DNA from: Naegleria gruberi
Lineage: Eukaryota
Assembly: GCA_000004985.1 (NCBI GenBank)
Contig: GG738863.1
DNA length: 64,000 nucleotides
Direction: 5' to 3' (one strand)
Shown here: positions 1 to 64,000 of the stretch, piece after piece
Layout: every line of letters starts with the position of its first letter
Position numbering within the stretch: position 1 is the first letter of the stretch
The notes under the pieces: generated by a model
The model's database searches: none
The model's input: only the letters and a program-made list of their open reading frames with translations
Told to the model about the DNA's origin: nothing
Position numbers and translations under genes: made by a program

Positions 1-360
1 CCAACCCAAACCCAAACCCAACCCAAACCCAAACCCAAACCCAAACCCAAACCCAAACCCAAACCCAAACCCAAACCCAAACCCAAACCCAAACCCAAAC
101 CCAAACCCAAACCCAAACCCAAACCCAAACCCAAACCCAAACCCAAACCCAAACCCAAACCCAAACCCAAACCCAAACCCAAACCCAAACCCAAACCCAA
201 ACCCAAACCCAAACCCAAACCCAAACCCAAACCCAAACCAAAACCAAACCCAAACCCAAACCCAAACCCAAACCCAAACCCAAACCCAAACCCAAACCCA
301 AACCCAAACCCAAACCCAAACCCAAACCCAAACCCAAACCCAAACCCAAACCCAAACCCA
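1..360 (+). repeat. Terminal telomere array, (CCCAAA)n on the + strand (G-strand unit TTTGGG), with rare variants (CCCAAC at positions 1-20, CCAAAA/CCAAA at ~236-250)
   Basis: Seen directly: about 60 perfect hexamer units starting at base 1. The C-rich strand runs 5'->3' on +, which fits a left chromosome end. The array stops abruptly at 360 into unique AT-rich sequence. Confidence 0.9.
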
Positions 361-399
361 GAACTAAAAATAGAATTCTTCTAAACCCAACGTTCAAAC

Positions 400-1128
400 C
401 CTAGCCCAAAATTATAAACTTATTCAAATATCATAAAATTTTATATCATTCGATTGTAAATGATGAGTAGAACAATGTGGCATATTTAGTTTTTCAATTT
501 GTAATATATTAACTTTGTAAATAATGTCAGATTAAAATTGTTAAAATGAAACCATAGGAAGAATGATATTTTCAAAATCCTTTAATGAGATTATATAGTT
601 TATATCATCATTAACAACATTTATAATTACTTTCATATCAAATTTCAAAAGTTCAGGTCTGTAGGTATAAAAGTATAGAGTGAAAAGGGAAGTTGTGAGG
701 TAAAAGAGGTTAACTATAACTTTTGAGTTTCTCATCAAAACATATTGAATCCTGACATGAAAATGTTCCATTTGGTGAGTATACATCGAATATCAAATTT
801 ATTTTAACTTTCATATTTAAAGATTTCTTCCCTCAATCACACATGGTCAACAGGAGGAAATCTTGAAAAAGGACCACCTATTGAAACTTTACCAAAATGA
901 TTTATATGATCTATAGTGATATAGAATTCAATTTCATATCATAAGAATTAGAAATGGTACCATGGGAATGTAAATGTTGATTTTCCAAAGTTGACTGANA
1001 GGAAAGACAAGTCAGACCAAGTCTATCAAATATATCACTTCAATCAACAAATTATACATGAAAATGCTCCATTCGATGTGTAGAGATAGAATATCAAGTT
1101 TATTTTCACTTTCATATTCATGATTTTC
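400..1128. repeat. Subtelomeric tandem repeat family, unit ~305 bp, degenerate; copies approx 755-1060 and 1060-1128 (truncated by the gap), with weaker similarity at 400-750
   Basis: The motif catgaaaatg[c/t]tccatt...atatcaagtttattttaactttcatatt recurs at ~755 and ~1060. The 820-1128 block is ~80% alignable by eye to 3010-3300. Confidence 0.75.
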
Positions 1129-2450
1129 NNNNNNNNNNNNNNNNNNNNNNNNNNNNNNNNNNNNNNNNNNNNNNNNNNNNNNNNNNNNNNNNNNNNNNNN
1201 NNNNNNNNNNNNNNNNNNNNNNNNNNNNNNNNNNNNNNNNNNNNNNNNNNNNNNNNNNNNNNNNNNNNNNNNNNNNNNNNNNNNNNNNNNNNNNNNNNNN
1301 NNNNNNNNNNNNNNNNNNNNNNNNNNNNNNNNNNNNNNNNNNNNNNNNNNNNNNNNNNNNNNNNNNNNNNNNNNNNNNNNNNNNNNNNNNNNNNNNNNNN
1401 NNNNNNNNNNNNNNNNNNNNNNNNNNNNNNNNNNNNNNNNNNNNNNNNNNNNNNNNNNNNNNNNNNNNNNNNNNNNNNNNNNNNNNNNNNNNNNNNNNNN
1501 NNNNNNNNNNNNNNNNNNNNNNNNNNNNNNNNNNNNNNNNNNNNNNNNNNNNNNNNNNNNNNNNNNNNNNNNNNNNNNNNNNNNNNNNNNNNNNNNNNNN
1601 NNNNNNNNNNNNNNNNNNNNNNNNNNNNNNNNNNNNNNNNNNNNNNNNNNNNNNNNNNNNNNNNNNNNNNNNNNNNNNNNNNNNNNNNNNNNNNNNNNNN
1701 NNNNNNNNNNNNNNNNNNNNNNNNNNNNNNNNNNNNNNNNNNNNNNNNNNNNNNNNNNNNNNNNNNNNNNNNNNNNNNNNNNNNNNNNNNNNNNNNNNNN
1801 NNNNNNNNNNNNNNNNNNNNNNNNNNNNNNNNNNNNNNNNNNNNNNNNNNNNNNNNNNNNNNNNNNNNNNNNNNNNNNNNNNNNNNNNNNNNNNNNNNNN
1901 NNNNNNNNNNNNNNNNNNNNNNNNNNNNNNNNNNNNNNNNNNNNNNNNNNNNNNNNNNNNNNNNNNNNNNNNNNNNNNNNNNNNNNNNNNNNNNNNNNNN
2001 NNNNNNNNNNNNNNNNNNNNNNNNNNNNNNNNNNNNNNNNNNNNNNNNNNNNNNNNNNNNNNNNNNNNNNNNNNNNNNNNNNNNNNNNNNNNNNNNNNNN
2101 NNNNNNNNNNNNNNNNNNNNNNNNNNNNNNNNNNNNNNNNNNNNNNNNNNNNNNNNNNNNNNNNNNNNNNNNNNNNNNNNNNNNNNNNNNNNNNNNNNNN
2201 NNNNNNNNNNNNNNNNNNNNNNNNNNNNNNNNNNNNNNNNNNNNNNNNNNNNNNNNNNNNNNNNNNNNNNNNNNNNNNNNNNNNNNNNNNNNNNNNNNNN
2301 NNNNNNNNNNNNNNNNNNNNNNNNNNNNNNNNNNNNNNNNNNNNNNNNNNNNNNNNNNNNNNNNNNNNNNNNNNNNNNNNNNNNNNNNNNNNNNNNNNNN
2401 NNNNNNNNNNNNNNNNNNNNNNNNNNNNNNNNNNNNNNNNNNNNNNNNNN
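1129..2450. other. Assembly gap (1322 N)
   Basis: Run of n. The ORFs the track reports across it (1012-2880) are artefacts of translating repeats and Ns. Confidence 0.99.
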
Positions 2451-2826
2451 ACCCAAACCCAAACCCAAACCCAAACCCAAACCCAAACCCAAACCCAAAG
2501 CCAAACCCAAACCCAAACCCAAACCCAAACCCAAACCCAAACCCAAACCCAAACCCAAACCCAAACCCAAACCCAAACCCAAACCCAAACCCAAACCCAA
2601 ACCCAAACCCAAACCCAAACCCAAACCCAAACCCAAACCCAACCAAAACCAAACCCAAACCCAAACCCAAACCCAAACCCAAACCCAAACCCAAACCCAA
2701 ACCCAAACCCAAACCCAAACCCAAACCCAAACCCAAACCCAAACCCAAACCCAAACCCAAACCCAAACCCAAACCCAAACCCAAACCCAAACCCAAACCC
2801 AAACCCAAACCCAAACCCAAACCCAA
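2451..2826 (+). repeat. Second, interstitial (CCCAAA)n telomere-like block in the same orientation as the terminal array
   Basis: About 62 hexamer units, with variants cccaaagcc at ~2489 and ccaaccaaaaccaaa at ~2640. It is bounded on the left by the N gap and on the right by subtelomeric repeat sequence. Confidence 0.9.
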
Positions 2827-3800
2827 GTCCATAATTCAAAAGTTAGTACTGACCTGACCTTTAAATATCTATCAATATAAGAAATGAAACCATCAAATTT
2901 ACATCATTAATAGATGATAAGAAATATAATCAATGATATGAATCTTCACTAAGTAATCTCTTAAATAACCCAAATAAATCAACTCTGAATCCTAACCAAA
3001 CCCACAAGTATGAAAAGGATAAAATCTTGAAAAAGAACCACTATTGAAACTTTACCAACATGATGTAGATGATCTATAATGATGTAGAATTCAATTTCAT
3101 ATCATAAGAATCAGAAATGGTACCGTAGGAAGATAATGGTTGACTTTATAAGGATGACATTAAGGAAAGACAAGTCAGACCAACTCTATCAAATACATCA
3201 CTTCAATCAGCAAAATATATATGAAAATGCTCCATTCGATGTGTAGAGATAGAATATCAAGTTTATTTTAACTTTCATATTCAAGATTTCATCCCTTTCA
3301 TACCAACTAGTCAACTGAGTAAAACGAATGAAAATCTGGAAAATGACCACTCTATGAAACATTACCATCATGTTCAACATCTCAAATAATGTATATAATT
3401 CAGTTTTAAGACGTTTTGGTGAACATTCCATCTTTCAGTAAGGTACAGAGTGATTTATCAAGGTTGACTTGGGAAGATCAGGAGGAAATCTTGAATATAG
3501 AAAACCACATCCTCAATCTACAAAATACATATCAATCGATTGGAAATCATTAGTACATCTCGAAAATATAATTTATTTTATGTGTTGAAATCTCTCCTTG
3601 ACCTCTTTTAGTCAATTAAGACAATTAAGGATGATACTATAGGAAAAGTTACCAATCTCATAATAAATGATAATATCGTGTTCTACATCTCAAATAAAGT
3701 GGACTTTCTTCAAATTATATGTTTTCATTTCAAGAAATGCATCCAGTAGATAGTACATGCTGATTTGTCAGGAGAATGGAAATCTGAAGGGTCCAGAAAC
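2827..3800. repeat. Subtelomeric tandem repeat family (same ~300-bp unit as 400-1128); at least three progressively degenerate copies (~2830-3219, 3219-3520, 3520-3800)
   Basis: 3010-3300 aligns to 820-1128. The motifs ggaggaaatcttgaa and catctcaaataa recur at the expected ~300-bp spacing. Confidence 0.7.
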
Positions 3801-5025
3801 AACTCCAATTTCACTGAAATTGATATCATGGTATGTAGACACTCTAATTAGTATGTGGTATCAATTTCATGAATATTGGTTCAGTAGATGTCGAGATGTC
3901 AACACTATCAATTTACTATAGACATTTGACATAATATCATAGATTATACTCCAACTCACTCATTTTACATATAATAAGTCTAGAATTGATACCACATAGT
4001 CTATATATCAATTAATATACATCTACAATAGTTAAGAAACATTTCAAACTATTTTCATAAAATTAATCAGTAAATGTTCAATATCAACATTATATATATC
4101 CTAGTGAACACTCCATCTCAGTGAAAGTTATTCCAATCATTCTGTAACTTTACCCAATACGTCTAATCACATTATTATACATCTGGTATCAATTGCATAC
4201 TGTTAGAATTGAATTCAATATGATAATAATAACAATCTTTCAAAATGTCACATTTCAAAAAAAAGATTACACTCCATCTCAGTCAGTTTACAAAATATCA
4301 TACTAGAATCAAATATGAATACACTCCTCTTGATGAGGAGTACAATCTGAGAAAGTTTCAAATTGATGGCTCAGTATCTTCAAGTCAACTAAGTAACCTA
4401 AGAATAGACAAGTCAATTAAGTACATCAAGTCAACAATTGAAAATTGAAATATAGTATATTTATTACAAATTAATAGGACTATTCTAAATAACCATATTG
4501 TTTAAATCAATGTTTGTAAAGTTGTCAATACATCATGTCACAGATCATACTCTTTCTCAATGAATACTTGACTAAATCAATTGAAATTGACATCTAGTTG
4601 TTTATATGTAGTATTGTATATGTGGTATCAATATCTTTTAAAATTGTCAAGTATTAAGGAAGATCTAAAAAAATAAGGTGGTAATAATGAATAAGTTAGT
4701 AAAATCACCTTGAATCGATCACTCGTCACTTAATTGACACTCCAACATACAACCACTGAACCAACAGTGCTAACGCTTTAATTTCTAGAAATGATTCGTA
4801 TGAATAACCAAGGGGTTGTATGACTATTAAGGGAAAATTGTCGGTTTCTATTAAGAACAACAATTAACAACAAATAACAACAAGAATTGTATCATTATAT
4901 GATAATAACAATAATTTATTAAACGATATGGAAGGGAGAAGTTGCTCCCTCACCAAATGATGAGGGGAAGATTCAACTTGATGATCAAGAGATGGTACCT
5001 CCACCAATCTACTTAAATTATAGTA

Positions 5026-5259
5026 TCATTGAAGATTATCCTGATGATCTTGTTGATAAATAGATTCATACATCGGAATAGTTTTGGAAGCAGAGTTATT
5101 TAGCGTTGTATTTTGATAATCGTAATATTGTAAAGGGTTAAAAATGGAGTTGATTAATGCGATTATCAAAATAATGGCTTCAAATCCATGGCTATTAGCA
5201 TTGCCAACAAGCAAATAACTTGTGGAGTGAGAAACATTACCACTTCCACCTTCTAAATA
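5026..5259 (-). CDS. Possible terminal exon of an unidentified gene encoding a hydrophobic segment (…LLVGNANSHGFEAIILIIALINSIF…)
   Basis: Open frame on - with a TM-like stretch. There is no in-frame ATG nearby (the track's M is a TTG), so this is probably an internal or 3' exon. No homology recognised. Confidence 0.2.
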   Translation of the reverse strand, partial: YLEGGSGNVSHSTSYLLVGNANSHGFEAIILIIALINSIFNPLQYYDYQNTTLNNSASKTIPMYESIYQQDHQDNLQ

Positions 5260-6440
5260 ATATTAATAAATATTATTTACTTGTTCCTTAATGATCTTAA
5301 TGATATCGGAATAAGTGCGCACCGCAATTAAAGGTAGTTTCACACTTGTTCAACACAGCTATTAAGCAATAGAAAATTAACAAGTTTAACACCAATTCAA
5401 ATACAAAATGCTCAACAATTACTGAATTAAATGCAAATATCCCAAAGTCATTTTGTAGAGAATTAAGTTGAACCTATGCGATTTTTCACCATTTGCCAAA
5501 TGGTTGCGTATCTAGCAAGCCCCCCCAAGAGAACAAAAAACACAGAAATATCGAGGTAAAACGAGTTGATTATCTCCATTATTTGATAGCAACCAATATT
5601 AAAATTATATATCAGCATGTAGCTGTGAACATTTCCTATCTAATGATATATATCGATGTATATGAAGTCTTATAAATAATGATGTTTTAAGAGCGCAGAT
5701 TAATATCTTTTGATAGAAACTTTAGAGTTTTGTGAATATGATCCATTTTGAATGAGCAACCTGCACAATGACATCAAATTGTGACAGAAATGGAAACTCC
5801 ACACTCTGATCTTCCTGAATCATCAATCCTGACTCATCACTCTGTTTAATCAAATCGAATAGATACGAATTACATGTTGTGAATAATTCCATTTGATTTT
5901 TCACAGTTATTGATCTTTTCCTTTTTGGATCATAACGGCTGTTGGGCTGGAGCGGTGATTGGGCTAACAGTTCCTAATACCTTCATTGTAATGGATTATA
6001 ACCTTAATCTCCCAGATCTTCCAAAGCTTCAAATCATCTAGAACATATGAATCCAAACAGTGAACATTGTATCAAATAAAAACATCATTATGATTTTGTG
6101 GTGGTGCATTGTCTACAGATATTAAGAAAAATGGATTTTCCATCTGAAAGTACATATCCCCGACATTTCGATTTGTGTTTCAAATCTTCAATATTCATTG
6201 CTATTGGTTTATCTTTTAACCTCAATCTTGATTGCACTCTACCAGAAGCATACAAAAGCAAGACTGCTTTAACAGCAATATCCAAACTGAAAAACCCTTG
6301 TTTACAAAATGAGTCAACAAGTCACTTGACTTCAAAAACCTTTATTGAGATTTAGTAACTTCAATTGAAATGAATCGTAAAAGCCTATCAACACCTTAAA
6401 AGGTTTCAACTGTTAACAGTTGTTTTTATCTTCCTTGTTA

Positions 6441-7736
6441 TTAGGCAAGACTAGCAGCCTCCATGATAACTTGATTATTTGTGAAAGAGAATGCATAAAC
6501 CATTTGATTTCCAGCAGACACAACAAACCTCGATCCATCTCCTGTGATTTTGGATGAGGCAGTTTTGAGAACCTTTCCATTCTGATCATTAGAAATAACT
6601 AAATATTTAGTTGCATCCATCAAAATAACAGATTGCCTATTGGGCTGTGCACTTGCAACAGTGAAGCCAGACAACTTGTTGTTTTGCCATGTTCCATCAA
6701 TTTCAAGACGCGCAATACTATTGTCTTTTTGAATGTCAAAACTTGTGTGTGTACCAAAGTATCCTCCAGAAAAACCAGTGTAAGCACTCAATGCACTGAA
6801 AATATGGACACTTGTTCCATTCTGAATTACAGAGCTAACGATGTTTGATGTCTCAGCCACTAATTTCTTGGCATCACCATAAAGAACTGTGACCATATCC
6901 GCCTTTTGAGCGTCAACATTAACTACACCCACAACTGAACTATCTTTTAAATTCATTCCCAAAATTAACCAACCTGGTAGTCCACTAAAACTCATACTAT
7001 CTACACCAGCACCAGAAAGGTAATCTGGAATTGTGAATCTGGAAATTAATTTCCCTGTTTGAATGTCCAATTTGTGAATGGTTTGATCACCTGTGGCCAC
7101 ATACAAATCTCTAGAGACAAGAAGAATATCAATTGGCTCATTATCACATTCGAAAGACCATAATTGCTTGAAATTTTTGGTTTCATACGCAATAACATGG
7201 CTATAAGTATACGTAATGAGAATAGTGCTGTCTTCTGAGAGGAGAATTACCATACCTGCTTGTTCCACTATCTTATAGAGAATATTCTTGGTATTTGTCA
7301 AATCTGCCTTAATCAATATTTTAGTACCATCACTTCCAATAAGAGTGAGATATGCATTACTATTTGAATCAATTACCAAGTTGGATTGTACTGGAGACAT
7401 GGTTGAGGGTGGTGCAGCATATTGTAAAATACTTTGATTTCCATTCAAAAGATCAACTTCAATAAATGTAAGATTGTATCTGTACAAATCAAAAATCAAT
7501 GCCTTTCCTCTATTGACATCAAATGCAACAGAACCAGAACTGGCAAAAGTGTCTTGAAACTTGGTAATCCATTCCTTGTGTGGTTTATAGAATTGAATAC
7601 TGTTACTACGATACTTGTCGGAATTTACATGTCCCCACGAAGGCAACAATTGACCATTCGCAACCTCTTCATACATGAATAAAATTGCCAATAATAATGC
7701 CAATAACCAAGTGGCTAATGTAACAATTTTGAACAT
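6441..7736 (-). CDS. Hypothetical secreted/membrane-anchored protein (431 aa) with an N-terminal signal/anchor and a beta-rich body
   Basis: ATG at 7736. N-terminal MFKIVTLATWLLALLLAILF. Long uninterrupted ORF. No domain recognised. Confidence 0.55.
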   Translation of the reverse strand: MFKIVTLATWLLALLLAILFMYEEVANGQLLPSWGHVNSDKYRSNSIQFYKPHKEWITKFQDTFASSGSVAFDVNRGKALIFDLYRYNLTFIEVDLLNGNQSILQYAAPPSTMSPVQSNLVIDSNSNAYLTLIGSDGTKILIKADLTNTKNILYKIVEQAGMVILLSEDSTILITYTYSHVIAYETKNFKQLWSFECDNEPIDILLVSRDLYVATGDQTIHKLDIQTGKLISRFTIPDYLSGAGVDSMSFSGLPGWLILGMNLKDSSVVGVVNVDAQKADMVTVLYGDAKKLVAETSNIVSSVIQNGTSVHIFSALSAYTGFSGGYFGTHTSFDIQKDNSIARLEIDGTWQNNKLSGFTVASAQPNRQSVILMDATKYLVISNDQNGKVLKTASSKITGDGSRFVVSAGNQMVYAFSFTNNQVIMEAASLA

Positions 7737-8201
7737 TTTTTTTCTTCTTTGTTACTCCATAGTCCGTGATTCTTTGCGTCACATTGTTTCTAGGAGTTCT
7801 TGAAGTATTCTCCGTAGTGGATTGGCTCAGGATGGTATAATTTCACTGATTTTCTGAGCCATCCAATATTGTAATACTGATGGAATGGAAACAGGCAACC
7901 GAAAAAATCCAATATTTTCTTGTAGTTTCACAAACCTGATGATGTCTGAAAAACAAATTCTGAATTGTAACGCAAATTCAGTTTTTGATGAACGGAGACA
8001 CCAAATGTAACCAAATAAGAGCATTGTTATTGTTTCTCTTTCATCCTAGTGGCATCAGCATTATGTGCCAAATTATGGAAATTTTTGGAGAGGAGAATAT
8101 TTTCTAATAAACTTTCCTAATAAATATAATAAAATAATTCCACTGAGTTTTAATAAAACATTGTGTGAATTGATATTGGTGTAGTTTTGTCTTGTGCATT
8201 T

Positions 8202-9152
8202 TCATTCATTCATTCCATCAACAAATGTTGTTCCAAAATCTTTCAATTGTTTGAAAGAGCCCTTAAGTCTCTTAAAAGCCACAGCACCCAATACTAAAAT
8301 GACAATAAAATTGATGGCCAGTAGTAACCAAATAATAGCCATAGCTACATTACAAGCAAATGCAGGAGTGCCACCAATCACACCTCCATAAATATGTGGA
8401 TCAAAGTACACAGCAATCATAATTCCACTAAATCCGTATGTCATAAATCCTGACATTCCAAATAAACAAAAAATAATCACCACACCATAACTGATAAAGA
8501 ACAAGACAAATCTTGGAACAGTACCCTTTTCCATTGCCTTATAGAGTGGATAATAGGTGAGGAAGAAATGAGCTGGTGGAAGGAAAAAGATCATGATTGT
8601 TGCCACCACCAGATATTGCACTTTCATCATTGTTGTAATCTCCAATGGAACACCCTTGATTAGAAGTGGATAGAATACTGTAGTATAGGCAGCTGCTGCG
8701 TTCAATATGGAGCATAGACTAAAGATTATCCACGAGACGAATCCCATATAAACTACTTTTCTTCTCATGAACTCTGGTGGAATGGAACTAATATTGTGAT
8801 ACATTATAGGATAGCAGAATGGAAAATTCTTTGGAACAGTGGCAGTAGCAGCACGGGAGTTTACAGAAGGAATAATTGCTTCCACAAAATTGAGTGAAGG
8901 TTGAGCAGTGTTATTATTATTGTTCAATAATTGACTTTTAACTTTGGCTTGAAATTCATATTCCCTTCTCTCCAAATCGTATTCCCTTTTCGAAATTTCC
9001 TTTGCTTTACGTCTCAAGGTCTCGAAATCTTCTAATGGTTCTTGTTGTGAAGATGAATAGTATGGATTGATGGATGCTTCTGATGATCGGTTAAAGGTGT
9101 TACCACCAATATCTTGTGAGTAATCATATGGATCGCTGTTATCGAAGGACAT
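8202..9152 (-). CDS. SCAMP-family secretory carrier membrane protein (~316 aa)
   Basis: NFPFCYPIMYHNISSIPPEFMRRKV matches the SCAMP N[W/F]PP..CP..P.FY.DI...IP.EFQ segment. Four TM helices follow, and LTYYPLYKAMEKG matches the conserved CWYRP[I/L]YKAFR loop. An upstream coiled-coil is present. The likely true start is the ATG at 9152 (MSFDNSDPYDY); the track ORF extends to 9305 through an alternative start. Confidence 0.8.
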   Translation of the reverse strand: MSFDNSDPYDYSQDIGGNTFNRSSEASINPYYSSSQQEPLEDFETLRRKAKEISKREYDLERREYEFQAKVKSQLLNNNNNTAQPSLNFVEAIIPSVNSRAATATVPKNFPFCYPIMYHNISSIPPEFMRRKVVYMGFVSWIIFSLCSILNAAAAYTTVFYPLLIKGVPLEITTMMKVQYLVVATIMIFFLPPAHFFLTYYPLYKAMEKGTVPRFVLFFISYGVVIIFCLFGMSGFMTYGFSGIMIAVYFDPHIYGGVIGGTPAFACNVAMAIIWLLLAINFIVILVLGAVAFKRLKGSFKQLKDFGTTFVDGMNE

Positions 9153-9383
9153 GTTGGTGCTTTTTTTTCTTGTTGTGGCTGCTGAAAGATTCATTTCTGT
9201 TTGTGTAATATTCTCACAATTTTTATCCGTAAACGGCCGTGAGATTCGCCTGATACAAATAAGGAACTGTTGTAATAATGTTTTATGAAAAGACATCATG
9301 TACAAATTTACTATATTATGTGATGAAAGTAAATTTACAAATATACACAGTATTGAAGGACAATTCAGAGGATAGACATTAAT

Positions 9384-11002
9384 TTAATTTCTGAGAGAAA
9401 TCTGAATCTTCATGTTTGAAGAAGGTTGATTCATAGGAAGAGCCTCGTTTACAATAGGGTCAACACTTTCATCATTCAATAATTTAAATCTATACTTGGT
9501 TGCCATACAGCTCAATATCATACAAGATTCCAAAAGGGAAAATTTCTTTCCGATACATTGACGATTACCCATAGAGAAAGGAACCCAAATGAGGTTTTGA
9601 ATAGAATCATCCTTGGTGGTTGGATTGACGAAACGATCTGGAATGAATTCGTTTGGTTTCTCCCAAATGTCTTCTCTCTTGTGAAGAGAATTAAAGAGTG
9701 TATACACTATAGTTCCTTTTGGAATTGTATGATTACCTAAAGTGGTGTCCTTAGAAGCTACTCTACCATTAACAAGAACAGGAGAATCTTTTCTCAGAGT
9801 TTCCATCAGTACACTATTGACATAGCTCAATTGTTCATAATCATCCATGGTAGGATCTCTTCCATTTAACACCTTATTGACTTCTGTACATAGGGTATCT
9901 TGAATATCAGGACGTTTGGAAAGTTCATATAAAACCCATTGTAATAATGTTGATGTTGTCTAAAAAATATTAGATGAATATTATAAAAACCTTGAAAACC
10001 TACGTCATGACCAGCAAAAGCCATTGCCACACTGTTTGATTTTAATTCAGAATCAGAAATGAGCTTTTCAGACATGTTTGCTTCAACCAAACGAGTCAAA
10101 ATGTCACTTGTTTCATCGAGTGTCATTTCTCCAGTCTTTAACTTTTCCCTTCTTTCTCCAATAATTTTATCTAAATGATCACTACAGTGATTGATAGCAT
10201 CAGTAATACCAACAGCCTTTTCAATCATTCTTCCAATAAATCCTGACTTGAAAATTCCCTTAATAATCATCGTTTTCATTGTAAAGGTAGCATGAAGTGC
10301 ATTCTTGAACTTTTTACCTTCATCATTGCCTGAAAAGACACCAAAATCAAGATTAAAACCAGCCTTTCCCAATACTTGGAATGTAATATCGGATAAATCT
10401 TGTTTAGTTAGCAAGCAAGTTCCATTTCCTCCCTCTTGAATCTTGGTATTCCATCTTTCGAATAATTGCTCTACAGATTCAACTGTAACCTTACACATGT
10501 ATCTGAGATTAGTTGGAGAAAATGCAGGACTACACACTTTAAAGTGTTTCTTCCACTCTTCTGTGTGAAGAACAGTCACAATATTCTCACCAAAAACCTT
10601 GGCTATGGTCAAATCAGTCTTATCAAACGAACTAGCCTTGGTAATGAAAATCTCTTTCAATAATTTAGGATCATTGGTGCAGATAACTGAATTGTTAGCA
10701 GTTACAATTCTCATCAGATTACAATTATTCTCCTTGAAAAACTTGACAGCATGTTTCTCAGTCTCAAAGAAGGAAGCAATATAAAAGTATGGAGCCAATA
10801 TTGGAATCTTGAAAGGAGCCTTCTCAAAGAATTGAATCACACCTGGAATGTCCTTCATCTTTGCATAGTTGGAATATAATTTGAACAAACTCTTGAGAAG
10901 ATAGGTAAGGAACATGACCAAAAATGTTGTACCAACGATCATAGTCAGTGAAATTTCATAAGAAAACTTGTCATTGTGTGGATCAACAACACCTTTGTCC
11001 AT
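9384..11002 (-). CDS. Cytochrome P450 monooxygenase, two exons (11002-10004 and 9959-9384; intron 9960-10003, 44 nt, GTAGGT…TTTAG), ~524 aa
   Basis: Heme-binding loop PFSMGNRQCIGKKF (FxxGxRxCxG) and ETLR are present. The I-helix AGHD|TTS is split by the intron. There is an N-terminal membrane anchor. Both exon lengths keep the reading frame. Confidence 0.85.
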
Positions 11003-11223
11003 TTTTTTATCTTTCTTTTTGTTTGGATATGAGTTATTTGCCGCCTTCTTGTTTATTTTGCATCCAACTCCTCCACTAGCGGTCTAAGAATTTCTTCACT
11101 ACTCCTTGCAGAGGCATTACCAGCCAATCGTAAGTTTTCTTGAACAATTCTCAATTTGGATAATGATTGATCGGAAGAAAAGAATCATCATAAAAAATAG
11201 AGAGTAACAAAATATCATCATCC

Positions 11224-12053
11224 ATGCCCAGTATTGATGGTTATGCATCGATGAGTAGTAATAGTGGACAACAATCCAATTGTTCTTCCTCCGTTGGATC
11301 TTCTCCATCATCGGGTGTGCCACAACAACAACAACAATATCATCATCAGCAACAACAACCACCATTAATGTGGTCACAACAACCCAATAACAATATCAAC
11401 AATAATCATCATTTAAATTATAATATAATCCCTAATAATAATAATATTCCTAATATAAATACAATTCCTAATATAATTCCTAACAATAATAATATGTTCT
11501 CTAATAATAATAATAATATCCAAACACCCATCATATTACCTCCAATATCTTTGTGTACACCAACAAAAACAACAACACCATCATCATCTGGTGTCACTGC
11601 TCAATTCCATCCCATAGCCTGTTCATCCTGTCGAAAGAACCATAAGCAGTGCGGTAAATATCATTTCAACATATATTTAAATTTTAAAATTCAATAATAT
11701 AATAATTTCAAATAATCAGATAGAACATTACCTAGTTGTGGTCGATGTATAGAAAAAAATCAAGCTTGTGAATATAAAACTCCCCTAAGAAAACGAAATC
11801 CTTTAGGAAATAATATTTCAAAAAAGAAGAAATCATCAGCCATTCCGAAGAATGTAGTATCTTACAAGGATTGGATTATTTTTCTGCAGAATTCTGATAA
11901 TTTAACGAGAGAGAATGTTGTCAAATTCCACAAAGTTTATCATATTATTGAATTTATTGATCCTATAGAGTTTGAGAAATATATTTACATTATGATGATG
12001 ATTCGACGAATGATAGTAATAATAGTGTGGATGAAGAGTCAAAAATGATGAGG
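11224..12053 (+). CDS. Zn2Cys6 (binuclear cluster) transcription factor, 5' part. Exon 1 is ~11224-11654, the intron (~66 nt) ~11655-11720, and exon 2 runs from ~11721 into the 50-N gap
   Basis: Exon 1 ends with CSSCRKNHKQC (C-x2-C-x6-C). Exon 2 begins …PSCGRCIEKNQAC (C-x2-C-x6-C), which completes the six-Cys motif. The N-terminus is Q/N-rich. A frame ambiguity near 11990-12050 (…EFEKY vs …HYDDDSTNDS…) and the gap prevent a complete model. Confidence 0.65.
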
Positions 12054-12103
12054 NNNNNNNNNNNNNNNNNNNNNNNNNNNNNNNNNNNNNNNNNNNNNNN
12101 NNN
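12054..12103. other. Assembly gap (50 N) inside or next to the Zn2Cys6 gene
   Basis: Run of n. Confidence 0.99.
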
Positions 12104-12161
12104 TTGGACGTGCAGATGATGCTGAGGAATCTGCAATTAAAGCAAGAAAGAAGATTTCAAA

Positions 12162-13085
12162 TTGCATAGTAGAGTGGCAAGCTATTTGATAGCTTGCGCA
12201 CACTTTTCATTGGGACAATTTGAATTTGGAGCTGGAAGGACTACACAATCAAAATATCACACCTATACTGCCATGTTTTATTTCAATAACATGACAGAGA
12301 GTCAAAAGGCAAATATGGGTAAATATGAAATAAGATTGATGAGAATGTTATCTGTCAATGACGGTCTTTCGGGAATTGATTTTGATTTTCGTACAATGAT
12401 ATCCAAATTGCCCAGGATTTTTGAACTCACTACAGGAATTGAGATACCTCCAGAAGTTAAGCAAGTTACACAACAAGATGTGTCACTTGCGAATATTGGA
12501 GATTATTTGAAAATTGTAGATATTATGGTATTTAAATTGTCAGAGCACTATCAAGCAGAAACCAACAATGTACATACTCAACTGATTGAAACAAGTGCCA
12601 AATTAATTTTAAATGGTCTCAGACTTGCTGTTCTACTCAAGTCTGGATACGATAGAAGTGTAATTGAAGAAGGAGCACTAAGAATTACATATAATGGAGA
12701 GAGTAATTTTGGTCTACCAATTCACACCTTGCCCTACATGGCATTGGCTTCTAAATTTCACTTGCAGATTGTAAAGAATATTGAACAAAGCCTCATTAAG
12801 AATAATCGAGATAATATTCTCCCTGATGGTCAAACTGGACCTGTTGACTATTACGTAATATTGGAAAAGGATTTAAACCTTCTCAGGGAAATGGGATTGA
12901 AATATAAACGAGTGCAGGTTTATTATGGACATTTAATAGAAGAAATGGAAATGATTTTAAGAGTGAAACGATCACGAACTGAGGTTACCATACCACTAGA
13001 AGAGAATTTAGGAATTTCAAGTGATGAATCATTTTTAAACATATTCAAGGACGTTTTTGGTTTTAATTTTGATGGATTTTACTAA
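12162..13085 (+). CDS. Open reading frame (307 aa), probably the C-terminal part of the Zn2Cys6 factor gene, or else a separate hypothetical gene
   Basis: Same strand, directly downstream of the gap. It begins at a TTG rather than an ATG, which suggests an internal exon. No motif recognised. Confidence 0.35.
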   Translation: MHSRVASYLIACAHFSLGQFEFGAGRTTQSKYHTYTAMFYFNNMTESQKANMGKYEIRLMRMLSVNDGLSGIDFDFRTMISKLPRIFELTTGIEIPPEVKQVTQQDVSLANIGDYLKIVDIMVFKLSEHYQAETNNVHTQLIETSAKLILNGLRLAVLLKSGYDRSVIEEGALRITYNGESNFGLPIHTLPYMALASKFHLQIVKNIEQSLIKNNRDNILPDGQTGPVDYYVILEKDLNLLREMGLKYKRVQVYYGHLIEEMEMILRVKRSRTEVTIPLEENLGISSDESFLNIFKDVFGFNFDGFY

Positions 13086-13120
13086 ATACTAGTAACTTTA
13101 TATCAAATTATTCAATAATT

Positions 13121-14077
13121 TTATTCAAAATAATAACCAAACATGACATCAAATTTTGAAGAAATAGGATTCGTTGTTGACAAGACCAACTTTCTTGCCT
13201 TGATATCAATGACGAATACCTTTCCGGTAGATGCCATAATGTAGTAATATCCATTCAATGAGGAATACGAAACAATATGATTAGAATTAAGACCAGTACC
13301 TGGGATTGAAAACCTTTCAACTTTTGTAGTGCTTGCATCAATAGTGATCAAGTCAACAGAATCATCTGAAGTTACTGGATAGTAAAGACCAATAACTAAA
13401 TCCAAACTTGAATCATAATCAAAATCACCAAATTCACTGAATTGATCCTCCAAAACAATGGCAGAAATCTTGTCATTCTTAATATCGAATTTGAGAATTC
13501 TGTTATGACCTGGAATCCATCCACCATCATTCACAACCATATAAAAAACATTTCTATTGAAATCAAAAGCACTGTAACTAGTTCGTACAGGAGTGAATGA
13601 TTGATTCATCATTCTGTCAATCTCCATCACATAATTAATTTGTCCATTATTTTGAGGAGAAACAGTAGCAAGTAAATAATTACGATCCTTAATCAAAACA
13701 ACCAAATTATCAGTTTTTGGATTATATTCCATATTTACAATATTTTGATTAATTGGAATTTGTTGTTTAACACTCAAAGACTTTCTATCAATATTATAAA
13801 GAATAGAATTGGTAAAGAGATGAATTAAATTATCCTTTCTATTCACAGAAGATGTTAAACCATATTGACTCTTGAAAGGTAATTGTTGTGATGATTGAAT
13901 TGTAAACTGTGGTAAAGACATGGACACGAGAGTGGTGTTTCCACCATTAGCTTCTGTTGTCACTAGTGAAACTAATTGACCTCCGAGTTGGGCAAAGACT
14001 GTTTGTTTATCACCAACAAGAAAACAGCAACAAACAAAAAGAACAGCCAGTGAAATAGTACCTATCGATCTAGACAT
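13121..14077 (-). CDS. Hypothetical secreted protein (318 aa) with a signal peptide
   Basis: ATG at 14077. MSRSIGTISLAVLFVCCCFLVG signal-like N-terminus. Beta-rich and T/S/N-rich. Confidence 0.5.
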   Translation of the reverse strand: MSRSIGTISLAVLFVCCCFLVGDKQTVFAQLGGQLVSLVTTEANGGNTTLVSMSLPQFTIQSSQQLPFKSQYGLTSSVNRKDNLIHLFTNSILYNIDRKSLSVKQQIPINQNIVNMEYNPKTDNLVVLIKDRNYLLATVSPQNNGQINYVMEIDRMMNQSFTPVRTSYSAFDFNRNVFYMVVNDGGWIPGHNRILKFDIKNDKISAIVLEDQFSEFGDFDYDSSLDLVIGLYYPVTSDDSVDLITIDASTTKVERFSIPGTGLNSNHIVSYSSLNGYYYIMASTGKVFVIDIKARKLVLSTTNPISSKFDVMFGYYFE

Positions 14078-14246
14078 TTTTTAAAGTTGATAAATTCATC
14101 AATGAGATTCTCGGAGCCACTACTAATTTAATAAAACTGCGGATTATTCAAAACTCCGCTCCCACATATTACAAGCCGATTCTCCTTAAACATACAAGAA
14201 TATCATAAGGAGTTGTAAAACAGCAGGGGTTTCACAGTAGTTCAAT

Positions 14247-17200
14247 TTATGGCTTTATTTGATCCTTTGTAGCTTTCCTTGGTTCATTTCTTAATGCCAA
14301 ATCATAAAGTGGTTTGTCTTCCATTTGCTTCCAATCAAAGAGTAAATAGGCGAGAAATTCCAATAATTGTACATTGATTCTAATCATGGCAGATTCATCT
14401 TGTGGTGAAGGATTTTGTTGTTGGGGAATTAATTTCAATTTGGCAAGAATCTTATCTCCTAACTTTCTTTTAAGAATGAGTTTTCTTGTTTTCTCAGGTA
14501 CTTGAGCGATGAGTGGTGTGCAGATTGATGGTTTTTTCAATCTTCTTGAATGGAGACGTTTCATGGTTTGAGTCATGAGTTGATACTTGTGACAATTAAA
14601 AATAACACCATACTTGCTAGAAACAAAGTCATTATGACTCTCACTGATAAATGAAATATCTGTCAATAGGGCACCAAGGAATGGAACGAGCAATTCTGAT
14701 TCTTTTGCTATTGCTTCCTGTCTTAGGCCTTTCACTGTACATTTTTCTGATATGGTTGTTACCATTGAATGTAATTCTTTTCCTAAAAGTTCTTGACATC
14801 TGGCAAGAGTAAATTTGTTACTTCCAAGAGCTGAAGAATTTATGGTACTCGTACAAATCATGGTAGTACTAAAATCATTGACACTAAAACTCAATGCCTT
14901 AATTTGTTCAATCTTTTCCAATATCTGTGAACGCTTTTCTAGAGATGGCTCAGAAAGGCAGGAAACTAGGAGGTAATTACTCAAATTATTGAAAATATTG
15001 CAGAGCTTTTTAAGAACCATGAATCTAGTCTGTGAAGGGTCGTAGTTTTGTGGAGAGCTAGACTTGTATACAAGTGTTCTACTTTCAAATAAGCTGACAT
15101 GTCTGAACAAGTAGTCCATCAGTATAAATTGATGAAAGACAAAATCTTCTACTGTACATAAAGGAGGTGAATTTTCACTTTGAGAAATGAAAATACTTTT
15201 TGATTCCAATGTTGCTGAAACGAATGGGTTATTCTCTGGTGTTGGTAGTTGAGATGAGGTAGTATTACTTGGTTGAATGGAGCGAGAGAGAATTAGATCA
15301 TTCATCATGGAAGAGCACTCAAAATCCAATGAATCTTTGGTCATATCAATAAGCTTGAAGAGTTTGATACATTTTTTGTGAATGACATTATCACCATTTG
15401 AAAAACTACAATGACAAAGAGCATAGGAGGCAAAAGCTTCGACCAATTCAATCATATGGACCTCGCACAACGCACCATTGGTTCTATAAAAATCAAGAGT
15501 GGAATATCTTTTGAATCCAAAATCCTTAATCCAAATAAATAGCACATCCAATAAAACCTCAACTTCAAATAGGTATTGCTTGAAAAAATCATGCCTCACC
15601 TCTGGATTATTTTGAACTTGAGCACGAATGAATGACTTTTCAATATTTGGGAAGCATCTCATCCATAACTTTTCATGATTTTCAGTATCTAATGTAAAGA
15701 CTCTCTCAAATAATTTGTACAAGAGCATTTCTGGAGTGATTTTTGATGCTGCAATATTGGAAATCATTGATTCATAAACACCTTCTGGTGTGTTGATATC
15801 ATTGTAATTCTTTTGCTTGTTATCCTTTTGAAGATTCAGTGAAGCGTTGCACAATTTGCACAACTCATTATATACGAGTGGTTGCTGTGAGACCATGTAG
15901 AAGAATTGAAGATAGAGATTGCAATAAGTGTCGTGTCTTTCCTGAAGTGTACGCTTAAAAATCTCAGAAGGACTTTCAGTGATGGCAATGGCTGAGAAGA
16001 ATAGAGGCGACTCTGACAATATGTCATCAGCATTAGGGGAAGTTATCGATGAGGTATCTGGACTTGCATTTGGAGTCTTGGTGTTAAAGAGAGCCCCTAA
16101 CTTTTTCTTGGTCGAATTGGCCTTCTCTGATGAAGCCACACTACCACGAGGTGTCAGAGAATTGGATCGTTTCTTTCTCAAATCATTCATAATCTTCCAA
16201 TGATCTTGTGCCCAAATATTAATCTTGATTTGTGATTCCCATTCTTGTTTTTCTCTTTCATTCAATGCAAATAATTTTTCATCTTCAGAACTGTTGGCCA
16301 ATTGATTCATTAAATCCTGTCTTACAATTCTCGAATGCATAAGTGAACAAAATTTGTACAAAATTCCACTTGATGCCTCCTCACCTGAAAAATCTCTAGC
16401 AACAAAGTGATGAATGAGTGCTACCTGAGAGAGTGTATTATTAACTTGTAGAGAAGATGCCTTTTTCTGAGAGTTTGGTAAATTTACCATTATGGTTGAC
16501 CTTCTCTCCCTCGATGTCACATGAGCATTCACTTCATCACCTTCCACACCTATTATACAAGTATCATAATCTGCATCAATGAGAATGGTTGCCCATCTTT
16601 TACAGACCCATCTCAAACTACATCGTTGTTCACTTCTCGAAATGAAACTAAATATGAAAGGCATTAAATCGAATTTCTCCCACCATCCAATTGAGGAATG
16701 TTGATTAATGGCTGTCATCTTTTTAGCCTTTCCATTTGATGAACCATGTCCAATATTCGTAATTTGAAATGATTTCTCCCTGAAAAAGTTAATTACATTA
16801 TTCTTGGTTTGAGGAAGACCTTCAGAGAAGGAATTTGAAGAATTGGAATGATCGGAAGTGGTCGATCTTCCAGAGAAGGTTCTTGGAGTTTTAGAATCAG
16901 CACTGGTAGGTGTTGGTGTTGAGTAGCAAGCGTCCATTGTTGTTGTTGATGTTATTGAATTTGGTGAGAGTGCTCTATTTAAATTGGTTGAATTATTTGA
17001 AACTGTTGGTAGAAAAGTTGGAAGTGAGAGTGATGGTAAATCGTCTTCTGAAATTCTAAATTGTTCGGGAAGAGGTTGCAAGTAGTGTAATGATGTCGAG
17101 GTGGAGGACTGTTTAGCAGTGCTGGATGCCTTACCAACTTGAAGTAAATTCATAGAGGCTGCTTCTCTATACAATTGTTTTCCTTCTGTTGTCGTTGCTG

Positions 17201-17876
17201 TTTGATTGTTATTATTACTATTATTGCTATTGTTATTACTACCATTAGTATTATTAGATGGTGTGGGCTGATTATCCACAATGATATTTGGATTATTTAC
17301 TTGGTGATGATGATTGGATTCTTCTCCACTCGATAAAGAATGATGATGAGTGAATCGAGAGGGTGAATTTGCTTCATTATTATTAGTACTATTTGTTGTA
17401 CTCTTGGAACGTATTCGGGGAGAGGAAGCAGCTGAAGATGATGCTCTTCTTCTTCCATTTCCAGTGTTAGGTGATGAAGATGATGAATTTTCATGATAAC
17501 AAGTAGTACCATTAGTAGTATTAGTATTGTTATTATTCATATTAGATTGAAAAGCATGAACATCTCCAACATAGAATGTCGAATTAATCAATTCATCCGG
17601 ATTATTAGAACCACTCGATTCCAAATACGAAGAGGGTGAAGAATTCAATAGGAATTGAATCAGAGTTTGTGGTATCGATCCAACCCTTCTCAACTCTCCA
17701 TCATTATCATTGGATGCAACAACATTACCCGATGTTAGTGGTGATAGAGGTGAAGAGGGCAAAACAGGTGAGCCGACTGAAGAAGCATTTTCTCGTAAGT
17801 TTGTTGGCGGGAGGAATGTAGTGTTGCTTTGTGGACTGTTTGCTAGAGAATTCGTTCTTCTCTTGCTGGTAGACAT
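14247..17876 (-). CDS. Ras guanine-nucleotide exchange factor (CDC25-homology RasGEF domain) with an internal F-box-like motif and a long S/N-rich N-terminal region (~1209 aa), single exon
   Basis: C-terminal …LEKIEQIKALSFSVNDFSTTMICTSTINSSALG… and VPFLGALLTDISFISESH match RasGEF catalytic-domain motifs (NFNSLMAI…ALNSS; IPFLGxYLTDLxFI). F-box-like LMPFIFSFIS…CSLRWVCKRWATIL. The likely ATG is at 17876; the track start at 17915 is a TTG. Confidence 0.75.
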   Translation of the reverse strand: MSTSKRRTNSLANSPQSNTTFLPPTNLRENASSVGSPVLPSSPLSPLTSGNVVASNDNDGELRRVGSIPQTLIQFLLNSSPSSYLESSGSNNPDELINSTFYVGDVHAFQSNMNNNNTNTTNGTTCYHENSSSSSPNTGNGRRRASSSAASSPRIRSKSTTNSTNNNEANSPSRFTHHHSLSSGEESNHHHQVNNPNIIVDNQPTPSNNTNGSNNNSNNSNNNNQTATTTEGKQLYREAASMNLLQVGKASSTAKQSSTSTSLHYLQPLPEQFRISEDDLPSLSLPTFLPTVSNNSTNLNRALSPNSITSTTTMDACYSTPTPTSADSKTPRTFSGRSTTSDHSNSSNSFSEGLPQTKNNVINFFREKSFQITNIGHGSSNGKAKKMTAINQHSSIGWWEKFDLMPFIFSFISRSEQRCSLRWVCKRWATILIDADYDTCIIGVEGDEVNAHVTSRERRSTIMVNLPNSQKKASSLQVNNTLSQVALIHHFVARDFSGEEASSGILYKFCSLMHSRIVRQDLMNQLANSSEDEKLFALNEREKQEWESQIKINIWAQDHWKIMNDLRKKRSNSLTPRGSVASSEKANSTKKKLGALFNTKTPNASPDTSSITSPNADDILSESPLFFSAIAITESPSEIFKRTLQERHDTYCNLYLQFFYMVSQQPLVYNELCKLCNASLNLQKDNKQKNYNDINTPEGVYESMISNIAASKITPEMLLYKLFERVFTLDTENHEKLWMRCFPNIEKSFIRAQVQNNPEVRHDFFKQYLFEVEVLLDVLFIWIKDFGFKRYSTLDFYRTNGALCEVHMIELVEAFASYALCHCSFSNGDNVIHKKCIKLFKLIDMTKDSLDFECSSMMNDLILSRSIQPSNTTSSQLPTPENNPFVSATLESKSIFISQSENSPPLCTVEDFVFHQFILMDYLFRHVSLFESRTLVYKSSSPQNYDPSQTRFMVLKKLCNIFNNLSNYLLVSCLSEPSLEKRSQILEKIEQIKALSFSVNDFSTTMICTSTINSSALGSNKFTLARCQELLGKELHSMVTTISEKCTVKGLRQEAIAKESELLVPFLGALLTDISFISESHNDFVSSKYGVIFNCHKYQLMTQTMKRLHSRRLKKPSICTPLIAQVPEKTRKLILKRKLGDKILAKLKLIPQQQNPSPQDESAMIRINVQLLEFLAYLLFDWKQMEDKPLYDLALRNEPRKATKDQIKP

Positions 17877-18231
17877 TCTTCTAGTTGATATAATAAACGT
17901 GTGTTGGAGAAGCAACCAAACAGACTGAAAGAGATCTGGAGTTGATGATGTTTTTTTGGTGAATGTTGACAGAATTTAAAACTAGACAGGAGGGAACTGC
18001 CCACATCACACCTCTCTTTCCAACAGTTGCTAATGTCTCATCTTTCGTGGGGCGTGTGGCAATAAAAGGATTGCACTTGTGTCAATAACTCTCAGCTTTC
18101 TCTGTTTGGTCAGTAAATGGTATTGATAATGACATTGCTCTGGCAATCTAGATGGAAAGAAGAGCTCTGTTGAGAAATGATAATAAATTAAAATTGTTTA
18201 TGATGAAAGGTTTAAATTAATTGCAAACCAT

Positions 18232-19115
18232 TTACTTTTCATAGACCCATTGGGCGTTGGCAAGTTCATAATTGGCAACTTCTTCAGGCTTGAACCAGAG
18301 GTTGATTTCATCTTTAGCAGTTTCAACAGAATCAGAACCATGGACACTATTTCTACCGACTGTTGTTGTTATAAATCAAGATGATGAATATGGATGAAAA
18401 TATATAATGATGGAGCAGAATAATATAGGTGATCCAATATTATTAAGAGCCGCAATGGTATCATATTGTATCATAGTAGAAATAATAATAGAATTAGAAA
18501 AACACAAAATGACAAGAAATATTACTTACCATCAACAGAGAGATCACCACGAATAGTTCCTGGTGGAGCAACAAGTGGATTGGTGGCACCAATCATGACA
18601 CGAGAATAGGAAATAACACCCTTACCCTCTATAGTTGAATAATATGATGAAGAAACAAATTCATACAAATCAACAAACAACAAATTGTGAGCATCGAAAA
18701 AGTGTTAATAACAAGATCGTTAGAACAAACAAAATATAATAAGAAAATACTAACCAGCAACAATACAGACGAGTGGAAGACCAGTCATGTAATCAACCAA
18801 ACCAGCAAAGAATGGTCTACCCTTCAAGTCATGGTAGTGAGCTTCAATTTGTTGACGAGTTGGAGTAACCATCTTCAAACCAACAATCTTGTAACCCTTC
18901 TTTTCGAGTCTGCCGAGAATTTCAGAAATGTTACCACGTTGAATAGCGTCATACTTGATAGCCATGAAGGTTCTTTCATGTCTAGTACCAGCAACACCTT
19001 GTGGTGGGAGACCTTCAGCAACCAATTGAGCCTTGTTTTGATTCTTGCCGTAGAGGGTAGCAGATACAAGGATAGCAGCACTAATAACACCGACCTTTCC
19101 AATTCTTGACAACAT
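18232..19115 (-). CDS. Nucleoside diphosphate kinase, three exons (19115-18755, 18628-18530, 18359-18232; introns 18754-18629 and 18529-18360), ~195 aa, with a hydrophobic N-terminal extension
   Basis: Exon 1: [14 protein letters not shown]…[14 protein letters not shown]. Exon 2: [33 protein letters not shown]. Exon 3: [23 protein letters not shown]…* (NDK active-site region). Donors GTTAGT/GTAAGT, acceptors AG, and the phases close the frame. Confidence 0.85.
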
Positions 19116-19311
19116 TTTTTTTCGAAAACAATTTTAATATTTTATTGTTGAATATAATTTTTAACGGTGCAAGTACACACCTAGAATCTTTCAGGACCTT
19201 ATTAGTAATTTCGCGAGTTTAATTTGCACTCCTGAAAACTACAGAGACAGTTGTTTTGCTTAATAGCAAAGGACGTTGAAAACTAAGGAATCAATGTTTC
19301 ACATTTGAATT

Positions 19312-20451
19312 TTACACTTTGGAATCATATTGATGAACATCTTGAGAGGTCAGAACAACTTGAGTTGGTTCTGGTGGTTGATAGACAACAACACCAGCCT
19401 CAGCAGAAAAGTAATTGCAAGCAACAGTTGGTTCTTGTGCCACTACTGTTGCAGTATTAGATGATAACGGTTGCATGGTTGGAGAATAGTATTGAACTGT
19501 GCTCATGGTTTGAATCTTTTGTGGTTCAATATAGGCAATAATTGGCACACCTCTTCTCCTTCTGTGAATTATTGATCCAATCACTACACATAGAGCCAAT
19601 AGTAAGCAAATGGCAAAGCTAGCCATCACAATACCAAAGATTGTCCCCAAGTAAGGTGCATCATCTTCCACATTGAACAGATTAATGACCAAACGACACA
19701 ATTCACTCTCCACACATTGAATATGAAGATAGAATGGAACATAGTGTTTCTCATCTAGTTCAGGTACGTCGTTTGGAACATCAATTTCCAACATCTTATA
19801 ATTCAATGAAGAGAGAGTGTAAGGAGTAAACTGAACTTGTTCAGTATTATTAAAGGCGAATCCAACATGAATTGTTTGTGAGCCTCCAATTTGTTGATTA
19901 ACATTTCCGCTCATCAATACTAGATTGTTGTGCTTTCCCTTACGAACTTGTTTTTGACTAAAGAACCTCTGAAATCCATAGGATGGGATGTAAACAGTTC
20001 TTTTTCCAATGTTCAATGTTTCAAATCCAATTGTCATTTCAAAATCAACTGTAAATTCTGTTGGTGCTGTGAATATTAAATAATCTCCTGATGATGAAGT
20101 TCCTGTAATGATAACAACCTTATCTGTCTCTCTTGATGAATATTTAATAATGCCATTGTAGACTACTGATGTGTTTGTATTCGTATCAGAGAAGGGAGAT
20201 GTTCCGACAGATATCGGCAAACTCGAATTAAAAGATAATGTATACATTCCAGCAAAGTACTTGTTAGATGAGGCGATTGCATATTGTGCTCGTACAATAG
20301 TTATAACTGAGGTAAATGGAAGAGATAAAATACAGATCAACACAATGATCATTAGATAGAGTACACTTTGTCGCTGATGCTTAAACAGCTGCGTTGATGA
20401 ATTAATGGTGGACAATCTCTGAAATAAAAACATTATTGATTGATAAGGCAT
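19312..20451 (-). CDS. Hypothetical type-I membrane protein (379 aa): signal/anchor, lumenal domain, one TM (IFGIVMASFAICLLLALCVVIGSII), basic cytoplasmic tail
   Basis: Uninterrupted ORF with an ATG at 20451. Hydrophobicity pattern read by eye. Confidence 0.5.
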   Translation of the reverse strand: MPYQSIMFLFQRLSTINSSTQLFKHQRQSVLYLMIIVLICILSLPFTSVITIVRAQYAIASSNKYFAGMYTLSFNSSLPISVGTSPFSDTNTNTSVVYNGIIKYSSRETDKVVIITGTSSSGDYLIFTAPTEFTVDFEMTIGFETLNIGKRTVYIPSYGFQRFFSQKQVRKGKHNNLVLMSGNVNQQIGGSQTIHVGFAFNNTEQVQFTPYTLSSLNYKMLEIDVPNDVPELDEKHYVPFYLHIQCVESELCRLVINLFNVEDDAPYLGTIFGIVMASFAICLLLALCVVIGSIIHRRRRGVPIIAYIEPQKIQTMSTVQYYSPTMQPLSSNTATVVAQEPTVACNYFSAEAGVVVYQPPEPTQVVLTSQDVHQYDSKV

Positions 20452-20612
20452 TTTTTTTTATAGTTGTTAAGGTTTTGTTTTTGTTCGTAACAGCAGCAGT
20501 AATGCAACTAATTGACTTTTCGTTTTTGGTGGCGCAGTTTTAAATATGCAATCAGAGAATCTTCAAAATTCTCTCTGAATTTATAATATTCAAGATAAAA
20601 ATATGATTTTAT

Positions 20613-23600
20613 TTACTTTGAAAAGTAAGGATCTTTGAGGATATCCTTGGCACTTGGTCTTGATGATGAATCTTTGGTGAGCATTTTCAAACAGATGGAA
20701 ATGAGTTCTTCTGAATAATTAGAAGTTTGTTTCATCTTGTCGTGGAGAATTTCACAAACTTGTTTTTCATCCTTTGAGAGGTACATGTGACTGATGGCTG
20801 TTGTGTTATCCTTTGTCATGAGTTGGTAGATTGTTACTCCCAAACTCCAAATATCAGTATTGGAATTATAACTAGCTCCCAATCCAAGTTCAGGACTCAT
20901 GTCTTTAGAAGAATGGTTAAATATCTTACAATGAAATTGAAAAAACTTACAAAGTGGAGTTCCTGCATATGATTGCATAGCTGATGCATGATTGTCCTTT
21001 GCAAGACCAAAATCAGCAAGAATAGTATGAATACTTGTATCATCAATACTCTTAATGAAAATATTGGACAATTTAACATCACGATGGATGGCCTTCAAAT
21101 TGGAGTGAACAAAATCCAAAGCACTACACATTTGATACACTATTTGTTTGACAATGACTTCACCACAGAAAGGAGTTTCAGGTTTGATGAATGCAGATAA
21201 ATCTCCCTTCTCATAAAATTCCATATCCATGCAGAGAATTTCCTGCTTGTCCACAAATAAATCATTCACTTTCAGAATATTTGGATGACTGATATTCATC
21301 AATTGCATTCCTTCTTTCATGATTGCGTTCAACTCTCCAAAGCTTTTAAATTTAATAATTTTCAGAGCTTTGGTCTTGTTTGTTTTGGTGTCAAATGCTT
21401 TTTTTGAAATATTAGAAACTAATCAAATAATAATACAAACCTTTGAAGACACTTCCAAATGCTCCTTGTCCAATCTTGGTTAATTCTTTGTATCTAGAGA
21501 GAGGATCAAATGTTGCTTCACTATTTGTAACAGAAGACATGCTACTGCTGAGAGGTCTGAAAAAGCTGTCATCTGTTGGGAAATCAGAAATTTGATCAAA
21601 AGTGCTGGCATTAGCATCCTTCATTTCAAAGTTTTGACGAGATTTCACAACAGAATTGGTTACAGTTGATCCTTGTTTCTTGAGTTTCATATAAGCAATC
21701 ACAAATGCAACAATTACAACTATCAAAATTGTAATGAACAGCACAACTAACACAGGTACAAGAACTGCAATAAGAACGATTTGTCCATTATTGCTATCCA
21801 CTCTTCCACCACTAGTACTTGTTGAATTCAAAGTTACTGGAGTTGAAATTAAACATTGAGAACCACTCCATGTAGAAGAACATTGACAAGTATCTGGAGC
21901 AATACAGCTTCCTTGAAGTGGGCCACCACATGAACTCGATCCAACAGCTCCATAACAAATTGGTGTACATGTTGTAATGTTCAAAGAATATCCACTATCA
22001 CAATATGGTGTTAGTTTGTAAATATTTCTCCTTTCAGAAACGTAGAGCTCTCCATTTTCTCCATAAATAATACGAGAGGGATCAGCAGAAAGGACTATTG
22101 TTGTTGATAAATTAAAAAATAAAAGAGGAATAACCACTTACATGGCAGTGTAATGTTTGTGAAAGTACCACCAGTTTGGAAACGAGAAACTCCCAAACTT
22201 CCTCCCACAAAAATAGTTCCATCAGAAGCAATGGCTAAACCAGTTTTTTTAACAGTTCCTATTATTTCATTATGTAAGATTAATCTATTATTTGGAAATA
22301 CTAACCGAGGTAATTAATGGAAGTTGAGGTTATAGTTTTGAGATAGTAACTGGTATCGTCCAAGAAATAAATTCGCTTATCAAGAGGTGAAACTGTCATG
22401 GCATTGGCGAAAACTGGTGAATCAAGAGGGACTGATGGAGATGTTTTACTAACACTTTGTGAGCCTCCAGCAACTGTGGTCACCATTCTCGTCGAAAATG
22501 AAATCTTTCTAATCTTTGCAGTGGCCAAATCAAAATAGTACAAATATTCGTTATCAACTGCTATTCTATAACAATTCATAGTAGTATTGAGTGCAGGAAT
22601 ATTTTCTGCAAAGTTGGAACTACTGGACGATCCGGCAAATATTGAAATGGATTTGTTTGAGGGATCAATCATACGGATACTTTGAAAAGAAGAAGAATAA
22701 ATAATGCCATTCTTAATTACAAAGTCTGAAGGAATAAGAGCAATTCGTTCGTAGGAATCAGGATTTTCGGTGGCAATACTATAAGATCCAATTACTCTTT
22801 CTATCTTTCCATCTGTTTTGATTTTGTAAATAATGTTAAAAACTGTAAAATATAATTCAGAATTCCAAAAGTACATGGTATTTCCAAAGGTATCTACTTT
22901 CATCTTGGTGGCTAATGTTTTATCTTGATTAACAATATAATTACCAACATTTCTCAGTGCTGAAAAAGCTGAATCTCCAGCTTTGAAAGTATTAATTTCA
23001 TATTCAAAAGTATTAGCAACAAATATATCAGTTCCATTATCTGAATATCCAATTGCTTGTGGATTTGCGAAATCATTGGCAGAATTAATTAGATTATCTG
23101 ATAGATCTTTTGTTGTGTCATATTGAAAAACGTTAGTACCAAAGGTTACCAGTAAATAGTTATTAAAAGTGGCCACTGCAGTAATTTTGTTGGTTAAAGT
23201 TAAATAAGTACTAGTTGAGTTATCAGCTAATGTGAGCATGATTCTTTTGTTTTCGCTATCTGCAGTGAAAACTCTACCATCGAATGATACTGAAACTGAG
23301 TGAGGATGCCAAAGTTGCTGATTATTTTTACCTGGTCGATTACCAACTCCAATAAGAGTCTCAATAAAACCATTTGAATTGATTCTTCTCATTTTGTTAT
23401 TAAAAGTATCTGCAATATAGACAATATCTGTCATTGTTTGATTATCGTACCAAACACTCACACCAAGAGGGTTGTTCAATTTTGCACTTGTTGCCAAAAT
23501 ATTATCTCCATTATATCCAGGACTTCCTGTTCCAGCAATTGTTGTAATAATATTGGTAATTGGATCAATTCGTCTAATTCTATGATTGTATGTATCAGCA

Positions 23601-24991
23601 ATGTAAATTGCTTTGGTTCCACTTGAAAAAGCAACAGCAGTTGGGTTATTGAATTGAGTATTTGAATCTAAAACAAGGCCATCTCCTGCAAATCCTGCTT
23701 CTCCTTTACCGAATGAATATACTTGTGAATTCTTAATTTGTAATATTGAGTGAGTCAAACTTTGTGTTAAATAGAGTACATTCTGAACTTTTGTTACTCC
23801 ATAAGTTTTGGTCAATCTAATACTGAAAGGATCAGAGTTAAAAGATGGTTCAAAAGGAGATCCACAAAATCTTGAAATTGTACCAGTTTGAGAAAGCAAA
23901 CTAATTCTATCAGCCCTACTCTCGAGAATGTACCACTCTTCAGTGAATGGATTTCTCATAATTGAACGCGGTTCATATAATTGAGCTTGAGTTGCTTGAA
24001 TACTAATATTATCACTGGTGCCACCACCTGCAATTGTAGTTACCATTCCACTCAATGTGTCATATTTTCTAATTCTATTGTTACCAGTATCCGCAATGTA
24101 CAACTCAGTTTCCAATTTGTTCATCCAGAGTTTAGTTGGATTATTCAAAGTGGTTGAAAGTCCACTTGAATCAGAATCAAACCCAATATTTACAGTACCA
24201 ACTAGAGTTACAATAGTTCCGTTTGTCAAAATCTTTCGTATTCTGTTATTTCCGGAATCTGAAACAAAAATTTCACCACTCGATTGTGAAACATAGATTC
24301 CTTGAGGATAACTAAAAGAAGCATTCAAAGCAAGAATTCCATCTCCATAGAATGTATTGTTAGTATTTACATTTCCTGCTATTGTAGTAATAACATTAGT
24401 ATTGGTATCAATCTTTCGAATAACATGATTTCCGCTATCACACACATAAAGACACTCATCAAATGCTGAATAGAAAAGACCTGTAGGATTATTCAATAGA
24501 GCACTCTTTGCCAATGAATTATCTCCTGAGAAACCTGCCGTATCTGATCCAGCCACAAAAATCGAAGGGGAAAGAAAATCGATATTAGTGGCGTAAACAC
24601 CATTTCCAAAAGTATAGTAAATAAAATAGTCATTACCTGCAATTCCTTTGTATTCATAGTTGCCATTATCATTTTGGAAGATGGATATCTTTCCATCTGT
24701 CAATGACACCTTTCGAACAGCACGGCGATAATGGTCAGTGAAATAAAGACTATTCTTCTGCGATGAAAAGAACATATCGTACGGATACGCCAGAGTGGCA
24801 TCAATAGCCTCACCTCCATTTCCAAATTCATCAGAATATCCAGCAAAATTCGAAACTGTATATCTAGCAAACTTTGTTTCCGCACCACCAACCACTTCAA
24901 CAACAACAATGGCAACACACGACAATAACAGTACCAATAAAAGAACTGCACTACGTTGGCCAAAGAAAACCGCCCGGCAGTTGTTGTCCAT
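20613..24991 (-). CDS. Receptor-like protein kinase with an NHL-repeat (six-bladed beta-propeller type) ectodomain, an EGF-like Cys module, one TM and a cytoplasmic Ser/Thr-Tyr kinase domain. Four exons: 24991-22306, 22258-22142, 22094-21441, 21397-20613. Introns 22305-22259, 22141-22095, 21440-21398 (47, 47, 43 nt). ~1413 aa
   Basis: Signal peptide MDNNCRAVFFGQRSAVLLLVLLLSCVAIVVV. Repeated …ADTGNNRIRKY…, …SDSGNNRIRKI…, …ADTYNHRIRRI… NHL motifs. CTPICYGAVGSSSCGGPLQGSCIAPDTCQC. TM LIAVLVPVLVVLFITILIVVIV. Kinase GQGAFGSV|…K, HRDVKLSNIF, DFGLA, and HPNIL after the intron. Junction phases were checked by hand. Confidence 0.8.
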
Positions 24992-25501
24992 TTTTTTTGT
25001 TTTTCAGATAATTGTGGAATTTTTTAGGAGGGAACTGGAAGTTGGGATTCTCTGCCTTTTTCAGAAGATATTCTTTGTGTGTTTTGATTGGTTGATAGGG
25101 CCTGTTTGTTACAAACTAACATCAAGATATTTTAACTAGTTCTAGTTCAGTTTCGAATAAATGGTGGGAAACTGTAGTTGGGTTCATAAGAAACAGTAGA
25201 TGCTTTAGAGGTTAGATAATGGTTTTGAGTTTGATGGTTTGGTGGAGCATAAAGAACAGTTAGAACTGTTCCAAAACCTAAACTTGGTTTTGACCTTTCG
25301 AACAAATTGTTATTGATATTGGAAACAAATCGAATAATGGAAAGATTGAGAAGTGTAAATAATTGGAAATTGTTAGCAGATGGAATTAGAAGAGTTTGGT
25401 CTTTGTGGTGGTATCTATCATTGTTCATTCCATTTTTAGAAAAATCAAAGATTAGAATAAAATTTTGTAATGATTAATATTAGTATTCTTTAAATTAAAA
25501 A

Positions 25502-27382
25502 ATGTCTTTTCGATTGGCAAGAGCATCAGTAAGAATAGCAACAACTGAAATCAATTCCAAGTCATTTACTGTTAGAGACCAAGGAAAACGACTTTCGTCT
25601 TCGGCACAACAACTTTCGGAAAGTTTCCACACCTTTGATAAACCAATTCATTTACTTTCTCCTCTTCATAGATCAAATAGTCATCGATTCGTTCGCTACG
25701 ATTCATTCATTCACAATGAAGAATGCAGAAAAGTTTTCTTAGAGTTTCTTCAAATTTCCAAATGTGAAGAATTAGTTTTGTTTTGGGAAGAATTACATTC
25801 GTATAAGGAATGTTACAAACAATTCTATATGAAACTCAATAACAAACATGGAACTATCTATAGTCGAGGATTTGACCCGAAAAAGAAACAGAAATTGATT
25901 TTTAACTTGGTTGAGAGAGCAACATTTATTGTAAACACATACTTAACACCAAATAGTTTATTAGAATTGAATTTACATTCTAAACATAGAGTTCATGCTC
26001 CAAAAGTGATTGATTCCATTAATAATCGATTAAGAGTTGAGAAGGATGTATTCGAAATGATTAGAGAAACTCAGGAAGAAACTCAAGAATTATTGATAAT
26101 AATTTTGAATGAATTGAATCCAAAATACATTTTTGGGGATGTAGAAGCAACAGTCAACTTGGATTTGAAAGATCAATTGCAATCTCATTTTCTCAAATCA
26201 GAAATTGGCGCCAAATTTGTGAAATCCAAAGGTGAAGAATTTTTTAACAATCTTTCAAAAAGTAGAGAACAAGAACAGGTTGAAGATGAATTTAAGGATT
26301 TGGTCATGTCACTTAGCAGTTTGAAATCCAAGCTTTTTCAGAATCATATGATTTGCGACTCTTTGAAAAAGAATACGAAACTTGTCATGTTTAGTTCGAA
26401 TTATTCCAGTTGTATTTCAGATGATGATATTTACAGTACCATTTTATGGGAAAGAGATGATTCCGAATGGACTTCATTCCATAAGAATTATGATTCTTCT
26501 CACAAGTTTTCGTATAATTTGAGTTTATCCAAATCTTGGACTATTTCACAATCATTTCATTCAGATTTTGTAAATCCAAAACATGATCCAAGTACTTCCT
26601 CATTCAGAGTTGGTAGAGTTGACATGATTATTCCATTCGAAAGGGAGAAAGTCTTTCATGCATTTTCACAACCAGATATTCGAAAGTACATTGAAGAGGC
26701 TTTGGATATTTCCTTACTTGAATCGTATACTCAAGACTCTTTGGATGATTTAGATGATGCATCTGATTGTGTGGTAGTGTCTGGTGATGATTTCTCTGAA
26801 ATTATCGATGTTTCGAATGATAGAAAGCCGAAAGGTTTATTCACATCGAAATGCTCAATGACTGTACAGAATGGAACTTCCATCTTGCAAAGATTCGAAA
26901 AAAAGAAGGTTTACGATATGAATCATACCACTTTATATGATTCAGAGCTAGATTGCATCATTCATGTGTCCAAGTCAATTGTCAAGGATTCAAAATCTGA
27001 TAATCTTGGATTTTCACACTTTTTCTTTTACAGAGATAATGAATCTGGATCTGATTCCACCTACATGGTACATCTATTCAATCTGGAAAAGAAACGTATC
27101 GATTCCAAATTTAAAATGAAACAAACCATCAAGTCACGTGTCAAACGAGTGAAACAAACTTTCCATAATTATTTCTCCAAACATTCTGACGTTTCCGACC
27201 TACTTCGAACCAATGATCCTCTCTACATTGTAAATACCTTACTATTGAACAAATTTTCCAATCCACATCGTTCATGGTATCGAGAATTATTGAAAGAAAC
27301 AAAAAGTATTAATTTTCAAAAAGAATTGAAATCAAATTTTACGTTGAGTTGTGAATCTTTGAAAAATAATACGAGTTTTTAA
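25502..27382 (+). CDS. RGS (regulator of G-protein signalling) domain-containing protein (626 aa)
   Basis: RYDSFIHNEECRKVFLEFLQISKCEELVLFWEEL…FIVNTYLTPNSLLELNL resembles the RGS box. The rest is low-complexity. Single exon. Confidence 0.5.
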   Translation: MSFRLARASVRIATTEINSKSFTVRDQGKRLSSSAQQLSESFHTFDKPIHLLSPLHRSNSHRFVRYDSFIHNEECRKVFLEFLQISKCEELVLFWEELHSYKECYKQFYMKLNNKHGTIYSRGFDPKKKQKLIFNLVERATFIVNTYLTPNSLLELNLHSKHRVHAPKVIDSINNRLRVEKDVFEMIRETQEETQELLIIILNELNPKYIFGDVEATVNLDLKDQLQSHFLKSEIGAKFVKSKGEEFFNNLSKSREQEQVEDEFKDLVMSLSSLKSKLFQNHMICDSLKKNTKLVMFSSNYSSCISDDDIYSTILWERDDSEWTSFHKNYDSSHKFSYNLSLSKSWTISQSFHSDFVNPKHDPSTSSFRVGRVDMIIPFEREKVFHAFSQPDIRKYIEEALDISLLESYTQDSLDDLDDASDCVVVSGDDFSEIIDVSNDRKPKGLFTSKCSMTVQNGTSILQRFEKKKVYDMNHTTLYDSELDCIIHVSKSIVKDSKSDNLGFSHFFFYRDNESGSDSTYMVHLFNLEKKRIDSKFKMKQTIKSRVKRVKQTFHNYFSKHSDVSDLLRTNDPLYIVNTLLLNKFSNPHRSWYRELLKETKSINFQKELKSNFTLSCESLKNNTSF

Positions 27383-27579
27383 TTTTATCTCTTTTAATAA
27401 AATAAAAATGTAAATAATAATGATTTCCAAATTAAGAATATATGTTTGAGTATTCGAAACAATTCATAAAGAAAACCATTTAACTGTAGTATTTACAACA
27501 AACTAACTACAGTTAAACGATCAAATTCCTAATTGGACGACTGTCAATCTCTTCATTATTTCTGTAACAAAACCTTCAC

Positions 27580-28795
27580 ATGTCAAAACGCTTGAAAAAA
27601 ATGCGTCCCTATCTCAAGCATTTGTATTCCTCATCACCCAAGAAATCATCTTCAAATAACAAATCAGAAAAGATTAATACACCTTCGAATAGTTTATCCA
27701 TAGTTTCGTCTAAAAAAACTTCGTCACCCAAGAAGGTTGTTATTATTGCTGAATCAGAAACGGAGAAGGAGGAGCACAAATCAAATATCGATAGGGCAAG
27801 TGATCATAAACTCATCAAACCTTCATCATTTAGAATTAAAAAGGGAATTATTCAAGATTCGAATAGAGATGATTTCCTACGAATTCATTTCGACAAGTTT
27901 CGAGAAGGTAAATTAATTTTAATTCTCAATCATTCATTCATCAAATATTGAAACAGTTCAACCTGAAGGAGAAACAAAATCATCCAATGAAACTTTATCC
28001 GAAACTTCCTTAACCAGAACAAAGAGTTCTCCAAATATGGAGAAATCAAAAACTCAACAAAAAACCGAAACAAAACGAAACCACCATCACAATCAACATC
28101 GAAATTCACTTTCCCACCAAAAAACAATTCGTCCGCTCCAACCACAAGATGAAGATAAATTAGATCTTCCATCATGTATAATGAATTCTCTATATTTGGG
28201 AGATTGTTTCCAAGCAACTAATAAGAAATCAATTGACCATTTGAAAATTACACACATTGTTAATTGTACAAAGAATGTTGAAAACAAATTTGAAAGAAAT
28301 CATGAAATTTCAGATCATTCCAAATTGGAACATGTTCAAAGTATTGATTTGGACGTTTCTGAAATTAATTTAGAAGATGAATGTGTTAAAAATATGGAAA
28401 ATGTTAAATTAAAAGATAATAGACAAGTGAAATATTTGAGAATTCCAATTGAAGATGTACATACTGAGGATATTTATCAATATTTTCAAGAGGCACATAA
28501 TTTTATTGAAGAGGCAATGTTTGAATGTGGAATTGTACTTGTACATTGTGCTGCTGGAGTTTCTAGAAGTTCTACTATTGTAATTTCACATGTTATGAAA
28601 AAGATGGGCCTTTCTTTCATGTTTGCTTTCAATATGGTGAAGAGAAGAAGGAGAATGATCATGCCAAATGAAGGATTTTTCAATCAATTATTGGAATGGG
28701 AAAGAAAACTAAATGGTGGTAAATCAATTTCTCAATTTAAAGATGGATACATGGATTTATTGGAAATTGAACAGCAAATGTATAGTTCCTACTAA
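27580..28795 (+). CDS. Dual-specificity protein phosphatase, two exons (27580-27907, 27957-28795; intron 27908-27956, 49 nt), ~388 aa
   Basis: Catalytic loop VHCAAGVSRSSTIV (HCx5R[ST]). S-rich N-terminal exon. GTAAAT…ACAG intron, and the phases close. Confidence 0.8.
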
Positions 28796-29000
28796 TTTAC
28801 TCTATCCATAGAGTGTCTATCGTTTGATAGAATAATTCCATATCAAGAGATTGTCTACTTTCTAGTCAATCACCAACTATTCCAAATTACCATTTTTGGA
28901 AAATTCTATAATTGTAAATAACAATGAACAATTCATTCACCAAATTGTATTTAACAACTGAAAATTATCTTACATTCACAATCAAAACAAAAATCAAAAC

Positions 29001-29942
29001 ATGAAAACTTTACTTTTCATTGCAATTTGTCTCTTAATTACTTGGTTGACTTTCATCAAGGCCAACAATGTTGTAATCAACAATAACCAAGAAAATGCAG
29101 CACCAACCGAAGCTTTGAAACAAAAGAGAGGTAATCCAATGCCATACTATTCACAACGTCCACACACTGATTGTTATACTTACAAACATGGTAAACCATG
29201 TCCAAAACCATCACCTTCTCCACTTCCATCTTTTGGTATTCCTGGAGGTTCTTCACCAATTGATGTGTACGTTCCAACATCTGCTTCATGTGCAAATGCA
29301 TTCGCATCCATTTCTTCATACACTTTCGAATCTGGTAATCTAGTTCAATATAGACAATGTAGATCTTTAGTTTTATGTTTACAAAGATGGGTTGAACAAT
29401 TGCTTCAACTTATTCTTGCTGGATTGACTCCTGGAGCTACATTTTCCAATACTCTTTCAAGTGTAGTGGTTGAATTGAATACTGCATTTGGTTATGTCAA
29501 TTCAAATCTTGGTGGAATTTTATCCGAATCTGGAACAACAGTTAATCCAGTTACACCACCTAATTCTCCATGTACATTAGAATTTGCACCTGTCTTGGCA
29601 GCTAATGGTCTTGTCTATCCAAATGAATGTTCAGCTCGTGTTGCAGGAGCTCCAAATCCATACGTCAATGTCACCTTAAATGAAGGAGCTACTGCTAGTG
29701 CAGGTGCTTATTCATTGAGCGATGTTACCAATCCTAGAATTGCATTGACAGTCTTATACACTAAATATGTTGTCAAAATTTTAGGTTTCATTCAAACTTA
29801 TTTGAATGAGTGCGTCTTATCAACTGAGAGTAGAGTTTTCACAAGTGGAATTTCCTCATTGAATACTGCAATTGGATTGATTTGGAGTGGAGATTACAAT
29901 GCAGCAAAGAATTTGGTACTCGATTTATCAAGAAATGTTTAA
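29001..29942 (+). CDS. Secreted protein (313 aa) with a signal peptide and a Kazal-like Cys motif
   Basis: MKTLLFIAICLLITWLTFIKA. CTLEFAPVLAANGLVYPNECSARVAG resembles the Kazal C…PVCG.dG.TY.N.C spacing. Confidence 0.4.
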   Translation: MKTLLFIAICLLITWLTFIKANNVVINNNQENAAPTEALKQKRGNPMPYYSQRPHTDCYTYKHGKPCPKPSPSPLPSFGIPGGSSPIDVYVPTSASCANAFASISSYTFESGNLVQYRQCRSLVLCLQRWVEQLLQLILAGLTPGATFSNTLSSVVVELNTAFGYVNSNLGGILSESGTTVNPVTPPNSPCTLEFAPVLAANGLVYPNECSARVAGAPNPYVNVTLNEGATASAGAYSLSDVTNPRIALTVLYTKYVVKILGFIQTYLNECVLSTESRVFTSGISSLNTAIGLIWSGDYNAAKNLVLDLSRNV

Positions 29943-30135
29943 TTTTTCTTTACAATTTTAATGTAAATTTTGATTCCAAAATTGGAAGGTGAGAAAATTT
30001 CGATTTCAACCAACTTGTGAGTTTTCAATAAAAATTTTGCGTGTTTATTGCATTTGGTATCCACTTAAAACCTATTGGACAAGACTATATTTCATCTCTT
30101 GCCAACAAAATGACACCTGTCACTCATCAAAAAAA

Positions 30136-31425
30136 ATGCAATTCATCAAGAGCCTTCAACGAACTAATTCCTTCAAAACAAATAATGCACAAGAATGGTC
30201 CAAGAAGGAGCTTGAGCTCTTCTTTCGATCTATCGGATTAGAATTATTCACTTCTAAAATATTTTCCAAGCAAAATCCTTTATTTTCATCAGTTGAAAAT
30301 GGTGAAATGTTCTTGACAGCTGTCAATAATATATTTAATAATACTGATACAATGTTACAAGAGAAGAGTTCTTGTATTGACTTGTATGATCCATATGCAA
30401 AATTAGATACAAAATCACTTTCTTTTTTAGTGTCAAGTGTCAGCCATTTAATTGATGACTTGGATATTGGATTGTATAAAGTTCATGAATTGGAAGGGTT
30501 AATTGGAGCATTTTTACATATTTCTATTGATAATCAATCATATAGATCATCAAATAATTCTAAAGCAACTAAACCAAGTGCTAAATTCGATTCCATTCCA
30601 ACACATCCATTAATTAAACAAAGATTGAATCAATTAAACTTGTATTTAAAGATTCAAAAGACATATTTCCAAGAATTATCAGAAAAGAATGAAAATCAAG
30701 GAAAAGAAATTGACATTTCTCATTCAGGTGAAGAAGAAAATGATTTTTACAATTTTCAACAAAATTTTGTATTGGACCATTTCATTGCTTTACAATATTT
30801 CAGATTTGATCAGAATTCTGTACAGAAAAATAAGGTAGCCAATCAAATGAGTAGTTCAAGTGAATCAGGATTAGTGGAAGATCAACAATTTTTAACAGAA
30901 GGTGTGAAATTTGGTCATTTACGTAAACTTTCCATTCAATTGAATAATTTGAAAAATAATGTGAATCATTATGATGAAAATTTCACAACTCATGAAAAGA
31001 ATAAGGGTTCCAAATCATTGTTCTTTGCCTCTTCAGGTGATAAGGGATTTTTCGTTTCACAAAGTATTGAAAGTGTTGAAGCAGCATTTATTGGAAATGG
31101 AGTTGATTGTCGATTGCTGACAACTCATCAAGTGATGGAATATTTGAGATATAGAAGAATTATGAAAAAATCATCACTCTTACAAATTATTGATTTGAAT
31201 GAAATTGATGGTCAAGTTTTTGTTACAATGAGAGATCCAATGGAATGGAAAGTTTTACTGTATCCATACAGGAATGAGATACCAGGCGCCAAGAATGGAA
31301 GTGTCTATGAATGTATTTGTACTTTGGCAAATGCATTGGCAAATATTGTAAAGGCAATTTGTAAGAATAATTTCAAATTGGGTGAAAATAAGGAAGCAAG
31401 GGAATTGAAACAACTTGAACTGTAA
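30136..31425 (+). CDS. Hypothetical protein with an N-terminal SAM-like domain (~429 aa from the first ATG)
   Basis: WSKKELELFFRSIGLELFTSKIF…ENGEMFLTA is SAM-like. The track ORF begins earlier at a GTG (29989). Remainder unrecognised. Confidence 0.4.
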   Translation: MQFIKSLQRTNSFKTNNAQEWSKKELELFFRSIGLELFTSKIFSKQNPLFSSVENGEMFLTAVNNIFNNTDTMLQEKSSCIDLYDPYAKLDTKSLSFLVSSVSHLIDDLDIGLYKVHELEGLIGAFLHISIDNQSYRSSNNSKATKPSAKFDSIPTHPLIKQRLNQLNLYLKIQKTYFQELSEKNENQGKEIDISHSGEEENDFYNFQQNFVLDHFIALQYFRFDQNSVQKNKVANQMSSSSESGLVEDQQFLTEGVKFGHLRKLSIQLNNLKNNVNHYDENFTTHEKNKGSKSLFFASSGDKGFFVSQSIESVEAAFIGNGVDCRLLTTHQVMEYLRYRRIMKKSSLLQIIDLNEIDGQVFVTMRDPMEWKVLLYPYRNEIPGAKNGSVYECICTLANALANIVKAICKNNFKLGENKEARELKQLEL

Positions 31426-31558
31426 TAAAATCATAATCAAATAATTAAATATTTACAATTTTTATTTTGAAATATTTACAAAGAATTTGAAACCTAGTTC
31501 AATATCTATAAAAAATTCAAAAGTGGGAAGCTAATTCGATATATTAAAATCAACAAAA

Positions 31559-32998
31559 TCACCATCCAAATTCAATCTTTTTCTGTCTCTTCTCAATCCA
31601 TTCCAAAATTCTATTCATCGTATTCTCGAAACAAACTTCAAACAGTAAATCATGATAAAGACCTGAACAAATTTCAATTTCCTTATCTTGAACAAGTGTT
31701 GTCTTCTCCATGAGGAGATTGGCACCTGATGGATCACAATATTCATCCTCTGATCCTTGTAAAACTAGAAATGGTGTTCCAATTTTGGAAATATCTTGAT
31801 CTTTGAATTGTTTGGTCATTTCAAGAATTTGGAAACAACATTTTGCTTTGAGTTTTTCCTTAATGGTGAGTGGATCCTTCTTGAAATTCTCAATTTCTTC
31901 CTGACTATGAGTTCTCTTTTGTAATTTCAATTCCATGACAGACATGTTTGGCAGACAAGCGGCAATTCCTTTTGCAATTCTAGAAATTTAATGAATTTCT
32001 AAACATTTCATATGAAAAATTACTTACTTTTGGAGGAAGGCATGTAATTCTGATGGAACTGTAACCATAGGAGCACTCAGAACCATTCCATTAATAAATG
32101 CAGGTCTTTCAATGGACATGTACATGGCCACAGTAGCTCCAATTCCTTGTCCAAAGAGGAATATTGGTTTTCTTGGATTATGTTGACTTGTAGAGGTACT
32201 ATTCTTTCCATGTTGAGCAAATCCATCATAACTTTCAACATCTGATTGTCTGGCAATATCCAGATTAGGTAAAAGTGGTTGAGCTGATGGAAAATGATCA
32301 ACTTCCACCAAACCAGATATAATTTCCATTATAGATTTCATTTTAGAAGGTGAATATATCTGATCCACAACTGTTTCCATATTTCCACTTGATTTTGACT
32401 TTCTTTTTAAACCAGAAGTCAAACTTTTTCTATTTTTGGAAATATTCAACTCTGTTTCTGAAGAAAATGATAAAGACAATATTTCTTTACCTTCCTTATC
32501 ACAAGTATTCAAATGTAGAGTTCCATTTGCAATCAAATCCAAAAACTGAATTCCATTTTGTAACCACATTGTAAAGTCGTCAATAAATGCTGGTTTTCCA
32601 TCTGATTTTCCATGACCTTCCATATCGAATGAAAACACAGCAAAATGCCTCGATAATAACTCATTAGTAAGTGTTGAATATCTGCCAGCTTTTTGTAAAC
32701 TTGTTTGAAAAATTTACAATTTGTTTTTTAACTTACAATGCTCGTTGAGTCCGTGACAAATAATTACAACACCACGAATCTTTAAATCTGATGGACACCA
32801 TACTTGATAATGGATTCTACTAGATGGTATTTTAGATTTGATGGATTTCGAACTGGTTGAACTGTCAGTTGTCGAAGAATTTGATGGATCATTAGATGAC
32901 ACATCCCTGTTCACATTTTGATAGTTGCATTGGAAATAACCTGCTTGTTGGAAGGATGAAACGTTGAACGATCCGAATGATGAAAAGCTTCTTAACAT
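31559..32998 (-). CDS. Monoacylglycerol-lipase/lysophospholipase-like alpha/beta-hydrolase homologue LACKING the nucleophile serine (likely pseudoenzyme). Three exons: 32998-32737, 32688-32028, 31979-31559. Introns 32736-32689 and 32027-31980 (48 nt each). ~447 aa
   Basis: VVIICHGLNEH|SGRY (MGLL HGxGEHSGRY). The nucleophile elbow reads LFGQGIGATVAMYM, where the family has GHSMGG; the DNA is ggacaaggaattgga at 32138-32152 (- strand). The catalytic Asp and His contexts are kept (LVLQGSEDEYCDPSGA; GLYHDLLFE). A large S/K-rich insertion lies before the elbow. Confidence 0.75.
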
Positions 32999-34123
32999 TT
33001 TTTTTTAAAATGGTTTTGGCAGGTGACTTTGAAAGGTCAATAACAGTTCCGTCGTTTTTTTAAATATGATCAATCTATCTCTTCAGTTTTTGTAATTGTG
33101 GTCAGCATGCAACATTCTTATAATCAACATGTTTCGGTTAGAATACCTCTTATTTGATTATTAGAAACAAAACTAAACATTTATTTTGAACCATTTTTAC
33201 ACCTTTTGTAAAGGGTATTTCAGTCTGTTTAAATTCTCCTCACTTCTCAGTCCTATCTTCATCTCAGTTTATCCCGAAATATGAAACGATGAGTTTCACA
33301 AAGTTTCCAATATCTGCACGGGTGTGGACGAATCCTTTCCTCACCAAACCTCTTATAAACTCCTTCAGTTGACCATTGGTATGTTTCAATTTCAAATAAT
33401 ATTCGATATTCAGGAACCAAAAGTTAAAAATACGAAACAACTTAAACTTTACAATGCATCAATTCTTAGAATTAAATGTAGCAATCACACGGCAACTAAA
33501 AAAAGAATTGGAGAAGGCAAAACTGCAGTTAAGGATCATGAATGGTGATTGCTGGAAAAACGGCCTGAAGTGATCTCTGTAGTTTTTTATCAAACACACA
33601 TATTTACTGCTTCACAAATGATAGAATGTATTCTTAAGTTTAATGTCGTTCCATTCAATATTGAATCAGTTTTTGAAAAATAGTATATAGCTTGTCGATA
33701 GGAGTATGGGAACTATTCGAAATTATTAGTTTTGTAAAATGTTTGGAAAAAGTGCAAAGTTATCTCCTTTCAATTTCGAACTTTCAAGACCTCACAATCT
33801 CATTGACATCAATGTTTCACTGAATCTCTACTGACCTTTCGAATAAACATTAAATATATTATTTAATACAATACATTAAAATTCCACAATCCAACAAATA
33901 AACTGTAAATCGATTCCCACTCAATTCAAATGAGATACGCAATCTTAAAGTGAACCTTATCGTTGTATTCACTTTACAGTTTCCTTCTAGGTTGTGAAAA
34001 TTGAAAGCTGACGTTGAAGACTGACACGAAGAAAGACACAACAACAAAAACGAGAAAACCGCAAAACAACAAGCGCTTCATCCTTTTAAAAAAAATAATC
34101 TACATCCTATTATCAACTGCCAA

Positions 34124-36247
34124 ATGTCACCTAAAAATTTCATCTTGGCATGTTGCCTTCTCTTCATCCTTCTCACGAGCTCAACGCTCCTGATCTCCCC
34201 AACACAAAGCAAGGAATCTCCTTCATCTGATTTCGAACTATTGGTCAAACAATTAGTCATCCAAAAAAAACAACTTGGTGACAAGTGGAATCCTAAAAAA
34301 TTTATTCCAACTCGTGTTCGTAAAATAATGAAAAAGCTTGCAATTTCACTTCCAGAAAAATGTGCCAGAAGAGAAAATCAAGTTTCTGATATTTTGATTG
34401 AACAAATTCGTGATTTATCGAAATGTTTTTCTGAAAAGAAGAAATGTCCAAAATTGAATTATGAATTGACTTGTAAATGTGGACAAGAAAGAATTAGAAA
34501 GACTAAATTGGTAAATGGATTGAATTGTCCTTATTTTGAATGTAGAAAGAAGGATCAACCAACTGTTAAATGTCCATTAATTTTCACACAAGATCAGAAA
34601 TGTAAAGAAGGATATTATCAAGTTGTTAAAAAGGTTAAATTTGGAAAATTGGATTGTGATAGAAAGGTTTGTGTCAAGAAGGTTGAAAAATGTCCAGAAA
34701 TTTCAGTCAATTGTGCTGCTGGAGAAACTAGACAAGCTTCCAGAGATGAGAAAGGATGTCCAGTTGTTACTTGTACTAAATTGACTTGTCCACCTGAATT
34801 TACTGACAAGACTAAGGTTAAATGTAGAGATGGATGGACTTTATCTGAACAACAAGTTAATTATCAATCAATTACTTGTAATATGTTGAAATGTGTCAAG
34901 ACTCCATGTCCAAGAGAATTGAGAGAAACTCGTTCTATTAAATGTAAGGTTGGACAAAGAGTTGTCAGAAAGGTTGTCACTATTAATGGAAGAGAATGTG
35001 GTAAATATGAATGTGAAGACATTGTCTGTCCACAAGAATCCAAACCACAATGTGCAGATGGTCAAGTTGCAAGAGAAATTTCAGTTTGGTATCATGGAAA
35101 GAAGTGTAATGCTTTCAGATGTATGCATGATCAATGTCCAACTGTTGAAACAAAGGAATGTAATCCAGAAACTGAACAAGTTAAAGTTTTAACATTCAAG
35201 ACTGATTCTGGATTGACCTGTTATAGACAAGAATGTGAAAAGAAGAAGAAGACTTGTAAGAATGTCTGTGTTAATTATTCTCAAAGAGCTGGCAAATGTG
35301 TCAGATATGAAATGAAAGGAGAACAACAAAGATGTATCAAATGGTCATGGACTGGTTCAAATAACTGTATTGAAGAAAAGATTGTCAATCAATGTGTTAG
35401 ATATGTTCAAGGTGGTCAAACTTGTACCAATAAGAAGGTTGTTACTTCATGTGCTCGTGAAGGAAGCAGACAAGAATGTACCAAATACGGTGAAAAGGAA
35501 GTTTGTGCTGAGAGAGCTGATAAGGCAGTTTGTGAAAGATACAGCACCAGAGTTGTTGGGTGTAACAAGTACAATGAAGTCACTTCATGTGCTCAATGGA
35601 ATTCCATTCCAAAGACCAAATGTAAAGCTGTCAAGTATTGTGTTAAGGAACTTCCATCCAGAACTGAAAAGTACTGTACTGCCTACAAGAAGCAATGTCA
35701 AAAGGGTAAACGTGAAGTTTGTACCACAACTACTTGTCCTTGCAATAAGAAGCCAGTTACCAAGTGTAGAACTTACTACTTTGATGGATGTTGTGAAAGC
35801 AAGTGTCAATCTTGGGCAACTCGTACTGTTCCAGGAAAGTGTACTGCCTATGGATACAAACAAGAATGCACTCCAAATGGAAGTGAACGTGTCTGTGCCA
35901 AATATAAGAGCACAAAGGAATGTGTCTCTCCACGTACTGAAAAGATTTGTACCAGATGGACCAAGACTAGTTCTGAAGTCTGTTCAAAGAAGGAGAAGAT
36001 TAGTGTTTGTTTATCTTCCAAATATACCAAATATTGTGCTGAAACTACTCAAAAGGAAGTTTGTGAATCATGGGCTGTCACCAATGCCAGATGTGCTGAA
36101 TATAAGCAAAGCAAGGTCTGTATCAGAAAGAGTGAAGGTCAAAAGATTTGTCAACAATACCAAAGCTTTGGTGGTGAACAAGTTTGTGTTGAAAAATCAA
36201 AGGAAGATGTTTGTGCCGAATATAAGCAAATGTGTACCTACGAATAA
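34124..36247 (+). CDS. Secreted Cys- and Lys-rich repeat protein (707 aa), not assignable to a known family
   Basis: Signal peptide MSPKNFILACCLLFILLTSSTLL. More than 90 Cys. N-terminal half has CP…C / TC…C modules. C-terminal half has ~12-15-aa periodic units ending …K(E/Q)VC (CAKYKSTKECVSPRTEKICTRWTKTSSEVCSKKEKISVC…). Single exon. Confidence 0.65.
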   Translation: MSPKNFILACCLLFILLTSSTLLISPTQSKESPSSDFELLVKQLVIQKKQLGDKWNPKKFIPTRVRKIMKKLAISLPEKCARRENQVSDILIEQIRDLSKCFSEKKKCPKLNYELTCKCGQERIRKTKLVNGLNCPYFECRKKDQPTVKCPLIFTQDQKCKEGYYQVVKKVKFGKLDCDRKVCVKKVEKCPEISVNCAAGETRQASRDEKGCPVVTCTKLTCPPEFTDKTKVKCRDGWTLSEQQVNYQSITCNMLKCVKTPCPRELRETRSIKCKVGQRVVRKVVTINGRECGKYECEDIVCPQESKPQCADGQVAREISVWYHGKKCNAFRCMHDQCPTVETKECNPETEQVKVLTFKTDSGLTCYRQECEKKKKTCKNVCVNYSQRAGKCVRYEMKGEQQRCIKWSWTGSNNCIEEKIVNQCVRYVQGGQTCTNKKVVTSCAREGSRQECTKYGEKEVCAERADKAVCERYSTRVVGCNKYNEVTSCAQWNSIPKTKCKAVKYCVKELPSRTEKYCTAYKKQCQKGKREVCTTTTCPCNKKPVTKCRTYYFDGCCESKCQSWATRTVPGKCTAYGYKQECTPNGSERVCAKYKSTKECVSPRTEKICTRWTKTSSEVCSKKEKISVCLSSKYTKYCAETTQKEVCESWAVTNARCAEYKQSKVCIRKSEGQKICQQYQSFGGEQVCVEKSKEDVCAEYKQMCTYE

Positions 36248-36299
36248 TTTCCAAGTAATAATAATAAATTGGCAAAAAGTTATTTAAAAGAATTGAATG

Positions 36300-38084
36300 T
36301 TAATGTCTAATATTACAATGAGTCAATATTTTGAGAAACACTTCTTTTGGTACATTTTCAAAGGTCTGTAAATCCTTTTCCATTACTTTTAGAGCAATTT
36401 CAATATCAGTCAACAGTTCATGTGATAAATGAGATAACCTAGTCCCATCTTTAACATATTGTAAATATTGTAAAACCACTTGCTTATCCCTTTGCAATTC
36501 ATAAGAGGCATGTAAAAAACATTCTGTATGTTTTTGGATAGCTGTCATTACAAAATCTCTATCAGCCTTCAATGCAAAAGATGCACTTTTAAATGCATTT
36601 CCATTTTGCTCAATTGCTTGTAAAACAATTTCCTTATCATTTCTCAATTCCTCTGAGGCAAATTCAAGTGCCAATCCATCTTGGTTAACAGCAACTGTTA
36701 CAATTTCCTCATCATTTCTCAATCGCTCAGAAGCGTGTTTGAGTAGAGTTCCTGCTTGACCAACAGCTAGTAACATTAATTCCTTATCATTTTTCTTGTC
36801 CTTACTCGCTTTTCGAAGAGATCCTGTTTTTAATTTGAAAGCTGTCATTAGCAATTCCCTGTCATCTTGTAAATTGAGAGAAGCATAATCAATAGGTTGC
36901 TTACTCCATCGCACAGATCTCGTGTTAATGGCTTGTAAAACTATTTCACGATCATTTCTGAGTTTGGATGATGCGTATTTAAGCGAAATTCCATTTTGAT
37001 TTATGGCAGATAAAACTATCTCCTTATTGTTTTGCAATTCCTTCGAAGCATATTCAAGAGCTAATCCATTTTGACACACAGCTTGTAAGACAATTTTCTT
37101 ATTCTTTTGGAACTCATATGACAAATATTTGAGAGATAGTCCATATAGCTTACAAGCTTGCATTACAATCTCCATATCATTCAATGACCGAGGAGATAAA
37201 TAGAAAACATATCCCTCCCAATTAAGAGCTTTCAAAATTAATTGCTTATCATTCCTCAATTCTTCAGAAGCATATCTTAATGCACCTTCACTTTGATTAA
37301 CAGCTTTCCAAACAAGTTCCCTGTCATTTTTCAATGAATAATTTAAATATTCTGGTTTGTGTCCTTCCTGTAAAATGGCCATCGAAATAACATTATTAGA
37401 AGCAAATCTAATTGCCTCTCCATTTTGTGAAATAGCTCTCAAAACAATACTCTTATCTCTCCTCAACTCTTCACTTGCAAATTCAAGTGCCAATCCATTT
37501 TGTTCAATTGCAATGTCTACAATTGTCTTTTCATTTTGTAATTCTTTATCCGCAAACGCGAGCGCTAATCCATTTTGAGAAAGAGCTTGCCTTACAACTT
37601 CCATATCTTTTTGTAATTCTTTGGAGGTATGGTTGAGAGCTAGCCCATTTTGCTTACAGGCACATATTGCAATTTCCTTATCATTTTTCAAGTCTTCACT
37701 TGCAAGTTGGAGTAATAATCCATTTCGAATAACAGATTGGTTGACTATTTGTTTATCATTTGTAAAATCTTTGAATCTCTTCAAAACATTTATATCATAA
37801 TCCAAAACCCGCAACACAAACGACTTTACAGACCAAAAATTCAGCTTATCTGCAATATACATTCCATTTGATTTTTGTAAATATTCAACAATATATTTAG
37901 CATCTCTCCAATTTATGAATAATTGATCTTTAAGTAATAAATGGGAAAGGATTGGAAAGAAAATTGTTTTAAATTTTAGAGAAGTGGGAACATCTCGGAT
38001 TTGAGTGGTGAGGAGAAGTGATGAATAATTACAATCTAAAATGATTGTGGTGAGTTGACCTCTCATGTTCTCCAAGTTTTCCAT
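36300..38084 (-). CDS. DUF4116-repeat protein (594 aa)
   Basis: At least 12 tandem ~28-aa units of the form L+NDKEIVLxAVxQNGLALEFASEELRxD. Confidence 0.7.
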   Translation of the reverse strand: MENLENMRGQLTTIILDCNYSSLLLTTQIRDVPTSLKFKTIFFPILSHLLLKDQLFINWRDAKYIVEYLQKSNGMYIADKLNFWSVKSFVLRVLDYDINVLKRFKDFTNDKQIVNQSVIRNGLLLQLASEDLKNDKEIAICACKQNGLALNHTSKELQKDMEVVRQALSQNGLALAFADKELQNEKTIVDIAIEQNGLALEFASEELRRDKSIVLRAISQNGEAIRFASNNVISMAILQEGHKPEYLNYSLKNDRELVWKAVNQSEGALRYASEELRNDKQLILKALNWEGYVFYLSPRSLNDMEIVMQACKLYGLSLKYLSYEFQKNKKIVLQAVCQNGLALEYASKELQNNKEIVLSAINQNGISLKYASSKLRNDREIVLQAINTRSVRWSKQPIDYASLNLQDDRELLMTAFKLKTGSLRKASKDKKNDKELMLLAVGQAGTLLKHASERLRNDEEIVTVAVNQDGLALEFASEELRNDKEIVLQAIEQNGNAFKSASFALKADRDFVMTAIQKHTECFLHASYELQRDKQVVLQYLQYVKDGTRLSHLSHELLTDIEIALKVMEKDLQTFENVPKEVFLKILTHCNIRH

Positions 38085-38520
38085 TTTTTAATTATTTAGA
38101 AAATCAATCTCAAAATTCCACATCCTTTTTTCTGTAAAATAATATTATTAAATCCTATTCCGAAATTAACATTATTATTGAAGACAGAATATTGTAATCA
38201 TTTTGAACCTATTAATCGTTACATTTAAAGCAAGAGGGTGATGAGCACCAACCTCAGCCTTCATCAAACAGAGAGTGATATCCAACCACCATAATACAGC
38301 ATCAATCCCTCACTTCCAATCCTTCTCCATTTACCATCCAACTCACACATGATCATTTAAAATTATCCAACATATTAAATCGTACCTTTTTCATTCTTCC
38401 TTACTACTACAACTCAAAGCCTTTTCTCTTCTTTATGTTGGGAATCTTTTTTATGAGTAGAAAAATGAGCGCCCTTTTTTTTGACAAACAACTCTGGACC
38501 TCAATCACAAGAGAAAAAAA

Positions 38521-38838
38521 ATGAACGTTTGGATCACCATCGCCGCTCTTGCTGCTCTAGTATTGAATTTTGCTTGTGTTGTGGAAGCTAATTATCCAAT
38601 GGTGGAGGCCTCTGTTATTGCTCTTAATAGTACAGGGAATGGTACTACACCATTTGTTTATGACTTTTGGCGTATCAACAAGCCACCAATCATTGGTGGT
38701 ATAATAGTTTTAGTAGTTGGTGTAATCATTGCTATTATCGGAGGAGGTATTTATTATTGGAAGAAGAGAAGGGATGCTAGACAAACCCAACATGATGAAC
38801 ACGAAGATATGCATCGTCTTGAGGATGAAGATCATTAA
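38521..38838 (+). CDS. Small single-pass membrane protein (105 aa) with a signal peptide, a G/I-rich TM and an acidic His-rich tail
   Basis: MNVWITIAALAALVLNFACVVEA… IIGGIIVLVVGVIIAIIGGGIYYW KKRRD…HDEHEDMHRLEDEDH. Confidence 0.45.
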   Translation: MNVWITIAALAALVLNFACVVEANYPMVEASVIALNSTGNGTTPFVYDFWRINKPPIIGGIIVLVVGVIIAIIGGGIYYWKKRRDARQTQHDEHEDMHRLEDEDH

Positions 38839-39171
38839 AATAAAATCACTTTGTTTCCGAAAATTGTCGATTTGTATTCCAACAATGGTTGATCCGAAAA
38901 ATGTCAATTTATTTATCTAATTCAAAAAATTGGTAATAACATATTTTATTATTAATATTAATAATGGTATGTATTAATCATTTAATCATTACTATTATTT
39001 AGATTGTATATTTGGAATAATAAATAGTATCATCAAATGGCCAATTTTTTGAGTTAATCCCGAAAAGTACCTCTTTACTGAAAAGTGCCACTTTCCAAAA
39101 TTGTTAATGCAAAGGATTTTCATATTTGAAAAATACAGAGACAATCAAATTTTAATTTAAAAATTATAAAT

Positions 39172-40395
39172 TTAATCATTAAAATTAAGTGCCTTGTGAC
39201 ACATTTTGTGCATGGTCACAACAAGTAATTTCAAATTATAAAGCAATGGTTTGCTAAATTCAGAACTGTACAAATCAAACAAGAACATGCATAATAAGGC
39301 ACATTCCAGAGTACTGGTACGATCCTTCTCTGTTTGTTTTCTGAGTAAATTAAAGATTGGTTCCTTTTGTTGATAGAGATGCACAACTTTGGATTGATCG
39401 AATTTAAGTCTATTAGGGAGATCCTTCTTGTTGCAGAGAGCTTTGAGAACATGCTTGGCTTGTTGCCAAGTACTATCCACAATAATGAGATTAATACTTT
39501 TCATTGGTCGCTTATTGGTGGTTGAGTAGTTCTCTTGGTCTTTCCACATTTCTTTTGATAGGTCCATTTGCTTTTGTTTAATTTGTTCCACAAGTGTTTG
39601 ATCCAAATCGAGAGCATCTTCACTTGGGAAGAGCAAGTAGGTCAACTCTTGTCCATAATATTTCTCCTTAAATTCAATTTCATGAGCTTCTACATCCACT
39701 AGATAAATTTCCACAAATCCCTTTGGTAATGTATCCATCAAAATCTTTCCAGTGTTTGATTTTCTGAAAAATTCCTTGGCATGCATTAGTAGAATAATCT
39801 TTAAACGTGGCTCGTCTGATTGTAATTCAGATGGCTTCTCACAATGTTCACGAACAGAGTTCAATTCCTCGGAAGGTTCTGAAACAAATGTGTCCAAATG
39901 CTTATTCTCTCTCCAAGGGAAAACCATTTGTTTACAAATGCAATAATCAATATTTAACCAACAATATGGACAACAACGAATTGGTGATTGTTTAAATATT
40001 TCATCAATTAAAAAGTAGGCCATTCTTCTCTGAACCGTATAGTATTGTTTCTCCTTGTGTTTTTCCTTTTCGGAGAGTCCAACTCCTTCCTTCTGTGCCT
40101 TCCTAATCATTTCATGATCTTGCTCTGATTTTGGTGTTGGCACTGGAGTCTTGTCTTTTAATTCCTTCAACTGTGGGAAATATTTTGACATGACTCTAAA
40201 CAAGTCATGCTCCCAAAAGTGACAATAATGTGGATTGTGTGGAATACTGAGATGGTGAGTATCATAGAGAGTTTCAAGTTTTGGTTTTTTAGCTTCGGAA
40301 TTTTCAACATGTTGTTGCTGTTCGGAATCATTTGTTGTTGGACTTGCTGAACAACTATGAGATGAAGATGTTTCCTCTGTTGCTTGTCTTTTCAT
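39172..40395 (-). CDS. DTW-domain protein (DTWD/TapT-like, putative tRNA acp3U transferase family), 407 aa
   Basis: Cys cluster CCPYCWLNIDYCICK (C..C…C.C) and IIVDSTWQQAK (the D-[ST]-W signature). Confidence 0.6.
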   Translation of the reverse strand: MKRQATEETSSSHSCSASPTTNDSEQQQHVENSEAKKPKLETLYDTHHLSIPHNPHYCHFWEHDLFRVMSKYFPQLKELKDKTPVPTPKSEQDHEMIRKAQKEGVGLSEKEKHKEKQYYTVQRRMAYFLIDEIFKQSPIRCCPYCWLNIDYCICKQMVFPWRENKHLDTFVSEPSEELNSVREHCEKPSELQSDEPRLKIILLMHAKEFFRKSNTGKILMDTLPKGFVEIYLVDVEAHEIEFKEKYYGQELTYLLFPSEDALDLDQTLVEQIKQKQMDLSKEMWKDQENYSTTNKRPMKSINLIIVDSTWQQAKHVLKALCNKKDLPNRLKFDQSKVVHLYQQKEPIFNLLRKQTEKDRTSTLECALLCMFLFDLYSSEFSKPLLYNLKLLVVTMHKMCHKALNFND

Positions 40396-40685
40396 TTTTT
40401 AAATATTGAATAACAAACAGCAAGCAGTTGGATATTGCACCTTTACAGTCATTTTCAATAATTGAAGATTTTACAGAGATTGCGCATTCATTTAAATATA
40501 ATTTATTAGTTCTTTTTTGATAAAGAACTAATGGAATTGTGAAGTAATTGTCTACTATTATTGTAGTGTGAAGGAATAATAATAACAATACTACAGTGTT
40601 GCATTAGGTAGGTTTGTGTTTGTGGATTGAATTACATTGGAAGGGTGATGGTATTATTGGAATAGTGTGTTTCTGCTGATTGAAT

Positions 40686-41941
40686 TTAAAAGATGAGCAA
40701 GAGTTTTGGATTCTTCTTGACAGCTTCTTGAATTTCCTCAAGTGAAATTTCACCATCTCCATTAATATCAGCAAAGTCCATCAATTGCTTCACTCGTTGT
40801 GAGATAATGTGCTTGAATTTTTCACTATCAACATCATGTCCTAACAAACGGAATGTATCCTTCATACCTTGTTCCAATTCAACTGAAGTTAAACGACCAT
40901 CACCATCAGCATCGTACAACAAGAAGGTAACTTCAATGATTTTGCTTGGATCTTGTTCTGTTTGAGTTGGAGCAGTGATGGAGAGGTAGAGAATGAATTC
41001 TTCAAAACTAATACTACCATCTGTTGGAATATATTGTTAGTTTGTTGTGTTTTAGTTATATTGTTGTTAGGTTGATAATAATTGTTTTAGAATGTTCATC
41101 ATTGGATGAATAAGTAGTTTTTGTATCATTCACGTTGTTGTTATTGATCAAAAGTTAAACCGAAATTCATCATATTTTGTTAAAATATATTAATAGTAAC
41201 GGATCAAGTTATTATTATTGATACAAATATATTCGATAGTTAAATGTGTTACCAAGTAAAAACATCATATTAATTCCAAATTATTATGTTATAAACATTT
41301 AAATATATATAAATTTAAATTATTATCATTAACATACCTCTATTACGATCATAGGAACGGAACAAGTGATCTATTGGAGCATCCTTTGGAAGGTTAGGGA
41401 AAATACCAATAGCCTTTATCCACTTTTTAAAACCATCCTTGTCCATTTCCTTATCACCAAACATATCCAACCATATCTTTCTGTAACGTTTGATATCCTT
41501 CTTTGAGACTGTATTCAATAATAATTACAAAGTAGTACCATCATCATTATATTCATCCAACACAATGTTATTGTTATTATTGTTGAATTCAGCATTAAAC
41601 CATCAAAATATTACAAATTTCGCCCGTAGATCAACACAAATTATCATCATATGAATTTACAAGCATTCATTATTAGCACATATTCATCATCAATCATATG
41701 TTTGCAATTTTTGTTATTGTTGTTGTTCCACAAACAACACGGTGAGAAGAGAACGTTGAAAATTACAGTAAAATTTGGCGGGCAAACATTTTTGGTCGTC
41801 ATCACGGAATGAATATATTAAATATTATGATGAGATTTAATATATTATTAAATAATGTTATTACATACGTCTATTCTCAGCAATTTCTTGCCAGTCGTGA
41901 ATTTGCTTTGTAGAAATTCCCTTTTGATTTTCGTTACCCAT
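40686..41941 (-). CDS. Neuronal-calcium-sensor/recoverin-family EF-hand protein, N-myristoylation consensus. Three exons: 41941-41869, 41508-41338, 41020-40686. Introns 41868-41509 (360 nt) and 41337-41021 (317 nt). ~192 aa
   Basis: MGNENQKGISTKQIHDWQEIAENR|L|SKKDIKRYRKIWLDMFG…FRSYDRNR|DGSISFEEFILYLS…LYDADGDGRLTSVEL…DINGDGEISLEEI. Donors GTATGT ×2. Phases verified. Confidence 0.8.
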
Positions 41942-42711
41942 GATTTCTCTTATATACAATTATTCTAAAGGTTTAGTTTCGATTATTGTTCTCTTCAAAC
42001 TTGTCTTTTATTAAGAATTTGTTGTTGGAAATTTTTGTATAAAGACAGCGTTGTCTGCGTTGTAATAACAATCTAACGTTTTTTTTTGATTTGTTGACAT
42101 TGACGTTTGGCATCATAGTTCCGTTATGAGGCTTTGTGTTGAACGATATAATTATTAAAATAAAGTTAATTGGCTTAGTACGTTGAAGAAAGTGGATCAG
42201 TGATAAGAACTGACCTTCAGTTACATGTTTCCACTGGTTTAGTTTCTTTCGACTACTTTCCTTTATGTTTAAAAGAGAATGATAAGGTGTTGATGAATGT
42301 CAATTGTTGGACTACTTGCGGGTTCAATAATGGAAATTTTCAATCACCATCAAAAATAATACAAATTAGTACAAAAACACTTTCATTTGAAAAAGAAAAT
42401 AAAAAAATTGAAATGCAAATTCTTGGTTCTTACAACCATCGTCAAATTTGAACTGAATGGACCCTGGAAATAATTTTCAAATTCAACAAATTTTGTACTC
42501 AAAAATCGTAAAATTAATAAAAATGTTAGTTTTAAATGAATTCAAACAGAAATTGTAAACCCTCATTGTAAAATGTTAAATTATAATCCACCAAATACAG
42601 AAAACAAATGTCTTAAATTGGCAGATCAAAACCAAACATTAAATCCCATTGGATTTCTTTTTTAACAAGATTACAACAGGTCACTTGTCGATTATTTTCA
42701 TCGATAAAAAA

Positions 42712-44001
42712 ATGTCTCAACACCTGTCATTAAAATATCTACTATTACTTGCATTTTTGCAATTTCTCACACTCCAACTCCTCACCACACATGCCTACAT
42801 TATCAATATTGAAAGTTTTAATCCGACTTATTTACAATTTTGCTTGTCGGATGCCAAAAACTCTTCACAAGTTTTCACAAATGTTCAAATCATGACTTAT
42901 GACTGGGAAACAAATATTGAAAATCCAGTTTTGACATATTATCCAATGCAGAATTATGCTAAAAATTGCTATTATTTGGGAGCTCCCACAAATGCTCATA
43001 TTTTCTTTCTTCCAGCTACTGTAAAGTTTTCCATAAATGGAAATGAACAGGTTGAGTTGAAGAATATAATTTCACAAATGAGTGTTATGAAAATAGATAC
43101 TTCAACTGTTAATCAAACTATTTCTCATGCAAACGAATTGAAAATTCCAATTGCAAATCAAACATTTGCCTATCAAACAGTTGTAACCTATTTCACACCA
43201 AATGCAGGAGCTTGTCAATTGAATCCAATTCCAACTGAATATGCCACCATGTATGCAGCCATTAGAGTTCAGGATTGGTCAACTTCCAGAGTTTGTGGTC
43301 AATGTTTACGTCTATGCAATGCCACTGGTCATTCTGTTGAAGTTTTAGTTACTGACATGTGTCCATTTCCTAATTTATGTACCAGATACAATTGGTTAGA
43401 TATAAGTGATACTGCCTTTAATTATCTGAGTGGAGGAAACTTGGGATGGGGAGTTCAACAATTAACTTGGAGATTTGTCCAATGCACAAAATTCAAATCT
43501 TCAACTCCATCACCAAATATGAGTTTTCTCTTTACTGATTACTCGAGAAATTATGGATTTGAATTACAAGTGAGAAATTTCAATATTGGATTGAAATCTG
43601 TCGATATTCAAAGTAAAGTTCAGGGAAATTGGATTTCATTGAATAGAACTGAGGGAAATACTTGGTTATACACAACTGGAAATGTTATTACATGTCCATG
43701 TAGAGTGAGATTGACATCCATTTCTGGACAGGTTGTTATTGATGAAAATGCAGTCAACCAAGACATTGGATCACTTCCTAAAAAACCAGAATATTTGAAT
43801 ACAACTGTTCAATTTGATAACATTCCAAGTGGATATGAAAGTTCCAATTCATGCATTCCTTCAGTATTCAATCCAATCACTCCAATCACTTCTACCAATC
43901 AACCAAGAGGTTCAAACAGTTCGAGAATGGTAAATGCTTCCTCAACACATTTCATTAATGGATTCATTGCTTTAAGCTGTTTATTATTATTCTTCTTTTA
44001 A
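42712..44001 (+). CDS. Expansin-like protein (DPBB domain + CBM63-like domain) with a signal peptide and a C-terminal hydrophobic GPI-anchor-type tail, ~430 aa
   Basis: GACQLNPIPTEYATMYAAIRVQDWSTSRVCGQCLRLCNATGHSVEVLVTDMCPFPNLC…WLDISDTAFNYL is DPBB-like; the HFD motif is replaced. WRFVQC…ELQVRNFNIG…WISLNRTEGNTWLY is the beta-sandwich domain. C-terminus …FINGFIALSCLLLFFF. Confidence 0.7.
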   Translation: MSQHLSLKYLLLLAFLQFLTLQLLTTHAYIINIESFNPTYLQFCLSDAKNSSQVFTNVQIMTYDWETNIENPVLTYYPMQNYAKNCYYLGAPTNAHIFFLPATVKFSINGNEQVELKNIISQMSVMKIDTSTVNQTISHANELKIPIANQTFAYQTVVTYFTPNAGACQLNPIPTEYATMYAAIRVQDWSTSRVCGQCLRLCNATGHSVEVLVTDMCPFPNLCTRYNWLDISDTAFNYLSGGNLGWGVQQLTWRFVQCTKFKSSTPSPNMSFLFTDYSRNYGFELQVRNFNIGLKSVDIQSKVQGNWISLNRTEGNTWLYTTGNVITCPCRVRLTSISGQVVIDENAVNQDIGSLPKKPEYLNTTVQFDNIPSGYESSNSCIPSVFNPITPITSTNQPRGSNSSRMVNASSTHFINGFIALSCLLLFFF

Positions 44002-44109
44002 TATTAACTTTTGAATATTAAACATCATCATTTTCATAATCAAGTAAAGTAAATATTAAATAAAATTAAATTTTTGAAAATAATAAAAAATTCCGTGATC
44101 CGAAAAAAA

Positions 44110-46250
44110 ATGGTTAAAATTCAAACTCTTATCAAGAATCGATTATCGCAATTTTTTAAGCAACTCGCAACGAGTAGTACCATCATTGTTGGTTATTTGA
44201 TCGGATTGAATAAGGTTGATCAACAAAATGATGAGCAAGTTATTCTCAACTTTATGAAGAGTCTTTCAAATTTTGATCAAGATGAATTGGATTTAATGCA
44301 GCAAGTGATTATTCCGAATGGAATGGACATGTTGGGAATTTATATTACTGCTAATAGTGTTGGAAAATTGTTGGGAGAGGCTGCGTTGAGTGATTTGGTT
44401 CAAAATTTGCCTCTATTGATAAGTAAACAATTCAACAAATTGATCGGAAGAGAATTATTAATAATGGTTGGTGGAGCATCATCAATTGATTTGTATAGAG
44501 TGAGTAAGGACAATAATTGTACAATGGAAAGTTTTGAAGAGTTTTCCGAATTGAATATTATTGGAGATAGAGGAGATTTGTCCAATTTAAAGGAAGATCA
44601 ATTATCTTGTGTGATTGCTCGTGTTCATTGCGATTTGAACATTGTCTATCAAGTAGATTCCAGTAACAAGTCAGAAAATGACTCTACAGTAGAGAGCTTT
44701 AAACGTCAAACTGACAGATTTATTCAAACTTTGAAAAAGCCAGAAAATGTAATATTGAAAACTCTTCCAGAACAATCAGAAACAGCCACCCCTTCTCGTA
44801 AGAATAAGAATGCTCAACAAGCATCCAATAATTTGGTAGCCAGTGTGGAGATTCATGACTCTGCAGAGACTCTCTCACAAAATGTGGAAACCATCTTGCC
44901 AGAAAAACTCTCCCTCATCGATCAATCTACACAACATCTCAAAGTTGATGCCAATTTTAACAAGAAGGAAACTACCAAGAATAAGAAGAAAAAGCTCCCA
45001 AAACAAACCCTTGGAGAATTCCTTAAAACTACAGAAAAATTGAACGATGCCTCACAAACCATGACAACCATTTCTAAAATTCTGCACTTGAATTGTTTTG
45101 TCAGCATGGCTCCAAATCAATATAGTACCGAGCAAGGAATTGTCATTTCAACAGACAAAAAACTCACAAATTGTACCATCAGCTTGGAATCTTCATCTTA
45201 TATTCCAGTAAGTGCTTTAAAGAAATCACTCTCCCTTGGAAGAATTCGTGAAATTGTCATTGAAGGATTAATCAAACAACTCGTCTATATTAGTAACAAT
45301 ATTGGAAAGGGATTCCTTGTTACAAGTGTTGGAGCTAACAAGTCTTTAAAGAATATTGGATTTTACCAATTCCTTCCAAAGGATTATCCTCACATTTTCA
45401 CATGTTGCTACCCATTCTACAGTGAAGATCTCGTTTTTGAACAACGAAATGAACAATATTGCATCAAATTGAGAGAGGAATATCACAAGAGACTCTACTT
45501 TTCACTCAAGCAACCATTCATTAGAACTAATCAGGCATTGGCTTTTGGACGCTCTTCCAAATCCAAAGTTAGTGATTTTAACAAGAAGATCTTGAATGTT
45601 CACAATTATGTTGGCTATCCTTCCACAATCAAATCATCAGGAGCCAATAATTTACATCTTGTTCGTGGCGACTATTTATATGCTCACTATTGCCAAGATA
45701 AATTCAATGATGAAGGATGGGGATGTGCCTACAGAAGTCTTCAAACACTTATTTCACATGCTCAATATCATTCTGGTTCTCTCGTTGTCAACTTGCCAAC
45801 CCATGATGAAATTCAAAAGTGTCTAGTAGATTGTGGAGATAAGCAAAGTCCTTCTTGGGCTCTTCTCAATGGATTGGCGCTTTTGAAAATACCATTGTTC
45901 TGGAAAAGTGGTGCGGTATTCAAAGTAAAGTTCTGTATGTAAATAGAGGTGATGAAATGAATTCACATGCAAGAGCCATCGCCAATCACTTTGATGTTAA
46001 TGGTAGTCCAATTATGATAGGAGGTGGTGTTCTTGCATACACCATGTTGGGAATTGAATTTGATGAAATGACTGGAGAGGTATCCTACCTCATTTTGGAT
46101 CCTCATTTCACTGGTAGTATTAGTGACCCAGAATATTTGGAAGATGTCATTTCAGGAGGATGGTGCGGATGGAAGACCAGAGAACAAGTATTCAAAGATA
46201 GTGTCTTTTACAATTTGTGTATGCCTCAATTAACAGCAGATTCTGTTTAA
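44110..46250 (+). CDS. UFSP-like (Ufm1-specific protease, peptidase C78) gene with a -1 frameshift near 45850 that splits it into two overlapping ORFs (44074-45942 and 45855-46250)
   Basis: N-terminal MPN-like IVGYLIGLNK…MLGIYIT. The catalytic region CQDKFNDEGWGCAYRSLQTL sits in frame A. …SSQWIGAFENTIVL…GSPIMIGGGVLAYTMLGIEFDEMTGEVSYLILDPHFTG…GGWCGWK…YNLC sits in frame B. No GT…AG intron fits the junction. Confidence 0.65.
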
Positions 46251-46277
46251 ATAAATCAGTTTACAAAAAATAATTTA

Positions 46278-49038
46278 TTACAATTTCATAAAGTGTTTAC
46301 CTGTGACTGGACAAACGTTCATGTTTTTAGCACAAATATAATGTGTAACGACACCATTAGGATAACAAACAAAGGCACTCATACCTAATTTCTTATTGCA
46401 CACTGCACAAGTTCTATCTGGTTTAACCTTTACAACTCTCTTTCTTTCCTTAATGACTTCTTCGTGAACTTGGAGATTCTCAGATCGATTGATATTTTTC
46501 ATAATTTGAGCACGTCTCTTTTGTTCCGTATGGCACCTCAGAGTTGCTTCAAAGTACTTCATCAAATCAGATATTGGAACATTTTCTGGGAGCAATTTAA
46601 TTGCCTTGATCAAGTCAATCTTTGAAAAGTGACGTTCCAATAATCCAATAGCATCTTCAAAGAATAAATTGTTTTCTGTACTGGCACTTTGCTTTAAAAT
46701 CATATTGAGAAGAATGATAAATATTTCCCTACTTTCTTCACTTCCATCTGGATTATAGTGTTGCTCGCAATATTTCTCAGCCTTATCCATACTTTCCAAT
46801 TTGGTAACATAGATAGTCAGAGCTTGGGAGTGTCTATTAATCTTACTCAACAAAATAGCTCTCTCTTCGTACAGGGAATCGAATGGGAATCTCGAAAGCA
46901 TCTTTTCAGAGTGGTAAAAAGTAGAGTGGGTCAAAAAGTCGTTCATTCTACGCTTGACATCCTTAACTGGTTGAAGGAGTCCAGGAATACTATCTTCCTC
47001 ATAGTTGGATGCTGATGTTGAGTATTTGGTCACATATTCCAAATAGTACAATAAAAGTTGATTGTGAAGGTTTGGATCCACAGATTTTTCAACCTTAATC
47101 AAGTGTTCCAAATAGGCAATCTTCATGGCCAGAGCATGATCAAACAAATCCAAGTGAGATAAAATTTCATTTACACTAATTGGACAATTTGGTACTTGGA
47201 AAATCTTTAAACCACGAAGTGGCTCAGCACTGAGTACCCACTTTGAGAATTCTAAAATGTACTGTTGTCCTTCTCCAACCTGTTGTAATTCCTTCAAATA
47301 GTTAATAGTTGGCATGACACCAATCAAGTCGGTGTAAATAGATGTTGCTGATGACTTGTCTCCCAATAATTTCAACAATTCAAGAGCTCTATCGTGCAAC
47401 CCTTTGGTCTTGTAGAAGAGAACCAACTCTCTAAACTTTTGATGGGAGTGGAGGGTCTTTTGACTGTCCATAATGTTACAATGATTTGGTTGGGTGATAA
47501 AATCTTCAACGTGAGGGTCATTAGTGTATAAAAGTGCCTTCAATAATGCTGTATCAACTGCCTCAGCTTCATCTAGAGCTTGCTCATTCAAATCCTTTTC
47601 TGTTGTTCTTCTGTGAAGCAAGTATTGAATCAGGGCTTGAAGGGCCTTATTTCTTTGTTCAATATCCTTTAAAAAGTGATCAATCTTTCGTTGCTCTTCA
47701 GAAGTGTAAGGGAGGGAGAATTTAAATGAAGATTTTGGTGGTAACAAATCAGGGAAGAGTGAAATAATCATACGTGGATCATCTTTAGTCTTATCAAAAT
47801 GTTCCATTGCCTTGTCAAATTCACCTTTGGCAAACAAGTGAAAACCAAATTGTGTGTGAATGGAACTAACTCTCCAATCTTCAATCTTATATCTGGTATT
47901 CTCTACAGTATTACAGAGATGGAGAGCCAATTCAAATTGTTGATTGGATAAGAGTTCTCCAGCTTGCAAATCAAATTGTTTCATTACCATAACATAGATG
48001 GAACTCTTTGAAGCGAGGAAAATTCTATTTTCTGGATCAATGGTGTCATCTCTGTCGAGTTCATTTCTTACCTTGAATCCAACACCCATACCATGATCCA
48101 TATTTTCTGGATGATCCAAATCAATGAAATTCTGTTGACTTGTTGTAATGATATCCTTGAGTGGAAGACTCTGAATGAAAGTATCCTTTTTCACAGTGGT
48201 ACTCAAAATTCTAACCTCAACAAAAACAGAGAGTGGTGCAATGAGGTATGGTTTCAAATAGCCAATCATGTTTGGAGCTTCACTCCATCCAATACCATGT
48301 GATCGTGAAGGTTTACCAGAAAAGTTGATGGTCACACCAATTCCATTCAAAACCACAATAGTTTCATTGGGAAGTGATAATCCAAGAGTATTTTGTTGTG
48401 AAACACCTGTATCGAAAAGTTTTTGTGGCATGGCAGATGGCTTTAATACATCAATTAATGAATATTCCTTTTTGAAACCAACACAGAGCTTGTCGCCACT
48501 CCAATTCAAAGATTTGGCAGCATCTGGCAGAACCAATTCCTGTTGATATTTAAATTTAGATTCCTTACTACCATATTCAAAGATTGAAATCTTTTTCTTT
48601 GATGCAACTGCCATTGTAAATTCACCATTGTGCTTTTTCAGAGCAAAAAACATGCATCCCTTCAATTGATTTTGCTATCAATTTAATTACACTCAAAATA
48701 TTCCAAATTATTCTTACCTTTAAATTCTTGAGTGTATCAATTTCACTCAACATTCCGAGAGTATATACTTTAATAAATCCATCTGTCAAACAAATCAACA
48801 TTCCCAATTCTGGAACTGAGCACATTTGAGTGATTGGCTTTTTGCTAAATTGTTTCTTTTGACTGTCCAGAGCACAAGTAAACTTTTCCTTGTTTGCCTT
48901 TTTATCATATCGAATATTGTAAAGGGATAAGGTACCATCAGTGGTGGCCACAAAAAGAGTATTGCACCACACACACAATGATTCTACCTTTCCCAATCCA
49001 TCCAATAATTGGAAATATTCAAAGGCTGTATGTCCCAT
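46278..49038 (-). CDS. Vam6/Vps39/TRAP1-like tethering-complex subunit (CNH domain + helical repeats + C-terminal zinc-binding tail). Two exons: 49038-48718 and 48674-46278. Intron 48717-48675 (43 nt; alternative acceptor at 48660), ~905 aa
   Basis: N-terminal MGHTAFEYFQLLDGLGKVESLCVWCNTLFVATTDGTLSLY (CNH-like). C-terminal CAVCNKKLGMSAFVCYPNGVVTHYICAKN. Donor GTAAGA; the 43-nt choice matches the local intron size. Confidence 0.7.
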
Positions 49039-49929
49039 TGTTTTAATAAATTATTCTTCTTCCGAATATAAAATCCAACAAATTAATTTCCTATAACTAT
49101 TGTGTCTCTGATCTTGTTCAACAATTCCGTTCTTTCGATCTATCGTATTTGATGCTGATGATAATATTTTCAGAGTTTGATTATTATTATCGTGTGATGA
49201 CCAAGAAGAACGAGAAAAGATTTTTTTATAAAATTAAAATTGAATTTTATTGTTTTAAAAAAAACTAATAAAAGATTTTATTTGTTCCAGCCAACAGAAA
49301 GCTGTTTTTTACCTTCTTCTCATTACTGTTCGTGTCGATTTGATAGCGATTTGATGGATTGTATTTTAATTGATTGTGCCTCTCTTAAAGCGGAGGTAAC
49401 TACTTTCTTCTACAAACTTGTATGTGCGGAGAAGGAAATCCTCGTGCTTCCTCTCTTCATATCTTCATAATAAAAAGTTTATTCTTCAAAATATTTAATA
49501 GATAAGAGATTATCAAAAAATTTGCCAACCAACCACCAGATTCTGTTTGATTAGCAAAATCCGCTTTGCAATTGTTTATTCACTGCGTTTTAAATACGTT
49601 TTCTTCATCATCAGAGAGAGTGGTTTTTAAAAAGTTGTGTGTTTGGTTTAATCAATAGTACAATTCACTAGAACAATAACAACAAATCTTCATCATTAAC
49701 TTCTCTCTAGGTTTTACTTACAATATCAAGTAATATATTAAAGCGCACATCTTATATCTAATAAGGAGAACAACAAGTCTACTACTATTAGAATAATATT
49801 ATTTAAATTATTTACACACCACCATCATAATACAAATTGGTAACAATACGGAAGGATAACAATTTAATTATCATCAACTACCATCATTAATTTAAACAAC
49901 ATCACATCAAAATATAAAAGCGAATAACA

Positions 49930-51009
49930 ATGCTGTCAGATTCTAATTCCTTCATGATGGAAGATCAACAAATGCCTCCTTCTTCGTCATCTTCTTCTGC
50001 TTCTTCTTCCCCTGCTCCTTCCTCTCCACTTTCACCTCATCATACAGCAACTTTTGAAACAAACATGCTTGATGAATATGGAAGCAGTATCAATCACCCT
50101 TCTAAGCCACTTAACACAACAAATACAGCAACAACAACACTAAATAATGCATCCAACAATAATATAGAACACATGAGATCAGCTGGCAATGATGATTCTT
50201 TACCACCTATTGCTTCCATACCACCAAACAATTCAACTTCTCGTGTTGTTAATGTTGGGCCAATTATGAATGCAATTCAAGCTTATAGTGGTAATAATGG
50301 TAATAGTACACTTGTTGATAATGTAAATGTCAGAATATCCTCCGCCTCATCTTCATGTTCAACCATTTCAGATCATTCTATGAATAATACAATGATTAAT
50401 GGACAAGCACCAAAACCACTTAATGATTTTGAAAATGTATTTGCTAGTTTCAAGAAGAGAAATAGAGAACAATACGAAAATAATAATCAATCCTCGTCAT
50501 CATCTGATCCAGTTTCATATATTAGAGATTTGGAAGATAAAATTGATTTTATGGCACAATTAGTCACTATTCAATCTGCCAAAATGAGAAAGATGGAAAT
50601 GAGATTGAAAAAATTGGAAAACTTACTTCCTCAATCAGGGGATGAATTTGTAAATTCAGGCAATCTTCATCGTATGCCACATAGTGATGAGTTATCATCA
50701 ATTAGTGATGATATACCAACATTTTCAGCACCAAAGAAGGAAAAGGGTAATAGACAACCTAATGCCTATAATATTTTCATGAAGGGAGAAATTCAACGTA
50801 TTCGAACAACTCACACAGAATTAACACAAAAACAGGCATTTAAACTTGCTGCCAATAATTGGACTTTGAAGAAATCTGAAATCCTTGGAGCTTCAAATGG
50901 TTCACAGAAAAAACCAGACGACAGAACTAGCACAGTAAGCACACCTAGTGATACTACCATGGCAGATTCACTTTCTGAAACACCACTCAATCAACTTGAC
51001 GAAAAGTAA
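49930..51009 (+). CDS. HMG-box-like / YABBY-like DNA-binding domain protein (359 aa) with a coiled-coil and an S/N-rich N-terminus
   Basis: PKKEKGNRQPNAYNIFMKGEIQRIRTTHTELTQKQAFKLAANNW aligns by eye with the YABBY consensus PSAYNRFIKEEIQRIKA.NPDISHREAFS.AAKNW and with HMG boxes. Coiled-coil IRDLEDKIDFMAQLVTIQSAKMRKMEMRLKKLENLL. Confidence 0.55.
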   Translation: MLSDSNSFMMEDQQMPPSSSSSSASSSPAPSSPLSPHHTATFETNMLDEYGSSINHPSKPLNTTNTATTTLNNASNNNIEHMRSAGNDDSLPPIASIPPNNSTSRVVNVGPIMNAIQAYSGNNGNSTLVDNVNVRISSASSSCSTISDHSMNNTMINGQAPKPLNDFENVFASFKKRNREQYENNNQSSSSSDPVSYIRDLEDKIDFMAQLVTIQSAKMRKMEMRLKKLENLLPQSGDEFVNSGNLHRMPHSDELSSISDDIPTFSAPKKEKGNRQPNAYNIFMKGEIQRIRTTHTELTQKQAFKLAANNWTLKKSEILGASNGSQKKPDDRTSTVSTPSDTTMADSLSETPLNQLDEK

Positions 51010-51261
51010 AGATTTAATTTTTCAAATATGATGACCCATTCATCAGATTTACTATTATCAAGAGTTGACCAACCTGGCCATTCAAAATTTCTATTTCTTC
51101 TAGGAAAGGATGTGGATTGCCTCTTGGATTTGATGAGAAAAAGGTCTTTTTAGATTTTTCAAAGAAAAAGAATCTTCACAACTCATGTTTCCTAATACCA
51201 ACAACATTCAATAATTTATTATCATTTTGCAAAACAGAAATATACTTTAACAGATAATAAT

Positions 51262-52783
51262 ATGGCATTCGGATCGTGCGNNNNNNNNNNNNNNNNNNNN
51301 NNNNNNNNNNNNNNNNNNNNNNNNNNNNNNNNNNNNNNNNNNNNNNNNNNNNNNNNNNNNNNNNNNNNNNNNNNNNNNNNNNNNNNNNNNNNNNNNNNNN
51401 NNNNNNNNNNNNNNNNNNNNNNNNNNNNNNNNNNNNNNNNNNNNNNNNNNNNNNNNNNNNNNNNNNNNNNNNNNNNNNNNNNNNNNNNNNNNNNNNNNNN
51501 NNNNNNNNNNNNNNNNNNNNNNNNNNNNNNNNNNNNNNNNNNNNNNNNNNNNNNNNNNNNNNNNNNNNNNNNNNNNNNNNNNNNNNNNNNNNNNNNNNNN
51601 NNNNNNNNNNNNNNNNNNNNNNNNNNNNNNNNNNNNNNNNNNNNNNNNNNNNNNNNNNNNNNNNNNNNNNNNNNNNNNNNNNNNNNNNNNNNNNNNNNNN
51701 NNNNNNNNNNNNNNNNNNNNNNNNNNNNNNNNNNNNNNNNNNNNNNNNNNNNNNNNNNNNNNNNNNNNNNNNNNNNNNNNNNNNNNNNNNNNNNNNNNNN
51801 NNNNNNNNNNNNNNNNNNNNNNNNNNNNNNNNNNNNNNNNNNNNNNNNNNNNNNNNNNNNNNNNNNNNNNNNNNNNNNNNNNNNNNNNNNNNNNNNNNNN
51901 NNNNNNNNNNNNNNNNNNNNNNNNNNNNNNNNNNNNNNNNNNNNNNNNNNNNNNNNNNNNNNNNNNNNNNNNNNNNNNNNNNNNNNNNNNNNNNNNNNNN
52001 NNNNNNNNNNNNNNNNNNNNNNNNNNNNNNNNNNNNNNNNNNNNNNNNNNNNNNNNNNNNNNNNNNNNNNNNNNNNNNNNNNNNNNNNNNNNNNNNNATT
52101 TATTGTGGAATGATTATTTGAATTCTGTTCAACAATTTCAATTGGAACCCAATAATACTCATCATTATCATCCATTGAAAACATTCAAGGCGAGAGTGAA
52201 GAATTTCTCTGGAGTTTTACTTTCCTCTCCAACAATTTCAATGAGTTTCATATATAATCAGGTATTTTGGATTACACCTTATGGAAAGGGTGATTCGTCC
52301 AATAATTTTGAATATTATAGGGAGAGAATTGAGAGAGCTATTTCAAATTTCAATTTGCATGTGTTAAAGTTTTTGGTTGTGCCTGTTTTACGGATATTCC
52401 CTTCACTTCCATTGTATCCACCATTTGGAATACCGTGTGCTCAACCAAAATGCAGAGAACGTTTCCAAAATGATGCTCTACTTTACAAGGGCTACTGGAA
52501 GAGTTCAACATCTATTTCCATTTTGGAAGAGATGAGGAGTGTGAAAATTTTACTGGCCTCCTTTAATCCTGACCAATCTCAATCCACACAGAACGTACCC
52601 ACACTCATTGTATACGGAGAATCTGATAATTTCTTCTCGTGGGACGAAACTAAACATCTCTTCTCCAAACATTTTCAAAATATAACATGGAAATCATATC
52701 CCAATCTTAAACACGACGTTTTCCATGAGGATGTTAAAGAACCAGTGTGCAGAGATTTATACAACCTTGTTGTAAGAAACTGA
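51262..52783 (+). CDS. Alpha/beta-hydrolase (MGLL/lysophospholipase-like) gene interrupted by an 817-N gap; only the C-terminal ~225 aa (52098-52783) and a possible start (51262 MAFGSC) are visible
   Basis: C-terminal PTLIVYGESDNFFSWDETKHLF…NLKHDVFHE (Asp/His region of hydrolase_4). The frame across the gap is unknown. Confidence 0.45.
51281..52097. other. Assembly gap (817 N)
   Basis: Run of n. Confidence 0.99.
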
Positions 52784-53132
52784 AACTCATTATAATCCTC
52801 AGTAATGATAATGACTGACGACTGATTGGTTTTTATCACACAATTGAATATTAAACCTATTCAATATATTTATACTGTCCTCACTACAGCCACACCTCAA
52901 AATCTGCTTAATTGTTCTTATTTGTGACTCGAATCCACATTTTGAAACTGCAAACTTTGAAACATTTTTTAGATCTACTAGAATCTTTCAACGAACTCTT
53001 TCTGAACATTTAAATGTAACAAAACAGGAAGCTGATCATAATGTAACTTTCCAGTAGTAACGAAAATAATCTTTTTGTTCTTCTCTTCTAGTATAAAAAA
53101 CGCGGTCGGTTCCATTGTGTGAAAAAACTTGT

Positions 53133-55046
53133 ATGCCATCAATTGTTAATCTCCAAAAGAAAATGAGAACTACACATTTCAAACATACCAGAAGAGTTGT
53201 TCAGTTATCGATGGTGATGAACAACAAGGAGAGTACAGTAGCTGCTTTGTTGAAGAGCAAGCATACGGGTTCATTGGTTTCGAATAGTGTGAGAAACAAG
53301 ATGGAAATCAGTCATGCCAATCTATCACCAATTAAACCATACATGCAAGAGGAAGATGTTGAATACCAACAACACGAACAACATCAAGTAGCAGTGTTAC
53401 ACGAAAATATGTACTTACATTTAGGTAACTTTCGAATGGAAAGAGCTTTAGAAGAATGGTCAAACATCTTTTCTCCAGATCAAATCTGTACTGATCCAAA
53501 CATGCTAAAGACATTACTACAAGATTGCTCTGCCATGGAACAAGTCAACCAAGTAAGAGCTGTCATTTATCCAACTGATAAAGAACAAATTGTGAAACTT
53601 GTCAAGATTTCCAACAAATTCAAAATTCCAATCTATCCAGTGAGTACAGGTAATAACTGGGGATATGGCAGTATGAATCCACCTCCTCAACATGACGTGT
53701 CAACCAACTCTGTTCGAGAAGGAATCATCTTGAACATGTCAAGAATGACAGAAATCAAATTTGACATCAAAAGTGGTGTAGTAACAGTTCAACCAGGAGT
53801 AACCCAACGTTTACTCAATCAATATCTTAAAGACAATAACCTCTCCTATCTCATACCTGTCACTGGTGGTGGACCTGACACAAGTCTACTGGGAAATGCC
53901 CTAGAGAGAGGTTATGGAATTACTCCACATGCTGATCACTTTTCTGCTTGTATGTCTCTAGAGGCAATTCTACCAAATGGAGAAGTTTACAATTCAATGC
54001 TTCATCAAATGGGAGCTCCACAAATAGATAAACTCTATAAATGGGGAACAGGTCCGTATGTTTGTGGAATTTTCACTCAGGGTAATTTTGGTATTGTAAC
54101 AGAGATGAGTATTGCGTTGGCTACTAGACCTGAAAGGGTGGAGGCATTCTTTTTTGCAGTGGATGAGTTGGATGTTGGAGTTCAGAAAGTTAAGGAGATT
54201 TTAACCAAAATTGGAAATGTTACTGGTTCCATTAATTTGATGAATAATAGAAGGATGATTTCAATGACACTTCCTTATCCGAAAGAAAAGATTGGGAAGG
54301 ATCAGGTAATTCCTGACGAAATGCTTTCGAATATGCAAAAAAGTATTGGAGTTTCGAACTGGAATGGTGCGGGAACCATTTATGGAAGTGAACAAGTTGT
54401 GAAAGCTGCCAAGAAGGAAATCAAAAAGATTTTGAAACAATCCACTAGAAAAATTATCTTTCTCAATCCAAAAGAAACCTCAACTTACTGTTCCATTCTA
54501 GATAAGGTTAGTTTCGTCCAGAATATTCCAATTGTCAAAGCTCTGTACGCTGTCAATGAAAGCTTAAAATTAATGAATGGAGAACCAAGTCAAGTTGCTC
54601 TTCCATTGGCTTATTGGAAAGCTGGGAAGAAACCAACAGAGAAACCAATGAATCCATCACAGGATGGTTGCGGACTTTTATGGTTTGCTCCATTGGTTCC
54701 ACTTCATCCAGAAAATGTTCAGGAATTTGTAGAGTTGGCTCAACGTGTCTGTATTAAGCATGGTATTGAACCACTCATCACTTTGACAAGTATGAACGAC
54801 AGGGCATGTGACAGCACTATTCCAATATTATTTGACAGGTCAGATCCAGAACAAGTCAAAAAAGCTCATCAATGTTTTGATGAATTATTTGAAGAAGGAT
54901 CCAAGTTGGGTTATGTACCTTATAGATTAAATGTAAATGCTATGCGAAAGGTTTCAGATAGAAAGGCAGTTCCATCCATTTTGAAATCTTTAAAAACTGC
55001 AATCGATCCAAATAATATCATTGCTCCAGGAAGATATGGTTTGTAA
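53133..55046 (+). CDS. FAD-linked oxidase (PCMH-type FAD-binding domain; vanillyl-alcohol-oxidase / D-lactate-dehydrogenase superfamily), ~637 aa
   Basis: RAVIYPTDKEQIVKLVKISNKFKIPIYPVSTGNNWGYGS…VTVQPGVTQRLLNQYLKD…IPVTGGGPDTSLLGNALERGYG. Start uncertain: ATGs at 53133 or 53163, and the track start at 53115 is a TTG. Confidence 0.7.
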   Translation: MPSIVNLQKKMRTTHFKHTRRVVQLSMVMNNKESTVAALLKSKHTGSLVSNSVRNKMEISHANLSPIKPYMQEEDVEYQQHEQHQVAVLHENMYLHLGNFRMERALEEWSNIFSPDQICTDPNMLKTLLQDCSAMEQVNQVRAVIYPTDKEQIVKLVKISNKFKIPIYPVSTGNNWGYGSMNPPPQHDVSTNSVREGIILNMSRMTEIKFDIKSGVVTVQPGVTQRLLNQYLKDNNLSYLIPVTGGGPDTSLLGNALERGYGITPHADHFSACMSLEAILPNGEVYNSMLHQMGAPQIDKLYKWGTGPYVCGIFTQGNFGIVTEMSIALATRPERVEAFFFAVDELDVGVQKVKEILTKIGNVTGSINLMNNRRMISMTLPYPKEKIGKDQVIPDEMLSNMQKSIGVSNWNGAGTIYGSEQVVKAAKKEIKKILKQSTRKIIFLNPKETSTYCSILDKVSFVQNIPIVKALYAVNESLKLMNGEPSQVALPLAYWKAGKKPTEKPMNPSQDGCGLLWFAPLVPLHPENVQEFVELAQRVCIKHGIEPLITLTSMNDRACDSTIPILFDRSDPEQVKKAHQCFDELFEEGSKLGYVPYRLNVNAMRKVSDRKAVPSILKSLKTAIDPNNIIAPGRYGL

Positions 55047-55140
55047 ATAGATTTAAATCTCATAAAACCAAAAAACTAATGGTTAACAAACCGTTCACTT
55101 GTATTCGAAAGTTGAAATAATATGAAATTATCATAAAAAG

Positions 55141-55212
55141 AGAGGTATCGGCGATTCGAACCCCGGACCTGAAGATGTGCTGTCTACCGCTCTCCCACTG
55201 AGCTAATACCCC
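55141..55212 (-). tRNA. tRNA-like gene, closest to tRNA-Cys(GCA), with non-canonical features; possibly a pseudogene
   Basis: Minus strand GGGGTATTAGCTCAGTGGGAGAGCG…GGTTCGAATC…ATACCTCT. Acceptor stem 7 bp with one G-U. A-box and B-box are present, and a T5 run follows immediately after the 3' end. BUT the anticodon loop reads CAGCACA (A at 33, C at 37), and there are a T·T mismatch in the anticodon stem and a G·G mismatch in the T stem. Confidence 0.55.
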
Positions 55213-55291
55213 CTTGGTTGACTTTATTAAATATCCATATTAACATTTTACAAAATATTATTATTTTACAATTTAAAACAATACAAAAAAA

Positions 55292-57115
55292 ATGAAACCA
55301 CACAACAATAAGCGAACCATGAAACCAATTCGACCTCTTCGACCAGCCCGAGGTAACAAAAACACTAATTCCGAACACACTTCCGACCAACAACAACACA
55401 ACAAAACTAAACAAACCATTCGTCTCCCAACCAATCATCGAACTCTAATCAAGGCAGCAATCATTGGAAAGCAAGGAAGTCAAATTAAATTAATTTCCGA
55501 ACTGAGTCAGGGATGTAGAATTAAGGTCGAGGAGTCGAGAGTTGTAATTTATGCTGCAAATAATAATCAAAAAGTTGCTGGTAATGATTCTTTATCATCG
55601 AGTGGTAATAATTTGCAAATTGCAGTGAATTTGGTTCAATCAATTATTAATAATGTATTGTGTGTGTTTGAGCATCCGAATGTCATTTGTTCAATCTATG
55701 AATGTAATGGTGAAGAAGAGAGGATGAAATTAACAAGATTTGAAACTCCAATTGTTCTTGTTTCAAATAATCATAATGATGATGATAAAGAAGAAGGAGA
55801 ACAGAGAGAAAAAGTAAAACATCATCAGAATTATTATCGACTTGCTCTTGCTTCGGATGATAATGATGAACTGGCTGATGAGGAAGTGAAAGATCTTCAA
55901 TCAACAATACCTTCTTCTTCTTCTTCAATGGAATTCTCTAATAATGGTTCTTCTGCATCACATGAAGAGCAATTGCTATCTAATAGTAGTAGTAATGGTG
56001 GGGATAAAACTAGTGATACATCCTCATCCTCATCATCATCATTATTGGTGGAGAAGAGATTGGTCAAATCGGATCATCAATTATATTCACAGAGAAAGGA
56101 GAGACAATTAATTTCAGAGGGATTATCATCTGCTGTATCGAACTATTTGAAATTGGATCAATTTGAAGGAATGGAGAGAAAGCTTCTTATTAAGGTTGGA
56201 TTGGGAAGAAAGGTCTTTTATGATGCCAAGAGAAATGTGGAAATGACAAGTAGTATTTTGAATAGAGTTTATAATTTTGAATCGTTCTCCAAGTTGGATA
56301 TTGGTTATGGAAAGGATTTAAAATCTTCATTTAGATTGGAAATGGGAGGAGATTTTGCATTGAATTTGAAAGAATACTTGTTGAAGAATAATTGGAAACA
56401 CACAGAAACAATCAAGAGTGCCACATGTTATGTGGTGAAATTAATGCAAGGAATTATGGGAAGTGCTGGTGGTAAGAGAATGAGTTTCAAAGTAGTTCCC
56501 AATGGATCATTGGCTAAAATTGGAAAATTAAAGATTGCACTGGATAAGCTTTCCTATCTGGACTTTTGTAACTTGGAGGAGAATTGCCCAGATTTGAGAT
56601 TGAGATTTGAAACTGAACAGTATTCGAGAGAATCAACCGATGAAGAATTCAACAAATTCATTTCAGCGCTCAAGTTCAATGAGAAGGATCAAGTCGACAT
56701 GTCTGGAGTTCCTCAAGAATTGTTAGATATTTTCAGAATTGACAGTGTTAGAAATAAGGTTAAGGAAATATACTGCTTGAATGATTTAAAGATTACGATC
56801 AATAAGATTCTCTCTAACGGTAGAGGGTGGTATGAAATTTCCATGTCTTCATTACAACCTTACAATGAATTATCATCTTCTGAGGATGTTGTAAACGTAT
56901 TGAGTACAATGAGAAGTGTATTGAATGGTGTTTGTGGACCAAGAATACATTGTCCAATAATTTCGAATATAGAAAATGTTAACACCACAACCAAGAAGGA
57001 AACAAAAACATCTGCAAAACCTTCCAAAGATTCAACACCTTACTGGACTGTTTTAGGTGTAGCTGCTTTCTGCGCTGCTGTGGGATTTGGATTGAACAAG
57101 TTAATCCACAAGTAA
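55292..57115 (+). CDS. KH-domain protein with a C-terminal transmembrane anchor (607 aa)
   Basis: IRLPTNHRTLIKAAIIGKQGSQIKLISELSQGCRIKV (type-I KH). Acidic S-rich middle. C-terminal YWTVLGVAAFCAAVGFGLNKLIHK. Confidence 0.5.
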   Translation: MKPHNNKRTMKPIRPLRPARGNKNTNSEHTSDQQQHNKTKQTIRLPTNHRTLIKAAIIGKQGSQIKLISELSQGCRIKVEESRVVIYAANNNQKVAGNDSLSSSGNNLQIAVNLVQSIINNVLCVFEHPNVICSIYECNGEEERMKLTRFETPIVLVSNNHNDDDKEEGEQREKVKHHQNYYRLALASDDNDELADEEVKDLQSTIPSSSSSMEFSNNGSSASHEEQLLSNSSSNGGDKTSDTSSSSSSSLLVEKRLVKSDHQLYSQRKERQLISEGLSSAVSNYLKLDQFEGMERKLLIKVGLGRKVFYDAKRNVEMTSSILNRVYNFESFSKLDIGYGKDLKSSFRLEMGGDFALNLKEYLLKNNWKHTETIKSATCYVVKLMQGIMGSAGGKRMSFKVVPNGSLAKIGKLKIALDKLSYLDFCNLEENCPDLRLRFETEQYSRESTDEEFNKFISALKFNEKDQVDMSGVPQELLDIFRIDSVRNKVKEIYCLNDLKITINKILSNGRGWYEISMSSLQPYNELSSSEDVVNVLSTMRSVLNGVCGPRIHCPIISNIENVNTTTKKETKTSAKPSKDSTPYWTVLGVAAFCAAVGFGLNKLIHK

Positions 57116-57450
57116 TTTGTTCAAAAACAAAAGGAATCATAGAATCATATTGGAATGCAACATAATCCTGACAAATTAAAGAAAATTATGGAACAAGATT
57201 CTCGATATCTCAATGAAATAAAAGAAACTAAACATGTCAAAATGTTCCTTACAATATCCATTGGAGAATCTTTGAATTAAAGAATGATTCATTAATGGTG
57301 CAACTCTTACCCTTTAAAATATGATAACAGCTTCTCATTTCAATTATTAAAGCCCGATACTCCTTCACGACCATCACTTGTCATTGTGTGAATGAAATAT
57401 TATAACTAAGCCACTGACAGATACCCTTTATAACATTTCAAAAAAACAAG

Positions 57451-59158
57451 ATGATTAAAACACTTTCATTCATACTACTAGTGTTATTATCACTCTATTC
57501 TATTATATCTTTCATTAGAGCTCAAGAAAGATTCATTAATGTCAAGTATTCAATTAAAACTTTGATTGGAACTGGTGCTGGAATATTTAACTTGGATGGG
57601 TTGACTGGATTGGCTACTAATATTAATTCACCTATTGGCGTGTTTTATGAAGAGAGTAGTGGTGATTTGAATTTCTCACATACATGTAAGTTTCATACTT
57701 TCGAATAATAATTTTCATGTTATTCGAAACAACAGTAAACAATACAGTAAGAGTTTTGAGAAACTCATCNNNNNNNNNNNNNNNNNNNNNNNNNNNNNNN
57801 NNNNNNNNNNNNNNNNNNNNNNNNNNNNNNNNNNNNNNNNNNNNNNNNNNNNNNNNNNNNNNNNNNNNNNNNNNNNNNNNNNNNNNNNNNNNNNNNNNNN
57901 NNNNNNNNNNNNNNNNNNNNNNNNNNNNNNNNNNNNNNNNNNNNNNNNNNNNNNNNNNNNNNNNNNNNNNNNNNNNNNNNNNNNNNNNNNNNNNNNNNNN
58001 NNNNNNNNNNNNNNNNNNNNNNNNNNNNNNNNNNNNNNNNNNNNNNNNNNNNNNNNNNNNNNNNNNNNNNNNNNNNNNNNNNNNNNNNNNNNNNNNNNNN
58101 NNNNNNNNNNNNNNNNNNNNNNNNNNNNNNNNNNNNNNNNNNNNNNNNNNNNNNNNNNNNNNNNNNNNNNNNNNNNNNNNNNNNNNNNNNNNNNNNNNNN
58201 NNNNNNNNNNNNNNNNNNNNNNNNNNNNNNNNNNNNNNNNNNNNNNNNNNNNNNNNNNNNNNNNNNNNNNNNNNNNNNNNNNNNNNNNNNNNNNNNNNNN
58301 NNNNNNNNNNNNNNNNNNNNNNNNNNNNNNNNNNNNNNNNNNNNNNNNNNNNNNNNNNNNNNNNATTCGAAAGTTTGTGGAACTAATGGAAAATGTCTGA
58401 CAATTGACAAGTGTGTTTGTAAAGATGGATTTTATGGTCTTGATTGTTCACTTCCTATTTGTTTGAAAGCAGAAAATGGAAAGTGTGCTAATGATACAAC
58501 AGGTGTAACTGTAGAAAATATTGAAACAAGTCAATTGTCAAACAAATCAATTTCTCTTAGTTCAGGAAATTTGACAGAAAGTTCAGTAGTTTCAGTTTCC
58601 TTTCCTTCTGATTTTTCTCATTATATTTCCAATCAAACAACCTTCTCATCAGTTTCTCTACTCACAGCGGTTTCTACAAGCGGAAACAATTTGACAAACT
58701 CAAATTCTGCTTTCTCCATAGTTTCGAATATAATCACAATTTCACTTGCCTTAACAAATGGAAAAAAGATTCCAGTTTCTAATTTGGAAAATCCTATACA
58801 AATCTCATTCCAAAAACCAACAAGTTATTCTGGAAATTTGACATGCATGTACTTGGACGAATTGACCAATGAATGGAAATCAGATGGTGTGAAAACTGTT
58901 ATTGAACCATTAACAGTCAATTGTCTGACTTCTCATTTAACTTCCTTCTCGGTAATTGATATTAATCTCAGGAAGGAAATTGGAAAACCAAAAGAATCAC
59001 CGAGTGTCAGTAATCAAACAATTTCACAAAGTCAACTCTCTCAAGAAGCTATCATTGCAATCTCAGTATCAATTGCTGGAAGCTTCATTGTTTGTTGTGT
59101 TGTTGCAATAATCCTGTCAGCTGTTATCTGCTTAATAAGAAGAAAATCGAAGAAGTAA
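57451..59158 (+). CDS. Single-pass membrane protein with a signal peptide, NHL-type repeats, an EGF-like module, an S/T-rich stalk, a GPS (GAIN-type autoproteolysis) motif and a TM + RRKSKK tail. Exon 1 57451-57685, intron 57686-57735 (50 nt), exon 2 from 57736, interrupted by a 595-N gap, resuming 58365-59158
   Basis: [24 protein letters not shown]. After the intron, LNNTVRVLRNSS is an NHL motif like the GNNRIRKI of the kinase ectodomain. CGTNGKCLTIDKCVCKDGFYGLDCSLPIC is EGF-like. GNLTCMYLDELTNEWKSDGVKTV…TVNCLTSHLTSFSVI matches the GPS consensus (W…G…C.C.HLT.F.V). TM IIAISVSIAGSFIVCCVVAIILSAVICLI. Confidence 0.65.
57770..58364. other. Assembly gap (595 N) inside the NHL-EGF-GPS gene
   Basis: Run of n. 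Confidence 0.99.
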
Positions 59159-59210
59159 AATAAACAATGATAAAGACCTTAACTTTCTAATTAAACTTAT
59201 TGAATTTAAT

Positions 59211-60686
59211 TTAAAAGTATAAATTCAATAAGGAATATTCTGAAGAAACTCCAATACGTAATGGGAAACCATAATGACCTGTTCCTCTGTGAGCATACAA
59301 TCTCAGTGATCCTCTTCCATAGAGACCTTGATCTGGTGGATGGACTTTGAAAATCTTCTTACTTCCAAATAATCTCAATGCCTTGAAGAGTACCTTTACA
59401 AATGTTAAACGGCGGAATCTAGTTCCAATATGCCCACCATGTAAATGGCCTGCAAAAACAATGTCAGTATCATCCTTCATGCTCATAGAGGAGAGAATAG
59501 ATGGATTGTGAATGAGGAAGAGCTTTGGAATATCTTGAGAAAGCTTTGGGAATTTTTTAGAGAGCTCTTGAATGTGTCTGGTTGATGAATCATGTCCAGC
59601 GAATGAGAATTGAGATCCCACAACTTGAACAAGTGATTTTTCTCCTTTAATTTTTGAAAGTCTTTCCACTTCCACAATAGCTTGGTCATCTTCCAATAAA
59701 ATAATATCATTTTGTCGGTAAGCTTCTCTTACCCTTTCCAAAACTTCATAATCGTGACTATTTAAAAAGAATGATATTATAATTATAAATAGTTCATAAA
59801 CCTACTTTCCTAGACAAGCAATTGTTCTACCTTTCAATTGTTTGAGAGGTGATAATGCTTCACTGAGTGAATGATCATCGTCGTGTGTATCCATTGTTTC
59901 CATATCACCAGTAATCAAAACTAAATCAATATTATCTCTATTGTCGACAATATTTTGACAGAGAGACTTGAGTTTTTCCTTACTCATACAAGTTCCCAAG
60001 TGTGGATCAGTAATTTGGAAAATTCTCAAAACTCTGGATTCATCTGTGTGAAGAGGTTTATCATGATGGTCAATTTCAATAACTGTATCTTCTTGGGAAG
60101 ATTTATCAATAGTTTCCTTTCTCAAATCAATATGAACGAGTTCCTTTCCAAACTTTGGTCCCACCACTGAAATGTACAATGCATGAAGTGAAATAGCTAG
60201 TACGAGTCCATTAAATCCAGCATCTAACAATGGCAAATTTACATTATTTACAAAGAGTGGCAATACCCATCTCGTTGCAATCGAGTACGGTATTACTGAC
60301 ATACTACCAATGAAAGCAAGAGCCAAATACCAATAACCAGGGAATGCAACACTTGCCAAATACCACCAAGGTTTCAATTTCTTCCAATGAGTCAACACAA
60401 ACAAGTGCAAAAACAAGGCAGAATTGAAATACATGTGAATTGGCACTGAAAAGAATGGAAAATCTCCAAACAAATTGTAATATCCATTTGCCATCAGTGA
60501 ATGTATTCCTCCAAATATCAAATAAAAGAATGAAAATCTCTTTTGTTTCATCAAGTATCTGGAATACAAAAACAAGGCTGCTGTTCCCAAAACTGATTGA
60601 ATACCAAACACCCAAGAACCATGCTCAGCAATCCATCCCAAAATTGATGAGGATGAAGAAGTAGAAAGAAGGTTTGTTTCATCCAT
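59211..60686 (-). CDS. TMPPE-like transmembrane metallophosphoesterase (calcineurin-like phosphoesterase domain behind an N-terminal multi-TM region). Two exons: 60686-59806 and 59757-59211. Intron 59805-59758 (48 nt). ~483 aa
   Basis: IFQITDPHLG and ITGDM motifs. The intron sits inside the GNH[DE] motif codon: …ACLG N|HDYEV… is restored only after splicing. C-terminal FAGHLHGGH and YAHRGTGHYGFP are present. Confidence 0.75.
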
Positions 60687-61376
60687 TTTATTGTCCAGTT
60701 TCCGAATCAATTATTTTAATTATTATAAAATTAATGATCCTCTCGAGATAGGGAATAGATGATAAATAACAATAAGATGTTGTTGTAGATGTATTTTTTT
60801 GATTGTTTTTAAAAATTGATTCTTTCAATGATAATGAATTAATTGAAAGCTAAAAGGACAAATTGAAATGTACGCGTATAATTAATTGGCGCACCCATTC
60901 CAACATCATTTAGAATCTCATGCATTCAATTTAAATTGAAATTGTGCACTCAATCTATTTGAAATCATGAACAAGATTGAAGGAGTATTCTCCTCTCATA
61001 GACCCACATTCTATCATCACTCACATTGAATTATTATTTGGATCGTTCTCAACAATAAAAGATTCTGATGATCGGAATGAAAGAATAAAAGGTTGTTTTC
61101 TGAGGCGGGAGCATGTGACATCATTCTTACTGATGCACCTGCGAGAAGCCAAGTAAATTCCTATATTGTATTTCCTAAGCCAATCCTCTCTTCCGAGACG
61201 AGAAAACTGGTGGTTTTGGGAGAAATCAAATTTCAAACACTAGCAAATAGCAGTAAACTTATCACATCTCGTGGTTTTATTTTTTTTTAATTTGCAAAAA
61301 TTGTGGTAATTCAATTTTTATTATTTTAGACAGGTCCAACAAGAAGTGGACTTGGGAATAATTTAACAGAGTATTC

Positions 61377-63275
61377 TTAATGGCGTGAGGTTGGTTTTTG
61401 GATGGTGGAAAGGATTGGCTTGAGGGAGGGATCAATTTTGAGCATGGTGTTGAGGAGGTGTTTGGAGTGTTTGTTGGTGTTCATGGAACGAATGGAATCA
61501 GTATTAAGCTCCTCAATATTTTGAACATTTCCCAATAATTCATGATTCATAATGTCTCTAATGACTTGTGGACTCACTTGGTAGAGTTCTTGAAGTATTA
61601 TAGAGCTATTTCTCTCAGTGCTCATCTTGGCAAGCTTTCCTTCAAAAGATTTCACAAGAGCTGTATGATCGTTGAGAGAACCCTTCTTAATAAATAGGAG
61701 AGTAAGCTTGAATAAAGGTTCTGCAATGTCACCATTCAGTTCGCTGAATTTTGGTAATATACAATACTTTAAAACCTCATTTCTCTCAAAAGGATTACAT
61801 TCATTAATGAGATGGAAAATCACTTGCTGACAAGTGGTATAATGTCCTACAATGTCATACTTGAATGATTTGAGGATGGCCTTTCTACCTTCTGGATATT
61901 TGGCCATTTTAATGGAAAGGAATTGTGAATTTTTGTTGGAGGAAATACTCAAAAGGTTTGGCTTGACCATCTCAATAATAGTAAGGGCACATTCTCTATC
62001 ATCTGCCACCAATGAGGAGAAGAAGAAGGAGCTAGTAAAACCTTTTGCCAAGTCTACAATCTTTTCACTCAATTTGTTCAATACATTAGTTTTACAAGTT
62101 GTTCTAGAGAAGAGGTAAGAGAAGGCAACAATTCCATTCTTATCTTTGAGCAATTCTTCGATTTGATCTGTGCTGAGAGAATCTATCAGTGAATCGAGAG
62201 TATTCTTTTCGGAAAATCCAATAAATGCATTAATTACATCTTTGTGATCTCTCTTCATGGATAAATTGTAAAAATTCTTCATAATGAGAGTAGAGGTCTC
62301 CCCAAATTCCTTGCTATTGGTAGGTAATCTAGTATAAACTCGTGACAAGGCAAAAGCATGCCTTTCATCTAATTGGGTAATATTGTCCTCGGATAGAGAT
62401 TTGATCAATTCCAATTTGATATCTACAGAAGATTTCTCTATAGATTTAGACAATGGTTGTCTCAATCTTTGCTCACTAATTTGTTCGTCATCCAAATTGA
62501 GTAAAAATTGAACCATCGGTTGTTTTACAAAGCTCTCTAAAGTATTCAAATGTATTTCAATCATTTGAGTGAGTGAATTGGTTGAATTTTCATTTTCTAA
62601 CATGATAAGCACTAGCTCAGAGTTGAAATTCATCAATCCAAGTAATTTTTCAATGTGGCTAGAATTCAATTTGGGTAACAATTTAGAAATGACTCTCGAT
62701 GAATTTTCCTGTGTGAATAAGTTAATTATATCCTCTCTCGATTTCTTATCAGAAAATAAACTATTAAATATAATATCCAATTGATGAGGAAGAGCTCTCA
62801 ATATCACTCTCTCCATAACAATTGATCCATTACTATCTATACACAACTCATAAATATTTGGTTGAATTTCATTAAATACTTTTTCCAATTCATCAATTGT
62901 AGCATGTCGTAACAACTTGTTAAATGATGTACAATATTCACTCGATTTGGCAAATTCAATAACATTTCCCGAGAGGTGTTTCAAGAGTTGTGAAATTGTA
63001 ATTTCCTCCTCTTCATTAATTTTAATTGTTTTTACTCTTGTAGAATAAAACCTTCTTTGCATTGATGCAATCAAACTCGAACTATTTGTATTATTATTTA
63101 CATAATTATTATTATTAATATGTAATGATGATGATGTAATATTCCTCTTCAAAATTCTTCCTCCAAAATTCAAAGCTAGATTTGATGCAAGAAGAACATG
63201 TTCTTTTCCGTGCAAATTCGCAAGATGTAAAAGCTTCTTACCACCACAAGCAGAAGCACGTAAGCCAATCAACAT
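61377..63275 (-). CDS. Hypothetical alpha-helical repeat protein with a predicted organelle-targeting N-terminus (632 aa)
   Basis: MLIGLRASACGGKKLLHLANLHGK…RRFYSTR presequence-like. Long helical L/I/K-rich body. No motif recognised. Confidence 0.4.
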   Translation of the reverse strand: MLIGLRASACGGKKLLHLANLHGKEHVLLASNLALNFGGRILKRNITSSSLHINNNNYVNNNTNSSSLIASMQRRFYSTRVKTIKINEEEEITISQLLKHLSGNVIEFAKSSEYCTSFNKLLRHATIDELEKVFNEIQPNIYELCIDSNGSIVMERVILRALPHQLDIIFNSLFSDKKSREDIINLFTQENSSRVISKLLPKLNSSHIEKLLGLMNFNSELVLIMLENENSTNSLTQMIEIHLNTLESFVKQPMVQFLLNLDDEQISEQRLRQPLSKSIEKSSVDIKLELIKSLSEDNITQLDERHAFALSRVYTRLPTNSKEFGETSTLIMKNFYNLSMKRDHKDVINAFIGFSEKNTLDSLIDSLSTDQIEELLKDKNGIVAFSYLFSRTTCKTNVLNKLSEKIVDLAKGFTSSFFFSSLVADDRECALTIIEMVKPNLLSISSNKNSQFLSIKMAKYPEGRKAILKSFKYDIVGHYTTCQQVIFHLINECNPFERNEVLKYCILPKFSELNGDIAEPLFKLTLLFIKKGSLNDHTALVKSFEGKLAKMSTERNSSIILQELYQVSPQVIRDIMNHELLGNVQNIEELNTDSIRSMNTNKHSKHLLNTMLKIDPSLKPILSTIQKPTSRH

Positions 63276-63441
63276 GTTTTTTTGAAAAAATAAAAATTTT
63301 AAAAATCATATTAAAAAAATTCAAAACAACAAAAAGCGTTTTATTTTCTCTCACTTTAAATTCGGAGTTTTTGTATTTTAAATATCTAAGAAGAAGAAAT
63401 AACATCATCATCATCGACAATTAAGAGTAAATATTATTGTG

Positions 63442-64000
63442 ATGGAGAGTAGTGGAGAAAACGGATCATCAAAAACAAAACAAACAATAACTAGAAATGA
63501 CGATCATCAACATCAATATTTGGTGGACATTGAATCGAAAATTAAAAATCATATTAAAACGTTGAAAACACTTCGAGATGAGACACCACAACAGACAACA
63601 TCAAAGACTTGTTCGATAACACCTATGGATATTTTCTTCTTTAATCAGAGAGTCAAATCATTCCAAATAACAACATGGTTTAATAAGCCATTCATTGTGA
63701 ATCCTTTACAATGTGCTAGGTATGGATTTATAAATATTGACAATGATAAGATTGAATGTTGTCAATGTAAGACTAAAAAGTTGCTAAAATCATCCTTTGA
63801 TAATATCAAAATATCGAGTGATGTGTTGGAAAAGAGAGCTTTGGAATTTTGTGAGGAACTTAAAACCAGTCACACACCACAATGTGTCTTTTATAATCAA
63901 CCCTCACCTCTTCGATTTACGCTCTTCTCTCATCAGGATACATCATCGGGAAAGAATTCCAACATTACCAAAATTCACTGCTTTGAATTCCACGACTTGA
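63442..64000 (+). CDS. zf-C3HC-type (NIPA/Rsm1-like) zinc-finger protein, 5' part (open to the window end)
   Basis: NKPFIVNPLQCARYGFINIDNDKIECCQCKTKKLL…HTPQCVF fits the C3HC finger pattern. My by-eye translation from the ATG at 63442 has no stop to the window edge; the frame is absent from the track because it lacks a stop. Confidence 0.45.
   Translation, partial: MESSGENGSSKTKQTITRNDDHQHQYLVDIESKIKNHIKTLKTLRDETPQQTTSKTCSITPMDIFFFNQRVKSFQITTWFNKPFIVNPLQCARYGFINIDNDKIECCQCKTKKLLKSSFDNIKISSDVLEKRALEFCEELKTSHTPQCVFYNQPSPLRFTLFSHQDTSSGKNSNITKIHCFEFHDL

Follow-up and report, generated by a model that had tools for sequence, protein, structure and literature searches.

The window, a 64,000-nucleotide stretch of Naegleria gruberi contig GG738863.1, contains an uninterrupted open reading frame that starts with ATG and encodes 707 amino acids (Table 1). 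Its product matches the N. gruberi hypothetical protein NAEGRDRAFT_57793 (UniProt D2VCF3) at 100% identity and 100% coverage, and because the two coincide over their full length the gene is single-exon as annotated, as a sequence-only reading of the locus had held. Its ortholog in Naegleria fowleri is FDP41_002578 (P0002), whose neighbourhood is partly collinear with that of the N. gruberi gene. The two proteins are 53% identical overall (48% at non-cysteine sites), 69 of the 72 cysteines are kept in the N. fowleri protein, and dN/dS for the pair is ~0.37; NAEGRDRAFT_57793 is a real, conserved and constrained Naegleria gene. No paralogue was detected by tblastn elsewhere in the 64-kb window. 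A DUF4116 neighbour is present near the gene, which raised the question of a viral origin; an IMG/VR scan gave this idea no support, and scans across collections of metagenome and viral contigs recovered no relatives.

The protein contains 72 cysteines (10.2%) and 99 lysines (14.0%), as compared to 1.65% and 7.1%, respectively, in the 19 other open reading frames of the window when these are pooled; it is also rich in threonine and carries a net charge of ~ +60. The cysteine count is thus lower than the figure of more than 90 first given for this protein. Seventy cysteines follow the signal peptide, and the mature N. fowleri protein likewise contains 70, with the seventieth located at a different position in each species. 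Taken with the N-terminal hydrophobic stretch and the repeat regimes described below, this composition supports the initial description of a large repeat protein that is rich in Cys and Lys and apparently secreted.

Table 1. Features of the NAEGRDRAFT_57793 gene, with their positions in the window.
Feature	Residues	Position	Strand	Basis and remarks
Complete single-exon gene NAEGRDRAFT_57793 / D2VCF3	707 codons + stop	34124..36247	+	ORF listing, NCBI identity, ortholog alignment
Predicted signal peptide	1 to ~28	34124..34207	+	Single hydrophobic window; putative cleavage site
Helical N-domain	~29-107	34208..34444	+	GDKWNP motif; two conserved Cys (C80, C101); AF2 helices
4-Cys hairpin module 1	108-149	34445..34570	+	Module alignment; AF2 hairpin E121-130/E133-142
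4-Cys hairpin module 2	150-189	34571..34690	+	Module alignment; AF2 hairpin E164-173/E176-185
4-Cys hairpin module 3 (short)	190-221	34691..34786	+	Module alignment; AF2 hairpin E201-207/E213-219
4-Cys hairpin module 4	222-261	34787..34906	+	Module alignment, AF2; aligned with Myxococcota and metagenome modules
4-Cys hairpin module 5	262-301	34907..35026	+	Alignments, AF2; best-predicted stretch, pLDDT about 70
4-Cys hairpin module 6	302-337	35027..35134	+	CPQESKPQC..G..WYHGKKC..FRC; of all modules nearest to the bacterial consensus; alignments, AF2
4-Cys hairpin module 7	338-377	35135..35254	+	Degenerate, without Gly after Cys2; module alignment, AF2
C-domain	378-707	35255..36244	+	39 Cys at intervals of 9-10 residues; repeat unit V-C-x-x-[YW]; autocorrelation, paralog alignment/HMM
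Terminal block of C-domain	657-704	36092..36235	+	Most conserved; kept in all C-domain relatives

Four parts follow one another along the chain. The signal peptide comes first and a helical N-domain second; a row of seven 4-Cys beta-hairpin modules, each of ~40 residues, then leads to a 330-residue C-domain. The N-domain, the 4-Cys module and the C-domain were each found separately in other proteins; judged by its sequence, NAEGRDRAFT_57793 is a mosaic of three reusable, uncharacterised domain families behind a predicted signal peptide, and no isolated orphan. The signal peptide was predicted from hydrophobicity alone (KD19 maximum of 2.61 at residues 6-24). The stretch that defines it (residues ~5-25) is the only hydrophobic one in the protein, and an equivalent N-terminal stretch is present in the orthologs and paralogs, which bears out the signal peptide predicted earlier; these features point to secretion. 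In the N-domain, AlphaFold2 (AF2) places helices at residues 36-54, 57-60, 63-71 and 88-102. The same domain heads other Naegleria proteins, lying directly behind the signal peptide of P0009, of P0010 and of N. fowleri FDP41_011818 (E 2e-12 to 2e-9); in these, a linker rich in proline comes next, and then a VWD-like GDPHY domain. This predicted combination of N-domain, linker and VWD-like domain is an extracellular-type architecture.

Because a BLAST self-comparison did not report internal repeats, the repeats were delineated by cysteine autocorrelation, evaluated against 1000 shuffles, and by manual module slicing. The autocorrelation confirms two internal repeat regimes: the N-terminal half (residues 108-377) peaks at lags 5 (z=5.2) and 40 (z=3.8), and the C-terminal half (378-707) at lags 9 (z=6.2) and 18 (z=3.1). 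The two are unrelated to each other: a derivation of both from a single unit by divergence was rejected, as hhalign returned a probability of 0.1%. For the C-terminal half, a periodicity of ~12-15 residues with units ending in K-E/Q-V-C had been proposed. The periodicity does not hold, as cysteines recur every 9-10 residues (16 of the 38 gaps are exactly 9, the modal value, and 29 fall between 9 and 12). The ending is roughly correct: 11 of 39 units carry valine at C-1, and Lys, Glu or Gln are common at C-2 and C-3. An equally strong feature is a tyrosine or tryptophan at C+3, present in 18 of the 39.

The modules share the consensus C-P-x4-10-C-x2-G-x9-10-[YF]-x-G-x2-C-x2-[YWF]-x-C, repeated in NAEGRDRAFT_57793 with a period of ~37-40 residues, as is characteristic of the family, and an alignment of modules from Naegleria, Myxococcota and metagenomes contains 13 invariant columns. 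Module 1 has one extra, non-conserved cysteine, C119 (cysteine parity). A hidden Markov model built from non-Naegleria modules scores 94.3 bits on NAEGRDRAFT_57793, versus a maximum of 22.6 bits in shuffles with the cysteines fixed in place, and the homology therefore exceeds mere cysteine spacing. The non-Naegleria modules occur in small, apparently secreted Myxococcota and metagenomic proteins (P0006, P0007, P0013, P0016 and P0018) that are built solely of this unit. P0018 is of Myxococcota origin, and the Myxococcota proteins lie in compact bacterial gene contexts in metagenome-assembled genomes (JAKLKB010000104 and JACKEL010000004). They consist of 3-9 modules behind a signal peptide and are Arg-rich, whereas NAEGRDRAFT_57793 is Lys-rich, and they lack its N-domain and C-domain. 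The module common to both groups may stem either from horizontal transfer or from an old shared ancestor. A full-length alignment with the Myxococcota proteins was discarded, as MAFFT placed them wrongly on the C-domain. We also rejected the placement of P0016 and P0023 on a single contig (both 3758 bp), as they derive from different samples.

The shared module could be taken to mean that NAEGRDRAFT_57793 is a polycationic effector, either antimicrobial or binding to prey or microbes, which is secreted or delivered to phagosomes and whose cationic 4-Cys modules would be the active parts that agglutinate, bind or damage bacteria. Myxococcota is a phylum that includes bacterial predators, and Naegleria feeds on bacteria. 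The strong positive charge on a scaffold that is predicted to be disulfide-stabilised, the use of the same module in small Arg-rich signal-peptide proteins and a homology that goes beyond cysteine spacing would all suit such a function. Nevertheless, we regard an effector as improbable: Pfam and PDB profiles revealed no similarity to known antimicrobial families, a 707-residue protein with a 330-residue C-domain of single, regularly placed cysteines is more structural in look, and the tails of its paralogs (see below) resemble structural or adhesive proteins.

Database searches agree with the initial view that the protein belongs to no known family. The whole protein matched no Pfam-A family in hmmscan at E<=1, and neither did the N-domain, the module region, the C-domain or a three-module piece at E<=10, a threshold at which HMMER filters discard most matches above E ~0.1. 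Specifically, there was no significant match to TIL (PF01826), VWC (PF00093), granulin (PF00396) or other Pfam Cys-repeat profiles, the first three being the families whose confident detection had been named as contrary evidence. Pfam searches with the whole protein and its sub-regions also detected no recognisable carbohydrate-binding domain. A phmmer search of PDB chains returned no match at E<=1, and the best profile matches in the PDB (E 0.37 for the module alignment and 0.25 for the C-domain alignment) were to unrelated proteins. An exhaustive HMMER profile search of 1.84 billion representatives recovered 16 proteins, none longer than 713 residues, all of which are heterolobosean, Myxococcota or short unassigned metagenomic sequences. 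Word-indexed protein searches were of low sensitivity; they returned 2, 6 and 2 matches and missed known relatives. These results weigh heavily on a further interpretation, in which each ~40-residue disulfide-rich module would be a disulfide-locked protease inhibitor in a tandem array, as in multi-domain Kazal, TIL and antistasin proteins. Many tandem arrays of small disulfide-rich units in other organisms are indeed inhibitors, and the predicted secretion of NAEGRDRAFT_57793 would fit, but no Pfam match to TIL, Kazal, antistasin, WAP or other inhibitors appeared at E<=10, the module profile gave nothing in the PDB beyond the match cited above, and ecotin at E=2 is noise. Moreover, the modules have no conserved position resembling a reactive loop outside their Cys, Pro and Gly framework, and an inhibitor array would leave the C-domain unexplained, so that we consider this interpretation very improbable.

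Structure prediction offers limited guidance. For the full protein, AF2 used a two-sequence alignment and reached a pLDDT of 44.6, with the module region alone marginally usable; for the C-domain the pLDDT was 64.5 and the pTM 0.29, and the five models ranged from 37 to 64.5. These weak models place one long beta-hairpin in each module and strands of 30-41 residues in the C-domain, where they suggest a disulfide ladder; because they are weak and unstable between runs, the ladder is unproven. In a structural comparison, the weak predicted model gave no clear match to classical animal-type Cys-repeat domains.

A search for paralogues, which had been proposed as a check, uncovered a family in Naegleria and Willaertia in which the C-domain stands alone. 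Its members include NAEGRDRAFT_66117, NAEGRDRAFT_71888 and NAEGRDRAFT_74241 in N. gruberi, as well as N. fowleri FDP41_004030, N. lovaniensis C9374_009239 and Willaertia magna ABK040_005866. These proteins, annotated merely as hypothetical or predicted, are true homologs of residues 372-707: they align over the full length of the ~330-residue domain, conserve its cysteine positions and mostly have signal peptides. A hidden Markov model built from the paralogs scores 118.3 bits on the C-domain of NAEGRDRAFT_57793, as compared to at most -0.5 bits in Cys-fixed shuffles, and HMMER E-values against the N. lovaniensis and N. fowleri members range from 1e-16 to 4e-13. The terminal block, which NAEGRDRAFT_57793 shares with the family, follows the pattern C-x7-8-C-x3-S-x-G-x-K-[IV]-C-x-K-[YF]-x3-GG-x3-C-x8-C-x3-K-x2-C and is retained even in W. 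magna ABK040_005866 and N. gruberi NAEGRDRAFT_76199. Neither the N-domain nor the 4-Cys modules occur in the paralogs, which are richer in lysine and tyrosine than NAEGRDRAFT_57793 (18-24% Lys and 5-12% Tyr in the members predicted to be secreted). Leaders rich in proline are frequent among them, as are tails of the DTYKPPKK, DSYKP or Lys/His kind, and in some DTYKPPKKV or DSYKP is repeated in tandem. Tails of the DTYKPPKKV and DSYKP type typify extracellular proteins with structural or adhesive functions that can be cross-linked.

The DTYKPPKK tails recall adhesive decapeptides, and the N-domain is partnered elsewhere with VWD-like domains, which are seen in gel-forming and adhesive proteins. 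Both observations, along with the shared secretory, basic and Cys-rich features, could indicate that trophozoites or flagellates use NAEGRDRAFT_57793 as an extracellular adhesive or surface coat, in attachment, the glycocalyx or a pore-plug and not in the cyst wall. We think this unlikely: NAEGRDRAFT_57793 has neither a membrane anchor nor a GPI-type C-terminus, contains no known adhesion domain, and ends in a conserved C-terminus (...CTYE) that is hydrophilic.

Two gene models connect the C-domain to other contexts. In NAEGRDRAFT_76199 it is fused to SAM and PB1 domains, and in the Willaertia ABK040_005866 model an RCC1-like N-terminal stretch replaces the signal peptide; if these fusions are correct, the C-domain is not solely extracellular, although both may be gene-model artefacts. 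The SAM-PB1 fusion and an extreme basicity that suits nucleic-acid binding might suggest an intracellular Cys/Lys-rich protein that binds polyanions or metals and whose N-terminal hydrophobic stretch is not cleaved. However, the full-length orthologs share a signal-like N-terminus, as do all examined full-length C-domain paralogs with a native N-terminus, and the partners of the N-domain are of extracellular type. A metallothionein-like or zinc-binding pattern of CxC or CxxC clusters is likewise absent, as the C-domain cysteines are single and 9-10 residues apart, almost all cysteine spacings in the protein are at least 5 residues, only three gaps of 1-2 residues occur, and just 2 of the 707 residues are histidine. 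An intracellular role is therefore highly unlikely.

We tentatively favour the reading that NAEGRDRAFT_57793 is a secreted, polycationic, disulfide-rich structural or cross-linking scaffold, located most probably in the cyst wall or another coat; its composition, architecture and analogues suggest both the location and the cross-linking. In such a scaffold, the signal peptide would direct the chain to the ER, where ~70 cysteines would be oxidised, and the seven modules would become a row of beta-hairpins pinned by disulfides. The C-domain, with a cysteine every 9-10 residues, valine at C-1 and tyrosine or tryptophan at C+3, may form long disulfide-laddered beta-ribbons and thereby a rod resistant to proteases and chemicals. 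The number of conserved cysteines in this domain is odd (39), which would leave at least one thiol that could form an intermolecular or interdomain bond. The abundant lysines might bind acidic glycans or surfaces, and the N-domain, common to the VWD-like proteins, may serve in sorting or assembly. Against this reading stand the missing Tyr/Lys/Pro tails, which NAEGRDRAFT_57793 does not share with its paralogs, the failure of the Pfam searches to detect a carbohydrate-binding domain, and the two fusions of the C-domain to intracellular-type parts, should these be correct. When the literature and its supplements were searched by locus tag and accession, neither expression nor proteomic or localisation data emerged for the gene or its relatives, and no Naegleria cyst-wall or coat protein is named in the literature that was searched.

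A bolder and rather unlikely version of the scaffold reading holds that the C-domain adopts a previously unseen disulfide-ladder beta-ribbon fold, that together with its Lys/Tyr-rich paralogs it forms the proteinaceous scaffold of the Vahlkampfiidae cyst wall, and that the 4-Cys module was exchanged horizontally. It would extend across Naegleria and the Vahlkampfiidae, including N. fowleri, with the module passing between soil Myxococcota and heterolobosean amoebae. N. fowleri, a pathogen, has kept this gene and its paralogs. They offer a candidate set for the resistant wall by which cysts survive disinfection, as well as potential diagnostic or antigen targets. The analysis also defines three uncharacterised domain families, one of which is common to amoebae and Myxococcota, and possibly a new disulfide-laddered architecture. 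Should NAEGRDRAFT_57793 be merely another lineage-specific secreted Cys-rich protein, it would be of modest, specialist interest.

Several known systems resemble parts of this protein. Like the 4-Cys modules, the TIL, VWC, granulin, EGF, antistasin and Fn1 domains are small (~35-55 residues) disulfide-rich units that occur in tandem in secreted proteins, but their cysteines differ in number and spacing from the four found here at C-x6-12-C-x15-20-C-x4-C. Among wall proteins, the lectins of Acanthamoeba have Cys domains specific to their lineage alongside Thr/Lys/Cys-rich regions, as in Leo's 8-Cys domains, the Thr/Lys/Cys-rich N-domain of Jonah(1) and the spacers of Leo-TKH (PMC6541295). With these lectins and the 6-Cys Jacob lectins of Entamoeba, NAEGRDRAFT_57793 shares a signal peptide (here predicted), lineage-restricted Cys domains and a richness in Lys, Cys and Thr that parallels their Thr/Lys-rich low-complexity regions. 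The lectins are 20-60 kDa proteins of 2-3 domains with demonstrated cellulose or chitin binding, whereas no CBM was detected in NAEGRDRAFT_57793, and neither the profile search nor Pfam revealed a sequence relationship to them. The apicomplexan COWPs contain regularly spaced cysteines that are thought to form disulfides stabilising the wall (PMC4514997). The COWP, TgOWP and EnOWP proteins and NAEGRDRAFT_57793 are all secreted (as predicted here), have regular, conserved cysteines over hundreds of residues and belong to small lineage-specific multigene families; the lag-9 periodicity and the cysteines retained in N. fowleri place NAEGRDRAFT_57793 beside them by resemblance, not by membership. 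Their units are six-cysteine repeats of types I and II, as opposed to the 4-Cys modules and single-Cys units of 9-10 residues in NAEGRDRAFT_57793, and no homology to either repeat type and no apicomplexan protein emerged among the 16 proteins of the profile search, presuming that COWPs are included in the NCBI- and UniRef-based library. NAEGRDRAFT_57793 is best read as analogous to, and not homologous with, the apicomplexan oocyst wall proteins.

The gene for the Cys/Lys-rich protein is real, conserved and under constraint. Its product matches 'hypothetical protein NAEGRDRAFT_57793 [Naegleria gruberi]' (NCBI/UniProt, D2VCF3) at 100% identity over the full length. Because the uninterrupted open reading frame (ORF) translates into the complete database protein, the annotated gene is single-exon; this agrees with the 707-residue single-exon product proposed in the sequence-only reading, and the gene is already in the databases, as a hypothetical protein only. 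The match also marks the window as nuclear DNA of N. gruberi. The N. fowleri ortholog FDP41_002578 is 53% identical and retains 69 of the 72 cysteines, as compared to 48% identity at non-Cys positions, leaving an invariant cysteine framework; dN/dS between the two species is ~0.37 (dN ~0.41; dS ~1.12, which is near saturation). As annotated, FDP41_002578 (704 residues, MNADEEK...) has no signal peptide because the model begins at an internal methionine. An in-frame upstream start yields a longer ORF (P0002, 740 residues) in which the signal-like N-terminus is restored, and the annotated start is likely an error. Environmental assemblies supplied two further orthologs (P0003, plus the fragment P0004).

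The window is ~32% G+C, and the flanking genes, which encode a dual-specificity phosphatase, an alpha/beta hydrolase, a DUF4116 protein and a DTW-domain protein, are ordinary eukaryotic ones. The two species are collinear across three upstream genes, of which two are ORFs with no annotation and the third encodes a dual-specificity phosphatase (positions 1-3722 of the N. fowleri locus L001 correspond to window 28184-31281), whereas directly upstream of the Cys-rich gene the window has the alpha/beta hydrolase and L001 has citrate-synthase fragments. The DUF4116 gene lies immediately downstream in convergent orientation, and a search for a link between it and the Cys-rich gene found none. Near-perfect hexamer arrays, (AACCCA)x60 and (ACCCAA)x63, occur at window 3-360 and 2451-2826; they resemble repeats of telomeres or subtelomeres, which probably places the start of the window at the end of a chromosome or scaffold, with the Cys-rich gene ~34 kb away. 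Across the first ~4 kb, G+C is 19-27%, strand skew is strong and ORFs are open in more than one frame. An isolated low-G+C patch (21.7%) at window 50001-52000, where long ORFs overlap on both strands (51222-52184), is probably low-complexity or repeat DNA.

The protein contains 72 cysteines (10.2%), not the more than 90 initially reported, and 99 lysines (14.0%), against 1.65% Cys and 7.1% Lys when 19 further long ORFs from the window are pooled. Its N-terminus is of secretory type, in keeping with the signal peptide predicted earlier. The mature protein has 70 cysteines, a net charge of ~+60 and only two histidines; it has no membrane anchor and ends in a hydrophilic, conserved ...CTYE. Cysteine autocorrelation, with z-scores relative to 1000 shuffles, places both of the repeat regimes noticed previously above chance, with maxima at lags 5 (z=5.2) and 40 (z=3.8) in residues 108-377 and at lags 9 (z=6.2) and 18 (z=3.1) in residues 378-707; the two regimes are unrelated by hhalign (probability 0.1%). 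The lag-9 and lag-18 peaks give the C-terminal half a period of 9-10 residues, which replaces the 12-15 residues first suggested, and the gaps between its cysteines have a mode of 9 and measure 9-12 in 29 of 38 cases. Its unit motif is V-C-x-x-[Y/W]: Val immediately precedes the cysteine (C-1) in 11 of the 39 units, and 18 have Tyr or Trp at C+3. The C-domain cysteine count is 39, an odd number, in all three full-length orthologs. Mature totals reach 70 in N. gruberi and N. fowleri because each carries one extra cysteine in module 1, at different positions; the third full-length ortholog has 69.

Features of the Cys/Lys-rich protein, its gene and its relatives
Feature	Location or accession	Strand	Description
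Query ORF	window 34124..36247	+	ATG start, 707 codons
DUF4116 gene	window 36300-38084	-	594 aa, 14 DUF4116 repeats, Pfam E=6e-151
Signal-like N-terminus	residues 1 to ~28		sole hydrophobic segment; equivalents in orthologs and paralogs
N-domain	residues ~29-107		predicted helical; GDKWNP motif; 2 conserved Cys
Seven 4-Cys hairpin modules	residues 108-377		32-42 residues each; C-P-x4-10-C-x2-G-x10-15-(G)-x2-C-x4-C
C-domain	residues 378-707		39 Cys
P0002	L001 10001-12223		N. fowleri, Logan SRR29240419
4-Cys-module proteins	L010 3001-3516		Myxococcota MAG JAKLKB010000104
4-Cys-module proteins	L011 3001-3420		Myxococcales MAG JACKEL010000004
4-Cys-module proteins	L002, L006-L009
C-domain family, N. 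gruberi	NAEGRDRAFT_66117, _71888, _74241 (= P0028)
C-domain family, N. fowleri	FDP41_004030 (= P0008)
C-domain family, N. lovaniensis	C9374_009239
C-domain family, Willaertia magna	ABK040_005866 (= P0014)

Neither the protein nor any of its three domain types belongs to a described family. Pfam returned no match at E<=1 with the full-length protein and none at E<=10 with any sub-region, and PDB sequence and profile searches gave only noise (E>=0.25). The earlier view that it is not assignable to a known family therefore holds, as no confident TIL, VWC or granulin match was found in Pfam or PDB; reading the protein as a protease-inhibitor array is likewise without profile support. Foldseek found nothing under E=0.05 in the PDB, and the top C-domain matches were to pore-forming toxins, in their long hairpin stems of a generic kind. 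The AlphaFold2 models are weak (pLDDT 44.6 at full length; for the C-domain, built from 6 sequences, pLDDT 64.5 and pTM 0.29, with five models spanning 37 to 64.5), so the structural negative is weak evidence, and the proposed new disulfide-rich repeat fold is accordingly possible rather than demonstrated. In the models, each module forms one long β-hairpin (pLDDT 55-73), and the C-domain has strands of 30-41 residues with one cysteine per 9-10 residues, which suggests cross-strand disulfide rungs.

Of 1.84 billion representative proteins searched exhaustively by HMMER profile, only 16 matched at E<=0.001, in classes that each align to a separate region; the protein is a mosaic of three reusable domains. 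When HMMs built from other proteins only were scored against the protein and 200 shuffles with every cysteine fixed, the modules gave 94.3 bits (shuffle mean 4.1, maximum 22.6) and the C-domain 118.3 bits (mean -29, maximum -0.5); both homologies exceed cysteine spacing and composition. The N-domain also directly follows the signal peptide in P0009, P0010 and N. fowleri FDP41_011818 (= P0011), where it precedes a long linker rich in proline and a VWD-like domain that carries a GDPHY motif (Pfam VWD E=5e-4; 20.9 bits, under the cut-off of 22.9). These proteins constitute another uncharacterised, putatively secreted Naegleria family.

The 4-Cys module makes up the whole of several small proteins (P0006, P0007, P0013, P0016, P0018). 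P0018 is encoded in Myxococcota MAGs, and the gene neighbourhoods of P0016 and P0018 are compact and bacterial-type. The module is a cross-kingdom domain family without a Pfam entry, one common to an amoeba and Myxococcota. The bacterial proteins are small, Arg-rich and predicted to be secreted, and adjoin RNase R-like and metallophosphatase genes; their occurrence, together with the high positive charge of the N. gruberi protein, lends support to a rival role as a polycationic prey-binding or antimicrobial effector.

The C-domain alone follows the signal peptide in a heterolobosean family whose members with a signal peptide contain 18-24% Lys and 5-12% Tyr. Several paralogs have C-terminal tandem repeats (DTYKPPKKV x4 or DSYKP-type; P0028, P0023 and P0008) or Lys/His-rich tails. 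The tandem repeats resemble Tyr/Lys/Pro repeats known from cross-linked proteins of adhesive or wall type; a tail of this kind is absent from the window protein. In two gene models a Lys/Cys-rich C-domain is joined to parts of intracellular type, namely SAM and PB1 domains in NAEGRDRAFT_76199 (= P0015; Pfam E 4.5e-18 and 7.4e-10) and an RCC1-like N-terminal stretch in Willaertia ABK040_005866. If they are real fusions, they would speak against a solely extracellular role for the C-domain; otherwise they are merged neighbouring genes. An intracellular polyanion-binding or metal-binding protein is suggested by these two models only, and both could be annotation fusions.

Secreted orphan proteins rich in Cys are frequent among protists. 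The cysteines would be oxidised in the secretory pathway, and the hairpin modules and C-domain may then become rigid, disulfide-pinned β structures; the odd C-domain cysteine count allows an intermolecular or interdomain bond, and the charge of the mature protein could bind acidic glycans or surfaces. We tentatively regard the protein as a candidate extracellular scaffold that is cross-linked by disulfides and belongs most likely to the cyst wall or another coat. On this scaffold reading the cyst wall is the preferred site, albeit a rather doubtful assignment, and a trophozoite adhesive or coat protein is a competing possibility. The searched literature names no Naegleria wall proteins, and a search of it for any family member found no expression or localisation data; the protein and its relatives form a concrete set of candidates for the wall or coat proteome of Naegleria, N. 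fowleri included.

An extracellular structural or cross-linking role is favored by the Tyr/Lys/Pro tails of the paralogs, by the VWD-like domains of the N-domain partners, and by analogy with apicomplexan oocyst wall proteins and Acanthamoeba wall lectins. In the oocyst wall proteins, regularly spaced cysteines are believed to stabilise the wall through disulfides (PMC4514997), and regular cysteine spacing is what the N. gruberi protein shares with them. In the Acanthamoeba wall lectins, lineage-specific Cys domains are combined with Thr/Lys/Cys-rich regions (PMC6541295). The protein resembles in kind known lineage-specific extracellular proteins with regularly spaced cysteines.

Follow-up and report, generated by a model that had tools for sequence, protein, structure and literature searches.

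In plant reviews, YABBY is still presented as specific to plants or to the green lineage. An open reading frame in a 64,000-nucleotide stretch of genomic DNA from Naegleria gruberi (GenBank assembly GCA_000004985.1, contig GG738863.1; hereafter the window) raises the question of whether a YABBY box also exists in a non-plant eukaryote, and what kind of protein carries it there. A prediction made from the letters of the sequence had placed a YABBY-like, HMG-type domain at the C terminus of the encoded protein. The analysis below examines this assignment by profile comparison, structure prediction and comparison with related proteins.

Gene structure and genomic context

The gene is an uninterrupted single exon of 359 codons plus a stop codon, it starts with an ATG, and several in-frame stops lie upstream of that ATG. 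Its product was found to be 100 % identical to a deposited Naegleria gruberi ‘predicted protein’, and orthologs of similar length, of which four were compared, are present in N. lovaniensis and N. fowleri. This identity and the Naegleria orthologs therefore assign the window to the nuclear genome of an amoeboflagellate of the Heterolobosea. Most of the window has a GC content of about 32–35 %, and the open reading frame is preceded by an AT-rich intergenic region. The coordinates of the gene, its features and its surroundings are collected in Table 1.

Table 1. Features of the YABBY-box gene and of its surroundings in the window
Feature	Residues	Position in window	Strand	Basis or remark
CCCAAA hexamer array (TTTGGG on the opposite strand), about 60 copies		3..360		98 % matches; very start of the window
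Assembly gap (N-run)		1129..2450		
CCCAAA hexamer array (TTTGGG on the opposite strand), about 63 copies		2451..2826		98 % matches; directly after the preceding gap
Assembly gap (N-run)		12054..12103		
Divergent upstream neighbour, Vps39/Vam6-like		46278..49038	-	By eye: CNH-like N-terminus, long helical body, C-terminal cysteine-rich motif
Suggested short intron of the neighbour		near 48622..48665	-	Neighbour split in two open reading frames
Complete single-exon gene	1–359	49930..51009	+	Open reading frame, identity to deposited protein, upstream stops
N-terminal S/N/T-rich, fast-evolving predicted disordered region	1–160	49930..50409	+	Low ortholog conservation, pLDDT <50, low complexity
Short conserved helix and basic motif F-x3-[FY]-x2-[FY]-KKR-x-R	166–182	50425..50475	+	Family alignment, predicted helix
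Coiled coil of about five heptads, ending in LPxxG	194–233	50509..50640	+	Heptad register, invariant residues, predicted helix
Acidic serine-rich linker SDELSSISDD	252–261	50683..50712	+	Conserved within Naegleria
YABBY-type two-helix HMG-like box with basic N-terminal arm	269–312	50734..50865	+	PF04690, plant-only HMM
Predicted box helix I	279–294	50764..50811	+	AlphaFold, pLDDT about 97–98
Predicted box helix II, including A303, F304, A307, A308, N310 and W311	300–324	50827..50901	+	AlphaFold
C-terminal disordered tail	325–359	50902..51006	+	pLDDT <50 at 323–359, poorly conserved
Assembly gap (N-run)		51281..52097		Starts about 270 nt after this gene's stop codon (YABBY-box gene)
Assembly gap (N-run)		57770..58364		

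The gap that follows the gene leaves its 3′ UTR or terminator region, as well as the next gene, incomplete. The two hexamer arrays look like a telomeric repeat at the scaffold end together with a second array that is either interstitial or an artefact of scaffolding.

Profile evidence for a YABBY-type box

The presence of a YABBY-type box was assessed by hmmscan against Pfam-A. Residues 269–312 matched PF04690 (YABBY C-terminal) with 48.8 bits (E=9.4e-13) over profile positions 17–60 of 69, and the Pfam gathering cutoff for this model is 28.6 bits. HMG_box_2 (PF09011) reached 17.3 bits (E=0.008), below its gathering cutoff of 22.4 bits, and HMG_box (PF00505) had no match in the protein even at E≤10. 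The YABBY model is thus ahead of HMG_box_2 by 31 bits. This bears out the original prediction that the C-terminal segment RQPNAYNIFMKGEIQRIRTTHTELTQKQAFKLAANNW (residues 275–311, window 50752..50862) fits the YABBY consensus, and fits it better than a generic HMG box; the reverse ranking, with HMG_box well above YABBY, had been set in advance as the refuting outcome and was not seen.

Direct comparison with plant boxes gave the same picture. The alignment of the Naegleria box with plant YABBY boxes has no gaps and shows 47–53 % identity (median 49 %), the signature P.AYN.F.K.EIQRI...AF..AA.NW being common to both. On an HMM made from plant YABBY boxes only, the Naegleria box scored 62.6 bits and the best of 1000 shuffles of the box scored 9.6 bits, so the YABBY match is far beyond chance. 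Among Naegleria-group orthologs the box is almost invariant.

As in the plant YABBY factors (FIL/YAB1, CRC, INO and their relatives, which combine PF24868 with PF04690), the box is C-terminal, has two helices and is preceded by a basic N-terminal arm. It differs from the plant boxes in the loop, which reads T-H-T-E-L-T in Naegleria and N-P-[DE]-I-[SP] in plants, and in having Q300 in the place of the plant His.

Two other readings of the protein were rejected. A sub-threshold Pfam match to CALCOCO1 and PDB matches to the TRPM2 coiled coil are generic coiled-coil noise. A bHLH reading of ‘helix-loop-helix’ was set aside as there was no HLH profile match and the pattern found is an HMG-box one.

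Predicted fold and comparison with HMG boxes

The fold of the conserved C-terminal part was predicted with AlphaFold from an alignment of 73 sequences, with a mean pLDDT of 80. The model has a short helix at 166–182, a long coiled-coil helix at 194–232 (pLDDT 87–94) and, in the box, a first helix at 279–294 (pLDDT about 97–98), a loop at 295–299 and a second helix at 300–324. Most of the box lies at pLDDT 94–98, as does helix II, for which the value drops to about 76 towards the C-terminus. Helix II is not followed by a helix III in the model. Beyond W311, all family members have variable or low-complexity sequence. In an earlier full-length run with four sequences, the overall pLDDT was 49, values were below 50 over most of residues 1–161 and over residues 323–359, and the box was drawn as one continuous helix; the modelled loop of the box therefore depends on alignment depth. 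The 73-sequence model agrees with the HMG-like two-helix fold that had been proposed for the segment.

A Foldseek search of the PDB with the predicted model returned no significant match (best E=0.37). The top matches, none of them significant, were mostly HMG boxes, among them those of UBF1, HMGB1/2, HBP1, SRY, SOX2, SOX18, HMG-D, TFAM and CIC, and the superpositions on HMG boxes had an RMSD of 1.1–1.8 Å over 36–44 columns, corresponding to helices I and II. A sequence search for a solved structure of a YABBY domain found none. With canonical HMG boxes (HMGB, SOX/SRY, TFAM and UBF; PF00505 and PF09011) the Naegleria box has in common helices I and II and the core pattern P-x-x-A-[FY]-x-x-F ... 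W. It differs from them in that its score is below the Pfam HMG cutoffs and in that the predicted fold is without helix III, and hence without the full L shape.

These comparisons bear on whether the box could be an ordinary HMG box that is merely divergent, its higher YABBY score being an artefact of a short profile and implying no specific tie to plant YABBYs. The HMG-box fold matches and the sub-threshold match to HMG_box_2 speak for this, as do the 150 best relatives discussed below, among which HMG_box_2 is matched by 114 and HMG_box by 101, and the UniRef name of the Acrasis ortholog, ‘HMG box domain-containing protein’. We nevertheless consider it unlikely, given that the YABBY model leads by the margin reported above and passes its curated cutoff when the HMG models do not, that the gapless identity to plant boxes includes the YABBY signature, and that helix III is neither predicted nor conserved. 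By the common view, the HMG-box superfamily includes the YABBY box as a subtype with two helices, and the choice between a divergent HMG box and a YABBY-type box is for this reason partly, indeed largely, a question of naming.

Absence of the zinc finger

The N-terminal C2C2 finger of plant YABBYs was predicted to be lacking, and this was found to be the case. The YABBY_N finger model (PF24868) had no match in the protein in the hmmscan against Pfam-A, in which residues 1–160 matched no Pfam family at all, and the only cysteine in the protein is C143. Alternative exons did not supply a finger either, the pattern CxxC-x(8-35)-CxxC being absent from open frames in the 890-bp upstream intergenic region (49039..49929) and downstream of the gene. 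Consistent with this, the finger is absent from all orthologs compared, including the four of similar length. Where the plant factors have a C2C2 finger, the Naegleria protein instead has a coiled coil ahead of the box.

A coiled-coil and YABBY-box family in Discoba

Relatives were collected by an exhaustive HMMER search with residues 160–322 against 1.84 billion representative sequences, which gave 178 matches at E≤1e-3. Matches over the whole query, covering both coiled coil and box, were found in Acrasis kona (KAL0485126.1, Heterolobosea), in Andalucia godoyi (ANDGO_02326, Jakobida) and in metagenomic sequences, and a later profile search for family members added one more, P0035. Members have a variable disordered N-terminus, the basic motif, a coiled coil of about five heptads that ends in LPxxG, a linker and a single YABBY-type box. 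The basic motif at 166–182 is retained in Naegleria, Acrasis and the heterolobosean-type metagenomic members and is absent from the jakobid-type members.

In the family alignment, the coiled coil has the consensus EK.[DE]F[ML]AQI...QSAKI[RK][KR][LM]E.RL...E..LP[DQ].G, with Q210, Q215, K218, E223, E230, L233 and P234 invariant and G237 nearly so. The heptads follow a clean 3–4 register, with I198, I205, V212, M219, L226 and L233 at a positions and L201, M208, Q215, M222 and L229 at d positions, so that the invariant glutamine Q215 occupies a position in the core. The invariant residues of the box are Y280, F283, M284, E287, I288, I291, Q300, K301, A303, F304, A307, A308 and N310.

A coiled-coil HMM made from the heterolobosean-type members only recovered the jakobid-type members with 31–41 bits (E=1e-5 to 0.016 at a database size of 1.84e9), and the next-best score among 151 proteins was 8 bits. 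From this specificity it follows that the two modules are independently conserved and jointly define a Discoba family, which appears to be undescribed so far. A protein of 80 aa, P0142, consists of the family coiled coil only (80 bits on the coiled-coil HMM) with no box, and is probably a truncated gene call of another family member.

Distribution and origin of the box

For a broader comparison, 209 boxes were taken from the 150 best relatives, which carry between one and four boxes each. PF04690 was present in 149 of these relatives and the YABBY_N finger in 26. The boxes without plant hallmarks nevertheless have a consensus that is nearly the plant consensus. Of the 20 matches outside the family that were looked up, only three have organism names (Pyramimonas, Mesostigma and Macadamia), and the others are metagenome proteins. 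A reading of the ‘non-plant’ box set as evidence of a wide spread beyond Viridiplantae was therefore withdrawn, as the named owners that were looked up proved to be green algae or plants. The only box owners outside Viridiplantae verified in this analysis are Naegleria, Acrasis and Andalucia. The first of these confirms a YABBY-type box in a non-plant eukaryote as predicted, the host being N. gruberi, a heterolobosean.

The green-algal YABBY-like proteins, of Micromonas (cited in PMC8074164), Pyramimonas and Mesostigma, and other YABBY-like proteins that do not have the plant architecture share a box consensus, kRaPSAYNlFMK.EiarlK..nP.L.HKEAFK.AA.NWk, which is essentially that of the window box, and they likewise carry the box outside the classic plant arrangement of zinc finger and YABBY domain. 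They differ from the family in having one to four boxes, some of them in tandem, and no family coiled coil, and most of them come from metagenomes.

Several further architectures were seen among the relatives. Tandem YABBY-type boxes, two to four in number with basic low-complexity linkers, occur in 39 of the 150 relatives, mostly uncharacterised metagenomic proteins (for example P0005, P0009, P0011, P0017, P0020, P0021 and P0025), and in P0015 three boxes occur together with an HNH endonuclease domain. An IMG/VR sequence scan with P0015 as query gave no confirmed match. The Ccdc124/Oxs1 model (PF06244) is matched by 44 of the 150 relatives at E≤1e-3 and is precomputed on P0014. In these relatives its match presumably overlaps the box region, and in the window protein it had no match at E≤10.

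In the viral structure library (BFVD), the best matches to the predicted model were the giant-virus proteins A0A7S9SU11, A0A7S9SUF3, A0A7M3UNQ9 and A0A6N1NVJ7 (E about 5e-3 to 0.15). Their sources are Virus NIOZ-UU159, Tupanvirus, Satyrvirus and Pyramimonas orientalis virus, and they are named either ‘YABBY protein’ (NIOZ-UU159) or HMG box. In a bootstrapped neighbour-joining tree of the 43-residue boxes, the Naegleria boxes grouped in 200/200 replicates, the jakobid-type group was recovered in 192/200 and the family as a whole formed a clade in 4/200.

The box could in principle have been transferred horizontally into Discoba, with a green alga or giant virus as donor, and fused there to a resident coiled-coil protein. 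In keeping with such a transfer, the box has a patchy distribution so far as known, the few close boxes outside the family that have organism names belong to green algae (Pyramimonas and Mesostigma, for example), and giant-virus proteins named for YABBY or for the HMG box are the top viral structure matches, if only at E about 5e-3. The occurrence of the two-module architecture in both Heterolobosea and Jakobida points instead to an early presence in discobids, and the box tree, with its poorly recovered family clade, is without positive support for nesting among algal or viral boxes. Overall, we regard a transfer as quite improbable. It would concern the origin of the box and not its mechanism, and it is compatible with the reading of the protein as a DNA-binding dimer set out below.

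Relationship to GCNA

YABBY boxes have been linked to a pan-eukaryotic two-helix HMG box by Carmell et al. 2016 (PMC5098910), who proposed that plant YABBYs are derived members of GCNA that lost the protease. The same study describes modular domain loss and lists D2VSR1 (D2VSR1_NAEGR) as a canonical N. gruberi GCNA. The relationship of the window protein to GCNA was assessed with the GCNA HMG-box HMM, which was rebuilt from the supplement of PMC5098910 and in which all emission rows sum to 1. The comparison uses this published HMM, with the authors’ match criterion of E<1e-5.

The best domain of the window protein on this HMM scored 5.1 bits (E about 1e5 at Z=9e7). For the box in isolation the score was 11.1 bits and for its shuffles up to 11.8 bits, and members of the Discoba family ranged from -3 to 14 bits. 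With a score at the level of shuffled sequence, the window box is therefore not of GCNA type by the criterion of Carmell et al. The plant boxes scored 16–26 bits, about 23, on the GCNA HMM, and 58–67 bits, with a median of 62.3, on an HMM of the Discoba-family boxes. By these scores the discobid and plant boxes appear far closer to each other than either is to the GCNA boxes, the gap being about 40 bits between different HMMs that are only roughly comparable. The lower scores of plant YABBY boxes (P0059, P0067 and others) on the GCNA HMM than on the Discoba-family HMM are also not easily reconciled with plant YABBYs as derived GCNA members.

The window protein resembles GCNA/ACRC in its extended disordered N-terminus and in its HMG-like box, which has two helices and equal length and register. 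It differs in having neither the protease nor the finger, and in having a coiled coil that is not part of GCNA. The protein could on this basis be a degenerate GCNA/ACRC paralog that lost the SprT protease and the C2C2 finger and kept the disordered region and the box, an idea favoured by this order of disordered region and box and by the published report of both modular loss and a canonical N. gruberi GCNA. We judge it highly improbable. Not only is the box scored no better than shuffled sequence on the GCNA HMM, but there is no SprT family among the Pfam matches of the protein at E≤10, and with its single cysteine the protein also has no counterpart of the C2C2 finger that lies between protease and box in GCNA. 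The large disordered region at residues 1–160 is not a GCNA-specific feature. The coiled coil that defines the family has not been described as a GCNA component, and an architecture common to Heterolobosea and Jakobida is not the product of recent decay specific to Naegleria.

The same scores suggest a different origin of the plant factors, in which a pre-existing box was joined to a C2C2 finger and no GCNA protease was lost. The reason for proposing it is the difference between the scores of plant boxes on the Discoba-family HMM (about 62 bits) and on the GCNA HMG HMM (about 23 bits). We put it forward tentatively, as a possibility on the unlikely side.

Proposed function of the protein

With moderate confidence, we read the window protein as a dimeric DNA-binding regulator or architectural protein. 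The parallel-type coiled coil would drive oligomerisation, in the simplest case to a parallel dimer (or to a higher oligomer), and a dimer would present two boxes to DNA. On the model of HMG boxes and of the YABBY domains of plants, the basic arm KKEKGNR and the box with its two helices may bind DNA and probably bend it via the minor groove, a binding mode that is an extrapolation because the box is without helix III of the canonical HMG core. The basic arm, together with the KKR.R motif as a putative nuclear localisation signal, may direct the protein to the nucleus. The fast-evolving, disordered S/N-rich N-terminus could serve as an effector or interaction region. Such a protein would act as a transcription factor or as an architectural chromatin protein.

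The C2C2 finger of plant YABBYs has been reported to mediate self-association. In the Discoba family, the coiled coil may take this part of the finger.

Significance for Naegleria and Discoba

The domain assignment is correct, and it is already present in public databases. PF04690 is precomputed for the exact N. gruberi protein, and the N. lovaniensis ortholog is listed in UniRef as ‘YABBY protein C-terminal domain-containing protein’. Of the original prediction, the domain call thus stands and its novelty does not. In the literature searched, no paper was found that mentions both YABBY and Naegleria. The finding changes no major concept, and what is new is modest, a small Discoba protein family that so far as appears had not been described.

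A well-conserved family that spans Heterolobosea and Jakobida and carries a bona fide YABBY box shows that the box either goes back much further than the plant factor family or has greater mobility. The closeness of discobid and plant boxes to each other, relative to those of GCNA, bears on the published descent of YABBY from GCNA. The Discoba family also provides a natural finger-free context for studying the YABBY box alone. For the biology of Naegleria itself, the protein would add one candidate dimeric DNA-binding regulator, which is conserved in the pathogen N. fowleri.

Follow-up and report, generated by a model that had tools for sequence, protein, structure and literature searches.

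The 64,000-nt stretch of Naegleria gruberi DNA analysed here, referred to as the window, carries a real tRNA-Cys(GCA)-like gene of aberrant sequence. The gene most likely belongs to the nuclear tRNA-Cys(GCA) family of N. gruberi as a paralogue in decay, one that has kept its Pol III signals and can probably still be transcribed. Four lesions set it apart: A33 in the place of U33, C37 in the place of a purine, and the mismatched pairs U28.U42 in the anticodon stem and G52.G62 in the T stem. Apart from these, the molecule is a textbook tRNA; since everything else about it is canonical, it is either a very young pseudogene or a gene still under some constraint. The locus is thus an ordinary one and not a new kind of RNA, being most likely a single decaying copy among the approximately 900 tRNA genes of its genome.

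Detection of the locus

ARAGORN reports a tRNA-Cys(gca) at 55140-55212 on the minus strand of the 64-kb window, and the Rfam model RF00005 matches 55141-55212 of the same strand over model positions 1-71 of 71, with a score of 41.6 bits and an E-value of 2.1e-05 for the 64-kb window. The gathering score of RF00005 is 29, so the match lies within the tRNA family. An earlier note, made from the letters of the window, had placed an aberrant tRNA-Cys(GCA)-like gene at 55141-55212 and left the strand unstated; both programs agree with that position and assign the gene to the minus strand. It is the only match in the window, as neither ARAGORN nor RF00005 found a second tRNA there. A chance origin is excluded by the covariance-model E-value of 2e-05 together with a 17-mer D-arm motif (TAGCTCAGTGGGAGAGC), which is matched exactly at 55189-55205 and for which shuffles of the window give an expectation of 0.01 occurrences. 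The flanking genes identify the window as nuclear DNA of N. gruberi, so that the locus belongs to the nuclear genome of a heterolobosean amoeba; it occupies a 245-nt spacer between two protein genes. The features concerned, in window coordinates, are the following.

53115-55046, plus strand: FAD-binding PCMH-type oxidase NAEGRDRAFT_48420 (100% identity to the N. gruberi protein, 467,654-bp scaffold)
55135-55139, minus strand: TTTTT, candidate Pol III terminator (seen in the sequence), with one C (55140) between U73 and the T run
55141-55212, minus strand: tRNA-Cys(GCA)-like gene, 72 nt (ARAGORN, Rfam RF00005 and the sequence), with its 5' end at 55212 and its discriminator U73 at 55141
55152-55162, minus strand: B-box-type element GGTTCGAATCG (tRNA positions 52-62; motif search and ARAGORN), with the core GGTTCGAATC at 55162-55153
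55172-55186, minus strand: anticodon stem and loop with the U28.U42 mismatch (55186/55172; Infernal and ARAGORN)
55176-55182, minus strand: anticodon loop CAGCACA (C32 A33 G34 C35 A36 C37 A38; ARAGORN, Infernal and the sequence)
55194-55205, minus strand: A-box-type element TAGCUCAGUGGG = TAGCTCAGTGGG (tRNA positions 8-20; exact motif match), putative promoter
55292-57115, plus strand: KH-domain 'predicted protein' NAEGRDRAFT_66562 (matched to the N. gruberi protein)

The stop codon of the oxidase gene lies 95 nt from the 3' end of the tRNA, the two genes being convergent, while the ATG of the KH-domain gene lies 80 nt from the tRNA 5' end, these two being divergent.

Cloverleaf anatomy and Pol III signals

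Divided into its structural segments and read from the 5' end, the RNA is GGGGUAU UA GCUC AGUGGGA GAGC G GUAGA CAGCACA UCUUC AGGUC CGGGG UUCGAAU CGCCG AUACCUC U. In the ARAGORN cloverleaf the acceptor stem has 7 bp with one wobble pair (G2.U71), and the D stem has 4 bp; the D arm is canonical both there and in the Infernal alignment. The T loop (UUCGAAU) and the discriminator U73 (55141) are intact, the variable loop has 5 nt (AGGUC), and the bases that make the tertiary contacts are all present in the sequence (U8, A14, G15-C48, G18G19, U54-A58, C56 and G53-C61). The assignment to tRNA-Cys follows from the anticodon GCA (55180-55178), which sits in a 7-nt loop, and from U73 after the acceptor stem. 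U73 is an identity element of cysteinyl-tRNA synthetase (CysRS).

The lesions are equally plain. In the anticodon loop, position 33 (55181), normally U, is A, and position 37 (55177), normally a purine, is C; the same A33/C37 combination is found in a second N. gruberi lineage. In the T stem, G52 and G62 (55162/55152) are left unpaired by both ARAGORN and Infernal. U33 is the U-turn nucleotide, and U33 and purine 37 are near-universal in elongator tRNAs; Cys tRNAs carry m1G37, a modification that Trm5/TrmD cannot form on C37. In these respects the earlier note had described the molecule accurately: its clean acceptor stem, its loop CAGCACA with A33 and C37, and one mismatch in each of the anticodon and T stems all reappear in the program-drawn structures, and the covariance-model fold revealed no canonical pairing that the note had missed, Infernal and ARAGORN drawing the same mismatches. 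Shifted anticodons, namely Ala-AGC (-1) and Val-CAC (+1), were tried by hand and rejected, as neither yields a paired anticodon stem.

The A box is an internal promoter element of type 2 Pol III genes, and the locus has the full set of signals of such a gene: an A box, a B box and a downstream oligo-T. Its B box fits the B-box consensus, GGTTCGANTCC, at 10 of 11 positions, the exception being G62 (55152), which replaces the usual C and is also the mismatch partner of G52 in the T stem. The D-arm with its A-box, the B-box and the T5 terminator that had been noticed before are thus all in place, the terminator lying one base past the 3' end. Because all of these Pol III signals remain, the gene is probably still transcribed.

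A second TTCGAAT lies 45 nt downstream (55103-55109) and was considered as an 'ex-B box'-like motif; it was rejected as not significant, the heptamer occurring 30 times in the window. This number is itself high (10.6 copies are expected, and 0 of 100 shuffles reach 30), and 16 of the 30 copies fall within approximately 5 kb, at 24415-29331, which suggests a repetitive coding region or a repeat region.

Degree of damage

The extent of the damage was gauged against nine matched controls from a JGI metagenome scan, all tRNAs with an identical 24-nt 5' half (eight Val-CAC and one Ala-UGC). The scan with this 5' half matched only tRNA-Val(CAC) and one tRNA-Ala(UGC), and no Cys gene; the 5' half is therefore generic. 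With RF00005 the locus scores 41.6 bits versus 65.6-70 bits for the six controls scored, a gap of 24-28 bits. ARAGORN scoring, which the earlier note had proposed as a check, returns a tRNA-Cys with a score of 105.8, below the 119.6-121.0 of all nine controls. Scores below 55 bits have been taken to suggest pseudogenes; where a conserved position such as U33 is altered, further point mutations and a low score generally come with it, and a pseudogene is the most likely explanation; the sole U33 exception noted is C33 in initiator tRNA (PMC9023262). For this threshold, which applies to tRNAscan-SE, the RF00005 and ARAGORN scores serve here as proxies.

Repair of the lesions in silico traces this deficit to its source. 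Single repairs raise the ARAGORN score by 5.3 (A33U), 1.5 (C37G), 4.0 (U42A) and 5.4 (G62C), and repair of all four positions together brings it to 122.0; the four lesions therefore account for the whole ARAGORN deficit. Folding with ViennaRNA leads to a similar picture. With U28.U42 and G52.G62 mismatched, the stems are not fully paired and the cloverleaf is not competitive: the minimum-energy structure of the native sequence, at -17.5 kcal/mol, is something other than a cloverleaf and does not exceed shuffled sequence in stability (z=+0.7), and the cloverleaf with both mismatched pairs open reaches -10.5 kcal/mol. The combined repair U42A + G62C makes the cloverleaf the minimum-energy fold (-24.9 kcal/mol), for which both mismatches need to be repaired. 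A point that counts against a pseudogene is that ARAGORN reports the gene at default thresholds and raises no flag under -rp.

These observations also bear on the idea that the gene encodes a functional but unusual tRNA-Cys isodecoder, one that is charged and takes part in translation, if perhaps with low efficiency or only in special circumstances. Such a role is quite unlikely. It is true that the identity elements for CysRS (U73 and G34-C35-A36) are present, that the acceptor, D and T arms, the tertiary contacts, the promoter boxes and the terminator are intact, that no base differs in the second N. gruberi lineage, and that ARAGORN calls the gene at default settings. However, the two positions lost in the anticodon loop are near-universal and C37 makes m1G37 impossible, the stem mismatches keep the cloverleaf from being the minimum-energy fold, and the score lies 24-28 bits below the matched controls. 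The search for relatives of the loop argues in the same direction: a tRNA with a CAGCACA loop in the same frame gave 0 matches in IMG/VR, and in GTDB (596 Gb of prokaryotic genomes) the CAGCACA-loop class gave 10 chance matches, none of them within a tRNA.

Identity in a second N. gruberi lineage

An independent ENA metagenome assembly (ERZ929261, run ERR1078381, PRJEB11402; contigs L022, L026 and L027) holds DNA of a second N. gruberi lineage, which shares 97-99% identity with the window (approximately 1-3% diverged). Two of its contigs, L026 (ending at 55162) and L027 (beginning at 55150), jointly span 72 of the 72 tRNA positions without a single difference and include all four lesions. Both contigs end inside the T arm of the tRNA, and their overlap is only 13 nt (GGCGATTCGAACC). 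Elsewhere the two lineages do differ: there are 5 differences in the 79-nt 5' flank and 0 in the 94-nt 3' flank, and the oxidase gene shows 23 differences in 1,932 nt. The KH-domain gene of the second lineage carries in-frame indels.

The presence of the lesions in both lineages means that they predate the lineage split. It also disposes of the suspicion that errors of sequencing or assembly, in a draft scaffold with N gaps, had produced the odd bases. This suspicion is a natural one, given five N runs in the window, of which two come within 4 kb of the locus; yet L026 and L027 are identical to the window over the 72 positions while differing from it elsewhere, and this agreement between independent assemblies rules out sequencing errors. 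The probability of an error is practically nil. No specific literature was found on Naegleria nuclear tRNA-Cys, on A33 tRNAs or on PRJEB11402.

The unchanged sequence could be taken further, as a sign that the locus is a tRNA-derived element kept for a non-decoding role, whether as a site bound by TFIIIC/Pol III that acts on the promoter of its neighbour, as the source of a small tRNA-like RNA or fragment, or as a decoy whose changed anticodon loop lets it escape anticodon-loop nucleases. In favour of this, the decoding positions have gone but the promoter boxes and the terminator have stayed. The gene also sits just upstream of the KH-domain gene, in the 245-nt spacer and in divergent orientation, with the ATG only 80 nt off. 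For phage tRNAs, anticodon-loop mutations that evade tRNA-targeting nucleases are reported (eLife 2023, e85183, as cited in PMC11702301). However, five random changes in a 245-nt spacer would miss the tRNA with a probability of (173/245)^5 = 0.18, which leaves the two-lineage comparison powerless as a test of constraint, and a recently inactivated gene would keep its A and B boxes as well. Moreover, the loci fetched from N. fowleri, N. lovaniensis and Willaertia hold no counterpart. A non-decoding role is therefore unlikely.

A more specific version of retention on purpose would be a stable, non-decoding tRNA-Cys-derived RNA in which A33/C37 serve a purpose of their own, for example in a nuclease-resistant decoy, in a precursor of fragments or in a molecule that donates cysteine outside translation; alternatively, TFIIIC bound at the locus might act on the KH-domain gene. 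Such a reading agrees with the intact Pol III signals, the tertiary contacts and the identity across two lineages; we consider it highly doubtful.

Neighbouring genes and the locus in relatives

The comparison with sister species relied on the genes around the tRNA. Homologues of the oxidase in N. lovaniensis (50% identity) and N. fowleri (47% identity) lie in other gene neighbourhoods, with no tRNA, and no homologue of the KH-domain neighbour was found outside N. gruberi. The arrangement of Vps39 with Peptidase_C78 is common to N. gruberi (44074-48665 of the window) and N. fowleri (L028, VFQX01000030.1), the other flank of Vps39 being rearranged; at the N. fowleri Vps39 locus the gene content on the tRNA side differs, and no tRNA occurs within +-10 kb. 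The Vps39 locus of Willaertia is not syntenic and has no counterpart tRNA. The DNA sampled from N. fowleri, N. lovaniensis and Willaertia, 89.5 kb in total, contained no tRNA. The sister-species loci compared thus give no sign of a deep conservation of the locus. The Vps39-Peptidase_C78 pair is also found on two metagenomic Naegleria-like contigs (L024 and L025; 74% nucleotide identity).

Outside Naegleria, the oxidase finds its best matches, at approximately 47-51% identity, among '4-cresol dehydrogenase'-like proteins from methanotrophic Gammaproteobacteria (Methylomonas, Methylomarinum and Methylobacter). Its N. lovaniensis and N. fowleri homologues are no closer than these. The gene is a candidate for a bacterial origin by horizontal transfer into Naegleria.

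A probable decaying copy in a genome rich in tRNA genes

For N. gruberi, 924 tRNAscan-SE detections have been published, 41 of them flagged as pseudogenes and 84% unclustered (Bermudez-Santana et al., PMC2888827, supplement 2). In a 41-Mb genome, these 924 detections amount to approximately 1 tDNA per 44 kb and, on average, to approximately 19 genes per anticodon family. At such a density a tDNA in a window of 64 kb comes as no surprise, and with families of this size a single broken Cys copy should be affordable and is to be expected. Judging from the published gene counts, canonical Cys-GCA copies elsewhere in the genome presumably carry cysteine decoding.

The locus shares much with eukaryotic cytosolic tRNA-Cys(GCA): the anticodon GCA, U73, the length of 72 nt, the 5-nt variable loop, G15-C48, the A and B boxes and the oligo-T. 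It departs from these tRNAs in having A33 for U33, C37 for G37, U28.U42 and G52.G62. When set beside the metazoan Cys-GCA signature (PMC9023262, Table 1), its acceptor strand GGGGUAU shares the GGGG start of GGGGRUA and its D stem GCUC is identical, whereas its anticodon stem GUAGA and its T stem CGGGG differ from the metazoan WUYGA and CCCGG; these signatures are defined on animals, and the differences may reflect the distance between Heterolobosea and animals. The locus also resembles low-scoring tRNA genes and tRNA pseudogenes of the kind flagged by tRNAscan-SE (41 in N. gruberi, PMC2888827): it has several point mutations at conserved loop positions and in stems, a low covariance-model score, and the standing of a singleton locus in a genome of many redundant tDNAs. 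Unlike such pseudogenes, the locus is only lightly damaged, with four substitutions, no truncation or indel, and Pol III signals that have been kept.

Among the origins that the earlier note had listed, that of a decaying tRNA gene has the most in its favour and that of a SINE seed finds no support; the regulatory RNA and the unusual functional tRNA that the note also offered keep a low probability. Decay fits best because of the low model scores, the destabilised cloverleaf, the redundancy of tRNA genes in the host and the lack of a counterpart in the sister-species loci examined. That the locus is the head of a tRNA-derived SINE, or a copy of some other dispersed retroelement, has very little probability. 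A count of 924 tDNAs is unusually high for a 41-Mb genome, and elsewhere such counts can reflect tRNA-derived repeats; the locus, being tRNA-like with internal Pol III boxes, also resembles a SINE head. Against this, only 41 of the 924 hits are flagged as pseudogenes, and the locus itself lacks what a SINE would add to a tRNA: its T5 terminator adjoins the tRNA after one base, there is no tRNA-unrelated body and no A-rich or simple-repeat tail, target-site duplications are lacking (no flanking direct repeat rises above AT-rich noise), and the window contains no second copy or fragment.

For a degenerating tRNA-Cys gene of this architecture, we infer the following course of transcription, processing, decay and poor decoding. 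TFIIIC can probably still bind to the A box, which is intact, and to the B box, which is nearly so, and Pol III would then produce a short precursor ending at the T5 run. The intact acceptor/T domain, the D arm and the tertiary contacts may allow the ends to be processed by RNase P, RNase Z and the CCA-adding enzyme. As G52.G62 and U28.U42 destabilise the cloverleaf, most transcripts would be expected to misfold or to be cleared by tRNA quality control. With U73 and the anticodon GCA both in place, cysteinyl-tRNA synthetase might still charge any molecule that survived to maturity. Decoding of UGU/UGC by such a molecule would presumably be poor: the U-turn nucleotide is lost with A33, and at C37 there is no purine (m1G37) to stack on the helix of codon and anticodon.

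The practical consequence concerns the annotation of N. gruberi: the locus should not be counted as a working Cys decoder where gene copy numbers of tRNAs enter an analysis, e.g. of codon adaptation or of virus-host codon usage. A lightly damaged tRNA gene that keeps all of its Pol III signals also offers a natural test case for tRNA quality control, or for extra-translational functions of tDNAs, in Heterolobosea, should tRNA-seq data be gathered from them. Its importance for biology at large is small, the genome being already known for hundreds of tDNAs and dozens of pseudogenes.

Other features of the window

The N runs of the window, which are assembly gaps, include 1129-2450, 12054-12103, 51281-52097 and 57770-58364, and open reading frames called across such runs (e.g. 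51222-52184 and 57715-58410) are artefacts. An open reading frame on the plus strand at 49930-51009 gives a significant match to the Pfam YABBY C-terminal (HMG-like) domain (E=9e-13), and contig L022 of the ENA assembly carries this gene too. The YABBY family is usually regarded as plant-specific. Two (CCCAAA)n arrays of telomere type, in the same orientation and with approximately 60 units each, occupy positions 3-360, at the very start of the window, and 2451-2826, right after the N gap at 1129-2450; the sequences that follow them (867-1126 and 3030-3289) are approximately 88% alike. These arrays, which lie approximately 55 kb away from the tRNA, resemble a chromosome end with a related subtelomere scaffolded alongside it, either allelic or an assembly artefact.

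What the first reader, a model, noticed from the sequence alone, without database searches (positions are those of the whole stretch)
57451..59158. Kinase-less NHL + EGF + GPS-motif single-pass membrane protein (adhesion-receptor-like), interrupted by a gap
After a 50-nt intron the second exon reads LNNTVRVLRNSS, an NHL blade like those in the receptor kinase. Beyond the N gap the frame continues through an EGF-like module and an S/T-rich stalk, then CMYLDELTNEWKSDGVKTV…CLTSHLTSFSVI, which fits the GPS/GAIN autoproteolysis consensus (cleavage expected at HL|T) immediately before the TM. A GAIN/GPS-bearing NHL protein shares its ectodomain logic with the NHL receptor kinase at 20.6-25 kb. This suggests a ligand-sensing family with signalling and non-signalling members.
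Basis: partly seen in the sequence, partly recalled or inferred. Interest (0 to 1): 0.75.

Follow-up and report, generated by a model that had tools for sequence, protein, structure and literature searches.

The report
Single-pass NHL–EGF protein with GAIN domain
This Naegleria gruberi gene encodes a surface protein with a ligand-binding propeller, joined to a single membrane anchor by the self-cleaving "GAIN" joint best known from animal adhesion GPCRs; here the joint has no GPCR behind it, an arrangement the literature does not describe.

Summary
The window is Naegleria gruberi. The + strand gene at 57451-59158 has a signal peptide, one visible NHL blade split by a 50-nt GT..AG intron, and a 595-N gap. 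After the gap comes a teneurin-type EGF, a ~150-aa domain ending in CLTSHL|TSF, a 29-aa linker, one TM helix and a 6-residue tail.

The "S/T-rich stalk" is not a stalk. It is the beta-sandwich (subdomain B) of a GAIN domain:
- Pfam GPS scores above its curated cut-off.

H-L-T, the aromatic residue that positions the histidine, and the conserved glycine are invariant or nearly so in 19 relatives. The helical subdomain A and one of the two canonical disulfides are absent.

A 65%-identical metagenomic homolog is contiguous (670 aa, six NHL blades), so the two halves are one gene. The public 330-aa model wrongly splices across the gap.

Paralogs exist in N. gruberi, N. lovaniensis and N. fowleri. 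Relatives with a GAIN-TM-kinase layout also exist.

Autoproteolysis is inferred, not shown. I rate it a new variant of a known kind, of moderate interest.

The parts
57451..57522 (+). Signal peptide [24 protein letters not shown]. The cleavage site after IRA is judged by eye.
   Evidence: Translation. The homolog L001 has an equivalent hydrophobic N-terminus.
57451..57685 (+). Exon 1: signal peptide plus most of NHL blade 1 (…NSPIGVFYEESSGDLNFSHT).
   Evidence: It is 53% identical to exon 1 of the L001 homolog. BLASTP to NHL blades of the window's kinase gives E 8e-5.
57686..57735 (+). 50-nt GT..AG intron, phase 1.
   Evidence: L001 has an intron at the same position and phase: FADT|MNHRVRVL against FSHT|LNNTVRVL.
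57736..57769 (+). Start of exon 2, (L)NNTVRVLRNSS. This is the end of NHL blade 1 and is cut off by the gap.
57770..58364 (.). Assembly gap of 595 N. By homology it hides about 301 aa: NHL blades 2-6, the Cys-rich linker and the first Cys of the EGF. It may also hide a second small intron.
   Evidence: The L001 homolog is contiguous through this interval.
58365..59158 (+). Remainder of the last exon. The open frame runs from 58367, with stop TAA at 59156-59158.
58373..58462 (+). Teneurin-type EGF module VCGTNGKCLTIDKCVCKDGFYGLDCSLPIC. It is N-terminally truncated by the gap.
   Evidence: EGF_Teneurin 22.3 bits, EGF_2 20.1 bits, both just under their cut-offs. The homolog scores 27.1 bits, above the cut-off. 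Matches to WIF-1 EGF repeats.
58502..58960 (+). GAIN subdomain-B-like beta-sandwich (aa 46-198 of the C-terminal fragment).
58841..58957 (+). GPS motif TCMYLDELTNEWKSDGVKTVIEPLTVNCLTSHLTSFSVI.
   Evidence: Pfam PF01825 at 25.4 bits, above the 22.5 cut-off. It aligns to the ADGRG3 and ADGRG1 GPS.
58934..58942 (+). H-L-T triad. The predicted scissile bond lies between L (58937-58939) and T (58940-58942).
   Evidence: H and L are invariant and T/S is present in all 19 relatives. Coordinates.
58961..59047 (+). Juxtamembrane linker INLRKEIGKPKESPSVSNQTISQSQLSQE. It is low-confidence in the model and probably disordered.
   Evidence: pLDDT 40-43 over two 10-residue blocks within it. Coordinates.
59048..59137 (+). 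Single transmembrane helix AIIAISVSIAGSFIVCCVVAIILSAVICLI.
   Evidence: Helix 183-219 in the model. Hydropathy scan and coordinates.
59138..59158 (+). Six-residue basic cytoplasmic tail RRKSKK plus the stop codon. There is no signalling domain.
20613..24991 (-). Related gene: an NHL-propeller + Cys-rich/EGF + TM + protein kinase receptor, without a GAIN domain.
   Evidence: TEN_NHL 100.7 bits, NHL 90.1 bits, Pkinase 130.3 bits. Similarity to the homolog's ectodomain. Only about 25 aa separate the EGF from the TM helix.

Best explanation
**What is shown.** One gene encodes a type-I surface protein. Its parts, in order:
- a signal peptide;
- an NHL beta-propeller, of which only the first blade is visible (a close homolog has six);
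- a Cys-rich linker and a teneurin-type EGF;
- a GAIN domain reduced to its beta-sandwich subdomain B, carrying the GPS motif;
- a roughly 29-aa flexible linker;
- one TM helix and a 6-residue tail.

**What is inferred.**
1. During biosynthesis the GAIN-B domain cuts its own chain between Leu and Thr of CLTSHL|TSFSVID. The His acts as base and the Thr as nucleophile, as in adhesion GPCRs and polycystin-1.
2. The large NHL-EGF ectodomain then stays non-covalently clamped to the membrane stub, because the last beta-strand (TSFSVID) remains buried in the sandwich.
3. There is no 7TM bundle or cytoplasmic domain to receive a tethered agonist. The joint would therefore act as a force-sensitive break-away link. 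Ligand or substrate bound by the propeller, together with traction, would pull the ectodomain off. That would release an adhesion or expose the stub peptide to a partner, such as the NHL/GAIN receptor kinases of the same organism.

**My probabilities.** Architecture and GAIN-B identity about 0.9; self-cleavage about 0.55; break-away adhesion or co-receptor role about 0.3.
For: **One gene.** The homolog L001 is contiguous, has 3 exons, and shares the intron position and phase. Pfam finds TEN_NHL at 49.1 bits, NHL at 34.4, EGF_Teneurin at 27.1 and GPS at 20.9.

**GAIN identity**
- Pfam GPS is above its cut-off.
- phmmer against PDB puts ADGRG3 GAIN first.
- The family profile A1 against PDB hits only aGPCR GAIN domains, down to E 2.7e-5 over profile positions 33-168.
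- The AF2 model has pLDDT 82.5.
- Foldseek ranks 1-10 are all GAIN domains, down to E 6e-6.

**Cleavage competence.** In 19 relatives:
- H, L and the +3 Phe are invariant, and T/S is present in 19 of 19.
- The aromatic residue two positions after the first Cys is Y in 17 and F in 2. By the alignments, I read this as S10.49, the Phe/Tyr that positions the His and marks cleavable receptors in PMC13062082.
- The Gly preceding the second-Cys position is present in 18 of 19. That paper reports it as strictly conserved in cleavable human receptors.
- The first and third cysteines, which form one of the two GAIN disulfides (C801-C832 in CL1, PMC3321182), are invariant.

**Topology.** A signal peptide, 7 N-glycosylation sequons in the C-terminal fragment, one TM helix and a basic tail.

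**Modularity with kinases.**
Against: - No experiment shows cleavage.
- The helical subdomain A is entirely absent. Deleting subdomain A abolished cleavage of latrophilin-1 (PMC3321182), and known GAIN domains have 2-6 such helices (PMC11697300).
- Receptors with an intact H-L-S/T triad can still resist cleavage, for example BAI2 and BAI3 (PMC13062082).
- The function proposed for a tail-less single-pass protein is inference only.
- The middle of the protein is unseen because of the gap.
- The AF2 alignment was shallow (19 sequences).
Confidence: 0.6

Rival explanations
1. The domain is GAIN-B by descent but no longer cleaves. It would serve as a rigid, glycosylated spacer that holds the NHL propeller away from the membrane, and the protein would be a plain adhesion or binding molecule or a decoy for the NHL receptor kinases.
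For: - Subdomain A is absent, and deleting it abolishes cleavage of latrophilin-1 (PMC3321182).
- The C2-C4 disulfide is lost in all relatives.
- Uncleaved GAIN domains with an intact triad exist (PMC13062082).
Against: H, L, T/S, the +3 Phe, the His-positioning aromatic and the Gly are all invariant or nearly so, across relatives that are only 26-38% identical overall. That pattern is hard to explain for a mere spacer. ADGRG1, with only two subdomain-A helices, is listed among cleavage-competent receptors (PMC11697300, PMC13062082).
Confidence: 0.3
2. The gap separates two genes: a small secreted NHL protein upstream, and a separate EGF-GAIN-TM gene whose own start lies inside the gap.
For: The two sides are out of frame if the 595 N are taken literally. 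The sequence of the gap is unknown.
Against: - The closest homolog is one continuous gene with the same intron position.
- At least 15 paralog clusters named in three Naegleria species come from the same family, and those examined in detail have the NHL-EGF-GAIN-TM order in one protein.
- A 90-aa fragment with a single NHL blade could not form a propeller.
- Gap lengths in scaffolds are estimates.
Confidence: 0.05
3. The HLT match is a chance motif in a low-complexity S/T/N-rich region, or the fold belongs to another branch of the ZU5 / FIIND / Nup98 autoproteolytic superfamily rather than to GAIN.
Against: - Pfam GPS is above its curated cut-off.
- There are 101 library hits at E<1e-3, and 91 of them carry C-x(1-3)-H-[LMIV]-[TS]-x-[FYLW].
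- Every sequence-profile hit in PDB is an aGPCR GAIN domain.
- GAIN domains outrank ZU5 in both fold searches.
Confidence: 0.03

Closest known systems
GAIN domains of adhesion GPCRs (ADGRG1/GPR56, ADGRG3/GPR97, ADGRG6, ADGRE5/CD97, CELSR1, BAI3, latrophilins)
   Same: - The GPS motif with the H-L-T triad, the +3 Phe, the His-positioning aromatic and the conserved Gly.
- The first/third-Cys pair.
- A position just outside the membrane.
- The post-cleavage strand TSF[AS]VID resembles the TxFAVLM tethered-agonist core quoted in PMC12716839.
   Different: - There is no 7TM domain, only one TM helix and a 6-residue tail.
- There are no subdomain-A helices, against 2-6 in known GAIN domains (PMC11697300).
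- The second disulfide is missing.
- The ectodomain is an NHL propeller plus EGF.
- The organism is a heterolobosean amoeba, not a holozoan.
Polycystin-1 / PKD1-like proteins, including the sea-urchin suREJ proteins
   Same: These are non-GPCR membrane proteins with a juxtamembrane GAIN/GPS that is cleaved (PMC3321182, PMC11697300). Several distant sequence relatives of the window domain have a multi-TM layout that I read as polycystin-like: one TM helix, a long loop, then more TM helices.
   Different: PKD1-type proteins have 11 TM helices, PLAT and REJ modules, and an extended GAIN with about four subdomain-A helices (PMC11697300). None of these is present here. That suREJ1 is single-pass is my recollection and was not checked.
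Single-pass (1TM) isoform of Drosophila latrophilin/Cirl
   Same: It is a single-pass variant of a GAIN-bearing receptor and acts as a partner of a signalling receptor (described in the review PMC13197933). It is a precedent for a co-receptor role without a signalling domain of its own.
   Different: It is a splice variant of a true aGPCR gene in an animal. The Naegleria protein is a dedicated gene with an unrelated ectodomain.
Naegleria paralogs, e.g. N. lovaniensis C9374_005712 and C9374_006032 (UniRef: 'GAIN-B domain-containing protein'), N. gruberi NAEGRDRAFT_66569, N. fowleri FDP41_006543 and FDP41_006569
   Same: The same NHL-EGF(n)-GAIN-B-TM-short-tail architecture, at 26-38% identity across the GAIN-TM region.
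   Different: They differ in the number of propellers and EGF repeats. All are uncharacterised. Only automatic domain labels exist for them.
The NHL receptor kinase of this window (20613-24991, - strand) and GAIN-TM-kinases (metagenomic P0030; Planoprotostelium fungivorum PRP80758, PRP79337, PRP75326 and others)
   Same: The NHL propeller and Cys-rich/EGF junction are homologous to the window kinase. P0030 joins EGF-GAIN-B-TM to a kinase that is 46% identical to the window kinase.
   Different: The window kinase has no GAIN domain. The protein studied here has no kinase.
Teneurins
   Same: The best Pfam models for the propeller and the EGF are the teneurin NHL and teneurin EGF families.
   Different: Teneurins are type II proteins with a YD shell and a toxin-like C-terminus (from my own knowledge). 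Pfam found no such modules in the homolog. The resemblance is at the level of generic modules.

Membership tests
GAIN domain (GPCR autoproteolysis-inducing domain) | Subdomain B: a twisted beta-sandwich of 12-14 strands with the last strand integrated in it | tested here: met
   [not shown]
GAIN domain (GPCR autoproteolysis-inducing domain) | GPS motif recognised by the curated profile PF01825 | tested here: met
   25.4 bits against a cut-off of 22.5, E 2e-5. The homolog is slightly below the cut-off at 20.9 bits.
GAIN domain (GPCR autoproteolysis-inducing domain) | Catalytic triad H-[L/aliphatic]-[T/S/C] at the tip of the last turn | tested here: met
   HLT at 58934-58942. H and L are present in 19 of 19 relatives, T in 18 and S in 1.
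GAIN domain (GPCR autoproteolysis-inducing domain) | Determinants of cleavage competence beyond the triad: an aromatic residue at S10.49 and a Gly before S12.50 (PMC13062082) | tested here: met
   Tyr sits two residues after the first Cys (Y 17, F 2 of 19), and Gly is present in 18 of 19. Correspondence to the aGPCR positions rests on the alignments and on my reading of S10.49 as Cys+2.
GAIN domain (GPCR autoproteolysis-inducing domain) | Two conserved disulfides (C1-C3 and C2-C4; C801-C832 and C820-C834 in CL1, PMC3321182) | tested here: not met
   The C1 and C3 cysteines are invariant. The C2 position is V/I/L/T and the C4 position is Thr in all 19 relatives. At most one disulfide is possible.
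GAIN domain (GPCR autoproteolysis-inducing domain) | Subdomain A of 2-6 alpha-helices preceding subdomain B (PMC11697300) | tested here: not met
   The first strand of the sandwich starts about 6-8 residues after the last EGF-region cysteine. No helix bundle appears in either model.
GAIN domain (GPCR autoproteolysis-inducing domain) | Actual cis-autoproteolysis giving non-covalently bound N- and C-terminal fragments | not testable with these tools
   This needs protein expression and mutagenesis.
Adhesion GPCR (class B2) | A 7TM (7tm_2) domain directly after the GAIN domain | tested here: not met
   There is one TM helix and then RRKSKK-stop, and no 7tm_2 hit. A distant relative, P0092, does have 7tm_2.
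Polycystin-1 / PKD1-like | Multi-pass membrane region with PLAT domain; REJ module | tested here: not met
   No such Pfam hits in the window fragments or in the homolog. There is a single TM helix.
NHL-repeat beta-propeller proteins | Tandem NHL blades recognised by PF01436 or PF25021 | tested here: inconclusive
   The window shows only one blade, and Pfam does not call it. BLASTP to the kinase's blades gives E 8e-5. The homolog passes, with TEN_NHL at 49.1 bits and NHL at 34.4 bits, and I count six blades in its sequence. The remaining blades lie in the gap.
Teneurin | Type II topology, YD-repeat shell, Tox-GHH-like C-terminus | tested here: not met
   Only the teneurin-type NHL and EGF profiles hit. 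The topology is type I, with a signal peptide.
ZU5 / FIIND / Nup98 autoproteolytic superfamily (the wider fold group that includes GAIN) | A related beta-sandwich with a C-terminal self-cleaving turn | tested here: met
   [not shown]

The most novel reading that the evidence does not exclude
A GAIN domain stripped to subdomain B, with no helical subdomain A and a single disulfide, may be a self-sufficient autoproteolytic break-away joint. If so, it defines a third class of GAIN proteins beside adhesion GPCRs and polycystins. This class would comprise single-pass NHL-EGF surface proteins and GAIN-TM receptor kinases in Heterolobosea and Amoebozoa. The two-fragment, force-sensitive receptor design would then predate and be independent of 7TM signalling. 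In the kinase-bearing relatives, the exposed stub peptide could gate a single-pass kinase.
Probability: 0.4. Interest if true: 0.7.

Novelty: new variant of a known kind. Interest (0 to 1): 0.5.

Why it matters
A recent structural survey states that polycystin-type proteins are the only family besides adhesion GPCRs known to contain GAIN domains, and that the domain always has 2-6 subdomain-A helices (PMC11697300).

This gene and its paralogs in three Naegleria species, including the pathogen N. fowleri, put a minimal GAIN-B domain on a single-pass anchor. Relatives put it in front of a protein kinase.

If the domain cleaves, three things follow:
- The beta-sandwich alone would be shown to be sufficient for autoproteolysis.
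- It would offer a small, simple model for studying GAIN mechanics without a GPCR attached.
- It would point to a shedding or adhesion mechanism on the surface of crawling and trogocytosing amoebae.

There is also a practical correction. The public 330-aa gene model is an artefact of splicing across an assembly gap.

Tried and rejected
- **Word-indexed protein search.** With the fragment it found only the N. gruberi model and one homolog. With the family alignment it found only the N. gruberi model again and one short EukProt transcript protein. This was too insensitive, so the exhaustive representative search was used to find the family.
- **Synteny.** The metagenomic homolog locus L001 shares no flanking genes with the window. 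Orthology against close paralogy therefore cannot be settled.
- **A second GPS gene.** tblastn of family members against the window found no second GPS/GAIN gene. It matched only the NHL and EGF parts of the kinase gene.
- **Closing the gap from public data.** No other N. gruberi version of the protein appeared.
- **Full-length model.** A 321-aa piece of P0002 was modelled instead.
- **AFDB fold search.** The library was unavailable.
- **Literature.** There is no paper combining Naegleria with "GAIN domain" or with "NHL repeat". The only paper with Naegleria and "GPS domain" treats the two separately.
- **Rejected readings.** A chance motif in low-complexity sequence, a ZU5 rather than GAIN assignment, and two separate genes. 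See the rival explanations.
Full report
**What is in the sequence**

The window is AT-rich eukaryotic DNA, about 27-37% G+C over most of its length. It has small GT..AG introns. On the + strand an ATG at 57451 opens exon 1 (57451-57685). A 50-nt GT..AG intron follows (57686-57735), and exon 2 begins at 57736. It reads (L)NNTVRVLRNSS before running into a run of exactly 595 N (57770-58364).

After the gap only one frame is open. It runs for 263 codons from 58367 to a TAA at 59156-59158.

Taken literally, the two sides are out of frame: the offset of 629 nt is 2 mod 3. This says nothing, because scaffold gap lengths are estimates.

**Organism and existing annotation**

The C-terminal fragment is 99% identical to a 330-aa "predicted protein [Naegleria gruberi]" (P0001). 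That model joins LNNT directly to CVCKDG. It does so by inventing a 665-nt intron (57747-58411) that swallows the gap. In the process it deletes coding sequence on both sides, so the public model is an artefact.

**What the gap hides**

The only close relative is P0002, at 64% identity. It lies on a 6.9-kb metagenomic contig, L001. Reading that contig shows one gene of three exons.

Its first intron sits at the same position and phase as the window's: FADT|MNHRVRVL against FSHT|LNNTVRVL. The spliced protein is 670 aa. I count six NHL blades in it. Pfam finds TEN_NHL at 49.1 bits, NHL at 34.4 bits, EGF_Teneurin at 27.1 bits (above the cut-off) and GPS at 20.9 bits.

The interval corresponding to the gap holds 301 aa plus a 42-nt intron. 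The two halves of the window gene are therefore best read as one gene. Its propeller blades 2-6 and the first EGF cysteine are unsequenced.

The flanks of L001 are not syntenic with the window. It may be an ortholog from another heterolobosean or a close paralog.

**The N-terminal blade**

Pfam does not call NHL in the 90 visible residues. They do align to three different blades of the window's kinase ectodomain (E 8e-5, 1e-4, 7e-4). They also match the homolog's first blade, which is that protein's best NHL stretch.

**GPS and GAIN**

- The Pfam GPS profile scores 25.4 bits against a curated cut-off of 22.5.
- The best PDB sequence match is the GAIN domain of ADGRG3, with HLT aligned on HLT.
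- An exhaustive phmmer search used the segment between the EGF and the TM helix (window 58496-58996) against 1.84 billion representatives. It gave 101 hits at E<1e-3 and 12 at E<1e-10.
- The closer hits match across most of the roughly 150 residues, not just the last 40. Of the 101 hits, 91 carry C-x(1-3)-H-[LMIV]-[TS]-x-[FYLW].
- An AlphaFold2 model built on 19 of these sequences has mean pLDDT 82.5. It shows a beta-rich domain (residues 3-155), a low-confidence linker and a TM helix.
- In Foldseek against the PDB, ranks 1-10 are all adhesion-GPCR GAIN domains (BAI3, BAI2, GPR56, CD97, GPR110, latrophilins, GPR97). ZU5 domains follow.
- The family profile searched against PDB sequences hits only aGPCR GAIN domains, best E 2.7e-5 over profile positions 33-168.

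The "S/T-rich stalk" (34% S+T, 7 glycosylation sequons in the fragment) is therefore the GAIN subdomain-B sandwich itself. Araç et al. drew the same conclusion for the "stalk" of animal receptors (PMC3321182).

**Is it likely to cleave?**

Across 19 relatives that are 26-38% identical to the window fragment, apart from the 69%-identical close homolog:
- H, L, the +3 Phe, the Trp and the first and third cysteines are invariant.
- The nucleophile is T in 18 and S in 1.

Pohl et al. (PMC13062082) identify two further marks of cleavable receptors. One is an aromatic residue at S10.49 that positions the histidine. The other is a glycine just before the second cysteine.

By the alignments, these correspond to the Tyr two residues after the first Cys (Y 17, F 2 of 19) and to a Gly present in 18 of 19. 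Both marks are present.

Three points count against cleavage:
- The helical subdomain A is completely missing in both models. Known GAIN domains have 2-6 such helices (PMC11697300), and removing subdomain A from latrophilin-1 abolished cleavage (PMC3321182).
- The second disulfide (C820-C834 in latrophilin-1, PMC3321182) is replaced in every relative by V/I/L/T and Thr. This looks like a coordinated loss.
- An intact triad does not guarantee cleavage (PMC13062082).

I put self-cleavage at about 0.55.

**Family and relatives**

The architecture NHL propeller(s) - EGF(n) - GAIN-B - TM - short basic tail recurs in several species:
- N. gruberi: at least seven further paralog clusters.
- N. lovaniensis: at least eight.
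- N. fowleri: at least two (FDP41_006543 and FDP41_006569).

All are "hypothetical" or "predicted" proteins. A few carry automatic labels such as "GAIN-B domain-containing protein".

I classified the 101 relatives by hydropathy. This is a crude method.

| Class | Count |
|---|---|
| Single-pass, short tail | 34 |
| Single-pass, long tail | 13 |
| Two or more TM helices | 21 |
| No TM helix after the GPS (mostly fragments) | 23 |
| No motif match | 10 |

Eight of the long-tailed single-pass proteins were scanned with Pfam, and seven are protein kinases. Six of these are from the amoebozoan Planoprotostelium fungivorum. The seventh, metagenomic P0030, is EGF-GAIN-B-TM-kinase, and its kinase is 46% identical to the kinase encoded at 20.6-21.4 kb of this window.

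The multi-pass relatives include a 7tm_2 protein (P0092). Others have layouts that I read as polycystin-like.

The window's own kinase gene (20613-24991, - strand) is NHL + Cys-rich/EGF + TM + kinase. Only about 25 residues separate its EGF from its TM helix, so it has no GAIN domain. Its ectodomain is homologous to the homolog of the gene studied here: NHL at E 1e-22, and the junction at 38% identity.

**Mechanism proposed**

- Shown: a type-I, glycosylated, single-pass surface protein with a propeller-EGF ectodomain, a juxtamembrane GAIN-B domain and no cytoplasmic domain.
- Inferred: cis-autoproteolysis at L|T (58937-58942). It would leave the ectodomain held on the stub only by the buried strand TSFSVID.
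- Inferred: the joint works as a break-away link, since no 7TM bundle is present to receive a tethered agonist. Traction on a bound ligand or substrate would shed the ectodomain. That would release an adhesion or unmask the stub for a partner.

The single-pass isoform of Drosophila latrophilin pairs with the 7TM form (PMC13197933). It is a precedent for a GAIN-bearing protein acting without a signalling domain of its own.

**Comparison with what is known**

- GAIN domains are known to predate animals, with examples in Dictyostelium and Tetrahymena (PMC3321182).
- They are known to occur in genes other than aGPCRs outside Holozoa (PMC12716839).
- A 2025 survey nevertheless names polycystin-type proteins as the only other GAIN family (PMC11697300).
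- I found no paper combining Naegleria with "GAIN domain" or with "NHL repeat".

The protein is not an adhesion GPCR and not a polycystin, because those defining features were tested and not met. It meets most but not all defining features of a GAIN domain.

I class it as a new variant of a known kind: GAIN-B only, one disulfide, single-pass, with an NHL-EGF ectodomain. Interest is moderate (0.5), because the key property, cleavage, is untested and databases already label some paralogs automatically.

**Caveats**

- The alignments used for modelling were shallow (19 and 16 sequences).
- Model coordinates could not be inspected, so the disulfide and the geometry of the triad are inferred from sequence alignment.
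- The blade count and the content of the gap rest on a 65%-identical homolog.
- The classification of relatives by TM number used a simple hydropathy scan.

Noticed in passing
window 57747-58411: The public N. gruberi gene model (P0001, 330 aa) invents a 665-nt intron across the 595-N gap, joining LNNT to CVCKDG. This deletes real coding sequence on both sides, so the protein in the databases is an artefact.
   Followed up: yes
window 57700-57730 (inside the 50-nt intron): The intron contains a 9-bp perfect inverted repeat, TTCGAATAA…TTATTCGAA. The homolog's intron also contains TTCGAA. This may be chance or a structural feature of the intron.
   Followed up: no
P0030 (metagenome) and Planoprotostelium fungivorum proteins P0040, P0050, P0062, P0069, P0077, P0085: These are single-pass receptor kinases, most with a Pfam-detectable GPS motif (the rest matched the GAIN region only in the phmmer search) just outside the membrane. 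The layouts are EGF- or LRR-…-GPS-TM-kinase. This architecture did not turn up in the aGPCR/GAIN papers I consulted.
   Followed up: partly
window 36300-38084 (- strand) and L001 3872-6856 (- strand): The window encodes a protein made of 13 DUF4116 repeats (490 bits). A member of the same repeat family sits right next to the GAIN gene's homolog in L001, although the loci are otherwise not syntenic.
   Followed up: partly
P0003 (fish Tachysurus vachellii, 2020 aa): The top-scoring library hit has six tandem GPS-like units (CSYNHMT[LP]F) followed by about seven TM helices. This is an unusual multi-GPS receptor.
   Followed up: no
window 55292-57115 (+ strand): The gene immediately upstream combines a KH-domain hit (25.5 bits) with a C-terminal hydrophobic anchor (…YWTVLGVAAFCAAVGFGLNKLIHK*). 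That is an odd pairing for an RNA-binding module.
   Followed up: no
window 19312-20451 (- strand): A 379-aa ORF next to the kinase gene encodes another signal-peptide plus single-TM protein. It has no Pfam match.
   Followed up: partly
window 1129-2450, 12054-12103, 51281-52097: There are three further assembly gaps. The G+C dips to about 0.19-0.22 in the profile at 1-2 kb and 50-52 kb coincide with the largest two (the 2-4 kb window is 0.27) and are therefore artefacts of the N runs.
   Followed up: partly
L001 homolog and Naegleria paralogs: The best Pfam models for both the propeller and the EGF are the teneurin-specific ones. In animals teneurin is, to my recollection, a ligand of the GAIN-bearing latrophilins, whereas here the two module sets sit in one polypeptide. 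This is probably generic module similarity.
   Followed up: no
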